From the sequence record OZ035819.1: a stretch of 43,420 nt of DNA. One strand, written 5' to 3'. Of the stretch, positions 1 to 43,420 are shown one piece after another (within the stretch, counting starts at the first letter, position 1; the number at the start of each line of letters is the position of its first letter). The notes under the pieces are model-generated. The model made no database searches. It saw nothing but the letters and a program-made list of their open reading frames with translations, and was not told where the DNA came from. Source of the stretch: Kagunavirus LM02P1. The position numbers and the translations under genes were made by a program.

Positions 1-30
1 GTTAAGGCTGTTAAACCGGGGGTTGAGTAA
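1..30 (+). CDS. terS: terminase small subunit, 3' end (continuation of the ORF that runs off the window end at 43420)
   Basis: Frame 1 is open from position 1 to TAA at 28-30 and is exactly in phase with ORF 42938..43420 (483 nt, no stop); the stop overlaps the terL ATG at 30. Confidence 0.6.
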   Translation, partial: VKAVKPGVE

Positions 31-1265
31 TGGATATCCCATTAACCGAACCACAACAGGACTTTGTGTTCAGTACAAAGACACATCCAGCTATTGTCGC
101 GGGACTGGGGGCGGGCAAGTCCCGCGCGGCCACTATGCGTCTCCTGTATCTCATGTTGCGCGAGCGCGGGATAAACACCCTGTACACCATGCCTACGTAT
201 GACCTGTTGAAGCTGCGCGCCATCCCTGGTGTGGTTGATGACCTGAACATGATGGGGCTTAAGTATGACCTCAACAAATCAGAATACAGTATCCATGTTA
301 AGGGGTACGGCACTATGTTTTTCAGGTCATACGACAACCCGAACCGTCTAATCGCTTTTGAAGTAGCCCATTCTGTAGCCGATGAACTTGACGTTCTTAC
401 TAAAGAACAGGCGTCTCTGGTGTGGCGTAAAATTTCAGAGCGTACCCGACAGCCTTGCAGAGGGGGTAACAGTATTGCTGCTGTGACCACACCTGACCAG
501 GGATTCTCTGGATTTGTGTATGACTATTGGGTTACTAACGCTGACAGTTCTACGGAACTGATTAAGGCGTCTACGTTGTCTAACCCCTATTTACCTGATG
601 GCTACGTCGAACAGATACGCAGGAACTACGACGCGGCTTTGGCCGATATGTATATCAACGGTGAATTTGTCAGTTTGACGGCCAATAAGGTGTATCACTA
701 TTTCAAACGAAGCACCCATGACTCCACTCGCACCTTGCAGAACGGAGACGCTCTGCACATAGGGTTGGACTTTAACATCGGTGGCTGTTGCGCCACCGTG
801 AGCGTTATCGAAGACGGCAACCCGACGGTTGTTGATGAGTTTGTCAGCCATAATACCGACGACTTCGTCAATAATGTCAGGATACGGTATCCGGGCCATA
901 CGGTTACGGTTTACCCCGACGCATCAGGCCGCTCAGGTCACACTAATGCATCATTATCCGACATAGGTATCATAGAAAAGGCTGGCTTGCGTGTTAACGC
1001 TCCAAGTAAGAACCCATTCGTTAAAGACCGAATAAACGCGGTTAACGCTCTTTTGTCACATAGCCGTTTGAAGGTTAACACTTCAAAATGCCCTAAATTA
1101 ACGCAGTCACTGGAGACGCAGGGGTATAACGATAACGGTGAACCGGAGAAGTTTAAAACCCACCCGGCTATTGACGACTGGAACGACAGTTTAGGTTATT
1201 GTATGCATAGGTTGTTCCCTGTTGTCCGCCCTGTTATCAATACCCCAGTTCGTTTCGCACTTTAA
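30..1265 (+). CDS. terL: terminase large subunit
   Basis: 411 aa; Walker A GLGAGKS, Walker B-like VADELD, C-terminal nuclease-type motifs GLDFNIGG and VYPDASGRS; directly follows terS. Confidence 0.85.
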   Translation: MDIPLTEPQQDFVFSTKTHPAIVAGLGAGKSRAATMRLLYLMLRERGINTLYTMPTYDLLKLRAIPGVVDDLNMMGLKYDLNKSEYSIHVKGYGTMFFRSYDNPNRLIAFEVAHSVADELDVLTKEQASLVWRKISERTRQPCRGGNSIAAVTTPDQGFSGFVYDYWVTNADSSTELIKASTLSNPYLPDGYVEQIRRNYDAALADMYINGEFVSLTANKVYHYFKRSTHDSTRTLQNGDALHIGLDFNIGGCCATVSVIEDGNPTVVDEFVSHNTDDFVNNVRIRYPGHTVTVYPDASGRSGHTNASLSDIGIIEKAGLRVNAPSKNPFVKDRINAVNALLSHSRLKVNTSKCPKLTQSLETQGYNDNGEPEKFKTHPAIDDWNDSLGYCMHRLFPVVRPVINTPVRFAL

Positions 1266-1277
1266 GAGGATTATTCA

Positions 1278-2759
1278 ATGTTAACTATGAACGGTCAGAA
1301 TCAGGGTGTTAAAACTAAACACCGGGAATGGCTGCATCACTTCGATAAATGGCAGAAGGTGCGCCACGCACTGGAAGGCGACCTTATCCGCTATCTTCGC
1401 AACGTCGGGAAGAATGAGCCTGACCCGACCTACGCGGCCCAGCGCCAGGAAGAATACGAGAACGGCGCTATCTGCTACAACTTCACCAAGAGAACGCTGG
1501 CTGGGATGGTTGGGTCCGTGATGCGCAAAGACCCCGAGCAGATTATTCCGCCTGAGCTTGAGTACCTGTTGCGCAATGCGGACGGCTCCGGTGTCGGGCT
1601 GTGGCAGCACGCGCAGGATACGTTAATGGAGATTGACTCGGTGGGCCGTGGTGGGTTGCTGGTTGATGCCCCGGAGACTGCTGCGGCAACGGCGGCAGAA
1701 CAGAATGCGGGATTATTAAACCCGGTCATCGCATTTTACACCGCAGAGAACATCATCAACTGGCGACTGACTCGCGTTGGTTCAGTTAACCGCGTGACGA
1801 TGGTCGTGTTGCGCGAGGTGTGGGAGTACTCGGAACCGGGCGCAGAGTTCGAAACCAAGTTCGGTGAGCAGTATCGCGTTCTCGATTTGATTTACGGGCG
1901 CTACCGCCAGCGCATTTACCGCTTCGATGCCGAAGGTGGGGCTAATGGTGAAGTAATCGAAATATTCCCGGAACTTGGCGAACAGTTACGCGGCAAAATC
2001 CCGTTCACGTTCATTGGGGCAAGCAACAACGATGCGACCATCGACGATGCGCCTTTGCTGCCATTAGCTGAGCTTAATATCGGACATTTCCGCAACAGCG
2101 CGGACAACGAGGAATCCAGCTTCGTTGTCGGCCAGCCCACTCTGTTCATTGCTCCGGGTGAGAACATGAGCATGGAACAGTGGGCAGAAGCAAACCCACA
2201 CGGTGTGAGCATGGGGTCGCGTTCAGGCCATAACATCGGCTACGGTGGTAACGCGTTTCTTGTTCAGGCGGGTGAGAATAACCTCGCCAAACAGAACATG
2301 CTGGATAAAGAGAATCAGGCCATCCAGATTGGTGCGCAGCTTATCACGCCGACGCAGCAGATTACCGCTGAATCAGCCCGCCTGCAACGTGGCGCTGATA
2401 CATCCGTAATGGCAACCATTGCGCGTAACGTAAGCATGGCATACACAGAGGCGTTGCGTTGGGTGGCTGCTATGCTGGGCTTGCGCGAAGGCACGGAAAT
2501 TGAGTTCAAGCTAAACATGGAATTCTTCCTGCAACCGATGACGGCGCAAGACCGCGCACAGTGGATGGCAGACATTAACGCTGGTTTACTGCCAGCAACC
2601 GCCTACTACTCCGCGCTGCGTAAGGCCGGGGTAACTGACTGGACCGACGAGGAGATTACAACGGCGATTGAGGACGCACCTGTGCCGTTAGGCGCTGTTA
2701 CTCAGGTAACTGGCGATATTCCGCAGTCGGCGCAACAGCAGGACGCCACTCAGCAATAA
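1278..2759 (+). CDS. portal protein
   Basis: 493-aa ORF immediately after terL with RBS-like AAGAGGA upstream; size and position typical of portal. Confidence 0.7.
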   Translation: MLTMNGQNQGVKTKHREWLHHFDKWQKVRHALEGDLIRYLRNVGKNEPDPTYAAQRQEEYENGAICYNFTKRTLAGMVGSVMRKDPEQIIPPELEYLLRNADGSGVGLWQHAQDTLMEIDSVGRGGLLVDAPETAAATAAEQNAGLLNPVIAFYTAENIINWRLTRVGSVNRVTMVVLREVWEYSEPGAEFETKFGEQYRVLDLIYGRYRQRIYRFDAEGGANGEVIEIFPELGEQLRGKIPFTFIGASNNDATIDDAPLLPLAELNIGHFRNSADNEESSFVVGQPTLFIAPGENMSMEQWAEANPHGVSMGSRSGHNIGYGGNAFLVQAGENNLAKQNMLDKENQAIQIGAQLITPTQQITAESARLQRGADTSVMATIARNVSMAYTEALRWVAAMLGLREGTEIEFKLNMEFFLQPMTAQDRAQWMADINAGLLPATAYYSALRKAGVTDWTDEEITTAIEDAPVPLGAVTQVTGDIPQSAQQQDATQQ

Positions 2760-2795
2760 GTTCACCTGTAGCCCCGAAAGGGGCTTTCTTATAGT

Positions 2796-3872
2796 ATGCT
2801 ATTAACTTTAGCGCCACAGGGTTTATTTATGAGCTTACTGACATCACTAATCAGCCACCAGATTTGGCTGCAACGCAACGCATCTGGCGAAGTGAAAGAC
2901 CTCGCACCGTTCATTCAGGAGATGCGGGATGAAATCAAACGGCAGGTGCTGTTGTTCGGCGACGACGGGAGAAGCACCGCGCGTCTCAATAAACTGTTAC
3001 GCGACTTAGAAGAAGCACTGACAGGGCTAGCCGGAGACTGGCAAACAAAGCTGACCGAAGACCTTAAGGAACTGGCAGCGTATGAGGCTGAGTGGAATGT
3101 GAAAACACTCACGGCTAACGTCAACGCTGAATTTGTTACCCCTACCGCTGAGCAGGTGTGGTCTGCAGCCGTGTTTCAACCGCTGGCGTTACGCGACAAG
3201 CCAGTTGATTTCACTAAGCTAATGGATGGCTGGGGTGAAACAGAAGTATCGCGACTGGTAACTGGTGTTAAGATGGGTTTCGTTCAAGGCCAAACCACAC
3301 GGCAGATTGTTAAAAATGTCGTTGGCGCTGGCGGACTGGCGGACATCTCTGAGCGCAACGCAGCTACGGTAACCCGCACCGCGCTGTCGCACATATCCAA
3401 CGAAGCACGCAACGAGACGTACCGTCAGAACGACGACATCATCGAGAAATATGAATGGGTATCGACGCTTGACAGCCGTACCAGTACGATTTGCAGAGCC
3501 AGGGACGGAATGACGTGGGAAATCGGTAAGGGGCCGATGCCCCCCGCCCATTTTGGCTGCCGAAGCACCACAGCACCTGTAATCAGTTCAGAATTCGACT
3601 TCCTCGATAAAGACGCAAAACGTGCAGCTAAGGGTGCGGACGGCGGAACTCAGGTAAGCGTGGACACCTCTTACTACGAGTTCCTAAAACAACAACCGGC
3701 ATGGTTTCAGGATGAAGCACTCGGTCCTGTTCGCGGTAAGATTTTCCGCAACAGCGGTATATCGCCGGAAGAGTTTCGCGTAATATCTGTAGATGGTTTC
3801 GGGAATCCGCTTACGCTTAAGCAGATGGCGGAACTCGATAAACGTGTTGCTGATTATCTGAAAGGGGAATAA
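2796..3872 (+). CDS. head morphogenesis protein (Mu F / SPP1 gp7-like minor capsid protein)
   Basis: 358 aa; conserved stretch WVSTLDSRTSTICRARDGMTWEI...PPAHFGCRS typical of this family; follows portal; alternative ATG at 2829. Confidence 0.75.
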   Translation: MLLTLAPQGLFMSLLTSLISHQIWLQRNASGEVKDLAPFIQEMRDEIKRQVLLFGDDGRSTARLNKLLRDLEEALTGLAGDWQTKLTEDLKELAAYEAEWNVKTLTANVNAEFVTPTAEQVWSAAVFQPLALRDKPVDFTKLMDGWGETEVSRLVTGVKMGFVQGQTTRQIVKNVVGAGGLADISERNAATVTRTALSHISNEARNETYRQNDDIIEKYEWVSTLDSRTSTICRARDGMTWEIGKGPMPPAHFGCRSTTAPVISSEFDFLDKDAKRAAKGADGGTQVSVDTSYYEFLKQQPAWFQDEALGPVRGKIFRNSGISPEEFRVISVDGFGNPLTLKQMAELDKRVADYLKGE

Positions 3873-4333
3873 TGATGGGCTTTTTCAAAGTAACTGACGT
3901 ACCTTCGCGTCGCGTTGTCCAGTTTGCTCGCGTGTCTGGCTCCGGTGAGAACGTGGTGTCTATTGGGGACGAAAGTGTACTAGGTACGCCAGTAGATGAT
4001 ATGCCGTTTGCAGATAAGACCGGTATTGCGCTACCCGCCGCGGGGATGCTTTACGAGATTCCGTATCTGGCTGACGCCGGCGACGTGTATTTCTCTGTGC
4101 AACCGAAAGACACGGAACTGACAGACGGCAGCGCGACTCTCACTGTCGAAGTTAAAGCCGGTAAAGCGCCATATGCTCTGACCTGGTACAAAGATGGCAA
4201 GGAAGTGGTAAACGCCCCGGAAGAGGCTTTGTCTCTGACGGTTAATGCTGTCGGTGAATACTTCGTTAAAGTTACCGATGCCGATGGTGTAGAGACGGTG
4301 AGTAAAGCGGCGAAGGTCACTAAGCCAGAATGA
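3872..4333 (+). CDS. Ig-like domain protein (possible head decoration/accessory)
   Basis: 153 aa; Ig-like signature YALTWYKDGKEV...GEYFVKVTDADG; ATGA overlap with upstream stop. Confidence 0.45.
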   Translation: MMGFFKVTDVPSRRVVQFARVSGSGENVVSIGDESVLGTPVDDMPFADKTGIALPAAGMLYEIPYLADAGDVYFSVQPKDTELTDGSATLTVEVKAGKAPYALTWYKDGKEVVNAPEEALSLTVNAVGEYFVKVTDADGVETVSKAAKVTKPE

Positions 4334-4336
4334 TAA

Positions 4337-4365
4337 AAGGCCCCGTTATGGGGCCTTAGTTTTAT
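4337..4365. terminator. bidirectional intrinsic terminator
   Basis: GC hairpin AAGGCCCC-gttat-GGGGCCTT flanked by T-runs on both strands, between convergent genes 3872..4333 (+) and 4362..4655 (-). Confidence 0.6.
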
Positions 4366-4655
4366 TTCTTTCCTAATGCTTTCTTGATTGCTTTGCCGGC
4401 CAGATTTAACGGATGGTCTTCATGGCAATCATCAGAAGATACCGCGCAAACATCCTCAACGTAATCGCGAAGCTGGCGAAGTGCTTCAAGTAACTCTGGT
4501 GCCGAGGCGATAAGTTTTGCGTTAGCCAATTTTACTGAGTCCTTTTCCCTCATACTCATTACCTCCGCCACATAAACATCACCCGCCCAGATAGCCGTTC
4601 CGCGATTAACCCATGCACCGTCTGTACCTTTAAATTCGTGTGTCATTTTTTTCAT
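4362..4655 (-). CDS. hypothetical protein (antisense moron, 97 aa)
   Basis: ATG at 4655 with own promoter at 4676-4704 and terminator at 4337-4365; no motif recognised. Confidence 0.55.
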   Translation of the reverse strand: MKKMTHEFKGTDGAWVNRGTAIWAGDVYVAEVMSMREKDSVKLANAKLIASAPELLEALRQLRDYVEDVCAVSSDDCHEDHPLNLAGKAIKKALGKK

Positions 4656-4675
4656 CTCCTGTTCAAGTTAACTGA

Positions 4676-4704
4676 ATAGTACCCTATTATATTGGGGTGT
4701 GCAA
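4676..4704 (-). promoter_or_regulatory. sigma70-type promoter (TTGCAC-N17-TACTAT) for 4362..4655
   Basis: Read on minus strand; core 27 nt (4673-4699) identical to 13905-13931. Confidence 0.55.
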
Positions 4705-4770
4705 ACTATTTGTCTACGTATTCCAGTTATTCCGCTCAATTGTAAATGTTGGAATAAACTATTCGAATAG

Positions 4771-4799
4771 TTGACTTTTCACTGAAAATGTGCTAAGCT
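4771..4799 (+). promoter_or_regulatory. strong sigma70-type promoter TTGACT-N17-TAAGCT with TGn extended -10
   Basis: -35 at 4771-4776, -10 at 4794-4799 preceded by TGC; perfect palindrome CTATTCGAATAG at 4759-4770 abuts the -35. Confidence 0.55.
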
Positions 4800-4805
4800 C
4801 CACCT

Positions 4806-5006
4806 GAGCTTGTGAAGTATGAACAAGCGACCGCGGCGCGGGCAGGTAACGGAGCGGGACGTAAGTCCTGAGTGTAGTTACGCTGACGCGTTCGGAAGGG
4901 CCATACTCTATTGCTTGTGTAAAAAGTAGCTGGTTTACTGAGATTACGCCGTTTTTATGTTTAAATGATAAGGACTAGCGCCCCGCTTTATGGCGGGGCT
5001 TTACTT
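4806..5006 (+). ncRNA. candidate ~200-nt noncoding transcript (or leader) between promoter 4771 and terminator 4978
   Basis: GC-rich, stop-rich region bounded by a promoter and an intrinsic terminator; only coding option is a 36-codon ORF (4819..4929) without a clear RBS. Confidence 0.3.
4978..5006 (+). terminator. intrinsic terminator
   Basis: Hairpin CGCCCCGC-tttatg-GCGGGGC followed by TTTACTT, 18 nt upstream of the Rz ATG. Confidence 0.5.
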
Positions 5007-5023
5007 ATCGAGAAAGGAGAAAC

Positions 5024-5410
5024 ATGAATCTTAAAGCAACTGTCGTAGCTGTAGCATGTTTCATCATCCTTGCCTACGCACACGGCTACTATCAATACCG
5101 CATCGGCTGGAACGAAGGCCGGGTGAATCTCGTTTCGCAGCAACAGCAGAAAGCACAGGCTGAGTTAGCGAAGAAAACACAACGGCAGCAGCAGGACGAA
5201 TCTAAGGCCGCCGCCGCCGATTCCAAAGGCAAGACTGAATCTGAGGTAATCACCCGTGAAGTCGTTAAGTACATTAAAACGCCTGGTCGCAGCGTGTGCA
5301 CTTTCGATGATGCTCGCGTCCTGCTCAAGTCCCGCGCCGTCGCAAACGCCAATTCCATCTCCGGATACGACGATGATACAGCCGCCGTGCAAGCTGGCAC
5401 CGCCAAGTAG
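5024..5410 (+). CDS. Rz: i-spanin (Rz-like inner-membrane spanin subunit)
   Basis: 128 aa; N-terminal TM helix VVAVACFIILAYA then charged Q/K/A-rich periplasmic region; a lipoprotein ORF overlaps in the +1 frame. Confidence 0.65.
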   Translation: MNLKATVVAVACFIILAYAHGYYQYRIGWNEGRVNLVSQQQQKAQAELAKKTQRQQQDESKAAAADSKGKTESEVITREVVKYIKTPGRSVCTFDDARVLLKSRAVANANSISGYDDDTAAVQAGTAK

Positions 5411-5519
5411 CGACGCTGACGAGGATTTGGCTATTGATGTCCAGAACGCCGAATGTGTACGGCAACTGCGTCTTAAGGTATTCCAGTTGCAGGATTATGT
5501 GAGGAATATTCTGGAATAG
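5256..5519 (+). CDS. Rz1: o-spanin (Rz1-like outer-membrane lipoprotein), overlapped architecture
   Basis: 87 aa; signal peptide with lipobox LASC, proline-rich mature part (SSPAPSQTPIPSPD); begins inside Rz in another frame and extends past its stop. Confidence 0.6.
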   Translation: MKSLSTLKRLVAACALSMMLASCSSPAPSQTPIPSPDTTMIQPPCKLAPPSSDADEDLAIDVQNAECVRQLRLKVFQLQDYVRNILE

Positions 5520-5601
5520 TTGCCTTGCATGTTGGAATAATTTATTCTTGACATGTAAATCCGGGTGGCCCGGGTTCCAACGTCCAGGGGACATACTGAC
5601 T

Positions 5602-6303
5602 ATGAATCGTTTTTTACGTTATCCGTTCCAGGAAGAAGCTGGAGCAGAAGATAAATCAGGTGGCGGTGACGCTCCTAAAATGTACACAGCCGAAGAAGTT
5701 CAGGCGCTGATTGAGAAAGAAGTTGCCGGGCTTAAGGCCAATCAGGAAGCATTGCTGGCGGAGAAGAAAGAAGCCGCTCGCAAAGCAAAAGAGGCCGAAG
5801 AAGAACGGCAGCGCGCACACCAGGAGGCACTAAAAGCCGCTGGTAAGATGGATGAGTTCGAAAAGACGATTCGTAGCCAGTATGACCCGGTGTTAGCTGA
5901 GAAAGACGGTCGCATCTCCAGAATGGCAGAGCGCATCCTCGGCAGCGAACGTAAAGCGGTGTTAGGCTCTTTCGCGGGTGACTTCATTACCCCCGAAGCA
6001 GTAGACATTCTTGCGCCGTTCGTTAAGACTGAGTTTGAAGGTGATGATGTGGTTACTAAGTTTGTCGGCGCAGATGGCAACGTAATCACGACTGACCCGG
6101 AACAGTTCCGCAAATACCTGCGTGAACACAAAGCGTTTTCGCATTTGATTAAAGCAAATGCAGCTTCCGGCGGCGGGGCTTCCGGCGGCAAAGGCGGCGG
6201 GGCCGCACCAGCGTTTAAAGATATGAACGAAGCGGAGCGTTTAGCTCTGTACAAATCGAACCCTGCCGAATTTGAACGGCAACTTAAAGCCCTGAGGAAA
6301 TAA
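5602..6303 (+). CDS. scaffolding protein
   Basis: Coiled-coil, E/K/A-rich sequence immediately upstream of major capsid gene; ATG at 5602 chosen, frame is open from 5548. Confidence 0.55.
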   Translation: MNRFLRYPFQEEAGAEDKSGGGDAPKMYTAEEVQALIEKEVAGLKANQEALLAEKKEAARKAKEAEEERQRAHQEALKAAGKMDEFEKTIRSQYDPVLAEKDGRISRMAERILGSERKAVLGSFAGDFITPEAVDILAPFVKTEFEGDDVVTKFVGADGNVITTDPEQFRKYLREHKAFSHLIKANAASGGGASGGKGGGAAPAFKDMNEAERLALYKSNPAEFERQLKALRK

Positions 6304-6305
6304 TA

Positions 6306-7355
6306 ATGGCAATTACCACTATCGGCGATATCGTAACTGGCAACGTACCCGTCCTTCTGTCTTATATGACTGAGGACCCGGTAGAGAAAACCGCGTTCTT
6401 CCAGTCCGGCATCCTGACCCCTACCCCGTACGCAGCAGATATTGCTCGTGGCCCGTCCAACATCGCTAATATTCCTTTCTGGAAAGCGATTGATACTTCT
6501 ATCGAGCCGAACTACTCGAACGATGTATACCAGGACATCGCCACTCCGCGCAACGTACAAACCGGTGAGATGATGGCGCGCGTCGCTTATCTGAACGAAG
6601 GTTTCGGACAAGCTGACCTGACTGTTGAACTGACCAGCCAGAACCCGCTGCAATCTGTTGCCTCTCGTCTGGATAACTTCTGGCAGCGTCAGGCTCAGCG
6701 CCGTCTGATTGCTACCGCCCTCGGTCTGTACAACGACAACGTAACGGCTACCGATGCCTACCACGAGCAGAACGACATGGTTATCGACGTGTCTGCAACT
6801 CTGGGATTCGATTCCGGTGCGTTCATTGATGCTACCCAGACCATGGGTGATGCGCTGATGGGTAACAGCGGTGAAGTGCTGGGTGCAATCGCGATGCACA
6901 GCTTTGTGTATGCACAGGCGCGTAAGCAACAGCTCATCGACTTCATCCGTGATGCCGACAACAACACCATGTTTGCCACCTACCAGGGCTACCGCGTGAT
7001 TGTTGACGACAGCATGACCGTAGTCGGCACTGGCCCTAGCCGTAAGTTCATCTCCATCATCTTCGGCAACGGTGCTATCGGTTACGGCGAGGGCAACCCG
7101 TCCAACCCTCTGGAATACGGGCGTGAAGCGTCTCGCGGTAACGGCGGCGGTGTTGAAACCCTGTGGACCCGTAAGACCTGGTTGCTGCACCCACTGGGCT
7201 ACAGCTTCACCAGTGCGGTAATCACCGGTAACGGTACTGAAACCGTAGCACGCTCTGCTTCCTGGCAGGACCTGGCAAACGCCTCCAACTGGAACCGCGT
7301 TGTTGACCGTAAGCATGTACCTATTGCCTTCCTGGTAACTGGTGTCGGTGCTTAA
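6306..7355 (+). CDS. major capsid protein
   Basis: 349-aa ORF after scaffold, followed by strong terminator at 7371-7395; codon-biased, highly expressed-looking. Confidence 0.75.
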   Translation: MAITTIGDIVTGNVPVLLSYMTEDPVEKTAFFQSGILTPTPYAADIARGPSNIANIPFWKAIDTSIEPNYSNDVYQDIATPRNVQTGEMMARVAYLNEGFGQADLTVELTSQNPLQSVASRLDNFWQRQAQRRLIATALGLYNDNVTATDAYHEQNDMVIDVSATLGFDSGAFIDATQTMGDALMGNSGEVLGAIAMHSFVYAQARKQQLIDFIRDADNNTMFATYQGYRVIVDDSMTVVGTGPSRKFISIIFGNGAIGYGEGNPSNPLEYGREASRGNGGGVETLWTRKTWLLHPLGYSFTSAVITGNGTETVARSASWQDLANASNWNRVVDRKHVPIAFLVTGVGA

Positions 7356-7370
7356 GGTTAAGCTATAATC

Positions 7371-7395
7371 GGGAGGGACTTCGGTCCCTCTTTTC
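7371..7395 (+). terminator. intrinsic terminator after capsid gene
   Basis: Hairpin GAGGGAC-ttcg-GTCCCTC followed by TTTT. Confidence 0.65.
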
Positions 7396-7414
7396 ATTTA
7401 CTAAGAGGTAAATT

Positions 7415-7714
7415 ATGGCTAAGACCGGAAAAGGCTTACCGCGTAGTCTCCAGAATGTCGACTTCGGCGACTTTGACATCCCAGTAACGCCGGCTACTAC
7501 CAGCGTAGTTGGCGGGGTTAAAAAGTCAGCTACTGTAGCCGCCCCCGCGGCCATTACTGCTGGTGAAGGAGCGCAGTCTGCTGATGCCCCGACTAAGACC
7601 GAGTTCGATGCTCTTGTAGCGGAGTACAACAAACTTCGAACTGATGTAACCGCGCTGCGCACTACCGTAGCAAATCTGTTGACTGCGCTTAAAAACGCAG
7701 GAACTGTAAGCTAA
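7415..7714 (+). CDS. hypothetical structural protein (99 aa)
   Basis: RBS AAGAGG upstream; A/T/S-rich with C-terminal amphipathic helix; position between capsid and connector genes. Confidence 0.4.
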   Translation: MAKTGKGLPRSLQNVDFGDFDIPVTPATTSVVGGVKKSATVAAPAAITAGEGAQSADAPTKTEFDALVAEYNKLRTDVTALRTTVANLLTALKNAGTVS

Positions 7715-7726
7715 AGGAGCTTAAAA

Positions 7727-8077
7727 ATGGTTGATGTAATCAAACGTCGTATTACCGGTGTTTCTGACGATTCTCCTGCCGATGGTCAGGTTGAAATCGA
7801 CATGGCGAATATCTCGCCAGCGTCTTTTTCTACCGCACTGAACGCCACAACGGCAGTTACGGCAGGGCAGACTATGACTCTTACCGTAGTGGTAACTGGC
7901 GGTATGGAGCCCTATTCCTACCAGTGGTACAAGAACAACAATGCCATCGCCGGGGCTACCGCGGCTACCTACGCTAAAGCGTCAACCACTACCGCCGATT
8001 CTGGTACGTATAAAGTGGTTGTTCACGATGTATATGGTAATATTATCTCCAGCAGCACCGTAGCAACTGTATCTTAA
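7727..8077 (+). CDS. Ig-like domain protein (possible decoration protein)
   Basis: 116 aa; Ig-like signature YSYQWYKNNNAI...SGTYKVVVHDVYGN. Confidence 0.45.
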   Translation: MVDVIKRRITGVSDDSPADGQVEIDMANISPASFSTALNATTAVTAGQTMTLTVVVTGGMEPYSYQWYKNNNAIAGATAATYAKASTTTADSGTYKVVVHDVYGNIISSSTVATVS

Positions 8078-8113
8078 TACAACGGCCCTTCGGGGCCGTA
8101 ATAAGGAAAGGTC

Positions 8114-8293
8114 ATGGCAGATAATTATGTAATCCGCGAAAAGTACACCCACGTTGATGTTGTTGACGGTCAGGTGATGCCTGTTCGCGGTGTGGTAGAA
8201 GCGGATGAACTGGTTGCGACTCAACCGGACAACGAAGAAGCGCACAACAACGGCGGTGGTACTAAGCGTCGCCGCCGTAAGTCAGAGGAATAG
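8114..8293 (+). CDS. small hypothetical protein (59 aa, basic C-terminus KRRRRK)
   Basis: ATG at 8114 with RBS AGGAAAGG; not in ORF track (below length cutoff); coordinates checked codon by codon. Confidence 0.3.
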   Translation: MADNYVIREKYTHVDVVDGQVMPVRGVVEADELVATQPDNEEAHNNGGGTKRRRRKSEE

Positions 8294-8296
8294 TAC

Positions 8297-8449
8297 ATGA
8301 ATATCGTGCGCCGCTTGCTCTGTACCCACAAATACCGAACGGTAAGAGTCGCATATGGTGACGAGATAATTGGTAGAAATTACAAGCGATATTGCCAAGA
8401 GTGCACAAAATGCGGCGCAATCAGATACGTGGGTGGTGATAAATGTTAA
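8297..8449 (+). CDS. small Cys-rich protein (50 aa; CxH...CxxCxxC)
   Basis: ATG at 8297 with RBS GAGGAA; stop overlaps ATG of next gene (ATGTTAA). Confidence 0.3.
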   Translation: MNIVRRLLCTHKYRTVRVAYGDEIIGRNYKRYCQECTKCGAIRYVGGDKC

Positions 8450-8952
8450 TTGTAGAAACAGGTCAAATTGTAGATGGGGCCGATTCGTACATCTCGCTAG
8501 CTGACGCCCGCGCGTTAGCGGCTAATTATGGCCTGGAGTTGCCGGAAGACGATACCGCCGCCGAAGTAGCCTTGCGCAACGGTGCTACTTATGTAGGGCT
8601 TGCAGAACCGCAGATGTGCGGTCGTCGAGTATCCGCAGAGCAGTCTCTTGCGTACCCCCGTACCGGCATTACGTTAAATGGGTTCCCTGTAGCGAACAAT
8701 GTCATTCCGAAGCAGGTAATTCTTGCGCAGGTAATCGCCGCCGTTACGTATGGCGCAGGCACCGAAGTGCGCGCCAACTCAGACGGTCGTTCCGTGCAGA
8801 CGGAGCGTGTAGAGGGTGCAGTAACGGTGACATACTTCAACAACGGCAACAGTGGTGCTACGACCTCGATCACCGCTGCGGACGACGCTTTACGCCCGCT
8901 ACTGTGTGGCGGTCTTAATAATGGTTTCTCGTTTAATGTGTACCGGGGTTAA
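8443..8952 (+). CDS. structural protein, head-tail connector region (function unassigned)
   Basis: 169-aa ORF in the connector block between capsid and tail genes. Confidence 0.4.
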   Translation: MLIVETGQIVDGADSYISLADARALAANYGLELPEDDTAAEVALRNGATYVGLAEPQMCGRRVSAEQSLAYPRTGITLNGFPVANNVIPKQVILAQVIAAVTYGAGTEVRANSDGRSVQTERVEGAVTVTYFNNGNSGATTSITAADDALRPLLCGGLNNGFSFNVYRG

Positions 8953-8954
8953 AA

Positions 8955-9569
8955 ATGGCTAAGACTAAAACAGAGATATTTACGCTAATCGGTTCAGAGC
9001 TACCCGACAACACAACCGGGCTTATCACTCCAGCGAAGTTACGCACGGTACTAACACAGATGGCAGACTCACCTATTTACGCCACTCCAGGCGTTAAAGA
9101 GGTTGAAGTTCTGCGCGCTGCGTCGACCGTAACACAAGCGCCCACCGCAGTAGATACAGCATTGCAGTTAACTTTCGGCTCCGCCCAGGGAAGCGCATCT
9201 GACCCGGTAATGATTAATGCTGCTGGGCTGGTTACGTTCAACACTGCGGGTAACTACGCCGTTCGAATCAAGTTACAGGCTGGTCGTACAGGGGCCAGCG
9301 GCACGTCTATCCTGCTATCGCGCATCCTCGTCAACGGCGCTCAGTACGGCTCGCCCGCCGCCACTAAACTGGTAAGCGCCGACATGACAATCCCGATTGA
9401 GTCTCGCGTCGTTATTAACCCGACCGCAGGCCAGACGTTTGCCGTTCAGATTATGCGGGACAGCGCCGGGAGTGACTTCGGCGGTGTATACCCACAAGCG
9501 GCTACTGTAGCCTCATGGGGTACCGCCCCGTCAGCACTACTGGTTATCTCGAGACTGGAGGCAGCCTGA
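8955..9569 (+). CDS. structural protein (204 aa, function unassigned)
   Basis: Position in connector block; RBS upstream; no diagnostic motif recognised. Confidence 0.4.
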   Translation: MAKTKTEIFTLIGSELPDNTTGLITPAKLRTVLTQMADSPIYATPGVKEVEVLRAASTVTQAPTAVDTALQLTFGSAQGSASDPVMINAAGLVTFNTAGNYAVRIKLQAGRTGASGTSILLSRILVNGAQYGSPAATKLVSADMTIPIESRVVINPTAGQTFAVQIMRDSAGSDFGGVYPQAATVASWGTAPSALLVISRLEAA

Positions 9570-9928
9570 TGGGCACCGCTTTCAGTAGACGTATGCAAGG
9601 CGTGGGCACACGCCTGCTAACCAAATTCGGTAGCACGGTATCTCTGGTTCGCGCTGGATCGAAAGTGTGGGATGAAGTTCTCGGTGAGTACATCTGGTCC
9701 GCAGACGAAGTGTTGCCGTTGAAGGCCGTTCCGGTCCCTGTTAACGCAGGACTGGTAAACGGTACGACGATTCAGGCGGGCGACATGATTGTTAAAGCCG
9801 ATTGCAGTGTCGTTCCTAAGATGGAAGACAAGGTGCAATTCGGCGGCGAGCAATGGTCTGTCGTAGCCATTGAGAAGAAGATGGTTAACGATGATGTCGT
9901 GGCCTACTTTATTCAGGTGAGAAAATGA
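9569..9928 (+). CDS. head-tail joining/adaptor protein (putative)
   Basis: ATG at 9569 preceded by GGAGG and overlapping upstream stop by 1 nt; ~119 aa; position. Confidence 0.4.
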   Translation: MGTAFSRRMQGVGTRLLTKFGSTVSLVRAGSKVWDEVLGEYIWSADEVLPLKAVPVPVNAGLVNGTTIQAGDMIVKADCSVVPKMEDKVQFGGEQWSVVAIEKKMVNDDVVAYFIQVRK

Positions 9929-10323
9929 GTTTCGCGCTTGATGTCTCTAAGTTCGTGGAAAAGGCGAAGAAGAATACCGAGAAGGTGATGCGTCAGGTGT
10001 CTATCAAGCTGTTTTCCGCTATCATAAAGGCGAGTCCGGTAGATACAGGCCGCTTTCGTATGAACTGGATGGTATCTGGCGGCACTCCTGCTTTCGGGGT
10101 TACAGATGCTACGGATAAATCAGGAAACGCCGCAATCGGAAACGCTACAAGTTTCGTACTGAAAGCAGCAGACTGGCACGAGTTCACGCTGACAAATAAT
10201 CTGCCGTATGCGCAACGGTTGGAGTACGGCCATTGGTCGAAACAGGCCCCACAAGGCATGGTCAGGATAAATGTGTCTCGCTTCCAGCAACTCATTAACG
10301 AAGAAGCCAACAAGGTGAAATGA
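9925..10323 (+). CDS. HK97 gp10-family head-tail connector/tail completion protein
   Basis: 132 aa; family-like motifs SPVDTGRFRMNW and NNLPYAQRLEYGHWSKQAPQGMV. Confidence 0.6.
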   Translation: MSFALDVSKFVEKAKKNTEKVMRQVSIKLFSAIIKASPVDTGRFRMNWMVSGGTPAFGVTDATDKSGNAAIGNATSFVLKAADWHEFTLTNNLPYAQRLEYGHWSKQAPQGMVRINVSRFQQLINEEANKVK

Positions 10324-10736
10324 TGGGCTACTTTGAGGACTTAACCAAAGCGTTCGATGTGCCGCTGGTAGCCTTCGGAACCACCAACGGCATCAAGGTC
10401 GCGCTTGAGAACATTGACGCGCCGACGTCAACCAATACGCCGTATCTGGCGAGTTACATGTTGCTGGCGGATACCGAGCAGGCGGATTTGTTCTTCACGG
10501 AACAACGCGCCGGTGTTTATCAGGTAGACATTAACTACGCATCGGTGAAAGGTAGCGCGCCAATCAATAAAATGGCAGACTTACTTAACACGGCGTTTAA
10601 AGCAGGTAAGTCATTTTCACGTAACGACATCTGCGCCGAGGTTCAATCGGTTAGCCTGGGGCCGCTGATTGTAGAAAACGGATGGGCCAAAAGACCATTG
10701 TCAATTAACTTTATTGCATTCACCAAGAGGCTGTGA
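10320..10736 (+). CDS. tail completion/terminator protein (putative)
   Basis: 138-aa ORF between gp10-like gene and major tail gene; ATGA overlap. Confidence 0.4.
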   Translation: MMGYFEDLTKAFDVPLVAFGTTNGIKVALENIDAPTSTNTPYLASYMLLADTEQADLFFTEQRAGVYQVDINYASVKGSAPINKMADLLNTAFKAGKSFSRNDICAEVQSVSLGPLIVENGWAKRPLSINFIAFTKRL

Positions 10737-11905
10737 ATATGGCTACAACTCCTTTTAAGGGCGCGACTACCGCGCAATTCTATGTGGCGGAAGTCACCCC
10801 GGGCGTAACACCGACTAACCCGGTATGGTCGCCGTTGCGTAACACAGGTGGCGTTCCTGCGATCACCCGCGACACGCTGACCTCCAACGAACTGGACGGC
10901 AGCCGTGAAACTACATCCATCCGCACCGGTAACAAACAGGTTAGCGGAGAATACGCCATCGAGCTTAGCTCGAAAAGCCAGGACGACTGGCTGGCGGGTG
11001 CTTTAGGCTCTACGTGGCAATCTGGTGTTTCCCTGTCCAGTCTGTCGATTACGGTCGCACCGGCGGGCAAGACGTTCACCCGTGCTGATGGCAGCTTTAT
11101 TACTGACGGCGTTGAAGTGGGCGACCTGATCGCGTTTACCGACTTGACGGGCGACAACGCAAAACCGTTTATCGTTACTGCGGTAGAGGCACTGGTAGTT
11201 ACCGGTGCGGGTATTCAACACACTCTGACCACCGAGACCGCTACTACCGCGGCTAAGACCGGCGACAAACTGGAAACTGGTAACGCGTGTAAGACGTTCT
11301 CTATCCTCACCTGGTACAAAGGCCAGTGCGGTGGGGCCGACGCGTACACACTGACCAAAGGTGTGGAAGTTTCTGGTTTCACTGTCGAGCAGGCTGTTAA
11401 CGCGATGGTAACAGGTAGCTTCCCGTTCATCGGACGTAGTCAGGAGATTCTCACCGAGCCGCCATCTGGTTCTGACTTCTCCTCTGTTACGTTTGGTGAT
11501 GAGCCGTTCTCCTCAGTTGACGTTTCTGTGTTCGATGGCTCTACGCCGTTGCGTTGCGATAGCCTTACCATCACCAACGACAACAGCGCGTCCGCACAGT
11601 TCGAACTCGGCAACACTAACGTTGCGTTTGTGGAACGTAGCCGCGCAGCTAACACCTTCTCCATCTCCGGTAAGCTGTATGACATGGCGATGATTCAGAA
11701 GTTTATCAACGAACAGCAGGTAGAGATTAACTCTATTCTGGCCGGGGTAAACGGTGCTATGTCTTTCAGCCTGAAACGTGCGGAACTTACGGCGGTTACG
11801 CCAGAGATTGGTGGGCCTGAGTCAATTACTCAGTCCATTGAAGGCCAGGCTACCGGTAACCAGTACCAGTCATCTATTGTTATTCAGCGTATCACCTACG
11901 CATAA
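10733..11905 (+). CDS. major tail protein (putative)
   Basis: 390-aa ORF, last structural gene before the chaperone/tape-measure block; followed by terminator. Confidence 0.5.
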   Translation: MNMATTPFKGATTAQFYVAEVTPGVTPTNPVWSPLRNTGGVPAITRDTLTSNELDGSRETTSIRTGNKQVSGEYAIELSSKSQDDWLAGALGSTWQSGVSLSSLSITVAPAGKTFTRADGSFITDGVEVGDLIAFTDLTGDNAKPFIVTAVEALVVTGAGIQHTLTTETATTAAKTGDKLETGNACKTFSILTWYKGQCGGADAYTLTKGVEVSGFTVEQAVNAMVTGSFPFIGRSQEILTEPPSGSDFSSVTFGDEPFSSVDVSVFDGSTPLRCDSLTITNDNSASAQFELGNTNVAFVERSRAANTFSISGKLYDMAMIQKFINEQQVEINSILAGVNGAMSFSLKRAELTAVTPEIGGPESITQSIEGQATGNQYQSSIVIQRITYA

Positions 11906-11909
11906 AACT

Positions 11910-11935
11910 AAGGCCCCTTCCGGGGCCTTTTTCTT
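11910..11935. terminator. bidirectional intrinsic terminator
   Basis: Hairpin AGGCCCC-ttcc-GGGGCCT followed by TTTTCTT; same hairpin family recurs at 4337, 22745, 25394 and 28778. Confidence 0.65.
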
Positions 11936-12107
11936 ATTCCTTCAATTGCATAGGGTAGAAGTTAACGAGTTCTCCTTTATCCCGAAGCTGTGAACATTCA
12001 TCTAACGCGTCTTCCTGGCTACTTACGGCATAGATATCATCCCACTCGTCCCATTCTTTGTCGTATACACGGATTACATATATTGTTTTCATTATAGTCT
12101 TACTCAT
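11934..12107 (-). CDS. small acidic protein (57 aa)
   Basis: ATG at 12107 with AGGAG RBS; D/E-rich (EWDEWDD...EDALDE); last gene of antisense island. Confidence 0.4.
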   Translation of the reverse strand: MSKTIMKTIYVIRVYDKEWDEWDDIYAVSSQEDALDECSQLRDKGELVNFYPMQLKE

Positions 12108-12330
12108 CAATATTACTCCTGTACTCCCGTAACTTCTCCAGACTTTCAATTGCTTCTGCCAAGTCTGTTCCGGTGTCCTTGTGACCCCGCAAGCCCATAC
12201 ACAGCAGTTTCTTTAAAGCATGCTGTAACGCCGGGTCGCGGATATCGAAGGCGCGCAGCACATCATAAACGTCTACTGTCATAGTGCTGCCGTGAGTGTT
12301 TGTCATTGTGCGGTTGTATTTATTTGTCAC
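12100..12330 (-). CDS. small hypothetical protein (76 aa from GTG; internal ATGs possible)
   Basis: Minus-strand ORF with overlapping start/stop coupling to neighbours. Confidence 0.4.
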   Translation of the reverse strand: MTNKYNRTMTNTHGSTMTVDVYDVLRAFDIRDPALQHALKKLLCMGLRGHKDTGTDLAEAIESLEKLREYRSNIDE

Positions 12331-12520
12331 TGTTAACTCTCTTAAATCTGGCTATGCCTGACTCGTTAATGTTGCCTATTTCAAAGAAGCTGCGATATTT
12401 AGGCGAATACATTTTTACATCGCCATTCTCTAGGGTGACCCCTTCATATACAGCACCTACTTCGAATCCATTTTTCTCCGCGTACGGACTAACCTCGGTA
12501 CATTCATACATGTCTTTCAT
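12320..12520 (-). CDS. small hypothetical protein (66 aa)
   Basis: ATG at 12520 overlaps the stop of 12517..13647 (ATGA coupling). Confidence 0.45.
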   Translation of the reverse strand: MKDMYECTEVSPYAEKNGFEVGAVYEGVTLENGDVKMYSPKYRSFFEIGNINESGIARFKRVNSDK

Positions 12521-13647
12521 CCCAGCATCTCCGGTGAAATAGTTAAACGTGCGACCTCGCCATATTCGGCGCTATAAGTAATTACATTTGCACTGCGGCC
12601 TGACATCCATCCGCCGCGGGAGGCGTAGGCGTCTTTAGCCGCTAAGGTGCGGTGTTGCTCAACAACCATGTTACGGCTTTCTACAATCTTCTGATGGTGC
12701 AGGTGGCCCACGTGGGCGTAGCTATAGGCACTCTCACCGAACGCTTTGCGGAACTTGGCAATCATAACCGGTTCGATAGCGTCGAAGCGTGCTTTATGTC
12801 CGTGATGAAAGAACAGCGTAGTTTTGCCGTGTTGTACCATCTTGTAAACATCCGGCGACGTATCGACGAACACACGCGGCTCGTTGTCGTACAGCGTACT
12901 GAACATCTCGGCTAACCAAATCATACCCGATTCGTCGTGGTTCCCTTGCACGATAAGCAGTCGGACGTTTTTATGTTTAACCAGTGCCATATCAACAACA
13001 CGGCGAACCATACGAATCATGTAGCGTACAAGTTTCTGATAGCGTGTGTCCGCATCAAGAACATGACCACTCGCTGGCGTAACTGCGTCCAGACTATCGA
13101 AGTGCGCAAGGTCGCCGAGCAGGTTAATAACTCCTGTTCCCGCGTCCGGTGCTTTCTGAAACGCCGCGTCGAACCATCGGGAGAACAGGTCTTCAGCAAT
13201 CTTCATATCCCAGTCGTCGCCGCTTTCATCGGCCCAGGCCAGCATACCGAGATGGAAATCAGATACCGTGTAAAGATTAAGTAGCTTGTCGTCGCGTTTG
13301 GCTCGAGTCGCTTTAACAGGCGCAACCGGCGTAATCTCTGACTTCATACCTTCGATTACGGCTTTCATCAACTCGACCTGACGTTCGGCGTCGGTGTCAG
13401 TCTTAACCCATTGCAGTTTGGTGTTGCCGAACTCATCCACCAGTGACGACGTCCCCTTAATCTTGTAGCCGTCCGGCACAAGGTGACTAACGTCGCGCCC
13501 GTGGCCTACGCCTTTCTTTGCCAGCTTCGCTTTACGGATACGAATAACGCGGTCTGAGATGCCGTATTTACGGGCGATGTCTACATTCTTCATCCCGGCG
13601 TTCAATTCTTCCTGTAACTGCTCGTCGGTTATTTTCTTCTGGGCCAT
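12517..13647 (-). CDS. HTH domain fused to calcineurin-like metallophosphoesterase (SbcD/Mre11-like or phosphodiesterase-like)
   Basis: 376 aa; N-terminal HTH NVDIARKYGISDRVIRIRKAKL; full metallophosphatase motif set SDFHLG, GDLAHFD, GNHDE, HHGH, GHLHH; RBS GAGGAAG. Confidence 0.7.
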   Translation of the reverse strand: MAQKKITDEQLQEELNAGMKNVDIARKYGISDRVIRIRKAKLAKKGVGHGRDVSHLVPDGYKIKGTSSLVDEFGNTKLQWVKTDTDAERQVELMKAVIEGMKSEITPVAPVKATRAKRDDKLLNLYTVSDFHLGMLAWADESGDDWDMKIAEDLFSRWFDAAFQKAPDAGTGVINLLGDLAHFDSLDAVTPASGHVLDADTRYQKLVRYMIRMVRRVVDMALVKHKNVRLLIVQGNHDESGMIWLAEMFSTLYDNEPRVFVDTSPDVYKMVQHGKTTLFFHHGHKARFDAIEPVMIAKFRKAFGESAYSYAHVGHLHHQKIVESRNMVVEQHRTLAAKDAYASRGGWMSGRSANVITYSAEYGEVARLTISPEMLG

Positions 13648-13685
13648 GCTTACTTCCTCGTGTTTAGGATTTGTCCTATACTAGC

Positions 13686-13892
13686 TCACTTCTCTTTGAC
13701 ATTCGAGTTGCACGCCCAGATTAAAATAAATACCCACGGCAGCAGAACCCAGCCAAGAAACAGATTAGCCATGAATATCGCTAATTTCGCTTTATGGTCG
13801 CGGAAATATGCAACCAGAAACGGCGCGAAATAAGCGAGCAGTGCAAACAGAATTAAGGAAACTGGTAAACTTGACATTTTAAACCCCTTCAT
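13686..13892 (-). CDS. small 2-TM membrane protein, superinfection-immunity (Imm)-like
   Basis: 68 aa; two hydrophobic helices around YFAPFLVAYFRDHKAKLAIFMANLFLGWVLLPWVFILIWA, matching the Imm-type signature as I recall it; first gene after promoter. Confidence 0.5.
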   Translation of the reverse strand: MKGFKMSSLPVSLILFALLAYFAPFLVAYFRDHKAKLAIFMANLFLGWVLLPWVFILIWACNSNVKEK

Positions 13893-13907
13893 TGTTGGTG
13901 TAAGTGA

Positions 13908-13936
13908 ATAGTACCCTATTATATTGGGGTGCGCAA
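13908..13936 (-). promoter_or_regulatory. sigma70-type promoter (TTGCGC-N17-TACTAT) for the antisense island
   Basis: Spacer identical to promoter at 4676-4704; sits 16 nt upstream of the ATG at 13892. Confidence 0.55.
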
Positions 13937-14043
13937 GTAATGTGATAGAATAATTTTGCGCCTAGTGTCGCACACGAAAAGCGGGTGGTTCCCGTCTGGC
14001 GCGTCAACCTTAACCTGTAACCTCTTAACCAAAGGATTAAAGA

Positions 14044-14460
14044 ATGAAACTTTCCGATTTTTATTACGAAGCTGAAGCTGAAAAGGGTGCACGTATGCCG
14101 ATACCATTAAAAGACGGTACCGATTCCGGGGAATGGCTTAATGTTGTTTCTCCTGAGGCAGACGTTGCCGTTAAGGCTATGCGCGCGTTCACCCTTGCAT
14201 ACCGGGCAGTGTTAGGGAAATTAAAACCGCTTCGTGATAAGTGCGAAGAGATGAAAGATTTCTCTGAATACAACCTGAAGATGGAAGACGCGGCGACGGA
14301 CCTTAACCGCCAGTTAGCACTTGAACTGGTTAACGGTTGGAGTCTCGACGATGAATTTAATAAAGAGAACCTGAATACTCTTTTCTCACAATATAAACGC
14401 CTCGCTGAACACGTTGTTGTTTTCCACAACGAACAGCTTCACCAATTGCAGGAAAAGTAG
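14044..14460 (+). CDS. tail assembly chaperone (G-like, putative)
   Basis: 138-aa acidic ORF immediately upstream of tape measure gene; RBS AAAGGA. Confidence 0.5.
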   Translation: MKLSDFYYEAEAEKGARMPIPLKDGTDSGEWLNVVSPEADVAVKAMRAFTLAYRAVLGKLKPLRDKCEEMKDFSEYNLKMEDAATDLNRQLALELVNGWSLDDEFNKENLNTLFSQYKRLAEHVVVFHNEQLHQLQEK

Positions 14461-14465
14461 ACGCG

Positions 14466-14825
14466 TTGCTCCAGTTTGCCCGTTGGAACTTCATAACCCG
14501 CCACAAACGGCAGGAGTTTGACAGTATTGCCGACGGGCATAAAGCCGCGCTAATTGCTATGGGGGTTATGCAAGATGCGCCGGAAGCAACGCAGGACACC
14601 GGGCCAGAATGCCCCCATGAGCTATTAACCACCTTCGAGAAGTACAGGGAAATCAAATTCACCCGCCGAGTTGACGACGATGGCATCAAGATGTACCCGC
14701 GCGAACAGTTAAGATGGTCAGATTTAGTGGCGTACAGTACCGTTTCAGGCCAGAATATAGACATGTTTGAATCTGACATCATCATGAGCTTAGACGCTAT
14801 TTTCGAGGGTAGAAACGATGGCTGA
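14466..14825 (+). CDS. second tail assembly chaperone ORF (T-like, putative)
   Basis: 119-aa ORF, TTG start without good RBS, -1 frame relative to upstream ORF and open from 14409; overlaps tape measure start. Confidence 0.35.
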   Translation: MLQFARWNFITRHKRQEFDSIADGHKAALIAMGVMQDAPEATQDTGPECPHELLTTFEKYREIKFTRRVDDDGIKMYPREQLRWSDLVAYSTVSGQNIDMFESDIIMSLDAIFEGRNDG

Positions 14826-17154
14826 TGTAGCTAGTTTAGTTGTAAAAGTATCGGAGCAAGGCGCGAAAGCTACATCGGACCGTCTTGATAATCTCTCCAA
14901 GTCGGCAAAGGTAGCCGGAGCTGCGGTAGCGGGCCTCGCTTCCATCGTCGCCGCTACCGCGTACAAGGCCGCACAGGAACTGGTAGACTCCCAACGGCAA
15001 CTGGACAAGATGTCCGCCAGCCTGAAAACACTAACCGGAAGCACGCAGGGTGCAAGACAGGCATTAAGCATCCTGCAAGACTTCGCGCGAGACACTCCGT
15101 ATGGCCTTGAACAGGCGGTAGAGGGATTCCGTAAACTGGTGGCTCTCGGCCTTACCCCCTCAGAAGAAGCGTTGCGATCCTATGGCAACACTGCCGCTGC
15201 TATGGGCAAAGACCTTAATCAGATGATTGAGGCCGTTGCGGACGCCAGTACATTTGAATTTGAGCGCCTTAAAGAATTCGGCATCAAGGCCAAGCAAAAC
15301 AAAGACGATGTTGAATTTACCTTCCAGGGCACCACTACGGTAGTTAAGAAGAGCGCTGCCGACATCGAGCAATACCTGCTCAACATTGGTAACGTAAACT
15401 TCGCGGGGGCTATGGCGGACCAGGCCAACACACTTAACGGGGCCATCGCCAGTGCCAGCGATTCCTGGTCACAGTTAAAAATGACACTGGCTACCAGCCT
15501 TGATGTTGGCGCTCTTGCGGAACCCATCCGGTACATCGATGATTTAATCCAGGAACTTAACGCACAGGTAGCATCCGGCGAACTCGCCGCTGAGATGCGT
15601 ATGTGGGGTGACATCGCGTCGGAAGTAGGAAGCGCGATAGAGATGTCGTTCGATGCGGCATTTGGTTTCGTAGGTGACGCGATAAACGGGCTGAATGAAC
15701 TTTGGGATTTTAGCAGTAAAAGCATCACAGACAGCGGCGAACAAACGGCGACAACCATCGCGGAATCAGCTGCCGATGCGCTCGATTTCATCGCAGAAGA
15801 ATTTACCGCGATGGAGCGATTCTTTGAAGATATGGTTAAAGGGGCACAGGACGCTGGCCGGTTGGTGAAAGCTGCCTTCACACCAGGGGAATCTGTAGAC
15901 GTAGCAAAAAACATTAACTTCCAGCTAGGGATGGCACTGGATACTCAGCGCGATGTTGCGGACCTGACCCGTAAAAGTTTCCGCGAACAGGTGGAGGCCC
16001 AGCAAAATATTGTCGCGCTTAAACGCGCAGCATATGACATCGACAAAGAAGCCGCTAAGGAAGAAGGGCTTAGTAAATTTAAGGTAACTGGTACTGGTGG
16101 CGGGTCCGAAGATGATAACGCTAGCGCAAAAGCCGCCAAGAAAGCTGCGGATGCGTTCGAGCGCCAGAAGAAAGCCGCTGAGGATTTCTACTACCAGTCG
16201 ATTCATCTCAATGATGACGTATTCCAGAAAATAGAAGCCAACCAGGAACAGCAGTTAACCAAGCTACAAGAGTTTTACGGCAATCAGCTTCTTAGCGACC
16301 AGCAATACGAGAACGCTAAAACTCAGATTATGCTGGAGGCGGACACCGCACGTCAGGAAGAACTCGCCAAGCGAGAGAAAGAACGACAGGAGAAGAACCA
16401 GAAAGGCGAAGACTTCATGGCTCAGATTATGGGCCAGAACGCCGCTGAGCTTGAGCTTCTGGAGATTCAGGAGCAACAAAAACTTGACGTTGCAGACAAA
16501 TACCGCGAACAGAACCTTATTAACGAGGAGCAGTACCAAGCAGCGGTTAACGCGATAAATGACCAGTACGCATTGAAACGCGCCAACGCGACAGGTAATG
16601 CTTTCGGGATGATGGCGGATAATATTAAGTCGTCTCTCGGCGAAGCGTCTACGGCGTACAAAGCGTTTGCTATCGCCCAGGCCACCATAGCCACATACAC
16701 ATCCGCTATAGAGGCATATAAGTCCGCGTCCGCGATTCCTATTGTCGGCTGGGTGCTCGGCCCGGTGGCTGCTGCCGCAGCCGTAGCAGCGGGTCTGGCG
16801 AACATTGGTAAGATTCGCTCCGCACGTGAACAGGGGGGTAACCTAGCCGCCGGTCAGTTATCTACCATCGCAGAACGAAACAAACCAGAAGTTATCATGC
16901 CAGCAGGCGCATCGCGTGTTCGCACCGCACAGCAAATGAAAGAGATTATGGGCGAGAACGGCAACAAGTCAGGCGGTGACAGCGTTACAATCGTCAACAA
17001 CACCACCGGACGTGTTGATTCCGCCGTTACAGAGCGTGACGACGAAGGGCGGTTACGTGTTATCATCAGCGAAACAGTATCGGCGGCGTTACAAGACAGC
17101 AACAGTGCAATCTCTAAGTCACGCCGTGCTACACGAAACCAGCCGGGGTATTAA
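14818..17154 (+). CDS. tail tape measure protein
   Basis: 778 aa; alpha-helical, A/Q/E-rich; largest gene in the tail block, preceded by chaperone pair. Confidence 0.8.
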   Translation: MADVASLVVKVSEQGAKATSDRLDNLSKSAKVAGAAVAGLASIVAATAYKAAQELVDSQRQLDKMSASLKTLTGSTQGARQALSILQDFARDTPYGLEQAVEGFRKLVALGLTPSEEALRSYGNTAAAMGKDLNQMIEAVADASTFEFERLKEFGIKAKQNKDDVEFTFQGTTTVVKKSAADIEQYLLNIGNVNFAGAMADQANTLNGAIASASDSWSQLKMTLATSLDVGALAEPIRYIDDLIQELNAQVASGELAAEMRMWGDIASEVGSAIEMSFDAAFGFVGDAINGLNELWDFSSKSITDSGEQTATTIAESAADALDFIAEEFTAMERFFEDMVKGAQDAGRLVKAAFTPGESVDVAKNINFQLGMALDTQRDVADLTRKSFREQVEAQQNIVALKRAAYDIDKEAAKEEGLSKFKVTGTGGGSEDDNASAKAAKKAADAFERQKKAAEDFYYQSIHLNDDVFQKIEANQEQQLTKLQEFYGNQLLSDQQYENAKTQIMLEADTARQEELAKREKERQEKNQKGEDFMAQIMGQNAAELELLEIQEQQKLDVADKYREQNLINEEQYQAAVNAINDQYALKRANATGNAFGMMADNIKSSLGEASTAYKAFAIAQATIATYTSAIEAYKSASAIPIVGWVLGPVAAAAAVAAGLANIGKIRSAREQGGNLAAGQLSTIAERNKPEVIMPAGASRVRTAQQMKEIMGENGNKSGGDSVTIVNNTTGRVDSAVTERDDEGRLRVIISETVSAALQDSNSAISKSRRATRNQPGY

Positions 17155-17157
17155 CCA

Positions 17158-17652
17158 ATGAGTGATTTGAGATTCCCTATGTCCCTTCGACCAATAGTGT
17201 CGAAGGGGTACTCCCAAACGCGAGGGAGTAATATCTGGCGTACAGAAGTGCAAGGCGGCGTTCCGCGTCAGGGCCGAGACACATACTTCGAACCGGTGCC
17301 GATTAGCGTTACCCTGGTTGTGTCGTCACTAGGCCGCCAGGCTTTCTATAGCTTTCTGAATAACATAGACGGCGGGGCGTCTTCGTTCATCATGCCTCAC
17401 GATACCGGTTTAGGTATCGAAGACCACCAGGTTCTTATTACGTCTGATATTAGCGATAGCACTGACGATGGTAAGAACTGGGTGATTACGTTCACAGCCA
17501 CCGCGGAGCGGACTGCGATTCAGGAAGACACATGTCTTACTAAGAATCTACCGGATTTGTTTGGTTGTTATGGTGATTGCTTGGGTGGGTTCCTTAAAGC
17601 ATACGGAACCGCGCAGTCAACGTTTCCACGAATTTGGGACCCTATGCAATGA
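17158..17652 (+). CDS. minor tail protein (lambda M-like)
   Basis: 164 aa; KGYSQTRG and FYSFLNNIDGGASSF resemble the lambda gpM pattern; follows tape measure. Confidence 0.5.
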   Translation: MSDLRFPMSLRPIVSKGYSQTRGSNIWRTEVQGGVPRQGRDTYFEPVPISVTLVVSSLGRQAFYSFLNNIDGGASSFIMPHDTGLGIEDHQVLITSDISDSTDDGKNWVITFTATAERTAIQEDTCLTKNLPDLFGCYGDCLGGFLKAYGTAQSTFPRIWDPMQ

Positions 17653-18164
17653 GCCAGGAATCAGTAGAAGCAGCCTATCGCCGTAAACTGGCCTCCAACC
17701 CGGACGGCGAAATTGACTACACGACGCTGGAGATAGTGCATCCGCTTCTTTCGAAGCGGTATTTACTTGTGCGCGGAACTTCTGACCTGACGGCAACGTT
17801 AGAGACCGGAGAAGTAGTTACGTTTGAGGCCACACCAATGGAGGCTAAAGGGGCCGCCAACAATAATGATATGGACCAGCGGGCATCATTCGCACTACCC
17901 GACATCGGCAACCAGTTAGACGATGAGATGGATAGGATACCCCCCGATAATACCGTGTTGCCTAAGTTTATATTCCGCCGTTTTGTTAGTACCGATTTGT
18001 CTTATCCGGCGGATGGGCCTGTTGTGTACGAGTTGCAGTCAATAAACCAGGAAAAGGGGATATTCACCGCTGACGTCGGCGTACCTATGTTGAACCAAAG
18101 GGCCACTGGTGAACTAATGACCCCTTCGATGATCCCATTGTTACGCGGTGTTTTGTCTACATGA
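17634..18164 (+). CDS. minor tail protein
   Basis: 176-aa ORF overlapping upstream gene by 19 nt; position between M-like and K-like genes. Confidence 0.45.
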   Translation: MGPYAMSQESVEAAYRRKLASNPDGEIDYTTLEIVHPLLSKRYLLVRGTSDLTATLETGEVVTFEATPMEAKGAANNNDMDQRASFALPDIGNQLDDEMDRIPPDNTVLPKFIFRRFVSTDLSYPADGPVVYELQSINQEKGIFTADVGVPMLNQRATGELMTPSMIPLLRGVLST

Positions 18165-18526
18165 ACATTAATTCTTATACAGGGTTGCCGTACGATTTTC
18201 GCCGTCGTAATTGCTGGCACCATGTGCGTAACGTCCGTGCGGACGCGGGCCTGGCCACGCCTGAGTTTAACGTCGCATCGCCAACACAGATTAATGATGC
18301 ATTTGAAGAAGGTCATAAAAACGCTAAAGGTCTCGTACGCGTAGAAACCCCGCAAAACTTTGATGCCGTTCTGATGGCAACACGGCACAGAAACCGTGTA
18401 ATCTGGCACGCTGGCATATATTATGATGGTATGGTCAGTCATTGCGAGCTAGCAAGTCGCCAGGTACGGTTAGACCGACTGGAAGACTTGCGCGAAACTT
18501 ATGCGGAGATAGAATTTTGGCGCTGA
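18161..18526 (+). CDS. tail assembly protein K-like (NlpC/P60-type Cys/His fold)
   Basis: 121 aa; candidate catalytic Cys in RRRNCWHHV and downstream His residues (VIWHAGIY, VSHCE); position. Confidence 0.45.
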   Translation: MNINSYTGLPYDFRRRNCWHHVRNVRADAGLATPEFNVASPTQINDAFEEGHKNAKGLVRVETPQNFDAVLMATRHRNRVIWHAGIYYDGMVSHCELASRQVRLDRLEDLRETYAEIEFWR

Positions 18527-21069
18527 TATTACATTACACCCGTAACGAAGACGGTACTTTTGACCGCAAACGGTATAACGTACCCCCGATGGAATACGTC
18601 GTTGCTAACATCCCAGACGGGGTACCTGTGCGTATTTACCGCGGCGAGATTGGTGATGATACAGACGTAACGGAAAACTTCGAAGCGCTGAAAGAAGATG
18701 ACGTTTTCCATATCATCGAGGGCGCTGGCGGCGGCGGTGGTTTTCTGGGTAAACTCCTGGACCCTTTGGGTGTGCTTAAATTTGTTACCAAGTTGATTTC
18801 TCCGTCGCAGAAAACGCCTAAAACGAGTTTAGCGAACCAGCAGGCGGAGTCCCCCAACAACAGCTTGACGGACCGAAACAATAAACCGCGTCCGTATGAA
18901 CGGTCGTATGATATTTGCGGCAGGGTCCAGACTATCCCTAATAACCTCATGACTACGTATAAGGTCTTCAATGACGCAGGTGTGGTAGTTGAATACGGCT
19001 ACTATGACGCCGGTCGCGGGTATCTTGATATTAAAGCCGAAGACATCACCGACGGCGATACTAAAGTACAGGAGATTACAGGAACTTCTGTAGCGGTATA
19101 CGCCCCATTTACGTCCCCTAACAACACAAATACGCCTCAGCTTCTGGTAGGGGATCCTATTAATCAGAATCTATACATAACTATTGCCTCGAACGAGGTA
19201 GATGGGGTCGTTCTTAAAGCGCAGAACGACATCAGGGTTAATCCCAGTGATACCGGGGAGATTTCATTGCAGGGGGCAACTGGTGTCGTCCGCGATAACA
19301 CTGGCGACTCTGCTTTCTCTGAGATTTTATCAGTTGGGGACATAGCTGTTTTTAACCTTATTCTGGTAAAAGACGTGGCTAACGTCAGTGGTAGCTATAC
19401 TGTTACATACGTAGATGACTTTGAGGTAAGAGTAGCCGCCGGAGGGATGTTGTCAGAATGGCAAAAATTGCCATCGGGATTCACTCCTTTAACGCAAGGT
19501 ACCGAAGCATGGATTTCACCATCTAACACCTACGATAAGTCGTTAACGGACTGGACTACTTTAAACCGCCTGGAAATTGAACGCGTAGTAGCCAACATCG
19601 CGGCCGCGAATGGTATGTATAAAGACAACGGTAGTAAATTGCGCACGTCGGTAACTGTCGAGATTCAGTATCAACTCCTTGATGAAACTGGCGTGCCGTA
19701 CGGTGATGTTTACTCAAAACAGGCCGTTATATCAGGTCGTTCTGCGGATTACACAGGTGTTACTATTTACGCCGACTTGCCCGTGCGGTCTAAAGTTAGA
19801 GTGCGCGCCCGCCGTGTTACTAACCTTGACCTCAGTTTCGAGGGGACCGTGGTAGACGAGGTTTCCTACATCAACCTTTATGGGCAGGTACGCGACACTA
19901 CACCGCATTACGGCAACCGTACTACCGTGCACTCCGCACGTAAGCAGACGCCGCGGGCCGCAGAGATTAAGCAGCCGCAACTACGTATGGTTGCCACAGA
20001 GATGGTGTACAAATACCTCGGCAACGGCATATTCGACACGGTTATGACGCCTAATACTCAGGCGATTCAGTCCTTAATCCGTCTTGCCCGCGACCCGGCA
20101 GTAGGTAATCTCAACCTAACAACATCCAATATGGACAAGTTGTTAGCGACTCAGACCGAGATAGAAAACTATTTCGGTAGCGCAGAGGCTGGTCAATTCT
20201 GCTACACTTTTGACGATTATAAAATGACCATGCAGGATATCATCAGCACAATAGCTGATGCTATTTTCTGTACGCCGTATCGTAAAGGGCGGGACATATT
20301 ACTGGATTTCGAGCGCCCTCGTATGGGGCCGGAGATGGTATTCACCCACCGCAGTAAGACAACGGCATCTGAGAAGTGGACTAGGACATTCAACGACGCT
20401 CAGGTATACGATAGTCTTAAGTTCTCCTACATCGACCCAGATACCAACGTAAAAGAGACTATTAGCATTCCAGCCGAAGGTGGTGTTAATACTGAAACGT
20501 ATGACTCCAAAGGTATACGTAACTATCGCCAGGCGTATTGGGCAGCTTATCGACGTTACCAGAAAAACTTGTTGAAGAAAGTCACGGTGTCCTTTACGGC
20601 GACAGAAGAAGGAGTTTTTGTGCTGCCGGGTCGCGCAATAAGCGTCGTTAAAGGTTCGCGCGTAGCGCCTCAAGACGGCTATGTTGTTGCCGTTAATGGT
20701 CTTACCCTGACGTTATCACAGCCTGTCACATTTACTCCGGGTGACGACCACTCTTTAATCCTTAAGAAGCGCGACGGTGGTGTTCAGAGCGTCTCGGTAG
20801 TTCCTGGAAGTCACGAACGGGAAGTAATTATGTTATCCGCGCCGCAGGAGGCGATATACACAGGGAATAGCGCGCTAAAAACTGAGTTTTCATTCGGCAA
20901 CGAAGCAAGGCATAATGCTCAGATGATTCTTGTTTCTACAGTTGACCCAGGAGATGACAGAACAGTTAAGATTACCGGGATTAACTACGAAGCAGATTTC
21001 TATAAATACGACGGCGTCGCACCTTTCGGTAGCGGTTTCTCCGGCGGATTCAGCAACGGTTTTAGTTAA
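18442..21069 (+). CDS. central tail fibre / host specificity protein (lambda J-like) with gpI-like N-terminal region; true start unresolved
   Basis: 875-aa frame; N-terminal ~150 aa resemble lambda gpI (VFHIIEGAGGGGGF); remainder is a large beta-rich tail tip protein. Confidence 0.55.
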   Translation: MRASKSPGTVRPTGRLARNLCGDRILALILHYTRNEDGTFDRKRYNVPPMEYVVANIPDGVPVRIYRGEIGDDTDVTENFEALKEDDVFHIIEGAGGGGGFLGKLLDPLGVLKFVTKLISPSQKTPKTSLANQQAESPNNSLTDRNNKPRPYERSYDICGRVQTIPNNLMTTYKVFNDAGVVVEYGYYDAGRGYLDIKAEDITDGDTKVQEITGTSVAVYAPFTSPNNTNTPQLLVGDPINQNLYITIASNEVDGVVLKAQNDIRVNPSDTGEISLQGATGVVRDNTGDSAFSEILSVGDIAVFNLILVKDVANVSGSYTVTYVDDFEVRVAAGGMLSEWQKLPSGFTPLTQGTEAWISPSNTYDKSLTDWTTLNRLEIERVVANIAAANGMYKDNGSKLRTSVTVEIQYQLLDETGVPYGDVYSKQAVISGRSADYTGVTIYADLPVRSKVRVRARRVTNLDLSFEGTVVDEVSYINLYGQVRDTTPHYGNRTTVHSARKQTPRAAEIKQPQLRMVATEMVYKYLGNGIFDTVMTPNTQAIQSLIRLARDPAVGNLNLTTSNMDKLLATQTEIENYFGSAEAGQFCYTFDDYKMTMQDIISTIADAIFCTPYRKGRDILLDFERPRMGPEMVFTHRSKTTASEKWTRTFNDAQVYDSLKFSYIDPDTNVKETISIPAEGGVNTETYDSKGIRNYRQAYWAAYRRYQKNLLKKVTVSFTATEEGVFVLPGRAISVVKGSRVAPQDGYVVAVNGLTLTLSQPVTFTPGDDHSLILKKRDGGVQSVSVVPGSHEREVIMLSAPQEAIYTGNSALKTEFSFGNEARHNAQMILVSTVDPGDDRTVKITGINYEADFYKYDGVAPFGSGFSGGFSNGFS

Positions 21070-21081
21070 AGAGGACTCTAT

Positions 21082-22551
21082 ATGTCAAGCGGATGCGGTG
21101 ACGTTTTAAGCCTGGCGGATTTACAGACCGCCAAGAAACACCAGATTTTCGAAGCTGAGGTTATCACCGGTAAATCCGGCGGCGTTGCTGGTGGCGCTGA
21201 TATTGATTACGCGACAAATCAGGTTACGGGGCAGACTCAGAAGACCGTGCCTAAGGTTATTTCAGACATCGGCATCGAGCGAATCGGCGACTTCACGAAC
21301 GGAGGTACGGTCACTGCAAGAAATCAGGGCATGTTGGAGGAGGGTGGGTCGGTGTACACCTGGCGCGGTTCCCTGCCGAAGGTAGTACCGGCTGGAAGTA
21401 CTCCACAGTCAACCGGCGGAATATACCCAAACGGGGACTGGATTGACGTAGGCGACGCTACCATACGCTCGGTGCTTAATGGCCCGGACGGGACGGGACT
21501 GAATTATTTCTTCGGTGGTGGGGGATGGGCCGGAGAAAATGCTGCGGGTGTTAATATATACAATAACGACACTATAACCTACGACAATGCCCTCCGTCAG
21601 CGATTTTCAATACCGGATACCGCTAATCCTCTCCCAATAGAGTGGCTCGAGAAGGTTACATCCGCTACCCGCGAGGACGAGGTGAAAAGATGGGAGCAAG
21701 GTTGTTCTTACCATTCCCTCACTAAAGTTAGCGGTTCCGCATACGGGGCCACAGATACCTCAGTAGCCACCCATTCGTCTGGTACAGGGCAACTTATTGC
21801 TAAGCATATGCGCGGTGAGTCCCGTCACAGTAATGCAGAGACGTGGGGGGGATGGTCATATGGCGCGGTTCTTGGTGAAGCAATCGATACAGGTGCCAAA
21901 AGCACTATTGCACATGAGTTTAACCTAAATAACCGCGGCCCCGACATGGGGTGGATGCAGAATGCTGTTGATGGGAGCACAAGGGGGCTTGTATGCGTAA
22001 CCCAAGACAATAGTAACCCGGTAACACAGATGCTTGTGATAGGGAGAGGTTCCGCGGCCCCTAATGGTTATATATGGACCGGTGCACTTTTTCGGGCTAA
22101 CTCTTTTGTTGCCCCAACTGAGCCATTAACAGAGGTCGGGAACGGGGAGGCTATTAGACTCGAGGGGAGTTCAGTGCTTTTGGTGTCCAACGGTATAAGA
22201 TTCCGCGGTGGCGCATTTAGAACCGGTATTTCGTTGACAGAAAGTACGTTTTCCTCAAACTGCGCAATTTTATTAGGTGATAACCAACGAATTACCGTAG
22301 GTACTGGTCCGGCAAACACCACATATCTCGCGTTTAACCGGTCCGAGGGGTGGGTTGATTTTTCTAATTTAAATATACGCTTGAATGGGACAAAAATTTT
22401 AGGGCCACGTGTTACGGGGATAAACCAGTTAACCGGAACCGCCGACGGGGTTTCAAAAAACACCGAGACTGTTACCCTGCAAGAACTGGCCCGTTATGTT
22501 AAAAAGGTTACAGACGCCCTGATTGCTCATGGTATAATGGGTCCTTCTTAA
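21082..22551 (+). CDS. tail fibre/spike (receptor-binding) protein
   Basis: 489 aa, Gly/Thr/Asn-rich, last large gene of late operon; RBS AGAGGA. Confidence 0.55.
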   Translation: MSSGCGDVLSLADLQTAKKHQIFEAEVITGKSGGVAGGADIDYATNQVTGQTQKTVPKVISDIGIERIGDFTNGGTVTARNQGMLEEGGSVYTWRGSLPKVVPAGSTPQSTGGIYPNGDWIDVGDATIRSVLNGPDGTGLNYFFGGGGWAGENAAGVNIYNNDTITYDNALRQRFSIPDTANPLPIEWLEKVTSATREDEVKRWEQGCSYHSLTKVSGSAYGATDTSVATHSSGTGQLIAKHMRGESRHSNAETWGGWSYGAVLGEAIDTGAKSTIAHEFNLNNRGPDMGWMQNAVDGSTRGLVCVTQDNSNPVTQMLVIGRGSAAPNGYIWTGALFRANSFVAPTEPLTEVGNGEAIRLEGSSVLLVSNGIRFRGGAFRTGISLTESTFSSNCAILLGDNQRITVGTGPANTTYLAFNRSEGWVDFSNLNIRLNGTKILGPRVTGINQLTGTADGVSKNTETVTLQELARYVKKVTDALIAHGIMGPS

Positions 22552-22565
22552 CTTGGGAGGTGGCT

Positions 22566-22718
22566 ATGAGCGAAGAAATTATCAAGATAATTATGCAGTT
22601 TATGATGCGCGTAGATCTAAAAGGTCAAGAAGTTCCGGCCTTCAATAAGGTCATGTCGGCGCTGCAACATGAGATTGATTCTAAGAGCGAGCCTAAGAGC
22701 GAGCCTAAGAGCGAGTAG
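22566..22718 (+). CDS. small protein with C-terminal (SEPK)x3 repeat
   Basis: ATG at 22566 with RBS GGGAGG; 50 aa; ends in tandem 12-nt repeat. Confidence 0.35.
   Translation: MSEEIIKIIMQFMMRVDLKGQEVPAFNKVMSALQHEIDSKSEPKSEPKSE
22683..22715 (+). repeat. tandem 12-nt repeat AAGAGCGAGCCT x2.75
   Basis: Direct in-frame repeat at the 3' end of ORF 22566..22718. Confidence 0.8.
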
Positions 22719-22744
22719 CCCTGTGCTTAATTTAACATAAAACT

Positions 22745-22768
22745 AAGGCCCCAAACGGGGCCTTTTCT
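22745..22768. terminator. bidirectional intrinsic terminator between convergent late (+) and replication (-) transcription
   Basis: Hairpin AAGGCCCC-aaac-GGGGCCTT followed by TTCTC. Confidence 0.65.
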
Positions 22769-22906
22769 CTACTCTTCGGATAACTTCTCCAGAATAAACG
22801 CCAGTTGCGCATTGGCGGCGTCTCTCTGTTGCCGTAGTCTTAGGACTTCCTCTTCGAGTTCCTTGATACGTTTCTGTAAAGCTGGGATTGGGGCTACGAT
22901 GTTCAT
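22769..22906 (-). CDS. small coiled-coil protein (45 aa)
   Basis: ATG at 22906 overlaps the stop of 22903..23088; sequence IKELEEEVLRLRQQRDAANAQL; ends at the terminator. Confidence 0.3.
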   Translation of the reverse strand: MNIVAPIPALQKRIKELEEEVLRLRQQRDAANAQLAFILEKLSEE

Positions 22907-23088
22907 TTCTTACCATCACTTTTCTTGAAGCTACGTTTTATATCTGGCAGCGTGTAGCATCTCGACTTCTCATATTTCCCGTCAGAGCTTACCAAAACAA
23001 AGCTGTTGCCGTCGTTTGATATGTACTCGATGGTGAAAGTATTGAACGAATGTACGCTGTATATTTCATCGCCAACATTAAGTTTCAT
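22903..23088 (-). CDS. hypothetical protein (61 aa)
   Basis: ATGA-coupled to the helicase gene upstream. Confidence 0.4.
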   Translation of the reverse strand: MKLNVGDEIYSVHSFNTFTIEYISNDGNSFVLVSSDGKYEKSRCYTLPDIKRSFKKSDGKK

Positions 23089-24509
23089 TTCTTACCTCGT
23101 CTCTTCATGTAATTAAGCAACTCTTCCTGTACTGATTTCTTCTCGTCTGTACGCGCGGAAACAACCTCATCCAGCGTGTCTTTAGCGACGATGTGATAGA
23201 GGAACACCGGGCGCTCGTGACCGGCCTGTTTCTGACGAACGGGCCCTATGCGTTCTACAACCTGTAAATAATGCTCAAGGTTCCAGCCTTGCGAAATAAA
23301 CGCCAGATGATGCCCGCCGTCCTGTAAATTCAAACCATGCCCGGCTGACGCAGGATGAACGCATAATATTTCGATTTCACCTCTGTTCCACGCTTCCATC
23401 TGTTTATTACCCTTAGCACCTTTGGCGAACGCCTGTGCCTGCGGGAATCGTTTCAGGATGCGCTCAAGCTCATGCTTGAACTGGTAGGCCACCAGTAACG
23501 GCGCACCCTGCAATTCCTCAACAATGGACTCCAGTGCGTCCAGTTTCGTGTCGTGCACTTTCTCCCAGTCTTTGGTCGCTTCGCCGTCTGGCCCTGACAC
23601 ATACACGGCACCAGATGCAATCTGTAGGCACTTCGACGTCTTCGCAGCGGCGTTAGCCGCTTCAACTTCCCCGCTCTCCAGTTCTGCGAATAGCTTTTCC
23701 TCCATATCGATGTACGCCTGACGTGCTTTCTTCGGCAGGTCAATTTCCACGGGCACGATAATCGGCGCTTCACATCCAAACCACTCGGCAGCATCAATCG
23801 TTAGACTAATGTCCTTCATCTTCTGGTGAATCTCGGTATCCGCTCCCGGGCGAGCGTGATACTCCCGCGCCATCGCGGATTTACCTTTCTGTACCGAGTT
23901 AAACCAGCGGTCGGTGAATGCCGTGTACGACGACCCCAGGCGCTCGCCCGCGTCGATAAACCAGTTCTGACCCCACAAGTCTTTGAGGCCATTTGGCGAC
24001 GGGGTGCCAGTAAGGTTAATGAAACGCTTAACCTTTCCGAATGCCACCTTACTGAGCGCCTTTGCTCGCTTGCTTCCACCAGAACGGCTACGGAATGATT
24101 TCAGCTTCGTGCTTTCATCTGCGACGATAACGGTAAAAGGCCAGTCGTCTTTGCCGTAGTAGTCAATCAGCCACTCGATAACTTCGTAGTTCGTACACAC
24201 TACGTTAGCATCGGACTCAAGCGCCGCGATGCGGCGCTTTTCTGAACCAGTTGCATCGACGACATTCAGGCAGGGGAATTGCCATTTCTCTTGTTCTGCC
24301 GGCCACGTACCGGACGCAACGCGCAACGGGGCGAGGATTAACACACGGTCCTCTTCAGTAAGCTGCCCGTTACGGAACAGTCGGTTTAATGTCCACAGTA
24401 CGCTGCCGGTCTTCCCGGCGCCCATGCTTGCCCATATGTTGCAGCGATGATGTTGCAACATGAACGAAGTCATGAGTTTCTGGTACTCGCGCCTTTGAAA
24501 CTTAGACAT
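23085..24509 (-). CDS. SNF2/DEAD-like superfamily 2 helicase
   Basis: 474 aa; Walker A ASMGAGKT, DExx-type box VIVADESTKLK, C-terminal helicase domain. Confidence 0.8.
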   Translation of the reverse strand: MSKFQRREYQKLMTSFMLQHHRCNIWASMGAGKTGSVLWTLNRLFRNGQLTEEDRVLILAPLRVASGTWPAEQEKWQFPCLNVVDATGSEKRRIAALESDANVVCTNYEVIEWLIDYYGKDDWPFTVIVADESTKLKSFRSRSGGSKRAKALSKVAFGKVKRFINLTGTPSPNGLKDLWGQNWFIDAGERLGSSYTAFTDRWFNSVQKGKSAMAREYHARPGADTEIHQKMKDISLTIDAAEWFGCEAPIIVPVEIDLPKKARQAYIDMEEKLFAELESGEVEAANAAAKTSKCLQIASGAVYVSGPDGEATKDWEKVHDTKLDALESIVEELQGAPLLVAYQFKHELERILKRFPQAQAFAKGAKGNKQMEAWNRGEIEILCVHPASAGHGLNLQDGGHHLAFISQGWNLEHYLQVVERIGPVRQKQAGHERPVFLYHIVAKDTLDEVVSARTDEKKSVQEELLNYMKRRGKK

Positions 24510-25185
24510 GATTAGCCTCGTAAACTGCTTTTGCGAAACCCCGCGGGGTAAGGCTGCGGATTGTTTTTGTCCTCACCGATTTACCGCCTAATTTATTGTG
24601 TTGGTCAGAATACTCATCATCCACAGCAACGACTGACTTAACCGGCATTACGAAACCATTACCTGTCCAAAGACATGTCTTTTTAGGGTACGCGTCCCTC
24701 GGTTTTATGTACTCTGGGAACATTGGATGTGTGTCGTCTTCGGGTAAATAGCCGCCGTATTCGTACGGGTTGAACGTGTAGTCAGGCTTACGCCATAAAG
24801 ACGAAAGAACGCTAACCGGATTCTCAATCATATAGGGCACGTTGTACCTTTTAGCCAGACGCGCCGCCACTTTGCATGTAATCACGGCCTCTACCTGAAA
24901 AGTTGGATTCTTCTTCCGCTTCGTTTCAAAATGCGCCGCGCCGCTAACGGCTAAATCTGTGCACGGAGGGAACGCGAAAATAATATCCGGTGCAACCTCG
25001 AAGTCGAACTTATTATCAATCCACGCGTTTATATAGTGAATGTTCTCGTGTTCAACTTTTGCACCCAATCGCGCGTAGTCGCCGTGGTCGGCGCCGTCGT
25101 AGTTGAAACAATAGCAAGTATGGCCTGCTTCCGCCCACGGTTGGGCCATAAGGCCCGAACCGTCAAACAATGACCAGACAATCAT
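24502..25185 (-). CDS. compact DNA cytosine-C5 methyltransferase-like protein
   Basis: 227 aa; motif I-like LFDGSGL, motif IV-like DIIFAFPPCTDLAVSG (Pro-Cys dipeptide), motif VI-like MIENPV; no obvious target-recognition domain. Confidence 0.5.
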   Translation of the reverse strand: MIVWSLFDGSGLMAQPWAEAGHTCYCFNYDGADHGDYARLGAKVEHENIHYINAWIDNKFDFEVAPDIIFAFPPCTDLAVSGAAHFETKRKKNPTFQVEAVITCKVAARLAKRYNVPYMIENPVSVLSSLWRKPDYTFNPYEYGGYLPEDDTHPMFPEYIKPRDAYPKKTCLWTGNGFVMPVKSVVAVDDEYSDQHNKLGGKSVRTKTIRSLTPRGFAKAVYEANHV

Positions 25186-25373
25186 TTTGCCACCAGCACC
25201 AGTTCTTTACGCCCGAACGCCGTAACGTTGCCTGTTACATCTTCGATAACCAGTTTACCGTTCGACTCGACGTACACCGTATCAACGGCAGCCGGACGTC
25301 GGGTCTTAACGTTGAAAATCATGTCGCCCGGTACGATGTCACGTGCGGGTTTGCGGTCATATTCGTGTTTCAT
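25182..25373 (-). CDS. hypothetical protein (63 aa)
   Basis: Coupled to the methyltransferase-like gene. Confidence 0.4.
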   Translation of the reverse strand: MKHEYDRKPARDIVPGDMIFNVKTRRPAAVDTVYVESNGKLVIEDVTGNVTAFGRKELVLVAK

Positions 25374-25412
25374 TTCTCAATTCCTTATAGTTAAGGCCCC
25401 GAAGGGCCTGTA

Positions 25413-25667
25413 TTAGTTAGATAATTCGCCTTGAACTTGCTTAATAAGTTCTCTGGCCGTTGTGAAGTCTACGGACAGCCCTTTAGCGACGTCTTCCGCA
25501 AGCACCTTGTGACCAACTGACCCGAAGCCCAGGATACGGTTTACTTCCGAAACCTTCATAGACCATGAGTAATTAACTGACGCCCCTGTGTATTTACCGA
25601 TACGAACAGATGAATCGATTGAACCAATAATCATGGTGTTTACTGACAGTTGAAGTTCGATAGCCAT
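25413..25667 (-). CDS. hypothetical protein (84 aa)
   Basis: ATG at 25667 downstream of promoter 25702-25730. Confidence 0.4.
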   Translation of the reverse strand: MAIELQLSVNTMIIGSIDSSVRIGKYTGASVNYSWSMKVSEVNRILGFGSVGHKVLAEDVAKGLSVDFTTARELIKQVQGELSN

Positions 25668-25668
25668 T

Positions 25669-25983
25669 TTATAATTCCTTATATTGTTGGGGTATGTGCT
25701 TACTATAATAGTCTGCTATTAGGGTGTCAATCTGTTTTATCGAACCAACGACAAAAACATTTGCGCCACGTTTGCGCATCCGCTCATGCTCACGTAGCTG
25801 GTGGGGGTCAGGCTTCGTGTTTTCGTCTTTCTTAACCTCGACGAACCAGACGACGCCGCCGGGGAGAATTGCCAGCAGGTCGGGGGCGCCGGAACGCCCC
25901 TCGTAGGAAAGTTTACGAACGAGGCCACCAAGGGCCTCGAATCGCTCCTTTGCATATTTCTGTATTTTGCCTTCCGGGGTCAT
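25669..25983 (-). CDS. VRR-NUC domain nuclease (PD-(D/E)XK fold)
   Basis: Motif GAPDLLAILPGGVVWFVEVK (D...E-V-K core); ATG at 25983 preferred over upstream TTG at 25998. Confidence 0.65.
   Translation of the reverse strand: MTPEGKIQKYAKERFEALGGLVRKLSYEGRSGAPDLLAILPGGVVWFVEVKKDENTKPDPHQLREHERMRKRGANVFVVGSIKQIDTLIADYYSKHIPQQYKEL
25702..25730 (-). promoter_or_regulatory. sigma70-type promoter TTGACA-N17-TATAGT inside the 3' end of the VRR-NUC gene
   Basis: Near-consensus hexamers read on minus strand; would drive 25413..25667 and downstream genes. Confidence 0.5.
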
Positions 25984-26132
25984 GAGCGCAGAACCCAAGT
26001 AAGGAAAGCCCCGCCCAGAACGGCAACACCGACAAAATTAAAGAACAGGCCATAGCAGAACATCGCGGCTATTCCCGCACCGAGTAGAAGTGCGAGCATG
26101 GTTACTATCGTCCAAAATACAAGCATTGTCAT
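25980..26132 (-). CDS. small membrane protein (50 aa, 2 predicted TM)
   Basis: ATG at 26132 with GGAGG RBS; hydrophobic throughout; stop overlaps VRR-NUC start. Confidence 0.35.
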   Translation of the reverse strand: MTMLVFWTIVTMLALLLGAGIAAMFCYGLFFNFVGVAVLGGAFLTWVLRS

Positions 26133-26214
26133 AATACGCACTCCTCCCGTTTCGTATGCTCAATCCCACAGCGCGGACAGATTCGACAGTCTTCTTCATA
26201 GAACCAGTAAATTT

Positions 26215-26346
26215 TCATTCCAGCACCCACAGATAAATTGCGATGAACATGCCCAGTACGGCGGCCATCATGCTGTATTGACCCTCGTGGCAGTAGACAC
26301 CGGCGGCGAATCCCGCCAGTACCGCGATAATAAGTTTACTTAGCAT
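26215..26346 (-). CDS. small membrane protein (43 aa)
   Basis: ATG at 26346 overlapping the 3' end of the polymerase gene; hydrophobic. Confidence 0.3.
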   Translation of the reverse strand: MLSKLIIAVLAGFAAGVYCHEGQYSMMAAVLGMFIAIYLWVLE

Positions 26347-28609
26347 AGCGGTACACCTCTTCCCCAGCCCATGTTAACGGGAACCCTTCAGCCCATTCAG
26401 GTAATGCGCATAGCAGGTCACCCATCTCTTTAACCGTGTACTCCGGCGTATCTGGCGTTTCAGCCACACATTCGTCGTGTACGTGGAGCACAATCGGGTA
26501 GCCCGCCGCCTCGACCGTCAGGAGTCCGTTAACTAGTAAGTCACGGCACAACGCCTGGATGATGTTTTCACACAATTTTCCGCCGTGGGTGTACAAAGTT
26601 GTCCACTGGCGGGTGGTCTGATTCTCACCCTGGTACTTGATGCGGACGTTAGTAGTGACACGCCCATCCTCGTCAGTTTCTTTAGTAACGCTCAGACCTA
26701 TGCCGGGGTATGACATGATGCGCCCCGACGGCAGTTCCACGCACAACCACCAACCCGGCACAAAGTTACCCTGTCTGTCTTTCTCTTTAGTACGCCAGAT
26801 GCGGATGGCTCTGTCGCCGTTAAGGCGTACTCGGGCCCCCGCCCAAAACTCTCGTCCCGGATTTCTAATGGCGGCTATCACCGAATCCTTAAGGTCATTC
26901 CAGAATTTCACTGTTTCCGGATGGGCTTCCCGCCACATGCGCTTAATGGCGTCACAGGTGCGCCAGACTTCTTTAGGCAGCACATAAGAGGCCCGTTCAT
27001 CTTTTTTACCAGGCTTTGGCGGGCGTTTAGCCTCCTGAATTCTGGCCCATTCGTAGCCACGGGCGGTAGCCGCCCAAATGTGGTCGGGGAACGTGCCCCG
27101 CATTGTCTCTGTCATTTTAAAGAGGTCCAGCCCGTAAGTTTTAGCCATAGTCATAAAAGCCCCTACGCCCCCCTCGTAGCCGAGGCCGAGTTCGCAACAT
27201 TTCCCGACCTGACGTAGGTCCTTACGGGTGGCTTTTAGTTCTACGGGGTCCATGCCGAACATCTTACCAGCTGTGGCGCAATAGATATCAATCCCCGCGC
27301 GGAACGTCTCAAGGGCGGACGTCTCCCCCGCCGTCCAGGCTAGCCCGCGCCCTTCCACGTTTGAGTAGTCGGCAACGAGCAACTTATTACCTTTTTCCGG
27401 GATGATGCAACTGCGGACAGTCGAGGCCGTTAGTTTAGACACATCGAAACGGCGATGCGCCCGGCCCTTTAAAAGCAAATTGATGCCAAATGATAGCGGG
27501 TTAAGCCTGCGGTTCCAGTCTTCGTCGGACTCCCACGGCTGGCGCACAAGTTTCTTTTCCTCGTTAGTCGGGTCGTCGTGGTAGTACCCGCGCGACAGGT
27601 TCTGCGGTTGGAACCCTTTACCCGCAAATCGTAAAGTGCGCTTTGCCCCACCGTACTGGATGCAACCGCGGCGGCGGCCGTCTTTGGACCGTCCTAGCAG
27701 GAGCGGTTTGTATTTTGTCGACGCCGTGGAGGCCGCGCCGAGGCGCATCTCAATGATTGTGCGCGCATCGTCAGGTAAGTCGTCGTCCTCTAGCAAACCT
27801 TCGAGCGTTGCTTTCTGTGCATTATAGATATTGTAGGCCGGTGCCAGCTCCCGAAGGATTGGCAGGAAGTCTTTACCCGTTAGCTTCCCGCCAAATTTAG
27901 CCCTGGCCTCGTTTTTTAGCTCTTGCTTGTGGCGTTCAACTGCTGCTACCGCCGCCTCAGCAAGAGCCGCATCAACAAAGAAGCCTCGGTCGTTGATTAA
28001 CTGGTCAAGTTCAAGTACACGGTCCTCGAAATCGGAGTTACCCCAACGTGGCAGCTTATGGAAGACTTCACGCATCGCTGTGATGTCGCTCACGGCGTAC
28101 TTGATGAACAGCGCCCACTCGTCCGGGTGCGTCTCCGCGGTGTAGCGGCGGATTTTGTAGTTCTTCGGCGTCGGTTTAGAAAAACGCTGAATCAGCGCCT
28201 TACCGCGTTTGTCTTTCGCATTGTCCGCAGATACGCCCAACACTTCGCACAATGCGTCAAGTGAACCCGGCAGCGCGTGACGAAACGCCCAAATCATCGT
28301 ATCAATGGTGTTGCTTACCGGAATATCAAAGCCCCAGCAGTGCTTCATGATGAGTCTGTCGAACATTGAGCCGTTGTGCCACACCATCTTAATGCGACTG
28401 TTAGGCTTAACCAGACGGCGTAACGCGCGGTGCAAATCCCCCGGCATGTCGCTGCCGTTGGTGCAATCCCACACCTGCACAGGCTCGTCGTCAAAAGCGT
28501 ATGTACAGATAAGGACTTCTGTGGTTGGGTGTTCGGCGTAAGCGTAGGAGCCGACTTTCTTTAAATCGGCTTCGGAGAATGTTTCAAAGTCAAGGTATAA
28601 GTAGCTCAT
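26336..28609 (-). CDS. family A DNA polymerase with 3'-5' exonuclease domain
   Basis: Exo I YLDFETFS; Pol motif A LLVADYSNVEGR, motif B RQVGKCCELGLGYEGG, motif C VLHVHDE; ATG at 28609 with AGGAAA RBS preferred over TTG at 28663. Confidence 0.85.
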   Translation of the reverse strand: MSYLYLDFETFSEADLKKVGSYAYAEHPTTEVLICTYAFDDEPVQVWDCTNGSDMPGDLHRALRRLVKPNSRIKMVWHNGSMFDRLIMKHCWGFDIPVSNTIDTMIWAFRHALPGSLDALCEVLGVSADNAKDKRGKALIQRFSKPTPKNYKIRRYTAETHPDEWALFIKYAVSDITAMREVFHKLPRWGNSDFEDRVLELDQLINDRGFFVDAALAEAAVAAVERHKQELKNEARAKFGGKLTGKDFLPILRELAPAYNIYNAQKATLEGLLEDDDLPDDARTIIEMRLGAASTASTKYKPLLLGRSKDGRRRGCIQYGGAKRTLRFAGKGFQPQNLSRGYYHDDPTNEEKKLVRQPWESDEDWNRRLNPLSFGINLLLKGRAHRRFDVSKLTASTVRSCIIPEKGNKLLVADYSNVEGRGLAWTAGETSALETFRAGIDIYCATAGKMFGMDPVELKATRKDLRQVGKCCELGLGYEGGVGAFMTMAKTYGLDLFKMTETMRGTFPDHIWAATARGYEWARIQEAKRPPKPGKKDERASYVLPKEVWRTCDAIKRMWREAHPETVKFWNDLKDSVIAAIRNPGREFWAGARVRLNGDRAIRIWRTKEKDRQGNFVPGWWLCVELPSGRIMSYPGIGLSVTKETDEDGRVTTNVRIKYQGENQTTRQWTTLYTHGGKLCENIIQALCRDLLVNGLLTVEAAGYPIVLHVHDECVAETPDTPEYTVKEMGDLLCALPEWAEGFPLTWAGEEVYRYAK

Positions 28610-28761
28610 TTCTTTTTCCTTAAATCTAGTGCCTTCGTTTCGCTGAGTCTTATTTTCATACAATCACGGCAAATCCACACATGCCGGTATCCGGCCCGGT
28701 ACTTATCCGCGTACCACGGAAGAGGTTTCATATAGCGATAAACGTGCTTACAGAAAAACAT
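28606..28761 (-). CDS. small Cys/His-containing protein (51 aa)
   Basis: ATG at 28761; CKH...CRDC; stop TGA overlaps the polymerase ATG (ATGA coupling); coordinates checked by hand translation. Confidence 0.3.
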   Translation of the reverse strand: MFFCKHVYRYMKPLPWYADKYRAGYRHVWICRDCMKIRLSETKALDLRKKK

Positions 28762-28777
28762 TATTTTCGACCCTTAG

Positions 28778-28801
28778 TAAAAAGGCCCAATGAAGGGCCT
28801 T
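28778..28801 (-). terminator. intrinsic terminator after SSB gene
   Basis: Hairpin AGGCCC-ttcatt-GGGCCT followed by TTTTT on minus strand. Confidence 0.55.
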
Positions 28802-28820
28802 AGTTAAATTGATTCAGATA

Positions 28821-29447
28821 TTAACGGCGGCGACGTTCGCGGCGCGGTGCGTCATCTTCTTCGTCGTCTTCCAGGTCATTGACGCTTGCAGCGACTTTAG
28901 AACCGCCAAACGCTTTACCTTCGCCGACGTATTTAATCGCCAACAGGTTAACTCCGAGGACTTTGTATTTCTGGCTGAACCAGATTTCTACGCTTACGTT
29001 AGCAACGCAGCCGCTGTAAACCTGTTCGCCTTCAATCTGTTCGCCGTCTACGTTGAAGTCCTGCTCTACCTGAGTCTCACCTTTTTTAGAGGTTACAATC
29101 AGTGGCTGTTTCTGTGCTTTCGCTTTGAAGTAGAAGCCTTCCGGGAAGTCTTCAAACGGATTGTCGCGCTCGGCAATGTCTTTAATAGCGCATTTATCCA
29201 TGTGCTTACCTTCGCCGTAGTTGGACTTCATCCATTTCTCGGCAGCAGCTGCGCCTAACGCCTCTTCAACTACAGCGTAAACCGTGTCGTAGAGTGCGTC
29301 GATTTGAGCATGGTCGGACGGCAGGATAATAGTTGCGCTGTACTGGCCTTTAGTGATTGAGCCATCATCGTTTTCACGGTCTTTTTCGCGTTCGAATACG
29401 TTAACCCAAGCAGTGTTTACTTTACGCAGATTTAATTTCAGTCCCAT
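28821..29447 (-). CDS. single-strand DNA-binding protein (DUF2815-like)
   Basis: 208 aa with acidic C-terminal tail DLEDDEEDD typical of SSB; own near-consensus promoter; adjacent to DUF2800-like nuclease. Confidence 0.55.
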   Translation of the reverse strand: MGLKLNLRKVNTAWVNVFEREKDRENDDGSITKGQYSATIILPSDHAQIDALYDTVYAVVEEALGAAAAEKWMKSNYGEGKHMDKCAIKDIAERDNPFEDFPEGFYFKAKAQKQPLIVTSKKGETQVEQDFNVDGEQIEGEQVYSGCVANVSVEIWFSQKYKVLGVNLLAIKYVGEGKAFGGSKVAASVNDLEDDEEDDAPRRERRRR

Positions 29448-29499
29448 TTGATTTCTCGCTTTTCAGTTTACTCCGGGAACTGCCCGGCCAGTGATTAGA

Positions 29500-29528
29500 A
29501 ATATAATAGCTAACTATTCAGGTGTCAA
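29500..29528 (-). promoter_or_regulatory. sigma70-type promoter TTGACA-N17-TATATT for SSB gene
   Basis: Near-consensus hexamers read on minus strand, ~50 nt upstream of the ATG at 29447. Confidence 0.6.
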
Positions 29529-29791
29529 CCCTTCCATCCAGTTATTTTCTCAACTATCAATACGTATTCGAAAGGCCACTCCAAATTCTGCACCCATTTA
29601 ATTTCCTTCGTCTGGTCCAGTTGCTCGGGGTCTACCGTTTCATACTTAATCGCAACGTAGACCGTTAGTGGAAGAAGGATAATTAGAAGCGGCACTAACA
29701 TTGCCCAGTAACAAACAAATGCCACAAACCCGCCAAATACCCTGAACGTTTTACGAATCATTTCAAATCCTCCTCTGTTACCCGATTCCAC
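29525..29791 (-). CDS. small membrane protein
   Basis: Hydrophobic segment FVAFVCYWAMLVPLLIILLPLTVYVAI; start uncertain (overlaps nuclease gene end). Confidence 0.35.
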   Translation of the reverse strand: MESGNRGGFEMIRKTFRVFGGFVAFVCYWAMLVPLLIILLPLTVYVAIKYETVDPEQLDQTKEIKWVQNLEWPFEYVLIVEKITGWKG

Positions 29792-30999
29792 TCAGGCCGT
29801 TTGTCGTCTGCCGTTGCAACGCATGGTGCGCCTGGCTTACGGGTGATGAAGTCTTTCAGTTCTTCTTCCGGTATTACTTTAACCGCTTCGGTAGGGGTCA
29901 TGAGCACTTCTTTAGTCAGCTTGTCGCCGTAGAGTTCTGCCACTTTCTCTGCGTCTTTCCACGCACGATTACCCGGCCTGCCTTCAACCAACTTGTACCC
30001 CGGCACTTTCTTACCGGAATGCAAAGCGGCGGCCATAGCTTTCTCAACCTTGTCGATGTGCTGGCGCAACAACGGCAACTTCTCATACTCAGATACGAGT
30101 TGCTCCGGCGTAAGTTCCAGTGCAAAGTCATCTTCCAGTTCTCCGGCCAGTACCGAATTAACGGTTTTTGTACGCGCGGCGCACTGTTCAGAGAACCGGC
30201 ACCACTGACAGCCATCGACCGACGGCCTGAAGTCCGACGCCTTCAGGTTCTTCTTACCGCGGAAATAGGCATCAAGAGCCAACAGCGCGCGTTTCTGGGC
30301 AAACTTAGCGAACAGCTCCAGCCCCTCAGCCGAGATGTCCCACTCCGACGCGCCACCCGCGTACGGCTGGAAGATAACCAGGCGAACTGTTGTTATGTGA
30401 TAACGTCTCTTGAGTCGGCGATAAACACCGAGAGCATAGAGCATAAGCTGTTTGTTTTCTTTCGCTTCGACACGATGCCGCCCTGTTTTAAGGTCGCCAA
30501 TAATTAGCATGTGCTCGTCTGTGTTCGCCAGCTCCTGGACGGCAACAAGGTCGGCGGTTCCGAATGTCTCGACGCCTTCGTAACCTGGATGCAGCACCTC
30601 AGTAAGATTGACGCGCATCTCCAGTTTTGCGTAAGTAGCCACGTCGATAATCGCTTTGCAGTAGTCGGTGTACTTTGTACACTGGTCAATCATGTCCGCC
30701 GTAATAAGTACCGCGCCTTTCATCGGACTGATTAGCGCCTTAATCTGGCCTTTACCCTCATCCAGTACATATGCACCTACTTCACGTGCTAACGGTAGCG
30801 CAGTTCCGCGGATATAGGCATTTAGGTGCACTTCTGCGATTGTATGACATGCGGTCCCTGTAACGGCAGCTTTACCCGATTCGTTAGGAATGTCTTTTTC
30901 ACACGCCAGTGATGCGGCACAGGTAAGCCACTTTTTAGCACCTGATGGCGACAGTAAGGCGTGCACATCGTTATTGCCGCCGCGTTCTTTTAAAATCAT
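29758..30999 (-). CDS. PD-(D/E)XK nuclease, DUF2800/Cas4-like
   Basis: 413 aa; N-terminal LSPSGAKKWLTCAAS motif as I recall for this family; sits between SSB and primase as in many phage replication modules. Confidence 0.55.
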   Translation of the reverse strand: MILKERGGNNDVHALLSPSGAKKWLTCAASLACEKDIPNESGKAAVTGTACHTIAEVHLNAYIRGTALPLAREVGAYVLDEGKGQIKALISPMKGAVLITADMIDQCTKYTDYCKAIIDVATYAKLEMRVNLTEVLHPGYEGVETFGTADLVAVQELANTDEHMLIIGDLKTGRHRVEAKENKQLMLYALGVYRRLKRRYHITTVRLVIFQPYAGGASEWDISAEGLELFAKFAQKRALLALDAYFRGKKNLKASDFRPSVDGCQWCRFSEQCAARTKTVNSVLAGELEDDFALELTPEQLVSEYEKLPLLRQHIDKVEKAMAAALHSGKKVPGYKLVEGRPGNRAWKDAEKVAELYGDKLTKEVLMTPTEAVKVIPEEELKDFITRKPGAPCVATADDKRPEWNRVTEEDLK

Positions 31000-31493
31000 T
31001 TCTCGGCTCCGTTAACTGTAAACCCGTATTTAATTTCGGCTTGCCTACGAGCCTTAGCCGCGTTCTCTAACCTATCGTAAGCACCTAAATAAATTGGCGC
31101 CCCATCTACATAAATTCTGGCGACCCACTTACCAGAGCGTTTATGAAACCCAACGCCTTTAACACCTGAAGCATTGTCAGTCCGTATTTTGGTGCCGTGG
31201 GCGATACTACCTCGTCGCATTTTTATAAGATTTTCTATTCTGTTATCAGTTCTATCTTTATTTGCGTGGCGAATTACTTCCCCTGGCGCTATCTCCCCAT
31301 TAAACATCTCCCAAACCACGTGGTGGATAAGTTTAGTAACCCCGTTAAAACGTAGTATTTTGAATTCACTTCCGTCGTTATCCACCCTCACACTCCCAGC
31401 TTCTTGGCCTATTTTTACCGATTTTGATGGTCTTATCTTCCAATACAATTTCCCTGTGACAGGGTCGTAGTCAAACAGTTCATGCCAATTCAT
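30996..31493 (-). CDS. HNH homing endonuclease with C-terminal AP2 DNA-binding domain
   Basis: HNH region HHVVWEMFNG...IRHANKDRTDNRIENL; AP2-like region GVKGVGFHKRSGKWVARIYVDG; ATG at 31493 with GGGAGG RBS; locally AT-rich by eye. Confidence 0.7.
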   Translation of the reverse strand: MNWHELFDYDPVTGKLYWKIRPSKSVKIGQEAGSVRVDNDGSEFKILRFNGVTKLIHHVVWEMFNGEIAPGEVIRHANKDRTDNRIENLIKMRRGSIAHGTKIRTDNASGVKGVGFHKRSGKWVARIYVDGAPIYLGAYDRLENAAKARRQAEIKYGFTVNGAEK

Positions 31494-31762
31494 ACCCTGA
31501 CCTCCCACTGGTCGATTAAATGCCGTGTCTTATGGTCACAATGCATCGCCCAGCTATACATCGACTCGAAGACATAAAAGTCACTTTTAACGAAAGTCGT
31601 GCGCTTAATCTGCGACAGGTGACGGCCTATATCTTTCGGCTTTGGTACTTTGCCTAAGAACGCCATCTCTTCCATCTGGTGCGCACCCGACGGCGCACGT
31701 AACAGCCACAACACCTCTGTGTTATCCCGGCGGTCGATGCCGCGGTAGAGTTGGTAAATCAT
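31490..31762 (-). CDS. hypothetical protein (90 aa)
   Basis: Stop overlaps HNH start (ATGA coupling). Confidence 0.4.
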   Translation of the reverse strand: MIYQLYRGIDRRDNTEVLWLLRAPSGAHQMEEMAFLGKVPKPKDIGRHLSQIKRTTFVKSDFYVFESMYSWAMHCDHKTRHLIDQWEVRV

Positions 31763-31804
31763 ATTCCGGCCCTCTGTTAAAGCGGCCCGAAGGCCGCAGG
31801 TAAA

Positions 31805-32317
31805 TTATTCTTCTTCGAAATACTTGTTCTTAATCGCCGTCAGACGTTCCAGGTATTCAGCCAGGTCTTCGTCTTTAATCGCGGCAATCTTCATCTTCTT
31901 GCCGGTGAACTCTTCCAGCAGTTCATCGGAATCGTCACACGCGGCATCGCTCGGACCCTCGTTAATCGCATCGTCGATAGCCTGAATCTGGTCGCGCAGA
32001 GACTGGTAATCGACTTCTTCCGGCTCTGGCGTCGGCGCATCTACAGGTTTAGGGGCTGGTTTTGATTTGCCAGGCTTGCGTTTAGGCTTTTCTTCTTCTG
32101 CCGGTTTAGTGTCAACGAGGTCTTCACCTTCAACCGGGATTTCTTTCCCGATGCCAGTGCCTGGGTCGACTTCAAGCACCTCTCCAGTAACCGATACATC
32201 TACAAGCATTTCACCTACATGCTCAGTTGGCGGCACCGGTCGTTTCGCGCTATTCGCAGCAATCAGTTCATGCGCAACTACGAAACGTTCCAGTAATTTT
32301 AAAAATTGGTCTAACAT
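31805..32317 (-). CDS. acidic hypothetical protein (170 aa)
   Basis: ATG at 32317; Pro/Lys-rich linker and strongly acidic C-terminal half; preceded by conserved leader and promoter. Confidence 0.45.
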   Translation of the reverse strand: MLDQFLKLLERFVVAHELIAANSAKRPVPPTEHVGEMLVDVSVTGEVLEVDPGTGIGKEIPVEGEDLVDTKPAEEEKPKRKPGKSKPAPKPVDAPTPEPEEVDYQSLRDQIQAIDDAINEGPSDAACDDSDELLEEFTGKKMKIAAIKDEDLAEYLERLTAIKNKYFEEE

Positions 32318-32348
32318 TTGTTTCTCTCCTCTCGTTTGGTATGGGCTA

Positions 32349-32378
32349 ACTATAATAGCTAACTATTCATGATGTCAA
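32349..32378 (-). promoter_or_regulatory. sigma70-type promoter TTGACA-N18-TATAGT for 31805..32317
   Basis: Read on minus strand; leader 32318-32348 shares 15-nt AAACGAGAGGAGAGA with the leader at 37094-37122. Confidence 0.5.
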
Positions 32379-32442
32379 TGGGCTTTTCTAAAATAATTAA
32401 TATGGTACTATTCACATATCAACTAACTAAGGAGTAATTGAC

Positions 32443-32658
32443 ATGCAACCATCTGAACTAGGCATCCGTGTAGAGCAACGCCGCAAAGAACTCGGCATCT
32501 CCCAGCGCCGTCTGGCTGTCCTGGCCGGTGTTTCTCAGGGAGCGATTAACCAGCTGGCACTTGGAGTAACTCAGGACGTCCGACCGGCGACGCTGTTTAA
32601 ACTGGCGGAAGTGCTGGAAGTAGACGCCAAGTGGCTGGCGTTCGGTGAAGGGGCTTAA
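32443..32658 (+). CDS. XRE-family helix-turn-helix transcriptional regulator
   Basis: 71 aa; HTH LGISQRRLAVLAGVSQGAINQLALG; RBS AAGGAG; only + strand gene inside the - strand replication module. Confidence 0.7.
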   Translation: MQPSELGIRVEQRRKELGISQRRLAVLAGVSQGAINQLALGVTQDVRPATLFKLAEVLEVDAKWLAFGEGA

Positions 32659-32673
32659 CGCCCCTTTCTTTTT
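32648..32673. terminator. bidirectional intrinsic terminator
   Basis: Hairpin AGGGGC-ttaac-GCCCCT followed by TTCTTTTT; overlaps XRE stop; primase stop at 32676. Confidence 0.6.
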
Positions 32674-32675
32674 AT

Positions 32676-34943
32676 CTATTCCAAATCTTCCTCTGTCACT
32701 GTCAGCATTTCATTCGGTTCGTATATTGTCTTCGGAATCTTGTTATCCGTTATTCGGGTGTTCAGCCTGTAACGGCCTGGAATTATCTGATTGTTTTCGT
32801 CGGTCCCTGGCACAAGATAACCCGCCTCAACCATTTTCTTAATCTTCCCACGTTCTATGGCTTCTTTGGAGTTAAACGCCTTTGCGTTAGGGTCGGACTG
32901 TGCGAGCTTATTTGCCGCAGCTACTGTGATACCTTCGTTGCCATTGTAGGTTCCTTCCGCCAGTTCAAACGCCGCCAGTATCGTGGCCTCCGAACTGTTG
33001 ACGGCGTTCTCTACGGTTTTACGTACGTTTTCTTTACCTTCCTTTGTCAGCCCTTCTTCCCGCTCTTTCTCCTCATCGGTCTTGAATGGCTCGAATCCCC
33101 AAGGCATCAATACAAGCGCCTTGTGCGGTTCAGGCAGGTCGAGGTTTACGATTGTGCCGTATTCCTCGGTGGAACCGAGGAACTCAACCGCGCGGTACTC
33201 TTTCGGCGGAGGTGCTTCACGGAACTGTACCGACTCCAGCACCATGCCAACCGTCTTCTGTTGGGGGCCGTGCTTAAATTTCGAGTGGTATACGTTTATC
33301 TGACGGTCGGTTGCACGTTCGATTGTCAGTTCCACGTCGACACCCGCATACAGCGCCCCGCTGCCACGGGCTTTCTTTCCGCCCTTCGGGGTATGGTGGA
33401 CAACGCCTACCGCAGCTTTAGTCGCGTCGCGTACTTCTTTCAGGATGGCGATAACTTTACCCATACCGATCGCCGTTGATGAACTGTTCTCGTCGAACTT
33501 ATCAATCGTCAGGGCCAGCGTCTGGTTGAGTGTGTCGAACGCAACCATACCAATTGGCTCGTCGCCTGCAGTTTCGCGCATCAACTTAATCAGGTTTTTC
33601 AGTTTGCCGACTTCGCCCATGTCGATGACATGTACGTAATCTTTACCTTCCTCGCCATATTTAGCGGCTAGTGCATCAATACGGGTGCGTGTAGCGGCAC
33701 CGCCCTCGCCATCGATATAGAAATGGTGGCAACGCTGGGTATCCGCCCCCGCAAACCGGTATCCGGCGGCGCTGAGGTACATCATCCCCAGCGTATAGAA
33801 CGATTTGTACGTACCTGATTCCCCGACAATATCCCAGATACAATCTGACGGCATGTACCCTTCAACGACGAAATCCGCCTTTACTGGTTCTGGTAGCTCG
33901 TCCTCCTCTGAGTCATCATTGTCTTCCAGGTCGTCGAGGCTGCATGAAACTGATTCACGCGCACCCCAGCCGATAGCCTCTGCGACTTCACTGAATGGCA
34001 GCCCTGTAGCGTCACACGCATACTTCCACACCTCTTTCGGCGACATGCCCTCGGTTGCCGTGATGTCGGTGTCGTGAATCATGGTTACGTTAGGCGCTTC
34101 GTATCCCTCGCGCGGGAAGCACAACAGGAAGTCGTCCGGGCGTGGAGTCGGGTCGCTATAGTTTTCGGCGTGTTCTGGTGTGGCGGGCATCTTAAGGCCG
34201 CGTGGCGTCAAGATGCCGCCGTGCTCGAAGGCCAGTGCTTCAAACGCATCGGTAAACGCAGTGCGCAGTTCTTCCGGTATCTGGTAATCCGATGCGCTGC
34301 TCACCTCGTAATCCGGGATGCCTTCCAGTAACTCGCCGGGGTCAATCAGGTCATTGCGGCGCGACCAGATAACCTGAGAGCCAACCGGCGGCAGGTACAT
34401 CGGCTGGGACAGAGTAAACCCGCTGCGGTCCGCGCCCATGCCTTTGAAGAAGTGCTCCAGCAACCCGTGACGTACGCGGATGATGTCACCGCCTTCGACC
34501 GGGCGGGCCAGCGGCATGACGACGCGAAAGCGTGGAGACTCATCGGTATGGGATGCCGTGGTGTAAACGCACATGGCTTTACGGCCTCGCTTAACCAGGC
34601 GCACTGCTTCCTGGTACTCTTCCGGCGTTGCGCTGTCGAAGTCAAGATACGCCAGTGACGATTTGGTTACAGACGCGTCACAGCGATAGAAGAAGCCTTT
34701 ACGCGCATGCTTAAAGTCACCTGTTTCCGGGTCTTTTACGGTGCTGTGCGTTGAGTCGCACGCGGCAGTGATATACCCCGGCGCTGTCTTAGGGTTAATC
34801 CCGTCATGAACAGCATCAAGCGGCTGGATTAACTCTTTCAGGTCGTCCAGTGTTGCCGTATGTGTGGTTCTGACGTTTATATCCTTTTTCTCCGCCCGCG
34901 CGTTGCGACGGGACCACGAGTAGGATAAAATTACATCGGACAT
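32676..34943 (-). CDS. bifunctional primase-polymerase (AEP) / P-loop helicase
   Basis: 755 aa; AEP motifs AYLDFD and TTASHTDESPRFRVVMP; C-terminal Walker A GESGTYKS, Walker B-like MVAFD. Confidence 0.75.
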   Translation of the reverse strand: MSDVILSYSWSRRNARAEKKDINVRTTHTATLDDLKELIQPLDAVHDGINPKTAPGYITAACDSTHSTVKDPETGDFKHARKGFFYRCDASVTKSSLAYLDFDSATPEEYQEAVRLVKRGRKAMCVYTTASHTDESPRFRVVMPLARPVEGGDIIRVRHGLLEHFFKGMGADRSGFTLSQPMYLPPVGSQVIWSRRNDLIDPGELLEGIPDYEVSSASDYQIPEELRTAFTDAFEALAFEHGGILTPRGLKMPATPEHAENYSDPTPRPDDFLLCFPREGYEAPNVTMIHDTDITATEGMSPKEVWKYACDATGLPFSEVAEAIGWGARESVSCSLDDLEDNDDSEEDELPEPVKADFVVEGYMPSDCIWDIVGESGTYKSFYTLGMMYLSAAGYRFAGADTQRCHHFYIDGEGGAATRTRIDALAAKYGEEGKDYVHVIDMGEVGKLKNLIKLMRETAGDEPIGMVAFDTLNQTLALTIDKFDENSSSTAIGMGKVIAILKEVRDATKAAVGVVHHTPKGGKKARGSGALYAGVDVELTIERATDRQINVYHSKFKHGPQQKTVGMVLESVQFREAPPPKEYRAVEFLGSTEEYGTIVNLDLPEPHKALVLMPWGFEPFKTDEEKEREEGLTKEGKENVRKTVENAVNSSEATILAAFELAEGTYNGNEGITVAAANKLAQSDPNAKAFNSKEAIERGKIKKMVEAGYLVPGTDENNQIIPGRYRLNTRITDNKIPKTIYEPNEMLTVTEEDLE

Positions 34944-35002
34944 ATTGTATATTCCTTCAGCAAGTAATTTGGCCTCGGCGTTCGCCGCGTCGGGGCTTTC
35001 TT

Positions 35003-35278
35003 TTATTCCAGGTCGCGGGAGATATTACCCTCGGGGACCAACACTTTTCCAATACTTCTCGCTTTCTCTGTAATAGGCGTCGCTCTTGTTGCCCGATAAA
35101 ACTTTCCTTTATTAAGAATCTCACCATGTCGCTCGAGCACATCTAAAGCATGTTTAATCGGGCTTACACCGTAATTATCCAACCGGTATCTCCGAAGCCC
35201 GTCTACTGTAAAAGCGCCGTTCGCTTCGGTCAGTCTGCGTGCACACATTAATATGTTTTTCTGGAATTTAGTTAGCAT
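35003..35278 (-). CDS. hypothetical protein (91 aa)
   Basis: Second gene of leftward early operon. Confidence 0.4.
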   Translation of the reverse strand: MLTKFQKNILMCARRLTEANGAFTVDGLRRYRLDNYGVSPIKHALDVLERHGEILNKGKFYRATRATPITEKARSIGKVLVPEGNISRDLE

Positions 35279-35447
35279 CTTTTACGTTCTCCTTAATCCA
35301 CGCCTCCACAGTAGCGCGGTCAAACGTACCCGGCTGACGGTAGCCGTTAATAACACGACAACACTCCGGGAACTTTCCTGACCGAAGCCAGCGATTAAGA
35401 GTCATAGGGGAAACCCCGATTAAGTCTGCTACTTCTTTCTGTGTCAT
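35268..35447 (-). CDS. AlpA/excisionase-type HTH DNA-binding protein
   Basis: ATG at 35447 with RBS; motif MTQKEVADLIGVSPMTLNRWLRSGKFP. Confidence 0.55.
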   Translation of the reverse strand: MTQKEVADLIGVSPMTLNRWLRSGKFPECCRVINGYRQPGTFDRATVEAWIKENVKDAN

Positions 35448-35476
35448 TTTATGCGCCCTCTTTATCAAGTGAAACA

Positions 35477-35505
35477 ACTATAACACCTACAATAGCCAAA
35501 CACAA
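35477..35505 (-). promoter_or_regulatory. sigma70-type promoter TTGTGT-N17-TATAGT for leftward replication operon
   Basis: Hexamers with 17-nt spacer read on minus strand upstream of 35447. Confidence 0.45.
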
Positions 35506-35868
35506 CCTATTGACAAAATAAAATGTAGCTGTAAAATCAACGTATCGAAGAGCTTTAGTTCAGAATTACTTAGAAACAATATTCTTAAGTCTCGGGTACT
35601 TAAAGCCCCGCCCTAAAGCGGGGCGCTAAATAGTACTCTTGGTAACGTTAGTATCTAAGTTTCCTCAAAGTAACAGCAAGTGGCAAGAAAGCCCCCGTCT
35701 ATTTAAATTTTACCCTCCTACATAAGCCACTGATAATTAAAAGTTTCTATAGATGCCGTAAGCAAGGTAGAGAGTACTTCACTCCGCTGGGGTGGGCTAA
35801 CGCCCACCCACTGCGTTGCGTACTCTTTTAAGAAACGAAAGAATCACAACGGCAACGTAACTATTCTC

Positions 35869-35897
35869 TTGCACGCCCCAACATAATAGGATACTAT
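35869..35897 (+). promoter_or_regulatory. sigma70-type early promoter TTGCAC-N17-TACTAT
   Basis: Same architecture as 37065-37093, 4676-4704 and 13908-13936; followed by conserved leader TTATCGAAACGAGA. Confidence 0.55.
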
Positions 35898-35931
35898 TCA
35901 CTTATCGAAACGAGACAGAGGAGTGAGGGTT

Positions 35932-36114
35932 ATGTTTAAACGTGGTCAGTTGGTTAAAACTGTACAGGGCCAATATGGAATTATTAAACGAGTTCCGAAT
36001 AAAGTTCCAGGGTCGTACCATCTCACGCACCCAGAATGGGACTTTGACGTGGGGGTGCGTGAAGACGAGCTAACACTCATCGGCAACAATTTTAAATTCA
36101 AAGGGGCGAAGTGA
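35932..36114 (+). CDS. early protein (60 aa)
   Basis: ATG at 35932 with RBS GGAGTGAGGG; first gene after early promoter. Confidence 0.45.
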   Translation: MFKRGQLVKTVQGQYGIIKRVPNKVPGSYHLTHPEWDFDVGVREDELTLIGNNFKFKGAK

Positions 36115-36347
36115 TGGAAGAATTAATTTGCGTTACCAGTCTCTGCGATTACTTCACAGAAGGAAAGCGTTATACGTTAAGTATCGATGGGTACGTTACC
36201 TCTGATGATGGCGATGATTATCGGGTAACTGACGAGGATGTATATGAAGGGCGTATGGGTGTTTATACCTGGAGATGGTTAGCATTATTCACAACGGCAT
36301 CGAATCATGATGCTCGTGCCGACGACTCTGAGGGAGGTTGCCGTTAA
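36114..36347 (+). CDS. early acidic protein (77 aa)
   Basis: ATGA coupling; D/E-rich (DDGDDYRVTDEDVYEG). Confidence 0.45.
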   Translation: MEELICVTSLCDYFTEGKRYTLSIDGYVTSDDGDDYRVTDEDVYEGRMGVYTWRWLALFTTASNHDARADDSEGGCR

Positions 36348-36604
36348 TGACTAACACTGAACTGGAAACTGTTGCCGAAAAACTGCATAAGGCGCGAGTA
36401 ATGGCCCGGGGCGCTGGACTGGAGCAGTTTTACAACATGTGGCGCACCGCAACGCGCGACCCTGATTTTCTGCGAACTGGGTGTCTCTTGTATAAAGACG
36501 TTTATCCTGTTCGTGCTCGCAAGGACTACGGGTGGGTTCGTGAGACACCTAATCTTTTGTGGTGTTGGGCGCATGGTGAGTTTTGGGTAAGGGTTAAGGA
36601 CTAA
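36347..36604 (+). CDS. early protein (85 aa)
   Basis: ATG at 36347 with RBS GAGGGAGG. Confidence 0.45.
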   Translation: MTNTELETVAEKLHKARVMARGAGLEQFYNMWRTATRDPDFLRTGCLLYKDVYPVRARKDYGWVRETPNLLWCWAHGEFWVRVKD

Positions 36605-36607
36605 GTT

Positions 36608-36769
36608 ATGAGAGAAGCATCCGAACGGTGGGCCGTCGTCGAAGGGCTGCCCGTTAACAAGGGTTCAAAGAAAGAGTACCTGAACGTTAAGACGCGTCTC
36701 GCGTGGCGGGCGTGGAAAGCTGGTGTGCAGTTCCGTGCTGGTATAACAGGTGGGGTGACAGGTCAATAG
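36608..36769 (+). CDS. small basic protein (53 aa)
   Basis: ATG at 36608 with RBS AAGGA; below ORF-track cutoff. Confidence 0.35.
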   Translation: MREASERWAVVEGLPVNKGSKKEYLNVKTRLAWRAWKAGVQFRAGITGGVTGQ

Positions 36770-36792
36770 CTTACTATTTTACTGAGTGACTT

Positions 36793-36830
36793 ACGCTGCT
36801 ACACAGCAGCGTATCATTTTTCTCATTTTT
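36793..36830 (+). terminator. intrinsic terminator
   Basis: Hairpin ACGCTGCT-acac-AGCAGCGT followed by ATCATTTTTCTCATTTTT. Confidence 0.6.
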
Positions 36831-36883
36831 GTTCTATTTCACCAAACGCAACAATCGAAGCGACTATTGCAGGAGATGCAACA

Positions 36884-37057
36884 ATGATTACTAGAGAACA
36901 GGCCGAACGACTAATCACGTTAATCGACACGATGATTGATGTAAAAACCGATTTAGCAACGGCAACAGAGGAATACGCTACCTGGTCGCTTGAAGAAAGA
37001 GAAGCAGAAGCGGAGCGCGAGTTACTGGCGTTCATCGATTCCATAACACACCAATAA
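36884..37057 (+). CDS. small protein (57 aa)
   Basis: ATG at 36884 with RBS AGGAGA. Confidence 0.35.
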   Translation: MITREQAERLITLIDTMIDVKTDLATATEEYATWSLEEREAEAERELLAFIDSITHQ

Positions 37058-37064
37058 AATTTAC

Positions 37065-37093
37065 TTGCACACACAGATATAATAGACTACTAT
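37065..37093 (+). promoter_or_regulatory. sigma70-type promoter TTGCAC-N17-TACTAT
   Basis: Same architecture as 35869-35897; followed by leader TTATCGAAACGAGAGGAGAGAGAAG. Confidence 0.55.
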
Positions 37094-37122
37094 TCAGTTA
37101 TCGAAACGAGAGGAGAGAGAAG

Positions 37123-37251
37123 ATGAAAGATTATAGCGAAGTGACTTTAGGTGAGTTGCAGGGCGAGTACGAAGATATGCTCTACCCGTTCATCTGCGAC
37201 GGAGATTACAACGGCGTCTATAACGGAGTGAGCGAAGAATATGAACACTAA
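37123..37251 (+). CDS. small acidic protein (42 aa)
   Basis: ATG at 37123 after conserved leader/RBS. Confidence 0.3.
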   Translation: MKDYSEVTLGELQGEYEDMLYPFICDGDYNGVYNGVSEEYEH

Positions 37252-37975
37252 AAACGAAGTATTCGAATACCTGATTGACCAGCTATGGCATCAGGTAAAT
37301 AAGAAAGATGTCACATCTTTCAATGTGTCTGTGCGGATATCCGACCTTGATGAGGTCAAGCAGGTAATTCACAACCTACAGCAGCATATCGCTGGTAAGG
37401 ACGACGAAATACGTATGCTGAAAGACAGCCTACGGCAGCAGATGGCGAACAACCCCCACAAGCAGCAGTGCGAAGACCTGGCGCATGAGGTGCAGTCACT
37501 TAAGAATCAGTTACGTGATATGTCGGAATTGGTGGATGAGTTGATGGGTACAATAACGTTAATGAATGAAGACTTTGGCCGCGTAACAGGGCGGAGCGGT
37601 CCTTTACCTAAAGGGGAGAGCTACGTAGTAGGTGAGCACGGGCCTGAGCAATCCGGTTGCCGTAAGGGAGATACTCAGGAATGCGAGCACTCTTGGATTA
37701 TTATGCCTGGGTTGTTTCTTAGCGAAGGCAATCCGAACAACGTTCCTGGTAGTGAGTTATGCTGTAAATGTGGTAAGCGTGAGTGGGATGTTAAGGGATA
37801 TAAACCGAAAGATGATACCCAGGAATGCTCCTATAACTGGCGATTCGTTAATGGTAAGGCTCCCGCCGTATGTATTAATTGCGGAATGACTAAATCCAGC
37901 AAGTGTGAGCACGAATGGTGCTTTTACGATGGTGGTGCTTTGAAGATGTGCAGAATATGCGGGCTAAAGAAATGA
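37241..37975 (+). CDS. coiled-coil protein with three C-terminal zinc-ribbon-like repeats
   Basis: 244 aa; three units of C-x-H/Y-x-W ... C-x-x-C-G (CEHSW...CCKCG, CSYNW...CINCG, CEHEW...CRICG). Confidence 0.55.
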   Translation: MNTKNEVFEYLIDQLWHQVNKKDVTSFNVSVRISDLDEVKQVIHNLQQHIAGKDDEIRMLKDSLRQQMANNPHKQQCEDLAHEVQSLKNQLRDMSELVDELMGTITLMNEDFGRVTGRSGPLPKGESYVVGEHGPEQSGCRKGDTQECEHSWIIMPGLFLSEGNPNNVPGSELCCKCGKREWDVKGYKPKDDTQECSYNWRFVNGKAPAVCINCGMTKSSKCEHEWCFYDGGALKMCRICGLKK

Positions 37976-38175
37976 CCAGTATCTTATTTATCTGGGTACT
38001 ATCCGCAGGCCAGATGCACCTCGCGGCATCGGAAACGTTTTATTCTATGGAGGCGTGCCAGTCCGCGGCACGCGCAGCAGAGAACGCGCACTTCCTGTTT
38101 CAGGGTGACAAGCCCAACGATTCAGAGGTACGCGCTATCTGCTCACCTAAGCGACTCGGTAAACAGGAGAAGTGA
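37972..38175 (+). CDS. small secreted/periplasmic protein (67 aa)
   Basis: ATGA coupling; N-terminal signal-peptide-like ILFIWVLSAGQMHLAAS, two Cys in mature part. Confidence 0.4.
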   Translation: MTSILFIWVLSAGQMHLAASETFYSMEACQSAARAAENAHFLFQGDKPNDSEVRAICSPKRLGKQEK

Positions 38176-38176
38176 T

Positions 38177-38443
38177 ATGGTACAGAGATACGAGTTATCG
38201 GATAAATGGGAAGAGCCTAAGATGGCGAAGTATGACTGGGGTGATTATGTAGAGTACGACAGCTATAAGGAACTTGACGACTATTACCAGGAACGCATCG
38301 CCGATGCCAACGAGGAAATAGAGGTTCTCGTCGCAAGACTGGCGGAAGTAAACGCCGAGTTACAGAAATACAAAGACCAGTTCCCGGATTACGTCGAGTG
38401 CGCGAACTGTGGGTCAGTTACGCATGTGGAAGGGGTGGAGTGA
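38177..38443 (+). CDS. small acidic protein, MVQRY paralogue A (88 aa)
   Basis: ATG at 38177 with RBS AGGAGA; begins MVQRY; C-terminal CANCG. Confidence 0.45.
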   Translation: MVQRYELSDKWEEPKMAKYDWGDYVEYDSYKELDDYYQERIADANEEIEVLVARLAEVNAELQKYKDQFPDYVECANCGSVTHVEGVE

Positions 38444-38667
38444 TGGTACAGAGATACTTATTACAGGGTGGTTTAATAGGGCCGCACGATGAAGGTGATT
38501 GGGTAGGTTACGAAGACTACGCGGCGCTTGAGCGTAAGTTTGACTCGATATTAAACCTCCTTGTTAAACTAGATGATGATTTGGGTTACGGTAAGATACC
38601 TGATGAATATGCCTACGACAGAATCGGTGAGATTATCGAGAAGCACCAAAATGACCTTAGCGACTGA
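38443..38667 (+). CDS. small acidic protein, MVQRY paralogue B (74 aa)
   Basis: ATG at 38443 (TGATG coupling); begins MVQRY like the upstream gene. Confidence 0.45.
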   Translation: MVQRYLLQGGLIGPHDEGDWVGYEDYAALERKFDSILNLLVKLDDDLGYGKIPDEYAYDRIGEIIEKHQNDLSD

Positions 38668-38818
38668 CATCCTGAAAAACAGCGGCAAAGCGCCGCTGTC
38701 GCCACGTAAACGACATTTCAACACGCATCCGACGTATCTTGAATTACATGAGCGCCGGAAGACACCGGCGCAACGACTGGCTGAATATTGGAGAAAGCAT
38801 GACTACTATCGCGTTTGA
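38651..38818 (+). CDS. small basic protein (55 aa)
   Basis: ATG at 38651 overlapping the upstream gene end; K/R-rich. Confidence 0.3.
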   Translation: MTLATDILKNSGKAPLSPRKRHFNTHPTYLELHERRKTPAQRLAEYWRKHDYYRV

Positions 38819-39236
38819 CGGTAAGACGATGGCCTGCGACACCCGAGTTACCGCGGGCGACACGTATTTCAACACAGATACCAAGATATACGAGAGTGAT
38901 GCTTATGTTATCGGGGTCGCCGGTGACGCGGGCTGTGGTACTATGCTTGTTCAGGTATCAAATATCCTGACCATGCGTACCTATGAGTATAACTTTAAGG
39001 CTATTGTATACGAGAAGCACACCAGACGTGTTTTCTATGTGTCATTCGATAAAAGCTGGGGGTCAAATAGCTGCGTTGTCCCAATTGTTGATAGCTACTT
39101 CGCCGTCGGTTCAGGGGCTGATTTCGCGCGCGCAGCTATGGAATGTGAGTATTCCGCACAGGGGGCAGTGGCCGTTGCATCGAAGTTTGACACTAACACC
39201 GGCGGCAAGATTATTACCAAACAACTATTAGGATAA
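38799..39236 (+). CDS. HslV/proteasome beta-subunit-like Ntn hydrolase
   Basis: ATG at 38799 with RBS GGAGA; after Met the protein starts TTI (HslV starts TTIVSV); VTAGDTYFNTDTK, YVIGVAGDAGCG and FAVGSGADFARAA parallel HslV segments. Confidence 0.55.
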   Translation: MTTIAFDGKTMACDTRVTAGDTYFNTDTKIYESDAYVIGVAGDAGCGTMLVQVSNILTMRTYEYNFKAIVYEKHTRRVFYVSFDKSWGSNSCVVPIVDSYFAVGSGADFARAAMECEYSAQGAVAVASKFDTNTGGKIITKQLLG

Positions 39237-39295
39237 TTCCTACCCGTGGTATCCTCCAGTTACTGCATACTTAATACGCACCTGGAGGATTCATC

Positions 39296-39604
39296 TTGGA
39301 TAAATTTACTGAAACTGTGACAGGCTGGCTTCTCGCTGCCGCGCTAGCCGGAGGGGTTATCGGACTACGGCAACATAAGTCCGTTATTTCTGGGCCTATA
39401 GACGGCTTCTGCTTTATTGCAACTGGCTTCACTTGTGCCGTGTTTGGTGCACCTCTCGCGGCTCAATGGTTTGGCATTACGGGCGACCGTGAAATCGCAG
39501 GCCTGGGCTTCATTATCGCTATTCTCTGGATGCCTATCTATTCCCGCCTCTCTGGTATTGTTGCCGGAGAATATATCGCACGTCGAGGAGGCCCAGATGA
39601 ATGA
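39296..39604 (+). CDS. holin
   Basis: 102 aa, three hydrophobic helices, charged C-terminus; immediately upstream of lysozyme. Confidence 0.6.
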   Translation: MDKFTETVTGWLLAAALAGGVIGLRQHKSVISGPIDGFCFIATGFTCAVFGAPLAAQWFGITGDREIAGLGFIIAILWMPIYSRLSGIVAGEYIARRGGPDE

Positions 39605-39869
39605 GTTATTCTGGTTCGGCGGTATGCTGGCAATCGGAGGCGCATCGCTGTTTAATGTATATCATCCCAGCGTTGACGACGGGCTATTTGGCCGGGTGCT
39701 CTATATCCTGACCGCTATTGTCTGCGCCGCCGGGTGTATCCACCTGTTACAGGGCAGCATGTCACCTACGCTGCCTGAGACATTAATCACATTAGTTGCG
39801 CTGCGTCAGATTCGTCATGCGTGGCTGTCATACGGAGGATATAAGCGTGTCTCGAAATATTTCAGATAA
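39597..39869 (+). CDS. small membrane protein (second holin-like / lysis regulator, putative)
   Basis: ATG at 39597 with RBS GGAGG, overlapping holin stop (ATGAATGA); two hydrophobic segments. Confidence 0.45.
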   Translation: MNELFWFGGMLAIGGASLFNVYHPSVDDGLFGRVLYILTAIVCAAGCIHLLQGSMSPTLPETLITLVALRQIRHAWLSYGGYKRVSKYFR

Positions 39870-40335
39870 TGGATTGCATTTTACCGCTGCGTTCGAGGGG
39901 TTCCGCGGAACTGCATATCGCGCTACACCGAACGAGACGTACCTGACTATTGGTTACGGTCATTACGGGCCGGATGTAACGCCAGGCAAGACCATCACCC
40001 CGGGGCAAGGCCTCCTGTTACTAAATCGCGATATGGCGAAGGCCGTAGGCGCGGTTGATGCAGCAGCACACCATTCACTGACACAGGCACAGTTCGACGC
40101 TGTGTGCGACCTGGTCTATAACGCGGGTGCGGGCGTGATTGCCGCTACCACCGGAACCGGTAAGGCGCTGCGCTCCGGTGATGTTGCGACGCTGCGGGCT
40201 AAGCTGGCGCTGTTCATCAACCAGAACGGCAAACCGTTGCTCGGCCTGCGCCGCCGTACAGCCGGACGGCTCGCACTGTTCGACGGTAAACCGTGGCAGG
40301 AGGCTGAGGCTATTGGGCGCGCGGTGAAAGGTTGA
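39847..40335 (+). CDS. endolysin, GH24 phage lysozyme
   Basis: GTG at 39847 after GGAGG; ISDNGLHFTAAFEGFRGTAYRA...YLTIGYGH (catalytic E, TIGxGH) and C-terminal RRRTAGRLALF; frame open from 39796. Confidence 0.75.
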   Translation: MSRNISDNGLHFTAAFEGFRGTAYRATPNETYLTIGYGHYGPDVTPGKTITPGQGLLLLNRDMAKAVGAVDAAAHHSLTQAQFDAVCDLVYNAGAGVIAATTGTGKALRSGDVATLRAKLALFINQNGKPLLGLRRRTAGRLALFDGKPWQEAEAIGRAVKG

Positions 40336-40402
40336 CACTTAAGACTAATCCGACGATACTTAAATCACCTCCTGCTTCACCCCTCTACTCTCCAGTTTTC
40401 TC

Positions 40403-40433
40403 CCGGCCCTGACCCAGCCGGGATTTTTTTTAT
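40403..40433 (+). terminator. intrinsic terminator after lysis cassette
   Basis: Hairpin CCCGGC-cctgaccca-GCCGGG followed by ATTTTTTTTT. Confidence 0.7.
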
Positions 40434-40453
40434 CTATTTTCTGCAATGACTAG

Positions 40454-40482
40454 TTGACTATTACCTACGACCCTATTATATT
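40454..40482 (+). promoter_or_regulatory. sigma70-type promoter TTGACT-N17-TATATT
   Basis: Near-consensus; leader 40483-40515 carries the ATCGACAACGAGA variant of the conserved leader. Confidence 0.6.
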
Positions 40483-40515
40483 TACTCCATCGACAACGAG
40501 AACGGAGTAGAGAAG

Positions 40516-40764
40516 ATGGGTGACGTATCGACGATAGAAATAACCGAGGAACTTGAAGCTAAATGCATCACATGGACTATGGATAACGACCCGGTTGCTA
40601 TGCGTAAATTTCCAATGAAAATCACAGATATCGAAGCATTCGAAGACGCACAACTGATGGCACGCATTGCCGTTAGCCACCGGGGTGGAAGCATTCCAGC
40701 GGACTCGTTCTGGGCCGCAGCGATGCAGGCACTTAAAGCAGCTTATGCGGGAGAGAAGAAATGA
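40516..40764 (+). CDS. hypothetical protein (82 aa)
   Basis: RBS GGAGTAGAGAAG upstream; first gene after promoter 40454. Confidence 0.45.
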   Translation: MGDVSTIEITEELEAKCITWTMDNDPVAMRKFPMKITDIEAFEDAQLMARIAVSHRGGSIPADSFWAAAMQALKAAYAGEKK

Positions 40765-40955
40765 AAGTTAAAGCAACTAAAGTTACCTGGTTACATACCC
40801 TGGACTATGTGACAGAGGGTAAAGAGTATGATGTGTACAACCCGACAACCAGTGGCCTAGGTTGGGTGGTGGATGATGTTGGTGATTCTATTCTTATAGA
40901 CTTTAGTGACGAAGGTGAGTGCTACCACGGCGTTAAATGGGAGATTGTAGAATGA
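40761..40955 (+). CDS. hypothetical protein (64 aa)
   Basis: ATGA coupling. Confidence 0.45.
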   Translation: MKVKATKVTWLHTLDYVTEGKEYDVYNPTTSGLGWVVDDVGDSILIDFSDEGECYHGVKWEIVE

Positions 40956-41107
40956 GCGAACAAGGACCAGCAAGCCAACCATTACGAGTAGGCCGTAAAG
41001 TCAGTCACACTCCGTTCCCTACACGCGAGGAACTGATGAAACGTAACAGTTTCCCAGGGCCGGACAAGAACAAGTATCTCAATCGCATGTGGGGAGAGCG
41101 TAAATAA
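40952..41107 (+). CDS. small protein (51 aa)
   Basis: ATG at 40952 overlapping upstream stop; below ORF-track cutoff. Confidence 0.3.
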   Translation: MSEQGPASQPLRVGRKVSHTPFPTREELMKRNSFPGPDKNKYLNRMWGERK

Positions 41108-41280
41108 TGACTAACAACGAATACGAGAAACTCAGCGTAGAATCCGCGACTGGTGAATCTGAAATAGTGTGGATTGACGCCCACATAGAGCACCACTTAC
41201 GGCAGGTAGATAAACTTATGGAGCGCCGCCGTGAACTGATTAACCGTTTCAATCTGAACAAAGGTGACACCAATGCCTAA
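41107..41280 (+). CDS. small protein (57 aa)
   Basis: ATG at 41107 overlapping upstream stop; below ORF-track cutoff. Confidence 0.3.
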   Translation: MTNNEYEKLSVESATGESEIVWIDAHIEHHLRQVDKLMERRRELINRFNLNKGDTNA

Positions 41281-41512
41281 AATCACAATCGCATCGCTGG
41301 AGCGCCGTATTCTGGTGCTTGAGTCAGAGAAACAGACGTTAGGAGGGCAATTGTCGATTAACGGTGAATTTCAACTGGAGGCGTTTAAGATGTTGCTTGA
41401 TAAGTTGAAAGCGGACGAAAAGCCTTGCGAGCACGATTACTACCTACATGTGGTTGGTGGATTACATCGGGCCACGTGCATCAAATGTGGTAAAGCGTAT
41501 GGAGTCGCCTGA
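41273..41512 (+). CDS. hypothetical protein with C-terminal CxxC...CxxC
   Basis: ATG at 41273; C-terminal CEHDYYLHVVGGLHRATCIKCG. Confidence 0.4.
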   Translation: MPKITIASLERRILVLESEKQTLGGQLSINGEFQLEAFKMLLDKLKADEKPCEHDYYLHVVGGLHRATCIKCGKAYGVA

Positions 41513-41681
41513 GCCAGTAGTTATCGATGGCGTCCTGTGGAAACCCTACGCGGTTAACCACATCGACGCCGACGGGAAGAAGTTCAGCTTCTACATTTTT
41601 GCAATTAGCCGTGAGCACGCCGCTTGTGTGGTCGACGATATACGAGAAACGGCGTGGCTCGGTGACGAGATAGTGGGGTGA
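41499..41681 (+). CDS. hypothetical protein (60 aa)
   Basis: ATG at 41499 overlapping upstream gene end. Confidence 0.4.
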   Translation: MESPEPVVIDGVLWKPYAVNHIDADGKKFSFYIFAISREHAACVVDDIRETAWLGDEIVG

Positions 41682-41683
41682 GT

Positions 41684-41944
41684 ATGGAACAGATTGAGCA
41701 ACTCAAGAAGAACAACAAAGACCTTAAGAAGGCGCTTGATAAGATTAACGGTAAGTATTCAAAAGCAACCCAGGAACTGACCGCTGCAAAACTGGAGATT
41801 GAACACCTAACGCGTGTTCGCGACATTCTGGAGAACGCCGAAACCTTGCGTAGCCAGAGGGCTTGGATTGATACGCCAGTATCAATTCTGATTGGCGTAG
41901 CGGTTGGGATGATATTTATGTGGGGTGTTGGGCATGTTCAGTGA
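41684..41944 (+). CDS. coiled-coil protein with C-terminal TM anchor
   Basis: ATG at 41684 (frame open from GTG 41678); hydrophobic C-terminus ILIGVAVGMIFMWGV. Confidence 0.45.
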   Translation: MEQIEQLKKNNKDLKKALDKINGKYSKATQELTAAKLEIEHLTRVRDILENAETLRSQRAWIDTPVSILIGVAVGMIFMWGVGHVQ

Positions 41945-42116
41945 CATCGACGCAGCAATCGAAGAAGCAATCGAAGAAGCAATCTGGCGTCGCTACAACG
42001 GCGAGCAACAGCGCCACTTCTGCCTGGTGCAACGAGGTAACTTGATTGCCGTAGTGCAGGACCGCGATAACAAATATCCGAATGCGATGTGGACAACGAG
42101 GAATTTCTTAGGATGA
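41934..42116 (+). CDS. small protein with (AIEE)x2.5 repeat
   Basis: ATG at 41934; contains tandem 12-nt repeat GCAATCGAAGAA at 41954-41983. Confidence 0.35.
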   Translation: MFSDIDAAIEEAIEEAIWRRYNGEQQRHFCLVQRGNLIAVVQDRDNKYPNAMWTTRNFLG

Positions 42117-42121
42117 TTACC

Positions 42122-42349
42122 AGCATTCCGAACCTGATTAAAGAATACGGCACGATGGCGGAGACGTGCAGACAAACCGGCATCAACGAAATGACGATTG
42201 CGAAGTACAGTAAAGACGTGAACTGCGAGCGCCACGTAATTTATAACAACCGTCTGATGACGCACGTTAAAACAAGCCCGGTGTTATTCACGCGCCGCGG
42301 TATCACTAAAACAGAGCAACGCATTGCTAAAGGGGAGAGTAGGGAATGA
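42122..42349 (+). CDS. small putative HTH DNA-binding protein
   Basis: ATG at 42122; helix-turn-helix-like YGTMAETCRQTGINEMTIAKYS. Confidence 0.4.
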   Translation, partial: SIPNLIKEYGTMAETCRQTGINEMTIAKYSKDVNCERHVIYNNRLMTHVKTSPVLFTRRGITKTEQRIAKGESRE

Positions 42350-42546
42350 GCGAAAAACTATTGTTACTTATGCTGCATACGCTTCTTGACGACAACGGGC
42401 AGGTGGTATTCCAGTTTATCGGGCGCGATGACCTCCTAATCGACGTCTCTGATGGAATATTTGCTATTGGCGACGAGTTTGTAGAAAGGGGTGATGCGTT
42501 CCAGTATCTAAGTGATAATTACGACGTACTGGAAGATATTTGCTGA
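42346..42546 (+). CDS. acidic hypothetical protein (66 aa)
   Basis: ATGA coupling; D/E-rich. Confidence 0.4.
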   Translation: MSEKLLLLMLHTLLDDNGQVVFQFIGRDDLLIDVSDGIFAIGDEFVERGDAFQYLSDNYDVLEDIC

Positions 42547-42661
42547 TGAAACTGTTGATCATCCCTAACGCCTGGACTATAGCCGTAGCTAACGACCATT
42601 ACGGCGGCGATGGTAAAAGAGCACCACGACACGGCCTATATAACTGATTGGAGAGTGAAAA

Positions 42662-42811
42662 ATGATTGAATTTGATGATGTTTTATTTGAGAAATATAAC
42701 GGAAGGGTGTTTTTGACTGTGATGTACGGTGTTTACTCAAAGTCCTTTGACGGGTTTTCGAAAGCAGATTGTATAAATCAACTACTATCGTGGGTCGCAA
42801 GACGCAAATAA
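42662..42811 (+). CDS. small protein (49 aa)
   Basis: ATG at 42662 with RBS GGAGAG; followed by terminator. Confidence 0.3.
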   Translation: MIEFDDVLFEKYNGRVFLTVMYGVYSKSFDGFSKADCINQLLSWVARRK

Positions 42812-42820
42812 CCAATAACA

Positions 42821-42845
42821 AGCCCTCTACGGAGGGCTTTTCTGT
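42821..42845 (+). terminator. intrinsic terminator upstream of the late operon
   Basis: Hairpin AGCCCTC-tacg-GAGGGCT followed by TTTCT. Confidence 0.65.
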
Positions 42846-42937
42846 ACATCCCGCCCAATCCCCTTATATAATCCCTTTAGACGCGTAGGGCGCGTCTGAT
42901 GCGCTCTGATGGTCAGACGCATATGTCAGGGGGTTAT

Positions 42938-43420
42938 ATGAAACTTACACTTAAGCAACCATCACCTGAGGTGGTGCAAGCTGCGCATGAAGAGGCTGTT
43001 AGCGCCAACCGTCGCCGTAAACGACCGCGCGGCAAACAGAGCCTTTATCAATCATCCCGTAATTCCGCGGCATTGTGGAATCCAGATTATTGCGACGAAC
43101 TGATTCGTTTCTTTGACCGCAACTCGTGGGAACTTGTGCCCACGTCCAAGGGTGATGAACGTCCTCTTATTCAGGATAAGCCCCCGTCACTGGCTCGCTT
43201 CGCCTTACACATCGGCGTTACTATCCCGATTATTAAGCTGTGGCTGCGCGAGATTCCCGCATTTGCAGAAGCCTATGAAACCGCTCAGGCGCTGGAAGAG
43301 GCGTATTTCACTGAGACAGGCGCAGCTGGTATCTCGGCTACGTTTGCTGCTGCTAAGTTGGGGTTGAATAAGAAAGAAGAATCAACGGGCGAGGGTTCAG
43401 AACCTATTGAGATTCGATTC
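42938..43420 (+). CDS. terS: terminase small subunit (5' part; ORF continues at 1..30)
   Basis: ATG at 42938 with RBS AGGGGG; no stop to window end; basic N-terminus RRRKRPRGK and HTH-like SLARFALHIGVTIPIIKLWLRE; directly precedes terL across the window junction. Confidence 0.65.
   Translation, partial: MKLTLKQPSPEVVQAAHEEAVSANRRRKRPRGKQSLYQSSRNSAALWNPDYCDELIRFFDRNSWELVPTSKGDERPLIQDKPPSLARFALHIGVTIPIIKLWLREIPAFAEAYETAQALEEAYFTETGAAGISATFAAAKLGLNKKEESTGEGSEPIEIRF

Follow-up and report, generated by a model that had tools for sequence, protein, structure and literature searches.

The tail tip of phage lambda is built around a hub, gpJ (PDB 8IYK, 8K35 and 8XCG), and a tail tip assembly/insertion protein, gpI (PF06805; PDB 8IYK chain I), a structural plug that forms a trimer, adds its strands to the gpJ sheets and has an unresolved N-domain (PMC10721106, PMC11101478). 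In lambda, I and J are two genes, and K combines JAB and NlpC/P60 domains. The TAPI family consists of a ubiquitin-like domain, a Gly-rich linker and a TAPI-C region; fusions with TAPJ occur in some cases, next to an NlpC/P60 protein without JAB (Iyer, Burroughs & Aravind 2006, Genome Biol 7:R60; PMC1779556). [quoted passage not shown] The solved structure closest to the protein described here is the baseplate hub 2 protein gp14 of the Shigella siphophage Sf11 (PDB 9OCC chain E), a virion component present in three copies, whose chain is modelled without a break between residues 81 and 827 (PMC12724387). The Sf11 paper makes no mention of a gpI-like region in gp14.

We analysed a window of 43,420 nucleotides from Kagunavirus LM02P1 (Guernseyvirinae; OZ035819.1), in which the tail genes follow the order TMP, DTP, L-like (DUF1833), K-like, hub and tailspike. 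The hub gene (18517-21069, plus strand; 850 aa and stop) joins a gpI-like module, which lies between the K-type and J-type regions, to a gpJ-like hub. The preceding K-like gene (18161-18526, plus strand; ORF list) encodes 121 aa of NlpC/P60 type with no JAB/MPN domain, belongs to PHROG 329 (minor tail protein) and ends in a TGA stop at 18524-18526; relatives annotate it as NlpC/P60, and by BLASTP its product weakly matches lambda K in the NlpC/P60 portion that surrounds the catalytic Cys. The peptidase it encodes is of the papain-fold, JAB-less kind. HDI presumably resides in the separate L-like protein, and a separate tailspike gene (21082-22551) follows the hub. Compared by described architecture, the arrangement is exactly that of the prophage TAPI-TAPJ fusions (PMC1779556). 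The LM02P1 hub gene is an ordinary, well-conserved one, with an architecture described already in 2006.

Start of the hub gene

The longest ORF at the locus, on the plus strand, begins at TTG 18442, closes with a stop codon whose last base is 21069 (ORF list, sequence inspection), comprises 875 codons and overlaps the K-like ORF by 85 nt, as the initial annotation had recorded. This frame exists, but the start placed at 18442 did not survive comparison with relatives. On comparative sequence evidence the true start is TTG 18517, which yields a protein of 850 aa and reduces the overlap with the K-like stop from 85 to 10 nt. TTG 18517 is kept in all relatives compared, position 1 of the PHROG 31307 profile aligns there, and an identical 850-aa protein (P0247) is present in public collections. 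A Shine-Dalgarno sequence GGAG (18505-18508, plus strand), read from the sequence 8 nt before the TTG, is kept in Kagunavirus relatives, Jersey and K1G, and Eta carries AGAGG there. Codons 1-24 are conserved at the protein level (LALxxHYTRNxxGxF) in Jersey, K1G, Eta and more distant relatives.

The 25 codons added by the longest ORF (18442-18516, plus strand) lie inside the K-like gene and do not code for protein in the hub frame. A true 875-aa product, whose N-terminal extension would contribute peptides MRASKSPGTVRPTGRLAR..., has in its favour that it is the longest ORF and that a single-base change in the LM02P1 subclade (GGAGATAGA replacing GGAGATTGA) abolishes the stop two codons before TTG 18517; yet 5' of the conserved TTG this frame is broken by stop codons in Jersey (5), K1G (2) and Eta (3), and selection follows the K frame, in which substitutions across the stretch are synonymous (13:4 and 12:3), whereas in the J frame they are non-synonymous (2:16 and 2:14). 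Together with the lack of a Shine-Dalgarno sequence 5' of 18442, where the upstream sequence is TGATGGTATGGTCAGTCA, and with family profiles that start at residue 26 of the 875-aa frame, this makes such a product almost certainly illusory: judged by these comparisons, the 25 codons and the 85-nt overlap are an artefact of longest-ORF calling. An internal start at ATG 18589 (Met25) or GTG 18772 (Val86), with the upstream part untranslated or a separate product, would suit the rarity of TTG as a start codon and the Sf11 gp14 model, which begins only at residue 81, and two deposited annotations (Henuyfy11N and Sciku) pick one or the other codon. We consider it very unlikely, given the protein-level conservation from the TTG onward and the predicted fold of the upstream-encoded domain (pLDDT ~95, see below). 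Neither codon has a Shine-Dalgarno sequence, in contrast to the GGAG at -8 of the TTG; ATG 18589 lacks a counterpart in Jersey, where the first ATG comes not before +225 nt, and none of Jersey, K1G and Eta has an in-frame equivalent of GTG 18772. The TTG is the choice of most annotators and gene callers. The J-like part therefore gained no support for an internal start of its own.

A literature search for virion proteomics of Jersey-like phages mapping the N-terminus returned nothing usable. Deposited Kagunavirus and Jerseyvirus genomes give the hub gene at least three different starts (850, 826 and 766 aa), and in some of them the N-terminal part is a separate small ORF or is unannotated, so that the relevance of the result is chiefly for annotation: comparative evidence fixes the hub-gene start at the TTG.

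The N-terminal gpI-like module

The module shows four elements in the order found in lambda, where a ubiquitin-like domain, a Gly-rich linker, a helix region and a C-terminal motif are followed by the J hub domains. Residues 1-70 (18517-18726, plus strand) are predicted to adopt a ubiquitin-like beta-grasp fold (AF2, pLDDT ~95), the counterpart of the gpI/TAPI N-domain. This domain ends in Gly and passes into a Gly-rich linker, as in the description of TAPI; the linker contains the run GAGGGGG at residues 69-75 (18721-18741, plus strand), and AF2 confidence is low from residue 71. An amphipathic helix follows at residues 76-95 (18742-18801, plus strand; AF2 helix 83-94), where gpI has its hydrophobic helices. 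Whereas lambda gpI has two strongly hydrophobic helices, the LM02P1 segment has a Kyte-Doolittle value of 1.21; the median for its relatives is 2.46, and in 40 of the 46 the segment reaches transmembrane grade. Residues 107-148 (18835-18960, plus strand) hold the motif that the family conserves best, SPNNxLxxRxNxxRPxxRIPDIxGxVRSxPDL, the probable counterpart of the TAPI-C or plug-and-strand region of gpI; S112, N115, N122, R125, G135 and P141 are invariant in 49 sequences.

Direct sequence searches did not detect gpI. With lambda I, BLASTP aligned no more than short collinear patches (E = 0.14); PF06805, which is present in all true gpI homologues, was not matched by the whole protein at E <= 0.01 nor by any of 48 N-terminal sequences (the LM02P1 protein and 47 relatives) at E <= 10; and in hmmsearch an N-terminal profile reached at most 5 bits with lambda I and 120 gpI homologues, which did not exceed its score with lambda K. 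With the same profile, a search of all PDB sequences even at E <= 10 returned Sf11 gp14 only (E = 9e-15) and no gpI, and Foldseek of the N-terminal model against BFVD found only its own family and weak ubiquitin matches. A first hhalign comparison gave a weak result (P 0.005) with a shallow gpI alignment whose members all shared at least 70% identity with lambda, and improved only after 17 diverse gpI proteins had been assembled from phage records. Aligned with these, the 48-sequence N-terminal alignment matched collinearly over its full length, with a local score of 29.5 (P 7e-4) and a global score of 22.3 (P 3e-4), as against 14.2 and 3.7 for the reversed controls; in either mode, none of 60 block shuffles and none of 60 column shuffles reached the real score. 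The hhalign probability without secondary-structure scoring was just 17-26%. The putative TAPI-C sequence (N..[FL]....N.......[IV]P..YG) aligns with gpI at these hhalign levels (P 3e-4 to 7e-4), while BLASTP and HMM searches were not significant for it; an ungapped motif of 26 residues matches the gpI family at P4, [LF]8, N13, [IV]21, P22, Y25 and G26. In our assessment, residues 1-172 are very probably a genuine though distant counterpart of lambda gpI. The N-terminal resemblance to gpI proposed in the initial annotation thus stands on the collinear profile-profile alignment and the beta-grasp fold, as a distant relationship that BLASTP, Pfam and HMM searches miss.

Fusion of the gpI-like and gpJ-like parts

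Of 507 matching phage records, 496 contain the ORF as one uninterrupted frame, and metagenome relatives at 25-50% identity carry it as well. When the N-terminal 165 aa were used as a phmmer query against 1.8 billion representatives, nearly all of the 116 representatives found had this segment as the N-terminal part of a fused protein, and no stand-alone gpI was among the matches. Some short matches that at first looked like stand-alone proteins came from long hub proteins cut off at contig ends.

Sf11 gp14 has the same length class (828 aa, compared with 850 aa here) and the genes around it follow the same order, namely DTP, hub 1, a small gene, hub 2 and tailspike. Its sequence matches both ends of the LM02P1 protein, over the N-terminal module (30-198 to 32-190) as well as at the C-terminus, and its unmodelled first 80 residues correspond to the beta-grasp domain and Gly linker of the LM02P1 hub. 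The two differ in that identity over the fold alignment is just ~18% and in that DTP is 457 aa long in Sf11 and 164 aa in LM02P1. The first ~170 residues of the Sf11-type hub, previously unexplained, can now be named as a counterpart of lambda gpI.

Recurrence of the single ORF in ~500 phage genomes and in distant relatives identifies a true fusion, the one of three options raised initially that the data support, rather than an internal start or a frameshift. Nothing beyond an architecture unusual relative to lambda speaks for a sequencing or assembly frameshift that joined separate I-like and J-like genes; the intact ORF in hundreds of independent genomes and distant relatives, and the continuous chain of the Sf11 homologue in the cryo-EM map, exclude it for practical purposes. 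A different objection accepts the single chain and takes the N-terminal 172 residues to be a lineage-specific hub extension that shares a beta-grasp fold and a helix with gpI, by analogy and not by homology. We regard this as unlikely, since the profile-profile alignment keeps all four elements in line and scores above every control, the 26-residue match to the gpI family is ungapped, and the module occupies the same gene position, immediately behind K and either ahead of J or joined to it; moreover, TAPI-TAPJ fusions with JAB-less NlpC partners were reported by Iyer et al. in 2006.

The gpJ-like hub and a proposed role

The remainder of the protein, residues 173-850 (19033-21066, plus strand), is a gpJ-like baseplate hub by BLASTP, phmmer against the PDB and Foldseek. 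Residues 316-761 align with residues 75-533 of lambda J (BLASTP E = 1e-9, 481 columns), phmmer against the PDB gave 3e-5, and the protein scores 831 bits with PHROG 469 and 4e-23 with PHROG 31. A Foldseek search with the AF2 model (pLDDT 84) retrieved Sf11 gp14 (1.8e-50), lambda J (1e-30; TM 0.68 to 8xcg_J) and T1 (2e-24), and further T5 pb3 (2.7e-10), Chi (9e-9) and RcGTA (1e-6). The similarity to J is solid by sequence and by fold. The description of this part as a J-like fibre holds for J but not for fibre: the C-terminal part is hub (HDII-HDIV of J), and only ~90 residues follow the J-aligned stretch, whereas lambda J continues for ~600 residues of central fibre and receptor-binding domain.

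Taken together, 18517-21069 very probably encodes a trimeric baseplate hub ('BH2P' or Tal-like) that unites in one chain the gpI-like module and the hub part of gpJ. In the proposed arrangement, translation from TTG 18517 would be coupled to the end of the K-like gene (NlpC/P60 type, no JAB), and the product would place the ubiquitin-like beta-grasp domain, Gly linker, helix and conserved plug/strand motif ahead of HDII to HDIV, without the long central fibre of lambda. We infer a plug role for the N-terminal segment from the lambda gpI and T5 pb3 plugs; unlike the T5 plug, the plug-like module of LM02P1 is N-terminal. By the same analogy, opening of the tip at the cell surface would release the conserved plug/strand segment and the preceding helix towards the outer membrane, and host recognition would be left to the separate tailspike.

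A further and rather unlikely idea is that the ubiquitin-like domain is a removable pro-domain, cut at the Gly run 69-75 by the K-like NlpC/P60 peptidase. Cleavage might then come after the domain had helped the hub to fold or dock, and the mature virion protein might begin near residue 76-81, in a deubiquitinase-like maturation. Such processing would be compatible both with an Sf11 gp14 model that starts only at residue 81 and with a lambda gpI whose N-domain is unresolved, observations that fit flexibility equally well. New biology is implied only if the ubiquitin-like domain is cleaved. The fused hub itself supports the view that the domains of the tip complex are conserved and differently distributed among genes across siphophages.

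Start codon of the hub gene

The ORF list for the window contains an 875-codon frame on the + strand, from TTG 18442 to a stop ending at 21069, that shares 85 nt with a 121-codon ORF (18161..18526) encoding the K-like protein, and the initial annotation had adopted both this start and this overlap. However, position 1 of the PHROG 31307 profile aligned at residue 26 of the 875-aa translation, that is, at TTG 18517, and the matching TTG is the annotated start in EF2-1, Jersey, K1G and Eta. This codon is preceded by a Shine–Dalgarno-type GGAG (18505-18508, + strand) and overlaps the K-like gene, which ends in TGA (18524-18526, + strand), by 10 nt instead of about 85 nt. Jersey, K1G and Eta carry a TGA two codons upstream of the TTG, their 25 upstream codons contain five, two and three in-frame stops, respectively, and substitutions in this stretch follow the K frame (synonymous:non-synonymous 13:4 and 12:3) rather than the frame of the long ORF (2:16 and 2:14). 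A single base difference, GATAGA replacing GATTGA in the subclade of the window, opens the frame upstream of the TTG and so accounts for both the start at 18442 and the overlap of 85 nt. An internal start for the J-like part, also raised initially, finds no support in comparison of the junction with relatives, in which the 24 codons 3′ of the TTG are kept as protein (LALxxHYTRNxxGxF), or in Jersey, which has no ATG before +225 nt. At the sequence level, the junction comparison settles the start at TTG 18517, with a predicted product of 850 aa whose exact sequence is already public (P0247).

Public annotation of the 5′ end of this gene is inconsistent. Henuyfy11N starts at an ATG 72 nt downstream of the TTG, and Sciku at a GTG 255 nt downstream, leaving 245 nt (2841..3085 of its record) without annotation; in some genomes the ubiquitin-like domain has an entry of its own as a small hypothetical protein (BFVD Q5IGV9 from SS3e, 78 aa; A0A494RI20, 108 aa). 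A firm start codon for such a gene is a modest gain.

Fusion of gpI-like and gpJ-like parts

The fusion of the gpI-like and gpJ-like parts is real. The hub ORF is uninterrupted in 496 of 507 matching phage records and in about 120 near-identical public proteins, and among 116 representatives (50% clustering) the N-terminal module almost always occupies residues 1-165 of 750-1500-aa proteins. The homologous Shigella siphophage hub protein, Sf11 gp14 (PDB 9OCC), was found in virions by mass spectrometry and modelled as a single chain (residues 81-827) in three copies per virion (PMC12724387). Because the uninterrupted ORF is widespread and the Sf11 homologue is one chain, a separate I gene and a sequencing frameshift are both excluded. 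Short matches to the module as stand-alone proteins were rejected as truncated fragments of long hub proteins. In the Burkholderia phage phiBtTUL1a record, a whole stand-alone gpI frame (391..985) is listed as two small hypothetical proteins, with 'host specificity protein J' beginning inside it, probably a mis-annotation and not a fusion.

For the J-like part, BLASTP aligned residues 316-761 (850-aa numbering) to lambda J 75-533 (E 1e-9), and phmmer against PDB sequences matched Sf11 gp14 more strongly than lambda J. Foldseek with an AlphaFold2 model (49-sequence alignment input, mean pLDDT 84.4) recovered Sf11 gp14 (E 1.8e-50) and lambda J (1e-30; TM 0.68 against the open-state chain), as well as the T1 tip, T5 pb3, Chi and the RcGTA hub. 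The predicted J homology was thus borne out by sequence and fold, but not the predicted fibre: only about 90 residues lie beyond the J-aligned region, indicating a hub without a lambda-type central fibre. Receptor binding is presumably performed by a separate downstream tailspike.

The proposed N-terminal likeness to lambda I escaped direct searches: BLASTP gave E 0.14, the Pfam scan found no PF06805 in the hub protein, and an N-terminal HMM scored gpI proteins at ≤5 bits and matched Sf11 gp14 alone in the PDB, not gpI. It emerged instead from profile–profile comparison, motif and position. With hhalign, a 48-sequence N-terminal alignment and 17 diverse gpI proteins (from lambda, Mannheimia, T1-like, HK97-like, Ralstonia, Burkholderia, Pseudomonas, Vibrio, Psychrobacter and Acinetobacter phages) matched end to end, with elements in the same order. 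The local score was 29.5 (P 7e-4), against 14.2 for the reversed alignment and 16.2 ± 1.8 (mean ± sd; maximum 22.5) for 60 block-shuffles; the global score was 22.3 (P 3e-4), against 3.7 and 4.9 ± 4.2 (maximum 15.7). None of 60 block-shuffles or 60 column-shuffles reached the real score in either mode. A 26-residue motif matches ungapped (gpI family, xNKPSYAFGGAVNTTAQGxPVPLxYG; hub family, QESPNNSLSDRSNQARPNQRIPDIYG), and the module directly follows a K-type gene and is continuous with a J-type hub. These lines of evidence agree on the presence of a remotely gpI-like part.

The K-like protein (18161..18526) has no Pfam match; in relatives it is labelled NlpC/P60 or gamma-D-glutamyl-L-lysine peptidase, and its weak alignment to lambda K surrounds the catalytic Cys (RRRNCWHH versus GVTDCYTL). 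Unlike lambda K, it lacks a JAB/MPN domain, the processing enzyme proposed by Iyer et al., who regarded its absence from the K-type neighbour as typical of I–J fused versions (PMC1779556).

Proposed working of the gpI-like module

Lambda gpI is a structural trimer in which an N-domain is followed by two hydrophobic helices, a plug that shuts the lumen of the tip below the C-terminal end of the tape measure, and strands augmenting gpJ sheets (PMC10721106, PMC11101478). Receptor binding releases the plug, with insertion into the outer membrane proposed for the helices; the T5 counterpart of this plug lies within the single-chain hub pb3. By analogy, residues ~76-172 of the Kagunavirus hub would serve as plug and strands, covalently tethered to the hub. 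Of 46 relatives, 40 have a transmembrane-grade helix segment, whereas that of the window is amphipathic (Kyte–Doolittle 1.21), which makes membrane insertion less certain for this phage. The N-domain is not resolved in lambda (PMC10721106, PMC11101478), and the first 80 residues of Sf11 gp14 are not modelled. A less likely reading, and the only one of real interest here, is that the ubiquitin-like domain may be removed proteolytically at the Gly run.

The gene itself was already known in Guernseyvirinae as a conserved 'tail protein', the structure of a homologue has been solved, and the TAPI–TAPJ fusion accompanied by a JAB-less NlpC/P60 protein dates from a 2006 description (PMC1779556). The Sf11 paper makes no mention of a gpI-like region (PMC12724387), and connecting the first 170 residues of Sf11-type hubs explicitly to lambda gpI is a further modest gain.

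Gene neighbourhood and tailspike

The neighbouring genes are arranged as in siphophage tail-tip modules: tape measure (14818..17154), 164-aa distal-tail-type protein (17158..17652), L-like protein (DUF1833/PHROG 396; 17634..18164 in the ORF list), 121-aa K-like protein, hub and a tailspike with a TSP1/Gp66 N-terminal domain (21082..22551). Megablast placed the window within Kagunavirus (Guernseyvirinae), with 97.6% identity to PDP21P8, and many E. coli phages are 88-96% identical over 17100..21245. Many matches split in two because of a ~900-bp indel in the distal-tail-type gene, whose product is similarly short in EF2-1 and Jersey (157-166 aa) but longer in Sciku and Henuyfy11N (~460 aa) and in Sf11 (457 aa); a portion of the Sf11 protein forms the tailspike adaptor (PMC12724387). 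The L-like ORF starts at TTG 17634 (176 aa), whereas relatives annotate 171 aa, corresponding to ATG 17649, in an ATGA overlap with the preceding stop; the listed start is probably the same longest-ORF artefact as in the hub gene. A search of the whole window (1..43420) revealed no tRNA or tmRNA genes.

The tailspike retains the family N-terminal adaptor (~130 aa), but its C-terminal 350 aa (21502..22548) are not shared even with PDP21P8, similarity ending at ~21245. Among 50,697 phage records, only five matched it, at ~31% identity, all from ~145-150 kb E. coli phages (ECML-183-2, tuntematon and nieznany, the latter two counted twice as GenBank and RefSeq copies). The pattern looks like a receptor-binding module swap.

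Follow-up and report, generated by a model that had tools for sequence, protein, structure and literature searches.

A 227-residue Dcm-like DNA cytosine-C5 methyltransferase in the replication region of a Kagunavirus-like coliphage

The methylase gene of the Kagunavirus LM02P1 sequence (OZ035819.1; the whole stretch of 43,420 nucleotides analysed here is referred to as the window, and is that of a Kagunavirus-like coliphage) codes for an intact protein of a family of small phage methyltransferases that is very common, has been annotated before, and is characterised in part. By analogy with a homologue that has been studied, the protein is, with a probability of about 85%, active as a SAM-dependent DNA cytosine-C5 methyltransferase, an orphan enzyme of the minimal "Dcm-like" family that is widespread in phages (PHROG 757). 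The present analysis establishes the family to which it belongs, its fold, its conservation, and the selection acting on it. The preliminary description of this DNA had correctly seen a minimal C5-methyltransferase-like protein devoid of a canonical target-recognition domain (TRD), while the large annotated phage family to which it belongs had gone unrecognised.

The open reading frame, originally reported without its strand, lies on the minus strand, starts with ATG, and encodes 227 residues. The gene, its neighbours, and the elements of the protein are distributed as follows, in order of position:

23085–24509, minus strand: SNF2-family helicase gene, downstream of the methylase (ORF and sequence; PF00176)
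24502–25185, minus strand: gene for the 227-residue minimal (Dcm-like) DNA cytosine-C5 methyltransferase
24523–24558, minus strand: motif IX-like C-terminal element RSLTPRGFAKAV, residues 210–221 (conservation, hhalign)
24559–24660, minus strand: stretch of 34 residues at the TRD position, residues 176–209, with FxMP and LGGKS..TK elements (conservation, hhalign)
24661–24690, minus strand: motif VIII-equivalent strand YPKKTCLWTG, residues 166–175 (conservation; strand at 170–175 in the AF2 model)
24691–24768, minus strand: family-specific conserved segment PYEYGGYLPEDDTHPMFPEYIKPRDA, residues 140–165, between motifs VII and VIII (conservation)
24814–24825, minus strand: motif VI ENPV, residues 121–124 (conservation)
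24955–24972, minus strand: motif IV FPPCTD, residues 72–77, with the catalytic nucleophile Cys75 (codon 24961–24963; conservation, alignment to HhaI)
25150–25170, minus strand: motif I LFDGSGL, residues 6–12, the SAM-binding loop after strand β1 (aligned to M.HhaI FAGLGG by hhalign)
25182–25373, minus strand: ORF of 63 residues and unknown function, upstream of the methylase (ORF and sequence)

The gene belongs to the leftward operon of replication genes, in which the DNA polymerase and VRR-NUC genes lie upstream of it. The 63-residue ORF, which found no match in a Pfam scan, has its stop codon within a 4-nt overlap (ATGA) with the start of the methylase, and the methylase stop and the helicase ATG share 8 nt (ATGTCTAA, 24502–24509), so that the coupling to an SNF2 helicase gene originally proposed is physically real. 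Translation of the methylase is probably coupled to that of both flanking genes.

Membership in PHROG 757 ("DNA methyltransferase") is supported by a match covering residues 1–226 with an E-value of 2.7e-88 and, as homologues are also found by tblastn in 1,521 of 50,697 phage records, the likeness of the motifs does not arise by chance. Clustering at 90% leaves over 7,800 homologues and clustering at 50% gives 1,273 clusters, and in close relatives the gene is already annotated as "DNA cytosine methyltransferase". Nearly all the representatives at 50% clustering measure between 210 and 260 residues. The protein is indeed short for a canonical C5 methyltransferase, as had been pointed out, but this size is that of the whole family and does not reflect a truncation. 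A Pfam scan of ten longer members for a fused DNA-binding domain revealed one HNH insertion only.

General domain models capture this family poorly. The match to Pfam PF00145 is limited to residues 3–100 and scores 16.4 bits, under the gathering threshold of 22, and NCBIfam gives no match to the methylase. Sequence searches of the PDB, both with the methylase alone and with a profile of 56 family sequences, returned nothing at E-values up to 10, and the tie to C5 methyltransferases therefore had to rest on structure. The AF2 model of the protein (pLDDT 92, pTM 0.90) exhibits the three-dimensional fold of the catalytic domain of canonical C5 methyltransferases.

The three motifs initially recognised, LFDGSGL, FPPCTD, and ENPV, are all present in the translation, and their conservation was counted over 113 diverse members of the family. 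The catalytic cysteine, whose conservation the preliminary description had named as a point to check, is found in 111 of the 113 members, and Cys75 aligns by hhalign to Cys81 in the GFPCQ motif of HhaI. ENPV aligns to ENV of HhaI and is likewise nearly invariant (Glu121 in 112, Asn in 106, and Pro in 111 of 113). Motif I is only partly canonical, since just the last of the FxGxG glycines (Gly11) is conserved across the 113 members. The family was compared by hhalign with M.HhaI alone and with a profile of 80 HhaI homologues; motifs I to VIII align sensibly, although with very low probabilities.

The C-terminal part of the protein departs from the canonical plan. M.HhaI holds a QxRxR motif VIII, about 105 residues between motifs VIII and IX, and a GNSV motif X; the methylase has 34 residues in that interval, and neither of these two motifs was found in it, in agreement with the initial view that an obvious TRD is lacking. 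Instead of QxRxR, a conserved D-A-Y-x-K-(K/R)-T sequence is observed, in which Lys168 and Lys169 replace the arginines; 108 or more of the 113 members keep Tyr166, Lys168 (109 of 113), Thr170, and Trp173, Lys169 being the less conserved of the lysine pair (Lys in 56 and Arg in 20 of 113). Within the TRD-position stretch, Pro181 is kept in 108 of 113 members and Leu199, Gly200, and Gly201 are moderately conserved. This block has the lowest pLDDT of the AF2 model (mean 68), and its LGGKS element shows a weak hhalign alignment with the TRD loop YGGG of HhaI. Arg210, Pro214, and Gly216 are each maintained by 105 or more of the 113 members in the RSLTPRGFAKAV element, which ends six residues before the C-terminus and is placed by hhalign on motif IX of HhaI (RKLHPRECARVM/GYP), with weak statistics that make this correspondence suggestive only. 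Motif X (GNxV) was not recognisable in the hhalign comparison with HhaI, and a Pfam search with ten C-terminal fragments from diverse members found nothing.

Following the chemistry of the family, the target cytosine would be flipped out of the helix and attacked at C6 by Cys75, Glu121 would contact the base, Lys168 and Lys169 would stand in for the arginines of motif VIII, and the methyl group of SAM would be transferred to C5. As a separate TRD is absent, recognition must use a very small surface, for which the 34 residues 176–209 and the conserved segment 140–165 are the candidates. In the latter, Pro140, Gly145, Tyr146, and Asp164 are highly conserved while residues 149–162 are missing from roughly one member in four, and the segment is put forward as a candidate DNA-contact element.

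The best understood relative is the Dcm protein of phage K42. A full-length identity of 58% (E-value 7e-99) relates the methylase to bas06_0055 of KarlJaspers (Bas06), a gene of 711 bp annotated as "Dcm-like C5 cytosine methyltransferase", which agrees with the K42 Dcm of 10.1101/2023.08.16.553469 in gene length and in the residues C82/E128/K175/K176. These four residues correspond to C75/E121/K168/K169 of the methylase, with a constant offset of 7. The proteins share family and architecture, including the C-terminal element RSLTPRGFA(K/R)AV, the methylase being nine residues shorter than its KarlJaspers counterpart. They differ in genomic setting: KarlJaspers belongs to Drexlerviridae and carries the gene among small ORFs, whereas the methylase belongs to a member of Guernseyvirinae and overlaps an SNF2 helicase gene.

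K42 Dcm has been reported to place 5mC on the msDNA of retron Ec86, which triggers the Ec86 (Eco1) defence, and four phages escaping Ec86 carried lesions in or near dcm (10.1101/2023.08.16.553469; journal citation Cell Rep 2024;43:114857). In the same study, the modified base in msDNA was identified as 5mC by LC-MS and disappeared with the inactive variant C82A/E128A/K175A/K176A, plasmid-borne K42 Dcm was enough by itself to methylate msDNA and trigger the retron, and its toxicity was only seen in cells carrying Ec86 (10.1101/2023.08.16.553469). Through its homology to K42/KarlJaspers Dcm, the methylase is expected to make 5mC. Both 5mC formation and Ec86 activation have been reported within the family for K42 Dcm only (10.1101/2023.08.16.553469), so that methyl-transfer activity is attributed to the LM02P1 enzyme as carried over from this homologue.

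E. coli Dcm (M.EcoKDcm) is a protein of 472 residues that has an N-terminal extension and a complete TRD and contains all ten motifs. The methylase is predicted to share its chemistry and, judging from the retron study and the EcoRII resistance of AAS23 DNA, probably its target, CCWGG. However, as it measures 227 residues and its sequence matched none of the solved C5 methyltransferases, it is not a Dcm orthologue, and the name "Dcm-like" refers to a presumed specificity only.

With regard to function, the methylase is most likely an orphan SAM-dependent enzyme, and is probably protective and CCWGG-specific. We infer that the likeliest target is the internal cytosine of CCWGG, which the host Dcm also modifies, where methylation would shield the 87 CCWGG sites of the genome from EcoRII-type restriction. 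This protection would be notable where the host is dcm-negative or its Dcm fails to keep pace with phage replication. Neither McrBC nor McrA is known to act on C(5mC)WGG. An orphan anti-restriction methylase is the best supported of the three alternatives first put forward, given that a family member with 58% identity is active in 5mC formation and that one with 54% identity (gp52) is encoded by AAS23, a phage with EcoRII-resistant DNA. The DNA of AAS23 has been reported to be Dam- and Dcm-methylated, according to a restriction panel that included EcoRII, HhaI, and Csp6I, and gp52 was reported to match 3ME5 with an HHpred probability of 99.7%. The EcoRII resistance of AAS23 could also stem from the host Dcm. 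In the BASEL study, no simple link was found between methyltransferase genes and restriction resistance in Drexlerviridae.

An active C5 DNA methyltransferase acting on a site other than CCWGG, shorter or degenerate given its almost missing TRD, is the strongest competing explanation, although an unlikely one. Only 34 residues are available at the TRD position, and the literature searches found neither a genome-wide methylome for any phage carrying this family nor a genome-wide map of its specificity. Moreover, msDNA contained little 5mC in dcm+ MG1655 with the empty vector, the phage enzyme itself being noted as toxic, and CCWGG specificity was assumed in that study by analogy with E. coli Dcm (10.1101/2023.08.16.553469); a host Dcm that leaves msDNA without high 5mC, as opposed to a phage enzyme that yields high levels and toxicity, would fit a different or broader site. 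On the contrary, mutation of either C in the CCTGG of msDNA abolished Ec86 defence (10.1101/2023.08.16.553469), and AAS23 DNA was classed as Dam- and Dcm-methylated with a panel that also contained HhaI and Csp6I. The genome of KarlJaspers, which holds Dam-like and Dcm-like genes, points in the same direction, since it spares CCWGG (observed/expected ratio, O/E, of 1.03) as well as GATC (1.00) but avoids CCSGG (0.17), and many 6-bp palindromes are wholly missing from it. In the window, GATC is strongly avoided (O/E 0.07) and CCWGG mildly (0.74), and neither the scanned ORFs nor the relative SZH-1 showed a Dam gene. The CCWGG ratios of Kagunaviruses with the methylase (0.74–0.78) and without it (0.68–0.71) are uninformative, because these genomes are too closely related.

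A tentative extension of these considerations, which we hold to be possible rather than probable, is that the family, with its roughly 227 residues, represents the smallest DNA C5 methyltransferase in nature to be sequence-specific, with an undescribed mechanism for reading its site, or else that its specificity differs from CCWGG. In such a small enzyme, the site may be read by the insert at residues 140–165, by the LGGKS loop, or through a dimerisation like that of DNMT3, the catalytic domains of DNMT3A and DNMT3B being counted among the closest known systems.

The neighbouring helicase, which contains an SNF2-related domain (Pfam PF00176, 51.9 bits), raises the idea of a DNMT5-like unit in which the translocase would provide a TRD-less methylase with its engagement of DNA. 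The 8-nt overlap between both genes is also present in SZH-1 and in the Salmonella Jerseyvirus LP31. Nevertheless, this arrangement is improbable, as K42 Dcm supplied on its own from a plasmid acts on msDNA, and the methylase is not beside an SNF2 helicase in Drexlerviridae, in the rV5-like SSE121, or in two other contigs that carry the gene. Furthermore, three sibling Kagunaviruses (BUCT789, Henuyfy11N, and EF2-1) retain the helicase while giving no tblastn hit for the methylase; in BUCT789 and EF2-1, where the gene is missing, the counterpart of the 63-residue ORF is annotated directly beside the helicase. The methylase–helicase overlap is a lineage-specific synteny and not a functional module.

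The transfer of a group other than methyl, such as a carboxymethyl from Cx-SAM (the product of host CmoA), would make the protein resemble CmoX, a phage DNA cytosine C5-carboxymethyltransferase (PDB 8yf3). The hallmarks of CmoX are the motif SPPC and, in motif X, an Arg conserved at the position of Asn304 of HhaI (PMC12783734). The methylase lacks these features: it holds FPPC, motif X is undetectable, and position 219 is variable (Arg in 27, Lys in 22, and Gln in 13 of 113) and aligned to motif IX instead. No CmoA-like or ligase gene, which accompanies CmoX, was found among the window ORFs scanned or in the annotation of SZH-1, and the product of K42 Dcm is 5mC by LC-MS. A Cx-SAM carboxymethyltransferase was rejected on the basis of FPPC, the missing motif X, the variable position 219, and the lack of a CmoA or ligase gene among the scanned ORFs and in the SZH-1 annotation, and is very improbable.

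Just as improbable are a full-length C5 methyltransferase decayed to a catalytically dead remnant, which had been among the initial suggestions and is ruled out by a dN/dS of 0.04–0.16 among four orthologues together with the conservation of Cys75 and Glu121 and the uniform length of the family, and a DNMT2-like RNA methyltransferase, a reading that was rejected.

The absence of the gene from three sibling Kagunaviruses indicates that the methylase is accessory. Its possession would also have a cost, since retron Ec86/Eco1 would sense CCWGG methylation on its msDNA and abort the infection, a cost that could account for the absence of the gene from close relatives; we infer this triggering for LM02P1 from the K42 system.

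In genome annotation, the name phage Dcm-like DNA cytosine-C5 methyltransferase can be given to the gene with confidence. The virion DNA is predicted to contain 5mC, probably at CCWGG, and the phage is predicted to be sensitive to retron Ec86/Eco1. If the family does represent the smallest sequence-specific enzyme of its kind, a DNA-bound structure would reveal a new, minimal way of flipping bases and reading the sequence.

The methylase gene of Kagunavirus LM02P1 (24502..25185, minus strand) is a complete ORF of 227 aa with an ATG start, and its translation holds the three motifs on which the preliminary description based its minimal C5-cytosine methyltransferase-like protein. With a probability of roughly 0.85, its product is an active orphan DNA C5-methyltransferase. 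The gene overlaps both neighbors: its stop and the ATG of the next gene, which encodes a SNF2-family helicase (PF00176, 51.9 bits), share 8 nt (ATGTCTAA, 24502-24509), while its ATG shares 4 nt (ATGA) with the stop of a 63-aa ORF upstream. Consensus scans, as pattern matches only, place it inside a leftward operon.

Features of the methylase translation and of the leftward operon
aa 6-12, minus strand: LFDGSGL
aa 72-77, minus strand: FPPCTD, with the Cys75 codon at 24961-24963
aa 121-124, minus strand: ENPV
29528-29500, leftward operon: promoter-like site, consensus pattern match only
25730-25702, leftward operon: promoter-like site, consensus pattern match only
22764-22745, leftward operon: strong terminator-like hairpin, consensus pattern match only

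The region shares ~89-92% DNA identity with Kagunavirus coliphages of the Guernseyvirinae, among them AV104, SZH-1, and hz69. Gene order and both overlaps are common to SZH-1 and the Salmonella Jerseyvirus LP31, where the gene is annotated as 'DNA cytosine methyltransferase'. Among other ORFs of the window, 25669-25998 (minus strand), for which annotations in relatives read VRR-NUC domain protein or Holliday junction resolvase, gave no match in Pfam up to E 0.01, and the TTG start given by the ORF finder probably lies upstream of the true start, because relatives annotate 315 bp. Between a PD-(D/E)XK/DUF2800 nuclease gene and a '13.88 kDa late protein' homologue lies a 170-aa ORF (30996-31508, minus strand) that has an HNH_3 domain (E 9.9e-14) and an AP2 domain and resembles a homing endonuclease; in SZH-1, the equivalent interval contains no annotated gene of this size or name. 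For the ORFs at 37241-37975 (plus strand, 244 aa) and 5548-6303 (plus strand, 251 aa), Pfam gives no match up to E 0.001. The DNA polymerase of LP31 (1-1904) is annotated as intein-containing; for the 775-aa polymerase of the window, Pfam lists family A polymerase and exonuclease-type matches and no intein domain.

The methylase matches PHROG 757 ('DNA methyltransferase') over its whole length (E 2.7e-88). Its match to PF00145 is sub-threshold (16.4 bits, cut-off 22) and N-terminal only, and no match was obtained from NCBIfam with the protein, or from PDB sequence searches with either the protein or the family profile. Homologues are found by tblastn in 1,521 of 50,697 phage records, including phages of Escherichia, Klebsiella, Salmonella, Vibrio, and Arthrobacter as well as an archaeal virus. 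At 90% identity, over 7,800 clusters match the protein, and an exhaustive search gives 1,273 clusters at 50% identity. Nearly all of the latter that are listed measure 210-260 aa, and therefore the shortness remarked on in the preliminary description is real, but is a stable family trait and no sign of a remnant. Some members are longer than usual (P0251, P0261, and P0267, of 401-453 aa, and P0245, of 348 aa); some of these longer proteins hold N-terminal extensions of ~175-200 residues without a Pfam match, and one holds an HNH_2 endonuclease domain (residues 250-298) C-terminal to its best methylase match (residues 32-168).

An AlphaFold2 model from a 56-sequence alignment (pLDDT 92, pTM 0.90) has the DNMT3A/3B catalytic domains as top Foldseek matches in the PDB, and same-family proteins named 'DNA-cytosine methylase' as closest entries in a viral structure library. 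At least 103 of 113 diverse members keep G21, P73, the catalytic C75, G82, K89, A100, E121, N122, P123, R132, P140, D164, Y166, K168, T170, W173, P181, R210, P214, and G216. In hhalign comparisons with M.HhaI (reference sequence identical to PDB 10mh) and with a profile of 80 HhaI homologues, motifs I, IV, VI, and VII (DYxF...EYGG) are aligned. The alignment of motifs VIII-X, proposed earlier as a check, is successful in part: the motif VIII strand and the subsequent F-x-(F/M)-P element are aligned, but the family holds DAYxK(K/R)T instead of the canonical QxRxR; the C-terminal RSLTPRGFAKAV, followed by the protein end, resembles motif IX (R-x-L-x-P-R-E-x-A-R) with weak alignment statistics, and the GNxV of motif X is not detectable in this C-terminus, where the statistics are weak. 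Unlike the canonical enzymes, the family also has a conserved segment of 26 residues (aa 140-165) that separates motifs VII and VIII, and only 34 residues (aa 176-209) where the target-recognition domain of M.HhaI comprises ~105. The methylase is a very small enzyme, and how it reads DNA is a family-wide question, beyond sequence alone.

A link to experiments is provided by phage K42, where four of four mutants escaping retron Ec86 have their lesions within a 711-bp 'dcm' gene or immediately before its start. Expression of K42 Dcm is toxic only with Ec86 in the cell, and msDNA gains 5mC by LC-MS, which is lost with the C82A/E128A/K175A/K176A mutant (bioRxiv 10.1101/2023.08.16.553469, cited elsewhere as Cell Rep 2024;43:114857). 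The BASEL phage KarlJaspers (MZ501090), which shares 95% identity with K42, has a gene, bas06_0055 (711 bp, annotated 'Dcm-like C5 cytosine methyltransferase'), whose product has Cys82, Glu128, Lys175, and Lys176. The window methylase aligns with this product end to end (58% identity, E 7e-99), its C75, E121, K168, and K169 corresponding to these residues at constant offset. It is also 54% identical to gp52 of Pantoea phage AAS23, for which its authors report a match to the structure of a Shigella C5-methylase at 99.7% HHpred probability and, from a restriction panel including EcoRII, Dam- and Dcm-methylated DNA.

As a working assumption, somewhat better than even, the target is CCWGG; another specificity is less likely. 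CCWGG is supported indirectly by the EcoRII resistance of AAS23 DNA and by the loss of Ec86 defence when the CCTGG of the msDNA stem-loop is altered (bioRxiv 10.1101/2023.08.16.553469). The same study, on the other hand, found that the host Dcm of MG1655 did not yield high msDNA 5mC and that the phage enzyme is toxic in itself; the BASEL authors saw no simple link between methyltransferase genes and restriction resistance, and CCWGG frequency is alike in Kagunaviruses with and without the methylase gene. Site frequencies again favor CCWGG: KarlJaspers, a Drexlerviridae phage encoding Dam-like and Dcm-like enzymes, avoids neither GATC (O/E 1.00) nor CCWGG (1.03), but lacks several 6-bp palindromes and has a CCSGG O/E of 0.17, whereas the window strongly avoids GATC (10 observed, ~151 expected, O/E 0.07) and CCWGG mildly (87 vs 118). 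No Dam gene was found among the ORFs scanned in the window or in the SZH-1 annotation, and sibling Kagunaviruses avoid GATC likewise (O/E 0.03-0.07). Depleted in the window are also AAGCTT (0, 10.9 expected), TGGCCA (1, 9.6 expected), AGGCCT (2, 13 expected), and CTAG (O/E 0.37). The scarcity of GATC and palindromes resembles restriction-site avoidance in a genome without a protective methylase.

The coupling to the SNF2 helicase gene, also claimed in the preliminary description, holds as a gene overlap conserved across Kagunavirus and Jerseyvirus, but not beyond this lineage. In Drexlerviridae, and in an rV5-like phage and two other contigs, the methylase gene lies among small ORFs, in the latter three near DnaB-like or PIF1-like helicase genes or DNA polymerase A genes. 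Since neighbors differ elsewhere and K42 Dcm is functional when expressed on its own from a plasmid (bioRxiv 10.1101/2023.08.16.553469), the coupling is one lineage's operon architecture. As a weak counter-hint, Foldseek finds the minimal fold inside long multi-domain phage proteins of BFVD, outside the window (A0A6J5SE15_1, 1397 aa; A0A6J5NPY6_2, 1126 aa; A0A8S5V6E6, 1154 aa), one of them bearing the name 'Helicase/UvrB, N-terminal' and another 'DNA polymerase'; these proteins may represent fusions of a methylase with a helicase, recalling DNMT5.

A carboxymethyltransferase of the CmoX kind is unlikely, as the methylase has neither the SPPC motif nor the fixed Arg, no partner gene was found among the ORFs scanned in the window or in the SZH-1 annotation, and 5mC was identified for K42 Dcm (bioRxiv 10.1101/2023.08.16.553469); a DNMT2-like RNA enzyme is likewise unlikely. 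The inactivated remnant considered in the preliminary description is ruled out by strong purifying selection, with pairwise dN/dS of 0.04-0.16 (dS 0.35-0.76) among the orthologues of the window, SZH-1, phiWAO78-1, and LP31.

The observation in the preliminary description and the cautious part of its interpretation stand, and the methylase belongs, as an ordinary member, to a large family that has already been annotated and in part characterised. The gene is accessory, its presence varying among very close relatives: tblastn over the whole genomes of the Kagunaviruses BUCT789, Henuyfy11N, and EF2-1 gave no match, and all three retain the helicase gene, directly adjoined in BUCT789 and EF2-1 by an annotated small ORF of ~64 aa. 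Loss driven by retron Ec86-type sensing would be a plausible cause.

Follow-up and report, generated by a model that had tools for sequence, protein, structure and literature searches.

The interval between the DNA polymerase and VRR-NUC genes of Kagunavirus LM02P1 raises the question of how many genes it contains, whether they are genuine, and what their products do. The window that was analysed is a 43,420-nt stretch of DNA (sequence record OZ035819.1), which has 95% nucleotide identity to Escherichia phage BUCT789 and belongs to a lytic phage of the Kagunavirus type (Guernseyvirinae). The original prediction was that the gap is filled by two ORFs of 43 and 50 codons, and both of them were found on the minus strand. 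The gap is not filled by these two ORFs, because positions 26133..26214 belong to a third, overlooked ORF of 29 codons. Hence, the interval contains three real micro-genes, rather than two, which we refer to as A43, B29, and C50. The features of the locus are listed below.

29500..29528, minus strand: candidate sigma-70 promoter, TTGACA-17-TATATT, 11/12 match (predicted by consensus scan)
26336..28609, minus strand: family-A DNA polymerase (Pfam DNA_pol_A and 3′-5′ exonuclease domains)
26354..26359, minus strand: SD-like GAGGTG, 7 nt 5′ of the A43 ATG, within the polymerase CDS (sequence reading)
26215..26346, minus strand: A43, predicted 43-aa micro membrane protein, MLSKLIIAVLAGFAAGVYCHEGQYSMMAAVLGMFIAIYLWVLE (phrog_10404, dN/dS, AF2)
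26129..26218, minus strand: B29, 29-aa Cys-rich soluble micro-protein, MKIYWFYEEDCRICPRCGIEHTKREECVL (phrog_38225, dN/dS)
26141..26148, minus strand: strong Shine-Dalgarno GGGAGGAG, 8 nt 5′ of the C50 ATG, within the B29 CDS (sequence reading)
25980..26132, minus strand: C50, extremely hydrophobic predicted 50-aa micro membrane protein, MTMLVFWTIVTMLALLLGAGIAAMFCYGLFFNFVGVAVLGGAFLTWVLRS (phrog_14925, dN/dS)
25669..25983, minus strand: VRR-NUC/Holliday-junction-resolvase-like nuclease, ATG start at 25983 (phrog_93, phrog_5702)

The polymerase, which is annotated as DNA polymerase I in BUCT789, SZH-1, and Bas71, likely starts at the ATG at 28609, giving a 757-aa protein that matches the annotation of the relatives, while its longest ORF begins upstream, with a TTG at 28663. 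The nuclease is annotated in the relatives as a 315-nt VRR-NUC domain protein. The overlaps of the outer two ORFs with both neighbors, which were part of the original prediction, were confirmed: the polymerase stop and A43 overlap by 11 nt, and the C50 stop and the VRR-NUC ATG share a 4-nt ATGA (25980..25983). The A43 stop and B29 start (26215..26218), as well as the B29 stop and C50 start (26129..26132), also meet in ATGA overlaps. Because all four junctions from the polymerase to VRR-NUC overlap, three of them by ATGA, translational coupling is probable. The GGAGG ribosome binding site previously noticed for one of the ORFs was located at 26143..26147, 10 nt 5′ of the C50 ATG and within the longer Shine-Dalgarno sequence listed above. 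These data suggest that A43, B29, and C50 are probably translated by coupling, using the stop/start overlaps together with the own SD motifs of A43 and C50. The candidate sigma-70 promoter heads the leftward replication operon that holds the polymerase and the micro-genes. The consensus scan of the micro-genes themselves gave no promoter match of 11/12 grade and no convincing terminator, and returned, as weak candidates, one promoter-like match of 9/12 (26132..26104) and, within C50, one terminator-like stem (26026..26011). The three micro-genes are thus co-transcribed with the replication genes, from an operon promoter that is a candidate. A Kagunavirus RNA-seq study, which annotates only 57 genes, did not resolve them (PMC12645636).

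The small size of the three ORFs, and the fact that they have no homology beyond their phage clade, could suggest that they are untranslated chance ORFs. In six frames of the 43.4-kb window, A43 and C50 were the sole ATG-initiated ORFs of at least 40 aa with a GRAVY value of at least 1.3, while 100 Markov shuffles produced a mean of 0.02 and a maximum of one such ORF. The in-frame dN/dS values were 0.22 for A43, 0.15 for B29, and 0.20 for C50, similar to the value of 0.23 for VRR-NUC, while off-frame values were 0.8-2.2 overall and 1.0-1.9 for A43. Internal stops were absent from all 28 A43 loci and all 17 C50 loci. The SD-like motifs 5′ of A43 and C50 were preserved across all genomic contexts examined. 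Before A43, GAGG or GGAG was kept at unchanged spacing even where the polymerase 3′ end was only ~70% identical, and GAGGGG, GGAGGAG, or GCGGAG was retained upstream of C50 in all contexts. Where A43 has been lost, by recombination at an 8-nt repeat, TGATTATC, the start codon and SD of A43 are retained and joined in frame to B29. The comparison to PHROG families showed that A43 matches phrog_10404 over its full length (1-43 of 43 positions, E 8.2e-31), C50 matches phrog_14925 also over its full length (1-50 of 50 positions, E 4.3e-32), and residues 1-28 of B29 align to positions 5-32 of 36 in phrog_38225 (E 1.2e-20). All three micro-genes are present as "hypothetical protein" CDSs in BUCT789, SZH-1, and Bas71, while in LSPA1 only A43 and C50 are annotated.

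The comparative data, with the observed number of hydrophobic ORFs, frame-specific purifying selection, uninterrupted frames, conserved SD motifs, PHROG matches, and GenBank annotations of relatives, already refute the explanation by chance ORFs, to which we give next to no credence. Both translation signals and conservation of the reading frames were found, in agreement with the view that the ORFs are genuine genes, and the dN/dS comparison shows all three to be under purifying selection. Their description as unannotated was right for the ORF track used in the original prediction, where the ORF-length cutoff concealed them, but not for the records of relatives, in which they are already annotated CDSs. 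A43, B29, and C50 are therefore already known as PHROG families and annotated CDSs of relatives, and the window copies are ordinary members, which share the same position and show no substantive difference from these Jerseyvirus/Kagunavirus hypothetical proteins. A 53-aa ORF on the same strand (26038..26199, minus strand), which overlaps B29 and C50, was rejected, as relatives either lack it or have it shortened to 21-41 aa, and as off-frame dN/dS was 0.8-2.2. On the opposite strand, an 81-aa ORF is located at 26098..26343 (plus strand).

The near-total hydrophobicity claimed for the two outer ORFs was borne out by GRAVY values of 1.40 for A43 and 1.78 for C50. A43 contains two 19-residue Kyte-Doolittle windows of at least 1.6, and its AF2 model (pLDDT 91) consists of a helix at residues 2-18, a loop at 19-22, and a second helix at 23-42. 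It is a predicted two-helix membrane hairpin, with a conserved polar loop YCHEGQY and a G12xxxG16 motif. C50 is predicted to be a membrane peptide that is nearly all apolar and has either one TM segment or two. Its alignment contains invariant G18, G20, and G40 and a central hinge region, CYG...K/Q/N32, in which residue 32 is the sole polar position, and natural deletions of 3 and 5 residues are confined to positions 25-36. The assignment of both as membrane proteins by TM prediction was supported for A43 by the hairpin model, while the AF2 model of C50 was a single 48-residue helix (2-49), whose pLDDT falls at residues 21-40. The resemblance of LAGFAAGVYC to LGAGIAAMFC suggested that A43 and C50 could be paralogs, which was rejected because the hhalign probability was 0.9%. 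A lipoprotein reading was also rejected, as no lipobox precedes either cysteine (AMF-C, GVY-C; sequence reading). In B29, C11, C14, C17, H21, and C27 are nearly invariant, and C14-P-R-C17-G fits a CPxCG knuckle, while the best match to Pfam zinc-finger models had an E value of 0.19, which is below significance.

To place the micro-genes among related phages, their distribution was compared. The A43, B29, and C50 families were found solely in Jersey/Kaguna-type phages. B29 was the most widespread (444 phage-collection records), followed by A43 (223) and C50 (120). Among the tblastn matches listed, all three lay under or beside DNA polymerase and VRR-NUC annotations, the fetched loci repeated the gene order of the window around these two genes, and the window copies were 91-100% identical to their nearest relatives. 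A43 was kept in 103/103 Escherichia records and 10/10 Kagunavirus records. All four combinations of presence and absence of A43 and C50 were observed. Among 35 loci bearing B29, seven had no A43, 18 had no C50, and five had neither, and the tree of the polymerase 3′ end implied at least three changes for the presence of A43 and at least seven for that of C50. In other loci the slot is occupied by single-TM peptides of 23-25 aa, a soluble ORF of 64 aa, HNH_3 endonucleases, or an N6/N4 methylase, while in more distant relatives the polymerase and VRR-NUC overlap directly. Hence, the junction between the polymerase and VRR-NUC is a cassette-like hotspot of accessory genes, and the A43 and C50 families are lineage-restricted and kept under purifying selection, yet closely related phages have acquired and lost them again and again. 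The fact that one or both are missing from many close relatives, together with their location in the hotspot, indicates that they are dispensable accessories and not core replication or lysis genes.

The distribution could also be explained if A43 and C50 were near-neutral passengers or young lineage-specific ORFs, which persist in a hotspot of recombination and homing endonucleases because they keep the polymerase and the downstream genes spaced or translationally coupled, and which have no specific activity of their own. This would be consistent with their status as orphan families of one phage clade, with the tolerance of the slot for almost any content, even none, and with the maintenance of the coupling junctions regardless of the insert. 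On the other hand, the dN/dS values of ~0.2 and the strong conservation of the A43 loop and of the C50 glycines point to selection on the amino acid sequence, beyond that for a mere open frame, and A43 is retained in every Escherichia and Kagunavirus record. We thus consider the passenger explanation improbable.

Another explanation is that A43 and/or C50, perhaps with the putative zinc-knuckle protein B29, serve as membrane organizers of DNA replication, which tether the polymerase/nuclease machinery or the replicating DNA. The known examples of such proteins are p1 and p16.7 of phage phi29, which are membrane-anchored, carry soluble domains of considerable size that bind DNA or protein, and are important for efficient replication. 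The resemblance is that these are also membrane proteins within a phage replication module, and the idea would fit the embedding of the micro-genes between the polymerase and the nuclease, their coupling to both neighbors by stop/start overlaps, and the nearly universal presence of B29 in the clade. However, nearly the whole length of A43 and C50 is predicted to be transmembrane, which leaves essentially no soluble domain for binding DNA or protein, and a Pfam scan detected no homology to p1 or p16.7. Moreover, the presence of A43 is independent of that of C50, neither of them follows that of B29, and some of the B29 loci lack one or both, which indicates that replication does not need them. 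The role in organizing replication therefore seems to have a small chance of being correct.

The best explanation, for which we estimate a probability of about 40%, is that the locus contains three coupled micro-genes, of which A43 and C50 are dispensable inner-membrane accessories acting on an envelope target. Both peptides would enter the inner membrane of the host while the phage replicates, at low levels set by coupling to the polymerase, and could act on an envelope component of the host or of an incoming phage by packing of TM helices, possibly via GxxxG and Gly/Ala-rich faces. The infected cell would then be protected, for example because the entry of superinfecting DNA is blocked or a membrane-based host defense is neutralized. 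Such cell protection is the most plausible effect of A43 and C50, and is favored over a function in lysis. The window already contains an Imm_superinfect-family gene (PF14373) at 13686..13892, minus strand (48 bits versus a gathering cutoff of 27.9), and hence an exclusion role of A43 and C50 could be redundant.

The rival role in lysis timing or depolarization, as holin, antiholin, pinholin-like, or type-I-toxin-like factors, supposes that Gly/Ala-rich helices oligomerize and permeabilize or depolarize the inner membrane, either to tune the lysis clock or to shut off the host. The size and composition of A43 and C50 resemble those of small pore formers, GxxxG and Gly-rich faces are present, and A43 has a very weak similarity to the NCBIfam holin_5 model (14.3 bits, E 0.037). 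This score is far below the 100-bit cutoff of the model, and Pfam searches (E ≤ 1) gave no holin, Hok, or Imm_superinfect match for A43 or C50. In addition, the window encodes its holin pair at about 39296..39869 and its spanin at 5024..5410, away from the micro-genes, and in the relative Bas71 the annotated endolysin adjoins the holins. A43 and C50 are located outside the lysis cassette, in the replication operon and translationally coupled to the polymerase, a stage at which depolarization would hurt replication, and close relatives that do not have them still lyse. We therefore regard a lysis or depolarization role as unlikely.

The searches for related proteins agree with the restriction of these families to one phage group. 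The micro-proteins had no match among type I toxin and Hok/Gef-like models (Pfam, NCBIfam, E ≤ 1), nothing significant in the Pfam and NCBIfam scans, and zero families at E ≤ 1 among the PADLOC-DB defense models. When C50 and A43 were used in word-indexed searches of 5.8 billion proteins, nearly all matches were close relatives (at least 76% identical), of which those on long contigs came from phage contigs of ~40-45 kb, and the few weaker A43 matches were partial or fused fragments. When 1.84 billion representatives were searched exhaustively with an HMM of A43, the matches were limited to its own cluster, fragments, and two long, repetitive proteins that are spurious. No copy of the whole 367-nt interval was present in 5,426 complete E. 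coli genomes, nor was a copy of C50 present in 72,556 plasmids. The fold search with A43 against viral structures gave no match with E < 0.7 and detected generic two-helix hairpins only. We found no functional study of A43, B29, or C50 in the literature, and an accessory-gene screen preprint does not mention the phage group of this window (10.1101/2023.04.06.535777).

The preferred reading, that A43 and C50 are envelope-directed accessories, can be compared with several known systems. The T4 proteins Imm and Sp are involved in superinfection exclusion, and Ac, of about 50 aa, in acridine sensitivity. They resemble A43 and C50, whose membrane location is predicted, as tiny inner-membrane phage proteins that are expressed before lysis and are dispensable in the laboratory. 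Structurally, the A43 hairpin model has a generic analog in the T4-like Ac of Salmonella phage Melville (47 aa; TM-score 0.86/0.79), which shows no sequence relationship to A43 (Foldseek E = 2.0, 17% identity). The Imm_superinfect-family gene of the window is another ORF. In T7, the small accessory genes 5.3-5.9, which are non-essential and host-directed, separate gene 5 (DNA polymerase) from gene 6 (exonuclease). The arrangement is similar, as very small genes lie just 3′ of a phage polymerase and 5′ of a nuclease in one transcription unit. However, the T7 proteins are soluble, with gp5.5 binding H-NS and gp5.9 inhibiting RecBCD, while here two of the three micro-proteins are predicted membrane peptides, and there is no homology. 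Among bacterial proteins, AcrZ, MgrB, and MgtS (30-50 aa) regulate larger membrane proteins via TM-TM contacts, while the type I toxins Hok and TisB act via oligomeric pores. These proteins share the size class of A43 and C50 and may provide a mechanistic template for the proposed role, although Pfam and NCBIfam scans showed no homology.

The main value of these data is that they correct an annotation blind spot, as a length cutoff concealed three genes that are already in the public records of relatives. The locus is also a clean natural experiment, in which coliphages of the therapeutic type and Salmonella phages, although close relatives, either have or lack 43-aa and 50-aa predicted membrane peptides in one precisely defined, coupled slot, so that isogenic comparisons could cheaply reveal the function of a micro membrane protein. 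This has a wider bearing, since thousands of small hydrophobic phage ORFs share the same functional question. It is conceivable, if doubtful, that the junction between the polymerase and VRR-NUC in Guernseyvirinae is a dedicated cassette site, where A43, C50, and the 23-25-aa TM peptides are interchangeable membrane effectors, each with a different inner-membrane or defense target. If this were true, these peptides would represent a new class of micro-protein exclusion or counter-defense factors, and the presence or absence of individual effectors would help to set the host range of Escherichia versus Salmonella phages.

The interval between the family-A DNA polymerase and VRR-NUC genes lies on the minus strand, and the two hydrophobic ORFs predicted there, A43 (43 codons) and C50 (50 codons), were found at exactly the predicted positions. 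The original prediction had these two ORFs filling the gap, but the intervening 82 nt belong to a 29-codon, cysteine-rich ORF, B29, which had been overlooked. The minus-strand gene order is polymerase, A43, B29, C50, VRR-NUC.

Genes at the polymerase/VRR-NUC locus
26336..28609/28663, minus strand: family-A DNA polymerase (Pfam DNA_pol_A and exonuclease domains)
26215..26346, minus strand: A43
26129..26218, minus strand: B29
25980..26132, minus strand: C50
25669..25983, minus strand: VRR-NUC-like nuclease (phrog_93 and phrog_5702)

A43 and the polymerase 3′ end overlap by 11 nt, and the A43 ATG stands 7 nt downstream from GAGGTG (26354..26359). At each of the other three junctions a stop and a start codon share an ATGA: A43/B29 at 26215..26218, B29/C50 at 26129..26132, and C50/VRR-NUC at 25980..25983; the sequence GGGAGGAG (26141..26148) precedes the C50 ATG by 8 nt. 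Because four consecutive junctions overlap, this is, as read from the sequence, a classical translational-coupling arrangement. The longest polymerase ORF has a TTG start (28663, 775 aa), while relatives annotate a 757-aa protein, and the true start is therefore probably the ATG at 28609 (MSYLYLDF...).

A consensus scan predicted a strong promoter-like site at the operon head (TTGACA-17-TATATT, 29528..29500, minus strand); among the micro-genes its only entries were two weak sites within C50, a 9/12 promoter-like match (26132..26104) and a terminator-like stem (26026..26011). The site at 29500..29528 is overlapped by the 3′ end of an 88-aa minus-strand ORF (29525..29791), which has a long hydrophobic segment (residues ~15-53) and no Pfam match, and which could possibly encode another small membrane protein. 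A near-consensus sigma-70 promoter-like site (TTGACA-17-TATAGT, 11/12, 25702..25730, minus strand) was also seen inside the VRR-NUC 3′ end, just upstream of an 84-aa ORF (25413..25667, phrog_11050), with a terminator-like hairpin (25762..25778, minus strand) just upstream of it on the same strand.

The two hydrophobic ORFs exceed what chance would give in the window. A43 (GRAVY 1.40) and C50 (1.78) are the only ATG-ORFs of at least 40 aa in its six frames (43.4 kb) with GRAVY of at least 1.3, and 100 first-order Markov shuffles averaged 0.02 such ORFs, with no shuffle giving more than 1. The three peptides were also located by tblastn among 53 IMG/VR loci, fetched by the polymerase C-terminus, and four annotated GenBank loci.

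In-frame and off-frame dN/dS (summed pairwise Nei-Gojobori, without tree correction)
A43: 28 loci, 24 unique nucleotide sequences; in-frame 0.22, off-frame 1.0 and 1.9
B29: 35 loci, 29 unique nucleotide sequences; in-frame 0.15, off-frame 2.2 and 1.2
C50: 17 loci, 16 unique nucleotide sequences; in-frame 0.20, off-frame 0.8 and 1.6
References: VRR-NUC 0.23; polymerase C-terminus 0.10

No copy of A43, B29 or C50 among the compared loci had an internal stop, and third codon positions hold most of the variable columns. The SD-like motifs upstream of A43 are kept in loci with just ~70% identity at the polymerase 3′ end too, and those upstream of C50 are kept whether B29 or a different gene precedes it. 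Missing translation signals and unconserved frames would have spoken against the ORFs; since both the signals and the conservation were found, it is virtually certain that the micro-genes are real, and their origin as chance ORFs is extremely improbable. The same ratios bear on the reading in which they are near-neutral passengers or spacers serving the coupled junctions, which seems quite improbable. Another frame of the same strand has a 53-aa ORF over B29/C50 (26038..26199, minus strand), which was judged non-coding; it is shortened or missing in most relatives and its frame shows no purifying selection.

The ORFs had been described as unannotated solely because of the first-stage ORF-length cutoff. 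All three are CDSs annotated as "hypothetical protein" in BUCT789, SZH-1 and Bas71, two of the three are annotated in LSPA1, and full-length matches were found to PHROG families of unknown function (A43, phrog_10404; B29, phrog_38225; C50, phrog_14925); one database source labels an A43 homologue "TMhelix containing protein". With public annotation and PHROGs already listing the genes, novelty is low. Pfam, NCBIfam and PADLOC gave nothing significant for the micro-genes; the top match, NCBIfam holin_5, scored 14.3 bits where the cutoff is 100.

The distribution of the genes is narrow. By megablast, 317 phage-collection records match 25600-26800, all of them Jerseyvirus/Kagunavirus-type siphophages of Escherichia/Salmonella (Guernseyvirinae), with Escherichia phage BUCT789 the closest (95.5% identity). 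In tblastn against 50,697 phage records, B29 matched 444, A43 223 and C50 120, from Salmonella, Escherichia, Kagunavirus, Jerseyvirus, Shigella, Klebsiella or Raoultella phages of Jersey/Kaguna type, except for two stray B29 matches (one Pseudomonas and one Proteus record); among the matches listed, the genes lie at the polymerase/VRR-NUC locus. Among 5.8 billion proteins, nearly all matches were close relatives (at least 76% identical), those on long contigs belonged to ~40-45 kb phage contigs, and the few weaker A43 matches were partial or fused fragments. The A43 profile, run exhaustively as an HMM against 1.84 billion cluster representatives, returned no remote relatives. The 5,426 complete E. 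coli genomes searched contained no copies, and the 72,556 plasmids no copy of C50. Paralogy of A43 and C50 was rejected (hhalign probability 0.9%).

A43 is present in 103/103 Escherichia and 10/10 Kagunavirus records that carry B29, and in just 106/324 Salmonella phage records. Its loss has a clear mechanism at the sequence level, namely recombination at an 8-nt direct repeat, TGATTATC, which in Jersey-type loci lies at A43 codons 5-7 and at the B29 start. In a comparison of related loci L019/L034/L013 versus L017, L018, L020, L021, L025, L028 and L031 (~2590-2730 in each), the A43-less loci showed exactly the recombined repeat junction. The result is an in-frame fusion of the A43 start with B29 (MLSKLII-YYFREEDC...), which leaves B29 with the start codon and SD of A43. 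The repeat is absent from the window's own copies, in agreement with all the Escherichia phages having retained A43. In P0169, a 72-aa protein from a metagenomic contig, A43 residues 1-24 run via a shifted frame into B29 (…CHEGQYRHDGRRIVYVSCNLYVGAGMKIYWFYEEDC…), either through a sequencing error or through a natural mutation that disrupts A43 and preserves B29.

The polymerase/VRR-NUC junction is an insertion/accessory hotspot (loci L010, L019, L034, L042-L046, L051, L036, L044, L049, L050, L052, L056, L039, L041, L054 and L055). All loci of the close clade have B29, and A43 and C50 vary independently, with all four combinations seen; under parsimony on a neighbor-joining tree of polymerase 3′ ends, the presence of A43 changed at least 3 times and that of C50 at least 7 times, numbers which recombination may inflate. 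Single-TM peptides of 23-25 aa, MITIIAVLVALLLGAAIFSRIIG and MTMLTFIMVIVAVFLGVAVLCKVTD, replace C50 in L015 (2804..2875) and L027 (2804..2881), and the latter has a C50-like 5′ end, so it may be a C50 allele that has diverged or undergone an internal deletion. A conserved 63-64-aa soluble ORF without a Pfam match (MSNKPFSKKLAALVDMPEWEF...CAGCTHKGVYY...; L005, L012, L013, L016, L029 and L033, ~2804..2998) sits between B29 and C50 or replaces C50. An HNH_3 homing endonuclease is another occupant of the slot after B29, and in L010 an HNH gene lies between the polymerase and A43. Among distant relatives (~60% polymerase identity), some have a direct polymerase/VRR-NUC overlap (gap -1 or -4), and others carry a 78-aa ORF, HExxH-containing proteins of 113-132 aa, a 200-aa Cys-rich protein, or an N6/N4 DNA methylase.

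The AF2 model of A43, made with the family alignment, consists of helix 2-18, loop 19-22 (CHEG) and helix 23-42 (pLDDT 91); no other polar feature of A43 is as conserved as the loop (YCHEGQY), and G12xxxG16 lies in helix 1. Foldseek found only generic hairpin analogues of this model, such as a T4-like Ac protein (E 2.0, TM-score 0.86). C50 was modeled as a single 48-residue helix (pLDDT 90, with a dip at residues 21-40), which as modeled exceeds the length for one membrane span. Its natural 3- and 5-residue deletions all fall within residues 25-36, as does its sole consistently polar position (K/Q/N/R/E32), which weakly suggests a hairpin; G18, G20 and G40 are invariant. Neither protein has a lipobox. 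In B29 (29 aa, MKIYWFYEEDCRICPRCGIEHTKREECVL), C11, C14, C17, H21 and C27 are nearly invariant; the protein has a CPxCG knuckle and is probably a zinc-binding micro-protein.

Any function has to agree with what the genes have been shown to be: they are real and membrane-like, they are coupled to the replication operon, selection acts on them, and they are confined to one lineage and dispensable. They are unlikely to have a core role in lysis, because a holin pair (~39296..39869) and a spanin (5024..5410) are encoded elsewhere in the window, and in Bas71 the annotated endolysin adjoins the holins; a role in lysis timing or depolarization is likewise unlikely. An essential replication role for A43/C50 is ruled out, because several Salmonella phages are without both, and tethering of the replisome to the membrane, modeled on phi29, is a rather improbable reading. 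Small membrane proteins which serve as analogues include T4 Imm, Sp and Ac, and bacterial AcrZ, MgrB and MgtS. By analogy to these, the most plausible mechanism is one in which low, polymerase-coupled levels of the peptides would insert into the inner membrane and would then bind an envelope component by helix-helix contacts, so that the infected cell would be protected or conditioned, via superinfection exclusion or interference with membrane-based defense. We give this functional reading a probability of about 0.4. The phage also has a separate 68-aa two-TM ORF between tail and exonuclease genes (13686..13892, minus strand), an Imm_superinfect-family member (PF14373, 48 bits) and a candidate for its own superinfection-immunity-family gene.

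A literature search found no functional work on the A43, B29 and C50 proteins. The sole Kagunavirus infection transcriptome uses a 57-gene annotation in which the micro-genes are not resolved, and the polymerase region is among the genes with a late peak in its sampling scheme (PMC12645636). Hence, the observation behind the original prediction is real though incomplete, and its interpretation, which named superinfection exclusion, lysis timing or membrane depolarization, is reasonable but generic. The locus would be a convenient natural system for probing the role of phage micro membrane proteins.

Follow-up and report, generated by a model that had tools for sequence, protein, structure and literature searches.

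Free-standing endonuclease genes of phages

Intronless homing is exemplified by the seg and mob genes of phage T4, whose products are endonucleases of the GIY-YIG type or of other HNH types with demonstrated cleavage. A second described system is I-HmuI of Bacillus phage SPO1, an HNH nicking homing endonuclease in which Asp74 and Asn96 reportedly act as metal ligands, an assignment attributed to Shen and colleagues in 2004. In addition, free-standing HNN-AP2 endonuclease genes form an established phage class (PMC2248197, PMC10448857, PMC5714182), with examples described by Magnani et al. 2004, as cited in PMC10448857, and in the Xanthomonas phages Xp10, OP1 and Xop411 (PMC2248197); the intronless homing of T4 is also discussed in PMC10448857. 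Here, we describe a gene of this kind in a 43,420-nucleotide stretch of phage DNA (the window; record OZ035819.1), which is that of a Kagunavirus-like (Guernseyvirinae) E. coli phage, K1G-like, and compare it with the other occupants of the same position in related phages.

The gene, an allele referred to here as W-type, resembles the T4 seg and mob genes in being a free-standing endonuclease gene between conserved genes, and would, on our proposal, spread in a like manner through a break in a cassette-less co-infecting genome with co-conversion of the flanks. I-HmuI (PDB 1u3e), in contrast, is intron-encoded, has a helical, HTH DNA-binding C-terminal part where the W-type protein has AP2, and carries Asp74 and Asn96 where the W-type protein has Arg75 and Ile97. 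With the Xanthomonas-phage HNN-AP2 genes the W-type gene shares the order of an HNN-type HNH followed by AP2, as well as the boxes HR..W, DNR and NL, and like phage HNN-AP2 genes it is free-standing and optional, with variable positions and with degenerate copies in relatives. However, the Xanthomonas-phage genes have a conserved Asp/His and an 'EN' box, neither the Asp nor the box being present in W-type, and their insertion points are scattered, whereas the one here is fixed and common to several diverged alleles. These sister alleles, termed J-, G- and F-type, lie at the same position directly upstream of the exonuclease gene, in most cases with ATGA coupling, and are 46-55% identical to W-type with nearly identical N-terminal 33 residues. 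Unlike W-type, they retain both the Asp-His and the helix Asn of the canonical site and match HNH_3 in full; divergent haplotypes of the exonuclease 5' end are linked with J-type and F-type, and J-type shows footprints of co-conversion and deletion.

A cassette at a translationally coupled junction

The W-type HNH-AP2 gene occupies 30996..31493 on the minus strand and encodes 165 residues from an ATG, although the ORF listing shows its reading frame to be extendable to a GTG at 31508. It matches Pfam HNH_3 and AP2 as well as PHROG 99, in agreement with a preliminary description of a free-standing HNH gene with a C-terminal AP2 domain. That description gave the gene the interval 30996-31762, of which the right end was wrong: the gene ends at 31493, and the remainder is a 90-aa ORF (31490..31762, minus strand; PHROG 4965, function unknown) that lies in a different frame and does not belong to the HNH gene. 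The neighbours themselves had been correctly recognised, this ORF lying upstream and a DUF2800/PD-(D/E)XK exonuclease gene downstream (29758..30999, minus strand; match to DUF2800/PD-(D/E)XK at 4e-69), and so had the ATGA coupling on both sides, with the stop of the 90-aa ORF overlapping the HNH start at 31490..31493 and the HNH stop overlapping the exonuclease start at 30996..30999, both on the minus strand. The 90-aa ORF is an accessory gene present in 193 phage records, and the copy in the window is closest (97.8% at the amino acid level) to that of the cassette-less phage NTEC3.

The cassette measures 494 bp, its edges being ambiguous by the 4-nt ATGA present at each end, and it sits at the exact ATGA junction where relatives couple the 90-aa ORF directly to the DUF2800 exonuclease gene. 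Since the overlap is recreated on each side, the gene would be translated as part of the early replication operon, and the exonuclease gene would keep its coupling. A transposon or IS was considered and rejected, there being no terminal inverted repeats and no flanking repeats beyond the 4-nt ATGA of both junctions; a tblastn search found no further HNH-AP2 copies elsewhere in the window. The stretch is locally AT-rich, as had been noticed, with a GC content of 43.6% against 50.6% for the window (the 2.7th percentile among all its 498-nt segments), and its GC3 of 0.40 compares with 0.56-0.65 in the neighbour genes, which supports the view that the gene is compositionally foreign to the window.

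The upstream limit of the variable slot is a homologue of the '13.88 kDa late protein' (PHROG 3127; 31805..32317, minus strand). Between it and the 90-aa ORF lies a GC-rich hairpin, GCGGCC-TTCG-GGCCGC on the coding strand (31782..31797), which, by comparison of slots, is conserved in relatives where the slot begins, even in SETP3, whose slot is otherwise empty. A promoter-like site (TTGACA-18-TATAGT, 11/12, by consensus match only; 32349..32378, minus strand) is likely to drive an operon consisting of the 13.88 kDa, 90-aa, HNH and exonuclease genes. Consensus matching found no separate promoter directly before the HNH gene, and an Rfam search for structured RNAs across 29000-33000, both strands included, returned nothing at E<=0.1.

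Distribution and selection of the W-type allele

The W-type allele is present in 3 of 447 related GenBank records, and three more copies occupy the same junction in metagenomic contigs. Comparison of synteny with related phages showed the precise empty junction intact in K1G, K1H and NTEC3, reading ...GACCAGTGGGAGGTCAGGGTATGATTTTAAAAGAACGCGGCGGCAATAACG... in K1G and NTEC3, with the NTEC3 site equal to the window minus 494 bp over -20..+41; 14 empty sites were also recovered from IMG/VR, several of them from the same metagenome as occupied sites. A horizontal signal is seen as well: carriers of the W-type allele are not the window's closest relatives, and in contig L015 the HNH-AP2 gene is 94-96% identical to that of the window while the flanks are mostly 75-93% identical. 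That the W-type cassette is optional and mobile is well supported, and of the earlier suggestion of a mobile selfish element this part stands, with its precise empty sites and foreign composition; the part that implied a working homing endonuclease is not fully supported, the metal ligands being substituted and no clearly co-converted flank being seen. Nor is the gene universal at this position and devoid of catalytic residues, being optional and keeping His76.

In the flanks, neither the exonuclease 5' end nor the 90-aa ORF showed block co-conversion with the W-type allele, and the carriers keep the exonuclease 5' sequence seen at empty sites. The only W-type-linked signal comes from a pair of synonymous sites in codons 3-4 of the exonuclease gene (6/6 versus 4/18); the Fisher p, calculated by hand, is ~0.002 and is uncorrected for ~600 columns or for phylogeny.

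All six W-type ORFs are intact, with a dN/dS of ~0.1 (0.08-0.15 in each domain, and 0.11 in the HNH core) and a dS of 0.3-0.4. The copies are old and rare, which counts against homing, and the gene is under strong purifying selection that includes its substituted segment RRGSIAHG. These values bear on the idea of a functionless passenger cassette, shuffled like the slot's other small ORFs by recombination at conserved gene boundaries. Many cassettes joined through ATGA do alternate in the slot (the 90-aa ORF, a 115-aa ORF, NinX fragments and a 54-aa ORF), but such a low dN/dS across this divergence in six intact ORFs argues for a selected function, while the homing-family domains and the co-conversion seen with a sister allele argue for an actively mobile family, and we regard a passenger as quite improbable. 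A packaging-associated HNH protein that aids DNA cutting by the terminase, a role suggested for HNH genes in the paper on the fBC-Eco01 genome (PMC9825357), is barely credible here: the domain is of the HNH_3/I-HmuI type with AP2, the gene lies in the replication module and does not adjoin the terminase, and any HNH gene in the slot is found in 5 of 41 phages in a spread sample of relatives. With absence from more than 85% of these relatives, it is therefore no essential packaging factor. The more specific identity of a terminase-associated HNH protein of the HK97 gp74 type was rejected, as the gene is neither adjacent to the terminase nor conserved in all relatives.

Sister alleles and other contents of the slot

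At least three other HNH-AP2 lineages occupy the same slot in relatives, namely J-type (173 aa; e.g. SE-W109, ER2 and SXAU_B4), G-type (164 aa; GZMU_E2010) and F-type (fBC-Eco01), and the expectation of a site of genome variation between relatives is borne out, the slot being a hot spot with several alternative alleles and cassettes. The 5' 200 nt of the exonuclease gene is a mosaic of haplotype blocks, and this flank has been co-converted with the J-type allele. In the Kagunavirus SXAU_B4, the J-type gene is accompanied by an exonuclease haplotype that is 95-97% identical to that of Jerseyvirus carriers for ~195 nt, after which the exonuclease gene switches to Kagunavirus-like sequence. The J-linked haplotype from nt 27 onwards is also found in ~60 cassette-less Salmonella phages and is not exclusive to carriers, so that the argument for homing draws on the SXAU_B4 mosaic and on deletion footprints, and not on linkage alone. 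Such footprints were found in PST-H1 and five other records, and the F-type allele of fBC-Eco01 is frameshifted; the sister alleles display the full life cycle of a homing element, with cross-genus transfer, decay and deletion. The phages phiEc3 and dunkel carry the non-nuclease 115-aa cassette at the same junction, and homing is therefore not required for variation there.

The 8-mer GCGGCGGC is found at 30976-30983, 16 nt inside the exonuclease gene, and haplotypes linked to J-type and F-type have it disrupted. The idea that it represents a GCC-box was kept as a lead and not as an identification, the 8-mer being frequent in the window (7 occurrences against ~3 expected, a count reached in 3 of 100 shuffles) and also kept in W-type carriers.

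Protein domains and an altered nuclease site

The W-type protein opens with an I-HmuI-like beta-strand domain (aa 1-50; 31344..31493; MNWHELFDYDPxTGKLYWKI...) that is highly conserved in all four HNH-AP2 allele types of the slot. This is followed by the HNH_3 core (aa 55-90; 31224..31331), the segment KMRRGSIAHG (aa 91-100; 31194..31223), which aligns to the relatives' core helix with its metal-binding Asn, and the AP2 DNA-binding domain (aa 107-156; 31026..31175), all encoded on the minus strand. The HMM search matched both domains, with HNH_3, the I-HmuI-like His-Me finger group 2, at 9e-14 (51.2 bits against a curated cut-off of 24.8) and AP2 (PF00847) at 4e-6, the latter agreeing with AP2 in both sequence and fold, a sheet of three strands packed against a helix, and PHROG 99 'HNH endonuclease' was matched at 1e-50. 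The HNH_3 match covers profile positions 2-37 of 46, compared with 1-45 in the sister alleles. A family profile searched against the PDB recovered WRI1 (1.5e-10) and I-HmuI (5.7e-5), the I-HmuI match being reached with this profile and not with a single-sequence PDB search, which returned AP2 only, plus spurious RNase H2B matches (E ~0.2).

In the core, His76, Asn84 and Asn88 are kept; His76, the general base, aligns to I-HmuI His75 and does not vary in any alignment. Where Asp is usual, W-type has Arg75, which aligns to I-HmuI Asp74 (Asp in 120 of 149 relatives), and Ile97 aligns to Asn96 (Asn in 118 of 149). All six W-type copies have both residues, so that both canonical metal-ligand positions are substituted. 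The W-type gene is ordinary in kind except that its lineage has lost both usual metal-binding residues and has nevertheless remained under strong selection. The segment of residues 91-100 is invariant in the six copies and includes His99, conserved in W-type two residues after Ile97, which might act as a substitute metal ligand. In the structural model of the W-type protein this helix is absent and pLDDT is <50 at residues 98-102, compared with a helix at 100-104 (pLDDT 83) in the J-type model. In His-Me nucleases the metal is bound by an Asn or His within the opening turn of the core helix, and Asp, Glu or His directly before the catalytic His is a frequent second metal ligand; a single protein metal ligand is used by some of these nucleases (PMC5714182). 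Present nuclease activity of the W-type protein is, as judged from these residues, uncertain; on an alternative reading, the protein would be a His-Me nuclease that works independently of metal, with the guanidinium of the Arg in place of the ion.

Among ~106 single-domain relatives, only the W-type lineage and the 559-aa P0026, which has two HNH_3 stretches by Pfam, lack both metal-ligand residues. In tandem-HNH_3 proteins the Asp/Asn-less pattern occurs in 21 of 39 extra first domains, and the second domain is canonical in 36 of 39. A word-indexed homologue search returned 11 proteins only, whereas an exhaustive search returned >13,000 clusters at E<=1e-10, the W-type lineage forming one 50%-identity cluster.

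Possible homing or domestication

These features invite another account, which we consider possible if on balance unlikely, in which the gene is a domesticated, nuclease-dead derivative, selected as a sequence-specific DNA binder through its AP2 and N-terminal domains and moved only by homologous recombination in the conserved flanks. Such a protein might shield the exonuclease junction from the canonical sister endonucleases or regulate the operon. In keeping with this, both metal-ligand positions are gone in six of six copies, a double loss that is seen elsewhere only in the accessory first domains of tandem proteins, and the core helix is poorly modelled relative to that of J-type, yet purifying selection is strong, RRGSIAHG included. 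The lack of a co-conversion signature, the rarity of W-type (against 48 records with the full-length J-type allele) and the retention of empty-site exonuclease 5' sequence point the same way, and AP2 domains of homing-endonuclease origin have elsewhere been recruited to act as DNA-binding silencers (CasPR preprint 10.64898/2026.02.23.707548; discussion in PMC10448857). However, His76, Asn84 and Asn88 are invariant, dN/dS in the HNH core is the same as in the other domains, single-ligand His-Me nucleases exist (PMC5714182) and His99 could serve, and the gene is patchy among non-sister genomes and more similar between genomes than its flanks are. It is a doubtful but conceivable extension that a homing endonuclease devoid of catalysis is kept as a binder of the junction and blocks the sister endonucleases of co-infecting phages; the selfish element itself would then have given rise to an immunity factor.

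We would give an even chance to the reading that the W-type gene is a free-standing cassette of the homing-endonuclease family, whose homing mechanism we infer as follows. When a relative with an unoccupied junction infects the same cell, the protein would attach to DNA close to that junction through its AP2 and N-terminal domains, and would then nick or cut in the manner of I-HmuI. Repair of the break from the cassette-bearing genome would copy the cassette in, and the insertion would split the target site and thereby protect the carrier. The cutting step is the weakest link, with His76 kept and both usual metal ligands replaced; activity, if any, would come from a non-canonical site, perhaps involving His99, or else be weak or lost.

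Free-standing HNH-AP2 genes are common in phages, and the locus is of more value than the gene. At a single fixed junction in Guernseyvirinae, four diverged alleles together document gain, decay and loss, a cross-genus co-conversion tract among them; intronless homing could thus be studied in a small natural setting, with E. coli and Salmonella phages that can be cultured. W-type and its canonical sisters differ at the active site under equally strong selection at the same position, and this paired comparison could show whether such elements become domesticated after the loss of cleavage. For phage genomics, the junction marks a place, next to a recombination exonuclease gene, where variation and recombination can be expected, and its W-type allele is already deposited in EcoPhCCP1, annotated as 'HNH endonuclease', and in ZCEC5, as 'hypothetical protein'.

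An exact, optional insertion

The HNH-AP2 gene of the window is a minus-strand ORF of 165 aa, running from an ATG at 31493 to the end of its TGA at 30996 (the ORF listing starts it further upstream, at GTG 31508). Its start shares an ATGA with the stop of a 90-aa ORF (31490..31762, minus) and its stop shares another with the ATG of the gene for a 413-aa DUF2800/PD-(D/E)XK exonuclease (29758..30999, minus), which confirms the coupling on both sides noticed in the preliminary description. As the ORF bounds are 30996..31493 and 31490..31762, the interval 30996-31762 originally assigned to the nuclease does hold its gene, but also takes in the 90-aa ORF, and thus contains two genes. The '13.88 kDa late protein' gene (31805..32317) forms the upstream border of the slot. 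The AT-rich locality is borne out, with 43.6% GC in the gene against 50.6% in the window, the 2.7th percentile among all 498-nt stretches of the window; GC3 is 0.40 compared to 0.56-0.65 in the neighbours, and the composition of the gene is foreign. No second copy of it was found within the window, no repeats border it, and no Rfam family matched either strand of 29000-33000.

Synteny with relatives reveals presence/absence variation. K1G-like E. coli phages (Kagunavirus, Guernseyvirinae) share 87-90% identity with the window, and among 447 phage records matching 29500-33000 three carry its allele, here termed W-type, at ~89% nucleotide identity. These represent two phages, EcoPhCCP1, where it is annotated as 'HNH endonuclease', and ZCEC5 (deposited twice), where it is a 'hypothetical protein'. 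In K1G and K1H the gene is missing and the 90-aa ORF is ATGA-coupled straight to the exonuclease gene, the occupied and empty forms differing by exactly 494 bp with ATGA at either end; the empty site of NTEC3, from -20 to +41, is identical to the window minus these 494 bp. Further W-type copies occupy the same junction in a Logan contig (96% amino acid identity) and two IMG/VR contigs, and a strict pattern found empty sites in 14 IMG/VR contigs, several sharing their metagenome with occupied ones. The comparisons show the gene to be an exact optional insertion.

Architecture and catalytic centre

Pfam HNH_3 matches aa 55-90 of the window protein (9.3e-14, 51 bits) and AP2 matches aa 109-152 (4.2e-6, 27.4 bits, short of the curated cut-off of 33.3), in agreement with the free-standing HNH nuclease with C-terminal AP2 domain first proposed. 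The protein also matches PHROG 99 'HNH endonuclease' (1e-50), and a 12-member HNH-AP2 family profile finds I-HmuI at 5.7e-5 and the AP2 domain of WRI1 at 1.5e-10. An I-HmuI-like sheet at the N-terminus is thus followed by an HNH core and, at the C-terminus, by AP2. Free-standing genes for HNN-AP2 endonucleases form a well-established class in phages (Magnani et al. 2004, as cited in PMC10448857; PMC2248197; group 2 of PMC5714182). The W-type is of a known kind, already deposited in EcoPhCCP1 and ZCEC5, and what varies is the catalytic centre, which is altered although the gene encodes a single domain, is under selection and is still patchy in its distribution.

Aligned to I-HmuI, the family profile pairs 'idH' with V-D74-H75, 'eNL' with T-N87-L and 'ssN' with K-I-N96; the corresponding window residues are I-R75-H76, E-N88-L and S-I97. 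The helix Asn/His is usually the sole direct metal ligand, and a D/E/H just ahead of the catalytic His frequently serves as another (PMC5714182). The alignment shows the W-type active site to be non-canonical, with substitutions at the metal-ligand positions. Among 149 relatives from an exhaustive search, Asp precedes the His in 120 and Asn holds the helix position in 118, and both are absent, among about 106 single-HNH-core proteins defined by motif scan, only from the W-type lineage and one 559-aa protein in which Pfam recognizes two HNH_3 stretches. In tandem-HNH_3 proteins both residues are absent from the first domain in 21/39, with a canonical second domain in 36/39. Such tandems occur in many ~265-aa relatives (proteins P0043, P0055, P0068, P0075, P0091, P0097 and P0104), and look like a recurrent pairing of catalytic and pseudo-catalytic domains.

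The HNH_3 match ends at profile position 37/46 in the window protein; the sister alleles cover 1-45. The window protein model has no confident helix past strand 89-93 (pLDDT <50 at 98-102), and the J-type model, from a sister lineage, has a helix at 100-104 (pLDDT 83 over the block 91-100). The replacement segment RRGSIAHG, which includes His99, is invariant in the W-type. All six W-type copies are intact and dN/dS is low (N-terminal 0.08, HNH 0.11, AP2 0.15; dS about 0.3), so the protein is under purifying selection.

A nuclease-dead, domesticated DNA-binding derivative is possible, if the less probable reading of this selected gene with a substituted active site. The chances are roughly even that it is a homing-family cassette that still nicks or cuts DNA and thereby promotes its own spread. 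The gene would be expressed from a promoter-like site at 32378..32349 through translational coupling, its target would lie at or near the 90-aa ORF/exonuclease junction, repair would copy it, and carriers would be immune, the insertion disrupting the target site.

Flanks of the W-type

No block haplotype marks the six W-type carriers against 18 empty-site genomes. Carrier status associates best with two synonymous sites, in codons 3-4 of the exonuclease gene (CTA AAA vs TTA AAG), the second found in 6/6 carriers and 4/18 empty-site genomes (Fisher p about 0.002, hand-calculated and uncorrected for number of columns and relatedness). At exonuclease nt ~90-200 (window 30800-30910), two alternative haplotype blocks, TGTACH/LGTAMH and NAYIRG/NQYIKG, form a mosaic shuffled independently of the cassette; they occur in every combination among relatives, a pattern suggesting that this stretch is a hot spot of recombination. 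Between the window and contig L015 the HNH-AP2 gene is 94-96% identical and the flanks mostly 75-93%, hinting that the cassette may have been shared more recently than its flanks. In GZMU_E2010 (locus L007), ~100 nt at exonuclease nt ~350-450 are just 53-60% identical to all other relatives, compared to 80-92% for the remainder, and constitute a local replacement or insertion.

The slot and its sister alleles

The slot between the 13.88 kDa and exonuclease genes is a hot spot, and the variation between relatives anticipated there is extensive: it holds nothing in SETP3, the 90-aa ORF alone in K1G, K1H and 590B, both the 90-aa ORF and, at the very junction used by the HNH gene, a 115-aa ORF in phiEc3 and dunkel, NinX fragments in Ivi and dunkel, a 54-aa ORF in SS6, and HNH-AP2 genes of three further lineages. 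The J-type (173 aa, 54-55% identical to the W-type) is full-length in 48 records; the G-type of GZMU_E2010 (164 aa, 49%) takes the place of the 90-aa ORF, using its ribosome-binding region; the F-type of fBC-Eco01 (46%) has a frameshift inside AP2. Among 41 related records sampled across the range of relatives and spanning both flanks, five carry an HNH gene here, all J-type.

The J-type allele comes with a distinct exonuclease 5' haplotype. In the Kagunavirus SXAU_B4, the exonuclease gene matches Jerseyvirus carriers at 95-97% over its first ~195 nt, where identity to Kagunaviruses is just 65-75%, before switching to 89-94% identity with K1G; this mosaic is a co-conversion tract crossing the genus boundary. 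The Horsemountain J-type allele has just four codons of this haplotype. In PST-H1 and five other records the J-type gene is reduced to its last ~40 nt, joined to codon 14 of the 90-aa ORF, and is a deletion footprint. These findings show that sister alleles at the same site are mobile. From nt 27 on, the J-linked haplotype also occurs in about 60 Salmonella phages without the cassette, and instead of purely hitch-hiking it may represent an allele that is resistant or ancestral.

Several loci bear further marks. In the Salmonella phage PST-H1 (L034, 831-950) codons 1-14 of the 90-aa ORF run into the final ~35 nt of a J-type gene, and the exonuclease gene downstream still has the J-linked N-terminus (MTLKDKDRSGSND). 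In fBC-Eco01 (L016, 2470-2965) an annotated 140-aa 'HNH endonuclease' is the HNH-AP2 gene with its frameshift. The remainder of AP2 (ending in FIGLGYFENKDDAVVARKNAEKELGFHKNHGAIK and a stop) lies in another frame and overlaps the start of the exonuclease gene by an ATGA; the gene has either truly decayed or been misread in sequencing. In ER2 (L012) the HNH start follows the stop of the 13.88 kDa gene by ~76 nt, which retain just 'ATGATT|GACCAG' of the 90-aa ORF, then a 12-G run. In TUMS_E15 (L005, ~2900-3000) the same short region looks inverted, with poly-C at its borders, together with the hairpin and the 13.88 kDa gene's end; the inversion may be real or a homopolymer assembly artefact. The 115-aa ORF (phiEc3, L008, 1295-1642; dunkel, L011, 1297-1644) has 4-nt overlaps like those of the HNH gene, and matches phrog_20588 (unknown function) and, weakly and below threshold, the Pfam phage ProQ C-terminal-like domain.

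Neighbouring genes

The exonuclease gene is followed immediately downstream in the window by an 88-aa ORF that includes a hydrophobic stretch (29525-29791, minus), where Ivi (L010, 1-60) has a 'putative HNH endonuclease' gene; endonuclease slots may therefore border the exonuclease gene on both sides in Guernseyvirinae. The Enc34-type ssDNA-binding protein gene (window 28821-29447, minus; 810-1439 in relative locus L001) is 94% identical in nucleotide sequence to ZCEC5 but just 66% to EcoPhCCP1, against about 85% for adjoining genes, and looks like a whole-gene allele swap. In SE-W109 (L006, 5552-6504) the annotation splits the DNA polymerase I gene into two adjacent CDS, 5552-5923 and 5938 onward; the gene could be frameshifted or interrupted, or the split could stem from a sequencing error.

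Follow-up and report, generated by a model that had tools for sequence, protein, structure and literature searches.

The XRE locus and its genomic setting

The window analyzed here is the whole 43,420-nt stretch of sequence record OZ035819.1 (Kagunavirus LM02P1), which comes from a Kagunavirus-like (Guernseyvirinae) coliphage. Its replication genes lie on the minus strand, and within this module a small regulatory gene of the XRE family is encoded on the opposite strand (Table 1). ORF maps identify XRE as the only plus-strand gene between ~22.7 and 35.5 kb, as originally predicted, and in the annotation of the relative fEg-Eco06 the gene called "cro" is the sole plus-strand CDS of the block. 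The prediction that the 71-aa product is an XRE helix-turn-helix protein is borne out by a Pfam match to HTH_3 (PF01381; E 2.3e-12, 47.2 bits against a cut-off of 23) covering residues 11-65. This is the only domain in the protein, which has no C-terminal oligomerization or peptidase domain. Among solved structures the best sequence match is phage 434 Cro (E 5.4e-7). The AlphaFold model (pLDDT 84) contains five helices, and its top Foldseek match is 2cro (434 Cro; TM 0.73/0.79, 40% identity), with 434 Cro, the 434 repressor, SinR and P22 C2 heading the list at probability 1.0 and TM ~0.7-0.8. Model and structural search together thus assign XRE to the five-helix lambda-repressor-like fold. At its ribosome-binding region, the sequence ACTAAGGAG is retained in SETP3 (Jerseyvirus), St162 (Cornellvirus) and phiEap-2.

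Table 1. Genes, predicted signals and candidate operators in the window (positions in the 43,420-nt stretch; all promoters are consensus predictions).
Feature	Coordinates	Strand	Details	Basis or role
XRE / Cro-like regulator gene	32443..32658	+	71 aa, ATG start	ORF
Shine-Dalgarno of XRE gene	32429..32434	+	AAGGAG, 8 nt upstream of ATG	sequence
Gene for 170-aa protein	31805..32317	-	PHROG 3127, unknown function, no Pfam match	first gene under the O1-bearing predicted promoter
Helicase-primase gene	32676..34943	-	Pfam AAA_25	convergent with XRE
HTH_17 protein gene	35268..35447	-	excisionase/MerR-like	Pfam
Predicted intrinsic terminator of XRE transcript	32647..32677	+	7-8 bp GC stem and U-run	hairpin at 32647-32667
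Predicted leftward sigma-70 promoter	32349..32378	-	TTGACA (32378..32373)-18-TATAGT (32354..32349), for 31805..32317 and downstream genes	consensus scan
Predicted XRE promoter	32384..32411	+	weak -35 TTTTCT (32384-32389), 16-nt spacer, extended -10 TGgTACTAT (32403-32411)	scan
O1, exact palindrome	32354..32367		AATAGCTAACTATT, in 18-nt spacer of leftward promoter, 1-nt overlap with -10	candidate operator
O2, one-mismatch palindrome	32399..32412		AATATGGTACTATT, over TGn and -10 of XRE promoter	candidate operator
Palindrome, 16-mer identical to O1	29505..29518	promoter -	in spacer of TTGACA-17-TATATT upstream of SSB gene	candidate operator
Palindrome	25707..25720	promoter -	in spacer of TTGACA-17-TATAGT upstream of 25413..25667	candidate operator
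Palindrome	35885..35898	promoter +	over -10 (TACTAT) of rightward TTGCAC-17-TACTAT upstream of 35923..	candidate operator
Palindrome	37081..37094	promoter +	over -10 of rightward TTGCAC...TACTAT upstream of 37123..	candidate operator
Palindrome	13907..13920	promoter -	over -10 of TTGCGC...TACTAT	candidate operator
Palindrome	4675..4688	promoter -	over -10 of TTGCAC...TACTAT driving 4362..4655	candidate operator
One-mismatch palindrome	4766..4779	promoter +	AATAGTTGACTTTT, over -35 TTGACT upstream of 5024..	candidate operator
One-mismatch palindrome	40449..40462	promoter +	ACTAGTTGACTATT, over -35 of TTGACT-17-TATATT upstream of 40516..	candidate operator
Exact palindrome	36765..36778		AATAGCTTACTATT, without convincing promoter, just upstream of terminator 36792-36813	palindrome copy

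On the leftward side, the gene for the 170-aa protein is followed by a 90-aa ORF, an HNH endonuclease gene and a DUF2800 nuclease gene, while the SSB and DNA polymerase genes further downstream have an operator-bearing predicted promoter of their own at 29505. Homologues of the 170-aa protein adjoin XRE in SETP3, St162 and phiEap-2. The gene facing XRE on the other side, originally called a primase gene, encodes a helicase-primase according to its Pfam match; in St162, VSiA (Cornellvirus) and phiEap-2 it lies downstream of XRE in the same orientation.

The Pfam scan covered 68 ORFs and lists 25 families, 20 others presumably being weaker single-member matches. No integrase, recombinase, S24 peptidase or second HTH_3 repressor is among the 25 families listed, which is consistent with the predicted lack of lysogeny genes. 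In published descriptions the sister genus Jerseyvirus is strictly lytic, with no reported lysogeny genes, and isolates of Kagunavirus are regarded as lytic phages. Members of both genera are commonly isolated for use in therapy and biocontrol, and they have been described as attractive chassis for synthetic biology, e.g., CM001. Their gene regulation appears to be unstudied: a search for literature on promoters, operators or repressors of Kagunavirus, Jerseyvirus and Guernseyvirinae returned only genome-announcement style papers, with no regulon, operator or functional description. XRE orthologues in Kagunavirus, Jerseyvirus and Cornellvirus already carry the names "transcriptional repressor", "cro" or "HTH protein", which are based on similarity only.

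Divergent promoters, candidate operators and terminator

The region upstream of XRE contains two predicted promoters that lie back to back, with their -35 regions 5 bp apart, and the leftward one matches the consensus at 11 of 12 positions, in agreement with the original prediction. Each overlaps a copy of a 14-bp palindrome, so that the candidate operators O1 and O2 cover both consensus-predicted promoters, including that of XRE itself. The hexamers of the leftward promoter are nearly invariant (one -10 substitution among 36 relative sequences), the 3 nt between O1 and its -35 are hypervariable among the 36 relatives, and the XRE promoter region hardly varies among 36 distinct relatives. O1 is found in 38 of 38 loci with no change at 380 half-site positions and 36 changes at 152 center positions, giving six different centers; O2 is likewise present in all 38, its half-sites unchanged. 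An 8-nt inverted repeat, ATGTCAAT/ATTGACAT (32372/32437), was discarded as an alternative operator since the right arm is not constant in relatives (TAACTGAC, TAGCTGAC, TAATTGTC).

At the other end of the gene, the predicted hairpin overlaps the stop codon of XRE and follows that of the helicase-primase gene at a distance of 8 nt. Folding of the 50-nt segment around it gives -13.1 to -14.6 kcal/mol, whichever strand is taken. On the plus strand, which reads UUUCUUUUUAUCU, the stem is followed by the U-run CUUUUUAUCU, whereas on the minus strand it is followed by CACCGAACGCC, without a U-run. A bidirectional terminator that also closes the primase gene had been proposed, but the U-run is confined to the plus strand and the hairpin is therefore not a bidirectional terminator. 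Hairpin and T-run are retained in 37 of 37 related loci, irrespective of the next gene. An Rfam scan of 31000-37500 at E<=1 gave zero matches, so that neither the conserved intergenic region nor the hairpin corresponds to a known RNA. The XRE gene, O1, O2 and the terminator form one nearly invariant cassette, while the adjoining gene is swapped among relatives.

A palindrome recurring at promoters across the genome

No other 5+5 palindrome in the window is as enriched as the one at O1, AATAG-N4-CTATT, which has 8 exact copies against 0.04 expected. Allowing up to one mismatch gives 13 matches, compared to 1.06 expected in dinucleotide shuffles and a shuffle maximum of 4. Of the 13, eleven are placed between genes or at the end of one, ten of them within a predicted promoter. 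The other two matches are probably due to chance: that at 20160 is internal to a coding sequence, with a homologous coding stretch in St162, and that at 2790, which lacks promoter context, overlaps a start codon (gene at 2796). A second pattern, CAATAG-N11-CTATTG over early promoters near 35490-35516, was also treated as chance because it is not conserved in SETP3, and plain 9-mer counts for promoter motifs were dominated by words from coding sequence.

Beyond O1 and O2, the palindrome thus recurs at about nine other promoter-associated places (Table 1). The promoter at 13907 serves two genes inside the tail module, encoding a 68-aa Imm_superinfect-like protein and a 376-aa exonuclease. Strong replication promoters, rightward promoters of small genes and moron promoters have exact copies, and one-mismatch copies are found at the two promoters leading into lysis, packaging and structural genes and at the XRE promoter. 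Relative to the predicted start, the operator center lies near -12.5, -18.5 or -33.5. The half-sites are A+T-rich and resemble -10 sequences.

The original prediction was that XRE forms an autoregulatory switch and that its target is the replication operon's downstream half. The anatomy of O1 and O2 fits an autoregulated repressor of a divergent promoter, but the local scope is too narrow because the same palindrome is present at so many other promoters, in one case (29505) as an identical 16-mer; any protein that binds O1 must therefore also bind these sites. From its sequence context, XRE looks like a genome-wide brake on transcription rather than a local switch.

The resemblance of the half-sites to -10 hexamers means that part of the signal at TACTAT-class promoters could be promoter sequence. 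It is improbable, in our judgment, that the palindrome as a whole is not a protein site but a copied promoter cassette, A+T-rich and -10-like on both strands, with XRE acting locally or having no measurable effect. Such copying would fit the similarity of TACTAT-class promoters beyond the palindrome (TTGCAC..CCCCAA.ATAATAG), the identical 14-nt leader AACGAGAGGAGAGA common to two promoters and the TATAAT formed by the left half-site with its flank. It does not fit the three registers of the palindrome and its two orientations relative to transcription, nor the TTGACA-class copies, whose half-sites are invariant while the center and neighboring spacer bases vary freely. These copies lie in the spacer, where sigma-70 reads no sequence, and together with the varied registers and orientations this makes the motif independent of the polymerase hexamers. 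The two-fold symmetry is also retained across genera while the centers turn over, and Cornellvirus has another palindrome at equivalent promoters.

Conservation across relatives and genera

At four sites compared in 34-38 related loci, 2 of 1440 half-site positions and 57 of 576 center positions are changed. The copy at 29505 is retained in 34 related loci with seven different centers, and that at 35885 shows no half-site change in 34 loci and forms a conserved island in a spacer that has otherwise diverged from SETP3. SETP3 has positional counterparts of nine sites with differing centers, among them 32244 (for 29505), 27430 (25707), 38978 (37081) and 15245 (13907), and its counterpart of the 40449 site, at 40840, likewise carries one mismatch. 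In phiEap-2, 10 sites are found at orthologous promoters against ~1.3 expected. Cornellvirus genomes have one (St162) or no (VSiA) AATAG-N4-CTATT site; their promoters carry TATTA-N6-TAATA instead, with eight sites in St162 and six in VSiA.

The XRE protein is 96-100% identical in 36 of 38 IMG/VR loci, compared to ~87-91% identity of the surrounding DNA. Identity of the orthologues is 94-100% within Kagunavirus, ~51% in Jerseyvirus, ~41% in Cornellvirus and 38% in phiEap-2, and in all four genera or lineages the gene keeps its position, always divergent from the replication operon that begins with the gene for the 170-aa protein (p170). Altogether, roughly 560 phage genomes have a homologue. 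These features bear on whether XRE might be an orphan remnant of the immunity region of a temperate ancestor, or else an XRE of the antitoxin or controller type, retained for a role that has nothing to do with phage transcription, such as host takeover, anti-defense or superinfection exclusion. Its nearest relatives outside Guernseyvirinae are indeed Cro and CI proteins of lambdoid and other temperate phages (Sf101 Cro, HK446, Mannheimia PHL101 CI-like), and weaker structural matches include HipB/HigA antitoxins and restriction-modification controller proteins. Nevertheless, we regard such an origin and role as very unlikely given the protein conservation above that of the surrounding DNA, the constant divergent position, the phage-wide distribution of operator-like sites and the apparently monocistronic gene with its own terminator and no co-transcribed toxin or restriction gene.

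More weight is due to the possibility that the palindromes are real operators of another factor, either the HTH_17 protein, an unrecognized phage protein or a host regulator, and that XRE has its target or role elsewhere. Among the Pfam matches listed for the 68 ORFs, only XRE and the HTH_17 protein are recognizable HTH proteins, which makes the latter a rival candidate binder. It is 71% identical between Kagunavirus and Jerseyvirus (in SETP3 and GE_vB_M5), the genera with the cleanest sites, and it has no homologue in St162 or VSiA, members of the genus that lacks AATAG-N4-CTATT. Furthermore, Kagunavirus and Jerseyvirus have XRE recognition helices (VSQGAINQ and VSQSLITH, respectively) with three to four differences despite the common motif. 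However, phiEap-2 also has no HTH_17 homologue and yet has its 10 sites, and the usual targets of HTH_17/excisionase-like proteins are direct repeats and not 14-bp palindromes. A host factor is argued against by Jerseyvirus and Cornellvirus, which both infect Salmonella and have different palindromes. The two copies flanking the promoter region of XRE itself are the usual signature of an autoregulated binder. Taken together, control by another factor seems unlikely to us, although less so than the copied cassette or the orphan remnant.

Residue-by-residue covariation of XRE and its putative DNA site is equivocal. The Cornellvirus helix reads VTQSAISH where the motif-positive genera show V/F-SQ..., but the Jerseyvirus helix is closer to that of Cornellvirus than to that of Kagunavirus. 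As seen in these sequences, the covariation of protein and motif amounts to little more than a single lineage split and is not separable from phylogeny. Serratia phage Eta, considered as a link between XRE and "unstable lysogeny", was uninformative because its similarity is limited to the structural module and its repeat, of 19 bp, is a different one.

A proposed role for XRE and its implications

We infer for XRE the role of a Cro-like repressor that controls phage promoters globally, its own included, a reading that we hold with moderate confidence and as somewhat better than an even chance. As a single-domain 434-Cro-like HTH protein, XRE would bind AATAG-N4-CTATT as a dimer. Bound to O1 within the leftward promoter spacer, it would obstruct RNA polymerase and thereby reduce expression of the operon headed by the 170-aa gene. 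Through the imperfect O2, which overlaps the extended -10 of the XRE promoter, the protein would restrict its own production. The XRE transcript is monocistronic and presumably ends at its own terminator. In a phage apparently without CI, integrase or a phage sigma factor, XRE may thereby act as a brake or timer on transcription by the host polymerase throughout the genome.

The distribution of exact copies over replication, small-gene and moron promoters and of one-mismatch copies over late promoters and that of XRE suggests a graded, concentration-dependent shut-off. An extra assumption of this kind, graded affinity, is needed for productive infection when a repressor is placed at nearly every promoter, late ones included. 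A more far-reaching version is speculative: XRE would be the only timer of a virulent siphophage that relies on host RNA polymerase, shutting off exact operators (early and replication) first and one-mismatch operators (late and its own) last, and in a sister genus the whole operator set would have been re-coded, from AATAG-N4-CTATT to TATTA-N6-TAATA, together with changes in the recognition helix. If the re-coding is real, it would be a natural example of a regulator co-evolving with its entire regulon. More boldly still, an abundance of the repressor might keep the phage genome shut down, giving a carrier or pseudolysogenic state.

If XRE is a global repressor as proposed, this would explain the timing of expression without a phage polymerase or sigma factor and would provide engineers with a defined promoter set and a natural repressor/operator pair. 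The annotation "repressor", which is a source of repeated safety questions about lysogeny, would be better taken to indicate a regulator of the lytic cycle. Kagunavirus and Jerseyvirus compared to Cornellvirus would then form a compact system to study the co-evolution of a regulator and its dispersed regulon.

Comparison with known systems

The closest counterpart of XRE is 434 Cro (PDB 2cro, 3cro, 1zug), likewise a single-domain HTH_3 protein of 71 aa. 434 Cro binds 14-bp palindromes, the 434 operators being ACAA-N6-TTGT. The glutamine that opens its recognition helix and the glutamine of helix 2 are both kept in XRE, its operator is, like the candidate operator of XRE, a 14-bp palindrome with a variable center, and its operators overlap divergent promoters, as the candidate operators of XRE do with predicted ones. 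Unlike 434 Cro, XRE has a half-site AATAG instead of ACAA, a loop after the recognition helix that is two residues longer, no partner CI and no tripartite OR/OL, and its ~11 candidate operators are dispersed instead of gathered in two clusters. The gene divergent from XRE, where a lambdoid CI/Cro switch would have CI, encodes the 170-aa PHROG 3127 protein, and neither an integrase nor a recombinase that would indicate a temperate life is among the 25 Pfam families listed. HigA/HipB-like antitoxins are co-transcribed with an adjacent toxin gene, while both neighbors of XRE are on the minus strand.

Controller (C) proteins are autoregulated timers that act via palindromic boxes in their own promoter and regulate one operon. 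C.AhdI, C.BclI and C.Esp1396I, small proteins of the XRE fold, are among the Foldseek matches, with weaker sequence similarity to XRE than 434 Cro has. Unlike these, XRE has no adjacent restriction or modification genes, its neighbors being p170 and the helicase-primase gene, and its candidate sites are found genome-wide. Such scattering is known from the immunity repressors of temperate phages, P1 C1 and mycobacteriophage L5 gp71. Their sites are asymmetric (17 bp in P1, 13 bp in L5), and in L5 many of them are found inside transcription units, where they serve as roadblocks. As in these phages, where the L5 sites are called "stoperators", one small repressor would be served by sites at or near many promoters throughout the genome; in contrast to them, the phage genus here is described as strictly lytic, the site is a palindrome, and its copies lie in core promoters.

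The Cro-Like Regulator and Its Locus

By its sequence affiliations the window is a Kagunavirus-like siphophage (subfamily Guernseyvirinae), since its best matches are Kagunavirus members and then Jerseyviruses: the 1.2 kb surrounding the locus of the HTH regulator XRE match 443 phage records in a sequence search, headed by Escherichia phages K1H, K1G, AV104 and other Kagunavirus (87-91% identity), with many Salmonella Jerseyviruses next. Phages of the Guernseyvirinae group are lytic and without lysogeny genes according to published descriptions. As originally predicted, XRE is the sole plus-strand gene in a minus-strand block of ~22.7-35.5 kb, on which the ORF map and the fEg-Eco06 annotation agree (competing plus-strand ORFs of the greedy map were discounted because they overlap minus-strand genes annotated in relatives). 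The only plus-strand CDS in the equivalent fEg-Eco06 block is the XRE orthologue, labelled 'transcriptional regulator cro'.

XRE matches Pfam HTH_3 (47.2 bits, cut-off 23) as well as PHROG transcription-regulator families. Its nearest solved sequence is phage 434 Cro, likewise of 71 aa (E 5.4e-7), followed by 434 repressor and P22 C2. A single-sequence AlphaFold model has five helices (pLDDT 84) and 434 Cro as top Foldseek match (TM 0.73/0.79, 40% identity). XRE has no second domain, and neither a toxin gene nor a restriction-modification gene adjoins it. In 36 of 38 IMG/VR loci the protein shows 96-100% identity, and it is annotated in relatives as repressor, Cro or HTH protein; the nearest phage homologues beyond Guernseyvirinae are temperate-phage Cro/CI proteins, e.g., Sf101 Cro and HK446. 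The replication operon also carries an HNH_3 endonuclease with an AP2-like domain (30996-31508, minus strand); homing-endonuclease insertions occur at varying positions in relatives, and SETP3 (Jerseyvirus) and St162 (Cornellvirus) have intein-containing helicases.

Upstream of XRE lie two candidate operators, O1 and O2. The consensus promoter proposed for the minus-strand gene 31805..32317, encoding the 170-aa protein p170, was recovered with 11 of 12 consensus matches. For XRE itself the best promoter candidate has the extended -10 under O2 and a weak predicted -35 (TTTTCT). The hairpin at the end of XRE had been taken for a bidirectional terminator, but a U-run follows its stem on the plus strand only, the minus strand reading on as CACCGAACGCC; it is therefore the terminator of XRE and not bidirectional. 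In its other points the original observation is essentially borne out. Leftward helicase-primase transcripts may well pass through it, antisense to XRE. Hairpin and T-run are retained in 37 of 37 loci irrespective of the following gene. The ~110 bp upstream of XRE are nearly invariant, whereas the surrounding DNA is just ~87-91% identical, and their variation is limited to three bases between palindrome and -35, the bases directly after the -10 and the palindrome centre. Among close relatives (L002-L038) at least five different genes occupy the place directly downstream of the O1 promoter, with the breakpoint at the conserved leader CCTCTCGTTTGG (32318-32336), so that mosaic gene exchange seems to use the promoter-leader cassette as a recombination boundary. 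Two different promoters are followed by the same 14 nt of leader and ribosome-binding sequence, AACGAGAGGAGAGA (32323-32336, minus; 37105-37118, plus).

Positions of predicted and observed features (window coordinates unless a locus is named)
Feature	Position	Strand	Description
XRE ORF	32443..32658	+	71 aa, ATG start, AAGGAG 8 nt upstream
O1	32354-32367		AATAGCTAACTATT; within 18-nt spacer of leftward promoter
O2	32399-32412		AATATGGTACTATT; covers TGgTACTAT extended -10
Leftward promoter	32378..32373 (TTGACA), 32354..32349 (TATAGT)	-	18-nt spacer; consensus scan; aimed at 31805..32317
Hairpin	32647-32667		Both strands fold; overlaps XRE stop codon, 8 nt past helicase-primase stop codon
Class A sites	4675 (-), 13907 (-), 35885 (+), 37081 (+)		Predicted promoters
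Class B sites	25707, 29505, 32354	-	Predicted promoters; head replication-operon segments
Class C sites	4766, 40449	+	Predicted promoters; lead into lysis/packaging and structural genes
Exact palindrome copy	36765-36778		No convincing promoter; 3' end of small ORF, just upstream of terminator 36792-36813
Near-consensus rightward promoter	35510-35537		TTGACA-16-TAAAAT; aimed into non-coding DNA
ACGGCAACA sites	8843, 9711, 16958, 20685, 22827, 23004, 26020, 30539, 34851, 36959, 39367		9-mer
Co-oriented helicase-primase loci	L041 (St162) 9779-12685; L042 (phiEap-2) 37244-39897; L043 (VSiA) 34354-37005		Same strand as XRE

A Palindrome Dispersed Over Predicted Promoters

No 5+5 palindrome of the window is more enriched than the candidate operator motif AATAG-N4-CTATT, which has eight exact copies against 0.04 expected; with at most one mismatch there are 13 matches, against 1.06 expected and a maximum of four in dinucleotide-preserving shuffles. 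It is dispersed genome-wide rather than confined to the XRE locus, and 11 of the 13 matches are intergenic or at gene ends.

Three classes of predicted promoter bear the palindrome. In class A (TTGCAC, 17 nt, TACTAT) it lies over the -10, centred near -12.5, an arrangement that the XRE promoter shares apart from its poor -35. Class B (TTGACA, 17-18 nt, TATAGT/TATATT) has it in the spacer in opposite orientation, centred near -18.5, and in class C a one-mismatch copy covers a TTGACT -35, centred near -33.5. The exact copy at the small ORF might act as a roadblock or mark a promoter that has decayed. No copy is found at the divergent early promoters (35489-35537).

A 68-aa Imm_superinfect-family protein (13686-13892) and a 376-aa exonuclease-like protein (12517-13647), both encoded on the minus strand within the tail-gene block, are driven by a palindrome-bearing predicted promoter. 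Serratia phage Eta (L047), which has only the structural module in common with Guernseyvirinae, carries a different 19-bp repeat (~13376-13392) where the corresponding opposite-strand moron has its promoter, which suggests that each lineage puts its own regulator's site there.

Other repeats were also seen. The 9-mer ACGGCAACA has 11 copies on both strands, mostly in coding sequence (0.45 expected; 0 of 100 shuffles reach 11), and the related word AACGGCAAC has 12; St162 has 11 copies of CGGCAACAA, and phiEap-2, a further related lineage, a CGGCAGC-type word instead. These words could stem from codon or peptide bias, or be a recognition site. The intergenic stretch 4700-4765, which precedes the scaffold and capsid genes, contains a cluster of inverted TTATTCC/GGAATAA repeats; at the corresponding place in phiEap-2 (L042 11500-12671) there are four GAATAA-N-TTATTC copies.

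Conservation of the Half-Sites

At four sites in 34-38 loci, which are related and thus give descriptive rather than independent counts, 2 of 1440 half-site positions have changed against 57 of 576 centre positions; six different centres occur at O1 and seven at the 29505 site. Sigma-70 does not read sequence in the promoter spacer, yet the class B promoters keep both half-sites unchanged there, with variation in the centre and adjacent spacer bases. On comparative grounds the palindrome is probably more than shared promoter sequence. In SETP3 it is again the top palindrome (5 exact copies, 10 with at most one mismatch), at sites with flanks recognisably homologous to those of the window and differing centres.

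The ~440 bp between the two divergent early operons (35478-35922) are ORF-free, contain two GC-rich hairpins (~35602-35630 and 35790-35812) and gave no Rfam match; they are poorly conserved relative to SETP3 except for the promoters, with the palindrome-bearing class A promoter as a conserved island. The region could be a replication origin or encode a non-coding RNA.

Candidate Binding Proteins

Recognisable HTH domains occur in only two of 68 ORFs, XRE and a 59-aa HTH_17 protein (35268..35447). The latter is 71% identical to its Jerseyvirus counterpart, and phiEap-2, St162 and VSiA (Cornellvirus) lack a homologue. Since phiEap-2 nevertheless keeps ten sites with at most one mismatch (~1.3 expected) at equivalent promoters, the HTH_17 protein is not required for maintenance of the motif. 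The XRE orthologue is divergent from the p170 operon in all compared genomes (SETP3, St162, VSiA, phiEap-2). In Cornellvirus AATAG-N4-CTATT is at chance level (one copy in St162, none in VSiA), and TATTA-N6-TAATA takes eight and six copies, respectively, mostly at promoters in the same kinds of register. Binding by a host factor is less likely, since Jerseyvirus and Cornellvirus have the host genus Salmonella in common yet differ in their palindromes. The recognition helix of XRE reads VTQSAISH in St162 and VSiA, against VSQGAINQ (Kagunavirus), VSQSLITH (Jerseyvirus) and FSQGRVSH (phiEap-2) in the motif-positive lineages. This contrast favours XRE as the binder only weakly, because it comes down to one lineage split and because the helix of Jerseyvirus is nearer to that of Cornellvirus than to that of Kagunavirus. 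On balance, we lean slightly towards XRE binding the palindromes and repressing.

Proposed Mechanism and Known Repressors

XRE would be made from a weak, extended -10-dependent promoter, and its dimer would occlude RNA polymerase at the 14-bp palindromes, the imperfect O2 allowing XRE to limit its own synthesis. Exact operators are found at the replication, rightward small-gene and moron promoters, and one-mismatch operators at the two promoters leading into late genes and at XRE's own, in Kagunavirus and Jerseyvirus alike; because of this split, rising XRE may shut the exact-operator promoters before the one-mismatch ones. The operator-free promoters at ~35.5 kb would continue to supply the HTH_17 protein, a 91-aa protein and the helicase-primase. 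An autoregulated repressor between divergent promoters, as the original prediction had it, thus remains the probable kind of switch, whereas its scope had been drawn too locally for a genome-wide palindrome. Nor is being embedded in the operon the conserved trait: in Cornellvirus and phiEap-2 the helicase-primase follows XRE in the same orientation, whereas Kagunavirus and Jerseyvirus have this segment the other way round, so that what is conserved is the divergence of XRE from the operon of p170, DUF2800 nuclease, SSB and polymerase.

We found no paper on the function of XRE or on the palindrome, and the putative genome-wide operator set appears previously undescribed. The finding is useful, testable and mildly surprising in a lytic phage, with no new principle: XRE is best classed as a Cro-type repressor, a kind already known. 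Its sequence, fold, size and likely 14-bp operator suggest a mode of action like that of 434 Cro. It stands outside a CI/Cro immunity switch, as no CI partner, S24 peptidase or integrase appears among the 25 Pfam families listed for the 68 ORFs. Its dispersed putative operators recall those of P1 C1 and mycobacteriophage L5 gp71, both of which belong to temperate phages, serve as immunity repressors and bind asymmetric sites.

Follow-up and report, generated by a model that had tools for sequence, protein, structure and literature searches.

The late module of bacteriophage lambda is composed of the PR' promoter, a 194-nt '6S' transcript, the tR' terminator and the Q antiterminator. The put element of phage HK022, which measures ~70 nt, and EAR of Bacillus are leader RNAs that act in cis in processive antitermination, and the primary origin of T7 as well as oriF and oriG of T4 are phage origins that depend on transcription. 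In phage fBC-Eco01 a host promoter, a terminator and a phage promoter have been placed in the gap equivalent to the one described here, in the identical order (OM272052, PMC9825357). We found no paper on non-coding RNAs or origins of the phages considered below.

The window analysed here is the whole stretch of 43,420 nucleotides of Kagunavirus LM02P1 (OZ035819.1), which is close to phage K1G, and the feature under study is a gap between two divergent operons at 35448-35931. This feature is real and non-random. It was originally predicted to be a candidate replication origin and/or regulatory hub; the hub part of that prediction stands (three promoters, one of them with a putative operator, and a conserved non-coding spacer predicted to be transcribed) and the origin part gains no support. 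We suggest, with a probability of roughly 0.55, that early, divergent transcription of the K1G-like Kagunavirus is controlled from the gap and that the gap carries a non-coding leader/attenuator RNA.

Flanking genes and promoters of the gap

The gap region is 97% identical to that of K1G, its surroundings are 94-97% identical to the E. coli phages K1G, K1H, K1ind2 and K1ind3, and ~300 Kagunavirus and Jerseyvirus (Guernseyvirinae) records match the gap region in part. Gene order around the gap is the same as in annotated relatives. The non-coding nature of 35448-35931 was correctly predicted: the CAT at 35445-35447 is the minus-strand ATG of a helix-turn-helix (HTH) gene, and the first rightward ATG lies at 35932. 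The gap is also, as predicted, the largest non-coding interval, the next gaps being 368 and 331 bp when ORFs of at least 40 aa are counted across the window. A tRNA/tmRNA scan returned none.

The leftward operon begins with the gene for an HTH_17 (Xis/MerR-like) DNA-binding protein of 59 aa (35271-35447, minus strand; Pfam HTH_17, E=2.9e-9; phrog_66), followed by a phrog_5169 protein, a 755-aa helicase-primase (phrog_3228, E=7.9e-286) and other replication genes, and these genes carry the same annotation in relatives. Rightward from the gap there are many small genes, then holins and the endolysin and, across the permuted ends, terminase, portal and head genes. The 60-aa product of the first rightward gene matches phrog_12538, and the 5' UTR of this gene (35904-35931, plus strand) contains the ribosome binding site GGAG at 35920-35923 ahead of the ATG at 35932.

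Read from the sequence, the leftward promoter P_L runs from 35505 to 35477 on the minus strand, with the -35 hexamer TTGTGT (35505 to 35500), a 17-nt spacer and the -10 hexamer TATAGT (35482 to 35477). Its -35 hexamer is weak (3/6 matches) and the promoter falls below the scanner threshold; its prediction is upheld in that relatives with unrelated flanks keep a promoter in place, with TTGCTT or TTGATT-17-TATACT at the matching position. Back-to-back with P_L, 4 bp from its -35 hexamer, lies a rightward promoter that the original prediction missed. This promoter, P_R1 (35510-35537, plus strand; TTGACA-16-TAAAAT, 11/12 matches), matches sigma-70 best of all sites in the gap, is among the four best matches of the window and ties for best in a half-genome scan; its start would be near 35544. 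To examine its conservation, the equivalent gaps of 43 distinct relatives were collected from GenBank records and IMG/VR contigs. In 43/43 of these unique relatives, which comprise four sequence types, exactly one match to TTGA[CA][AT]-N16-18-TA[AT][AG]NT occupies this slot on the same strand. By its hexamers and spacing, and by the conservation of its position and strand, P_R1 thus qualifies as a predicted sigma-70 promoter.

The second rightward promoter, P_R2 (35869-35897, plus strand; TTGCAC-17-TACTAT), would start transcription near 35904 and carries the palindrome AATAGGATACTATT at 35885-35898 over its -10 hexamer. It had been predicted at this position, and as a sequence element it is confirmed, with strong support from paralogues and from conservation: near-identical copies are found at 4704 to 4673, 13936 to 13905 and 37065-37096, and the element is conserved at 95-99% in Kagunavirus and 84-93% in Salmonella Jerseyvirus. 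The palindrome is one of 8 exact copies of AATAG-N4-CTATT in the window (0.055 expected), which occur in both orientations and all at intergenic promoter positions, so that the promoter family has at least 8 members. Three of the copies sit in promoters of the leftward replication genes with TTGACA and 11/12 matches, and two copies have a Cro/CI-type HTH_3 gene (32443-32655) between them. Because the hexamers of P_R2 are sigma-70-like and its core is palindromic, we infer that the palindrome of this family is an operator for a phage DNA-binding protein. P_R2 matches, on the other strand, the 'phage promoter' consensus tgAATAGTa-ccTATTat-T of fBC-Eco01 (PMC9825357), and the P_R2-type consensus is annotated in OM272052.

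Directly before P_R2 lies a block (35839-35868, plus strand) that is 95-99% identical in essentially all Kagunavirus and that includes AATCACAACGGCAACGTAAC at 35842-35861 and the octamer ACGGCAAC at 35849-35856. The exact 20-mer AATCACAACGGCAACGTAAC is present in 33 IMG/VR contigs, and ACGGCAAC is the most over-represented 8-mer of the genome. A codon artefact was ruled out for the octamer, since every frame, both orientations and also intergenic DNA contain it.

The spacer and its hairpins

The layout of promoter, spacer, GC hairpin, conserved block and second promoter is present in 43/43 relatives. The spacer from P_R1 to the invariant block measures 242-309 nt among the 43 relatives, and in the window ~290 nt lie between the two rightward promoters. 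In relatives, 377-414 nt separate the leftward start codon from the invariant block. A GC hairpin of 6-9 bp lies 31-45 nt upstream of the invariant block in 43/43 relatives. Conservation of the sequence itself is tiered: 35839-35922 is found in nearly all relatives, the left half in the K1G clade only, and 35724-35922 (199 bp) is 95-98% identical in a subset of relatives. Given that the promoter, the length and the position of the hairpin are conserved despite unrelated spacer sequences, we read the spacer as specifying a leader RNA. In the window this putative non-coding leader, RNA-1 (35544-35832, plus strand, K1G-type sequence), has a fold z-score of -2.4, with -3.4 and -3.8 for its sub-domains, and neither strand has a conserved ORF in any of the four spacer sequence types.

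Both GC hairpins of the original prediction are present. By chance, at least one GC-rich perfect hairpin is expected in the gap with p 0.006 and at least two with p 0.001 (1000 dinucleotide shuffles). The hairpin 1 domain (35596-35636, plus strand) has an outer stem GTACT/AGTAC, an inner 7-bp stem GCCCCGC/GCGGGGC at 35605-35611/35618-35624 and the loop CCTAAA, and forms the tip of the 5' stem-loop domain (z=-3.4). It resembles the hairpin of the E. coli CRISPR repeat (stem CCCCGC/GCGGGG); mimicry of that repeat was rejected, as its flanks are different and the counterpart in Salmonella phages has another stem.

The 8-bp core of hairpin 2, GGGTGGGC/GCCCACCC at 35790-35797/35802-35809, is part of a terminator-like extended stem-loop of 58 nt (35770-35827, plus strand; fold z=-3.8), which is closed by GAGAGTAC/GTACTCTT with TTAAG after it, also given as GAGAGUAC/GUACUCUU and then UU. 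With 8/8 G-C-rich pairs and a tetraloop, the core has the GC-rich stem-loop of an intrinsic terminator. Directly 3' of the core there is no U run but ACTGCGTT, and only the extended stem ends in CUCUUUU; a strict terminator scan (5 T in 8) gives 0 matches in 35000-36400, hairpin 2 of the window included. A natural variant, GTACTCC, has a weaker outer stem on the plus strand and likewise counts against the leader reading. Among relatives the hairpin-2 slot holds three unrelated stems, GGGTGGGC, GGGCAGGC and GGTGCC, and variants within a type preserve pairing (C-G to T-A, A-T to G.T and one extra pair). Relatives of type B have TTTAGTT after the stem, and in the record of fBC-Eco01 the place that corresponds to hairpin 2 is annotated as a terminator. 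A further pairing around hairpin 2, between TGCCGT (35753-35758) and ACGGCA (35849-35854), was dropped; the lone informative variant, GCCGCA in Bas73, is uncompensated.

The best placed alternative to a leader RNA is that the gap has no RNA function: it would be a recombination-prone mosaic junction between divergent operons, and its hairpins would be bidirectional terminators, either relics or insulators, or else palindromes in the DNA to which proteins bind. In agreement with this idea, the spacer is a mosaic of at least four unrelated sequence types with breakpoints at 35724 and 35839, and the minus strand yields folds at least as good as those of the plus strand (z of -4.0 for the spacer vs -2.4 on the plus strand). 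On the minus strand, moreover, hairpin 1 is followed by TTTAAGT and so resembles the terminator that it copies (see below), and in the variant L027 A and T runs flank hairpin 1 on both sides. The K1G-type spacer is found in five close relatives only, which differ little and outside the stems, and these five near-identical sequences contain no covariation for hairpin 1 or the 5' domain. In view of this lack and of the better fold of the minus strand, the evidence for RNA-1 on the plus strand is indirect, coming from the conserved promoter and from the other spacer types. These are also what the alternative accommodates poorly: length, promoter and hairpin position stay constant in 43/43 relatives despite the turnover of sequence, and the other spacer types show RNA-type covariation with G.U pairs. 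In addition, identity over the 199 bp at 35724-35922 is 95-98%, compared to only ~83% in the adjoining gene, and to the right there is no minus-strand transcription unit that would need termination. We therefore consider a gap without RNA function unlikely and favor the leader reading.

RNA-1 matches no known RNA family of Rfam. With Rfam 15, the best match in the gap has an E-value of 3.1 and scores are far below the gathering threshold; at that threshold there are 0 matches in the whole window, 0 in three relatives and none in the second gap, which is described below. No E. coli homologues of RNA-1, or of RNA-2 from the second gap, were found in 5,426 genomes.

The cassette before the late genes and the origin question

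The next-largest gap of the window holds a paralogous promoter-RNA-terminator cassette (4771-5009, plus strand), which consists of a promoter at 4771-4799 (TTGACT-17-TAAGCT) and a predicted structured RNA of ~200 nt, RNA-2. The predicted terminator of RNA-2 (4980-4999, plus TTTACTTATC) has hairpin 1 as its inverted twin. The terminator is followed at 14 nt by the Rz spanin gene (5024), after which come Rz1, scaffold, major capsid and head-tail genes. The stem of the terminator covaries among genera as GCCCCGC, GCCCTGC and GCCCGGC. The cassette is found over its full length in 179 phage records, those of Salmonella phages among them, with an identity of 95-99%; towards Salmonella phage S100 its identity is 98-100%, against 65-90% for the scaffold and capsid genes next to it. 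A 36-aa ORF inside RNA-2, which is annotated in some records, was rejected as coding, since natural variants contain frameshifts.

A four-helix structure is supported for the 5' domain of RNA-2 by the alignment A2 with copies from other phages (S-type, 20 sequences). In this alignment 95.2% of cells are paired compared to 87.1% in shuffles and 29-45% in slid controls, and the covariation score is 0.243 vs 0.103, reached by 0/500 shuffles. Pair 32-92 occurs as CG (9), UA (9) and AU (2), and two invariant G.U pairs cannot be formed by the minus strand. The covariance model R1 of the Guernseyvirinae S-type leader RNA, which we built for this 5' domain, matches the window at 4806-4922 with 139.9 bits and finds one copy per genome at that slot. 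In Sciku and fPoEco01, R1 finds a second copy of the 5' domain in the slot equivalent to the gap, and several IMG/VR contigs also contain both cassette copies. These second copies suggest that the gap and the 4771-5009 slot hold interchangeable cassettes of one design, a conclusion drawn from sequence comparison.

Within 35448-35931 of the window itself R1 has no match, and RNA-1 and RNA-2 share no sequence similarity beyond the inverted hairpin. A homology by eye between the 5' half of the window's spacer and the long hairpin of the Jersey type (loop CCTAA; CCCCGC vs TTCCGC) is not claimed, as it is not significant: 26/1000 shuffles reach the score of the local alignment and a reverse-complement control scores equally high. 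The J-type long hairpin itself, which like the S-type occupies the slot of the gap in other phages, has a helix GUAAN/NUUAC that is found as A-U, G-C and U-A. Given that the K1G-type 5' half has neither significant similarity to the Jersey type or RNA-2 nor a match to R1, the link between RNA-1 and the well-supported RNAs is positional, complemented by the shared 3' 199 nt.

Combining these data, we suggest the following working of the gap. E. coli RNA polymerase would fire from P_L and P_R1 immediately on infection, P_L driving the HTH and helicase-primase operon leftward and P_R1 giving rise to a non-coding leader RNA with two hairpin domains. The stem-loop of hairpin 2 would stop or slow most P_R1 transcripts, so that mainly a short RNA is made and some transcripts read through. 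The small rightward genes would then be expressed from a regulated start at P_R2 under the control of a phage protein that recognises the palindrome, and in addition by read-through from P_R1. The layout matches that of the second, far better conserved cassette ahead of the late genes.

Alternatively, the P_R1 transcript could be a discrete trans-acting sRNA which, in the K1G clade, pairs through its hairpin-1 segment with the terminator and 5' UTR of the late leader (4976-5012) and so alters termination or translation of the spanin. The 28-mer around hairpin 1 (35601-35628) has an inverted copy at 5003 to 4976 (27/28 bases, E=7e-8), as a consequence of which the two plus-strand RNAs would be complementary over ~45 nt. 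For the duplex, -70 kcal/mol is predicted in the window and -75 kcal/mol in K1G, compared to -35 +/- 3.7 in shuffles, and RNA-1 and RNA-2 each have a strong promoter of their own. However, the complementarity is restricted to the K1G clade, being absent in Bas73 and Ent2, and the loops differ by one base in the window, K1H and L028, a change that is uncompensated. Both segments also form very stable hairpins, which disfavours pairing, and the twin could be merely a copied terminator. We regard a trans-acting sRNA as doubtful, and rate it just after a gap without RNA function. A more far-reaching proposal combines the two cassettes: an undescribed Guernseyvirinae family of promoter-leader-terminator elements would head the rightward operons, and the early leader of the K1G clade would act as an antisense RNA that covers ~45 nt of the late leader, at its terminator and 5' UTR, thereby timing lysis and capsid expression. 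This proposal is a long shot, and we place it below the origin discussed next.

A replication origin in the gap, next to the helicase-primase operon, might be activated by transcription, with the P_R1 transcript opening or priming the DNA. Besides the adjoining operon, this reading can draw on a strong promoter with a predicted non-coding transcript, on an AT-rich patch at ~35690-35750, on the over-represented octamer in the invariant block and on a cumulative GC-skew minimum in the gap. Skew was the check proposed with the original prediction, and the minimum is indeed found where it was expected, but skew tracks gene orientation everywhere and flips at each change, including those at the minus-strand block at 11.9-14.8 kb. 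It therefore reports the direction of transcription, so that a skew minimum elsewhere, named as a refutation, is a test that cannot discriminate; GC skew is unable to locate the origin in these genomes. The AT-rich stretches that had been noted are only moderate: GC content is 0.43 in the gap vs ~0.50 genome-wide, and the maximal AT content over 60 bp, 0.72, is matched or exceeded at six other sites, up to 0.77. Iterons are absent, repeats being only two-copy and 8-14 nt long, and DnaA boxes are not above chance (one site with two mismatches vs 1.5 expected per 485 bp). Moreover, the left 250 bp are swapped for unrelated sequence in close relatives with the same helicase-primase, and a similar cassette is also found ahead of the late genes. 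An origin in the gap thus appears improbable, though less so than the antisense proposal. Finally, an unannotated small protein gene is scarcely credible: in the equivalent gap a minus-strand ORF of 106 aa is annotated for Bas73 and an ORF of 35 aa for Sciku, but the gap of the window contains only minus-strand ORFs of 30 and 34 aa with TTG/GTG starts and no plus-strand ORF of at least 30 aa, and within each sequence type the ORFs differ in length and position and may be missing, several relatives having none of at least 25 aa.

Meaning and comparison with known systems

Kagunavirus and Jerseyvirus are widely isolated for therapy and for biocontrol of E. coli and Salmonella, and are small chassis for synthetic biology. 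The transcription programme of these phages is essentially unmapped, and the gap is blank in most records. With regard to transcription, the sole paper with Guernseyvirinae RNA-seq that we found gives gene-level values. What the leader reading adds is a map of early control that can be put to the test: three promoters, a putative non-coding leader located between the two that point rightward, a palindromic operator candidate common to at least 8 promoters and a connection to the second cassette, whose conservation exceeds that of the capsid genes. Should read-through into the lysis and structural genes be governed by the leaders, these would constitute the timing switch of this phage group. 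The P_R2-type promoter family has been published before; for the leader cassettes we found no description in the papers and libraries searched.

Among the systems introduced above, the transcription-dependent origins of T7 and T4 share with the gap a promoter and a downstream non-coding, partly AT-rich stretch beside replication genes. In contrast to these origins, the AT stretch of the gap is short and unexceptional, and the sequence of the gap is not conserved among relatives that share replication proteins. The likeness to put and EAR consists in a structured RNA, predicted in our case, just 3' of a promoter that heads an operon with internal terminators; predicted internal plus-strand terminators are found at 36792, 4337, 7371 and 11910. 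The gap element has no sequence or Rfam match, and it is much longer than put.

The paper on fBC-Eco01 assigns the P_R2-type promoters to a phage-encoded RNA polymerase and does not discuss a non-coding RNA between the promoters (PMC9825357). By contrast, the P_R2-type elements described here have sigma-70-like hexamers and an operator-like palindromic core. No gene for a phage RNA polymerase is annotated in the records of relatives that were examined.

A promoter and a short leader with a hairpin upstream of an operon are present at both slots of the window, with termination predicted, and it is this arrangement that resembles PR'-6S-tR' of lambda. There is no sequence similarity to the lambda module, the hairpin in the gap is without a canonical U tract, and no Q-like protein was found among ten neighbouring proteins scanned. 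The gap also differs from lambda in having a second promoter, P_R2, between the hairpin and the genes. The features in common are a strong host-type promoter, a predicted non-coding transcript of ~200-300 nt and a hairpin directly upstream of the operon. For the cassette at 4771-5009 the likeness extends to the operon itself, which begins with a lysis gene, that of the Rz spanin, and continues with head and tail genes. We therefore use PR'-6S-tR' as the closest working analogy for the two cassettes, as an analogy and not as a claim of membership.

Recurrent and avoided words in the window

The most over-represented 8-mer in the whole window is the octamer ACGGCAAC/GTTGCCGT, with 24 copies against 3.3 expected (examples at 814, 5459, 8843, 14164, 26020, 35849 and 36959), and there are copies in every reading frame, in intergenic sequence and on either strand. 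The octamer also ranks top among 8-mers in the related phages K1G and Bas73 and is elevated in a third, Ent2. Also among the over-represented 8-mers is AAGGCCCC, which forms one arm of a recurrent hairpin, AAGGCCCC-loop-GGGGCCTT, at 4337-4357, 11910-11929, 22745-22764 and 28782-28801. The copies at 4337-4357 and 11910-11929 score as terminators on both strands, and at both the gene orientation switches. Conversely, GATC is strongly avoided, with 10 sites versus approximately 170 expected in the whole window, and K1G, Bas73 and Ent2 have similar counts; a DNA methyltransferase is annotated in records of relatives.

A variant of the non-coding gap and a paralogous cassette

In an IMG/VR contig with a K1G-type gap (L027), A and T runs flank GC hairpin 1 of the gap on both sides (AAAAGCCCCGC...GCGGGGCTTTAAAA), making this variant terminator-like in both directions, and a 10-bp insertion separates the invariant block from the rightward promoter P_R2.

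At 4771-5009 lies a non-coding cassette consisting of a promoter, a structured RNA of approximately 200 nt with covariation (RNA-2) and a terminator; the genes for the Rz spanin, the scaffold and the major capsid protein are directly downstream. Across 179 phage records the cassette is 95-99% identical, and the capsid genes are less conserved than this. Database records leave it unannotated or label it as a hypothetical protein, and it has no match in Rfam.

A palindrome shared by promoters and its candidate regulator

The 14-bp palindrome AATAG-N4-CTATT occurs in eight copies in the window (4675, 13907, 25707, 29505, 32354, 35885, 36765 and 37081) versus 0.055 expected. All eight are at promoter-like sites, in both orientations, and the palindrome is probably an operator common to early and middle promoters. 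A second palindrome, CTATTCGAATAG at 4759-4770, adjoins the -35 element of the RNA-2 promoter; given this position and its half-sites, which are those of the operator in the opposite arrangement, CTATTCGAATAG might serve as an activator site.

The Cro/CI-type HTH_3 protein of 71 aa that is encoded on the plus strand at 32443-32655, within the leftward replication block, is a candidate for regulating the palindrome regulon. Its gene is flanked by operator-bearing divergent promoters in the region 32349-32414, one leftward (32378 to 32349) and one rightward (approximately 32385-32414). The records of relatives that we examined have no annotated phage RNA polymerase gene; promoters with AATAG-N4-CTATT have been named 'phage RNA polymerase promoters' in the literature (fBC-Eco01, PMC9825357).
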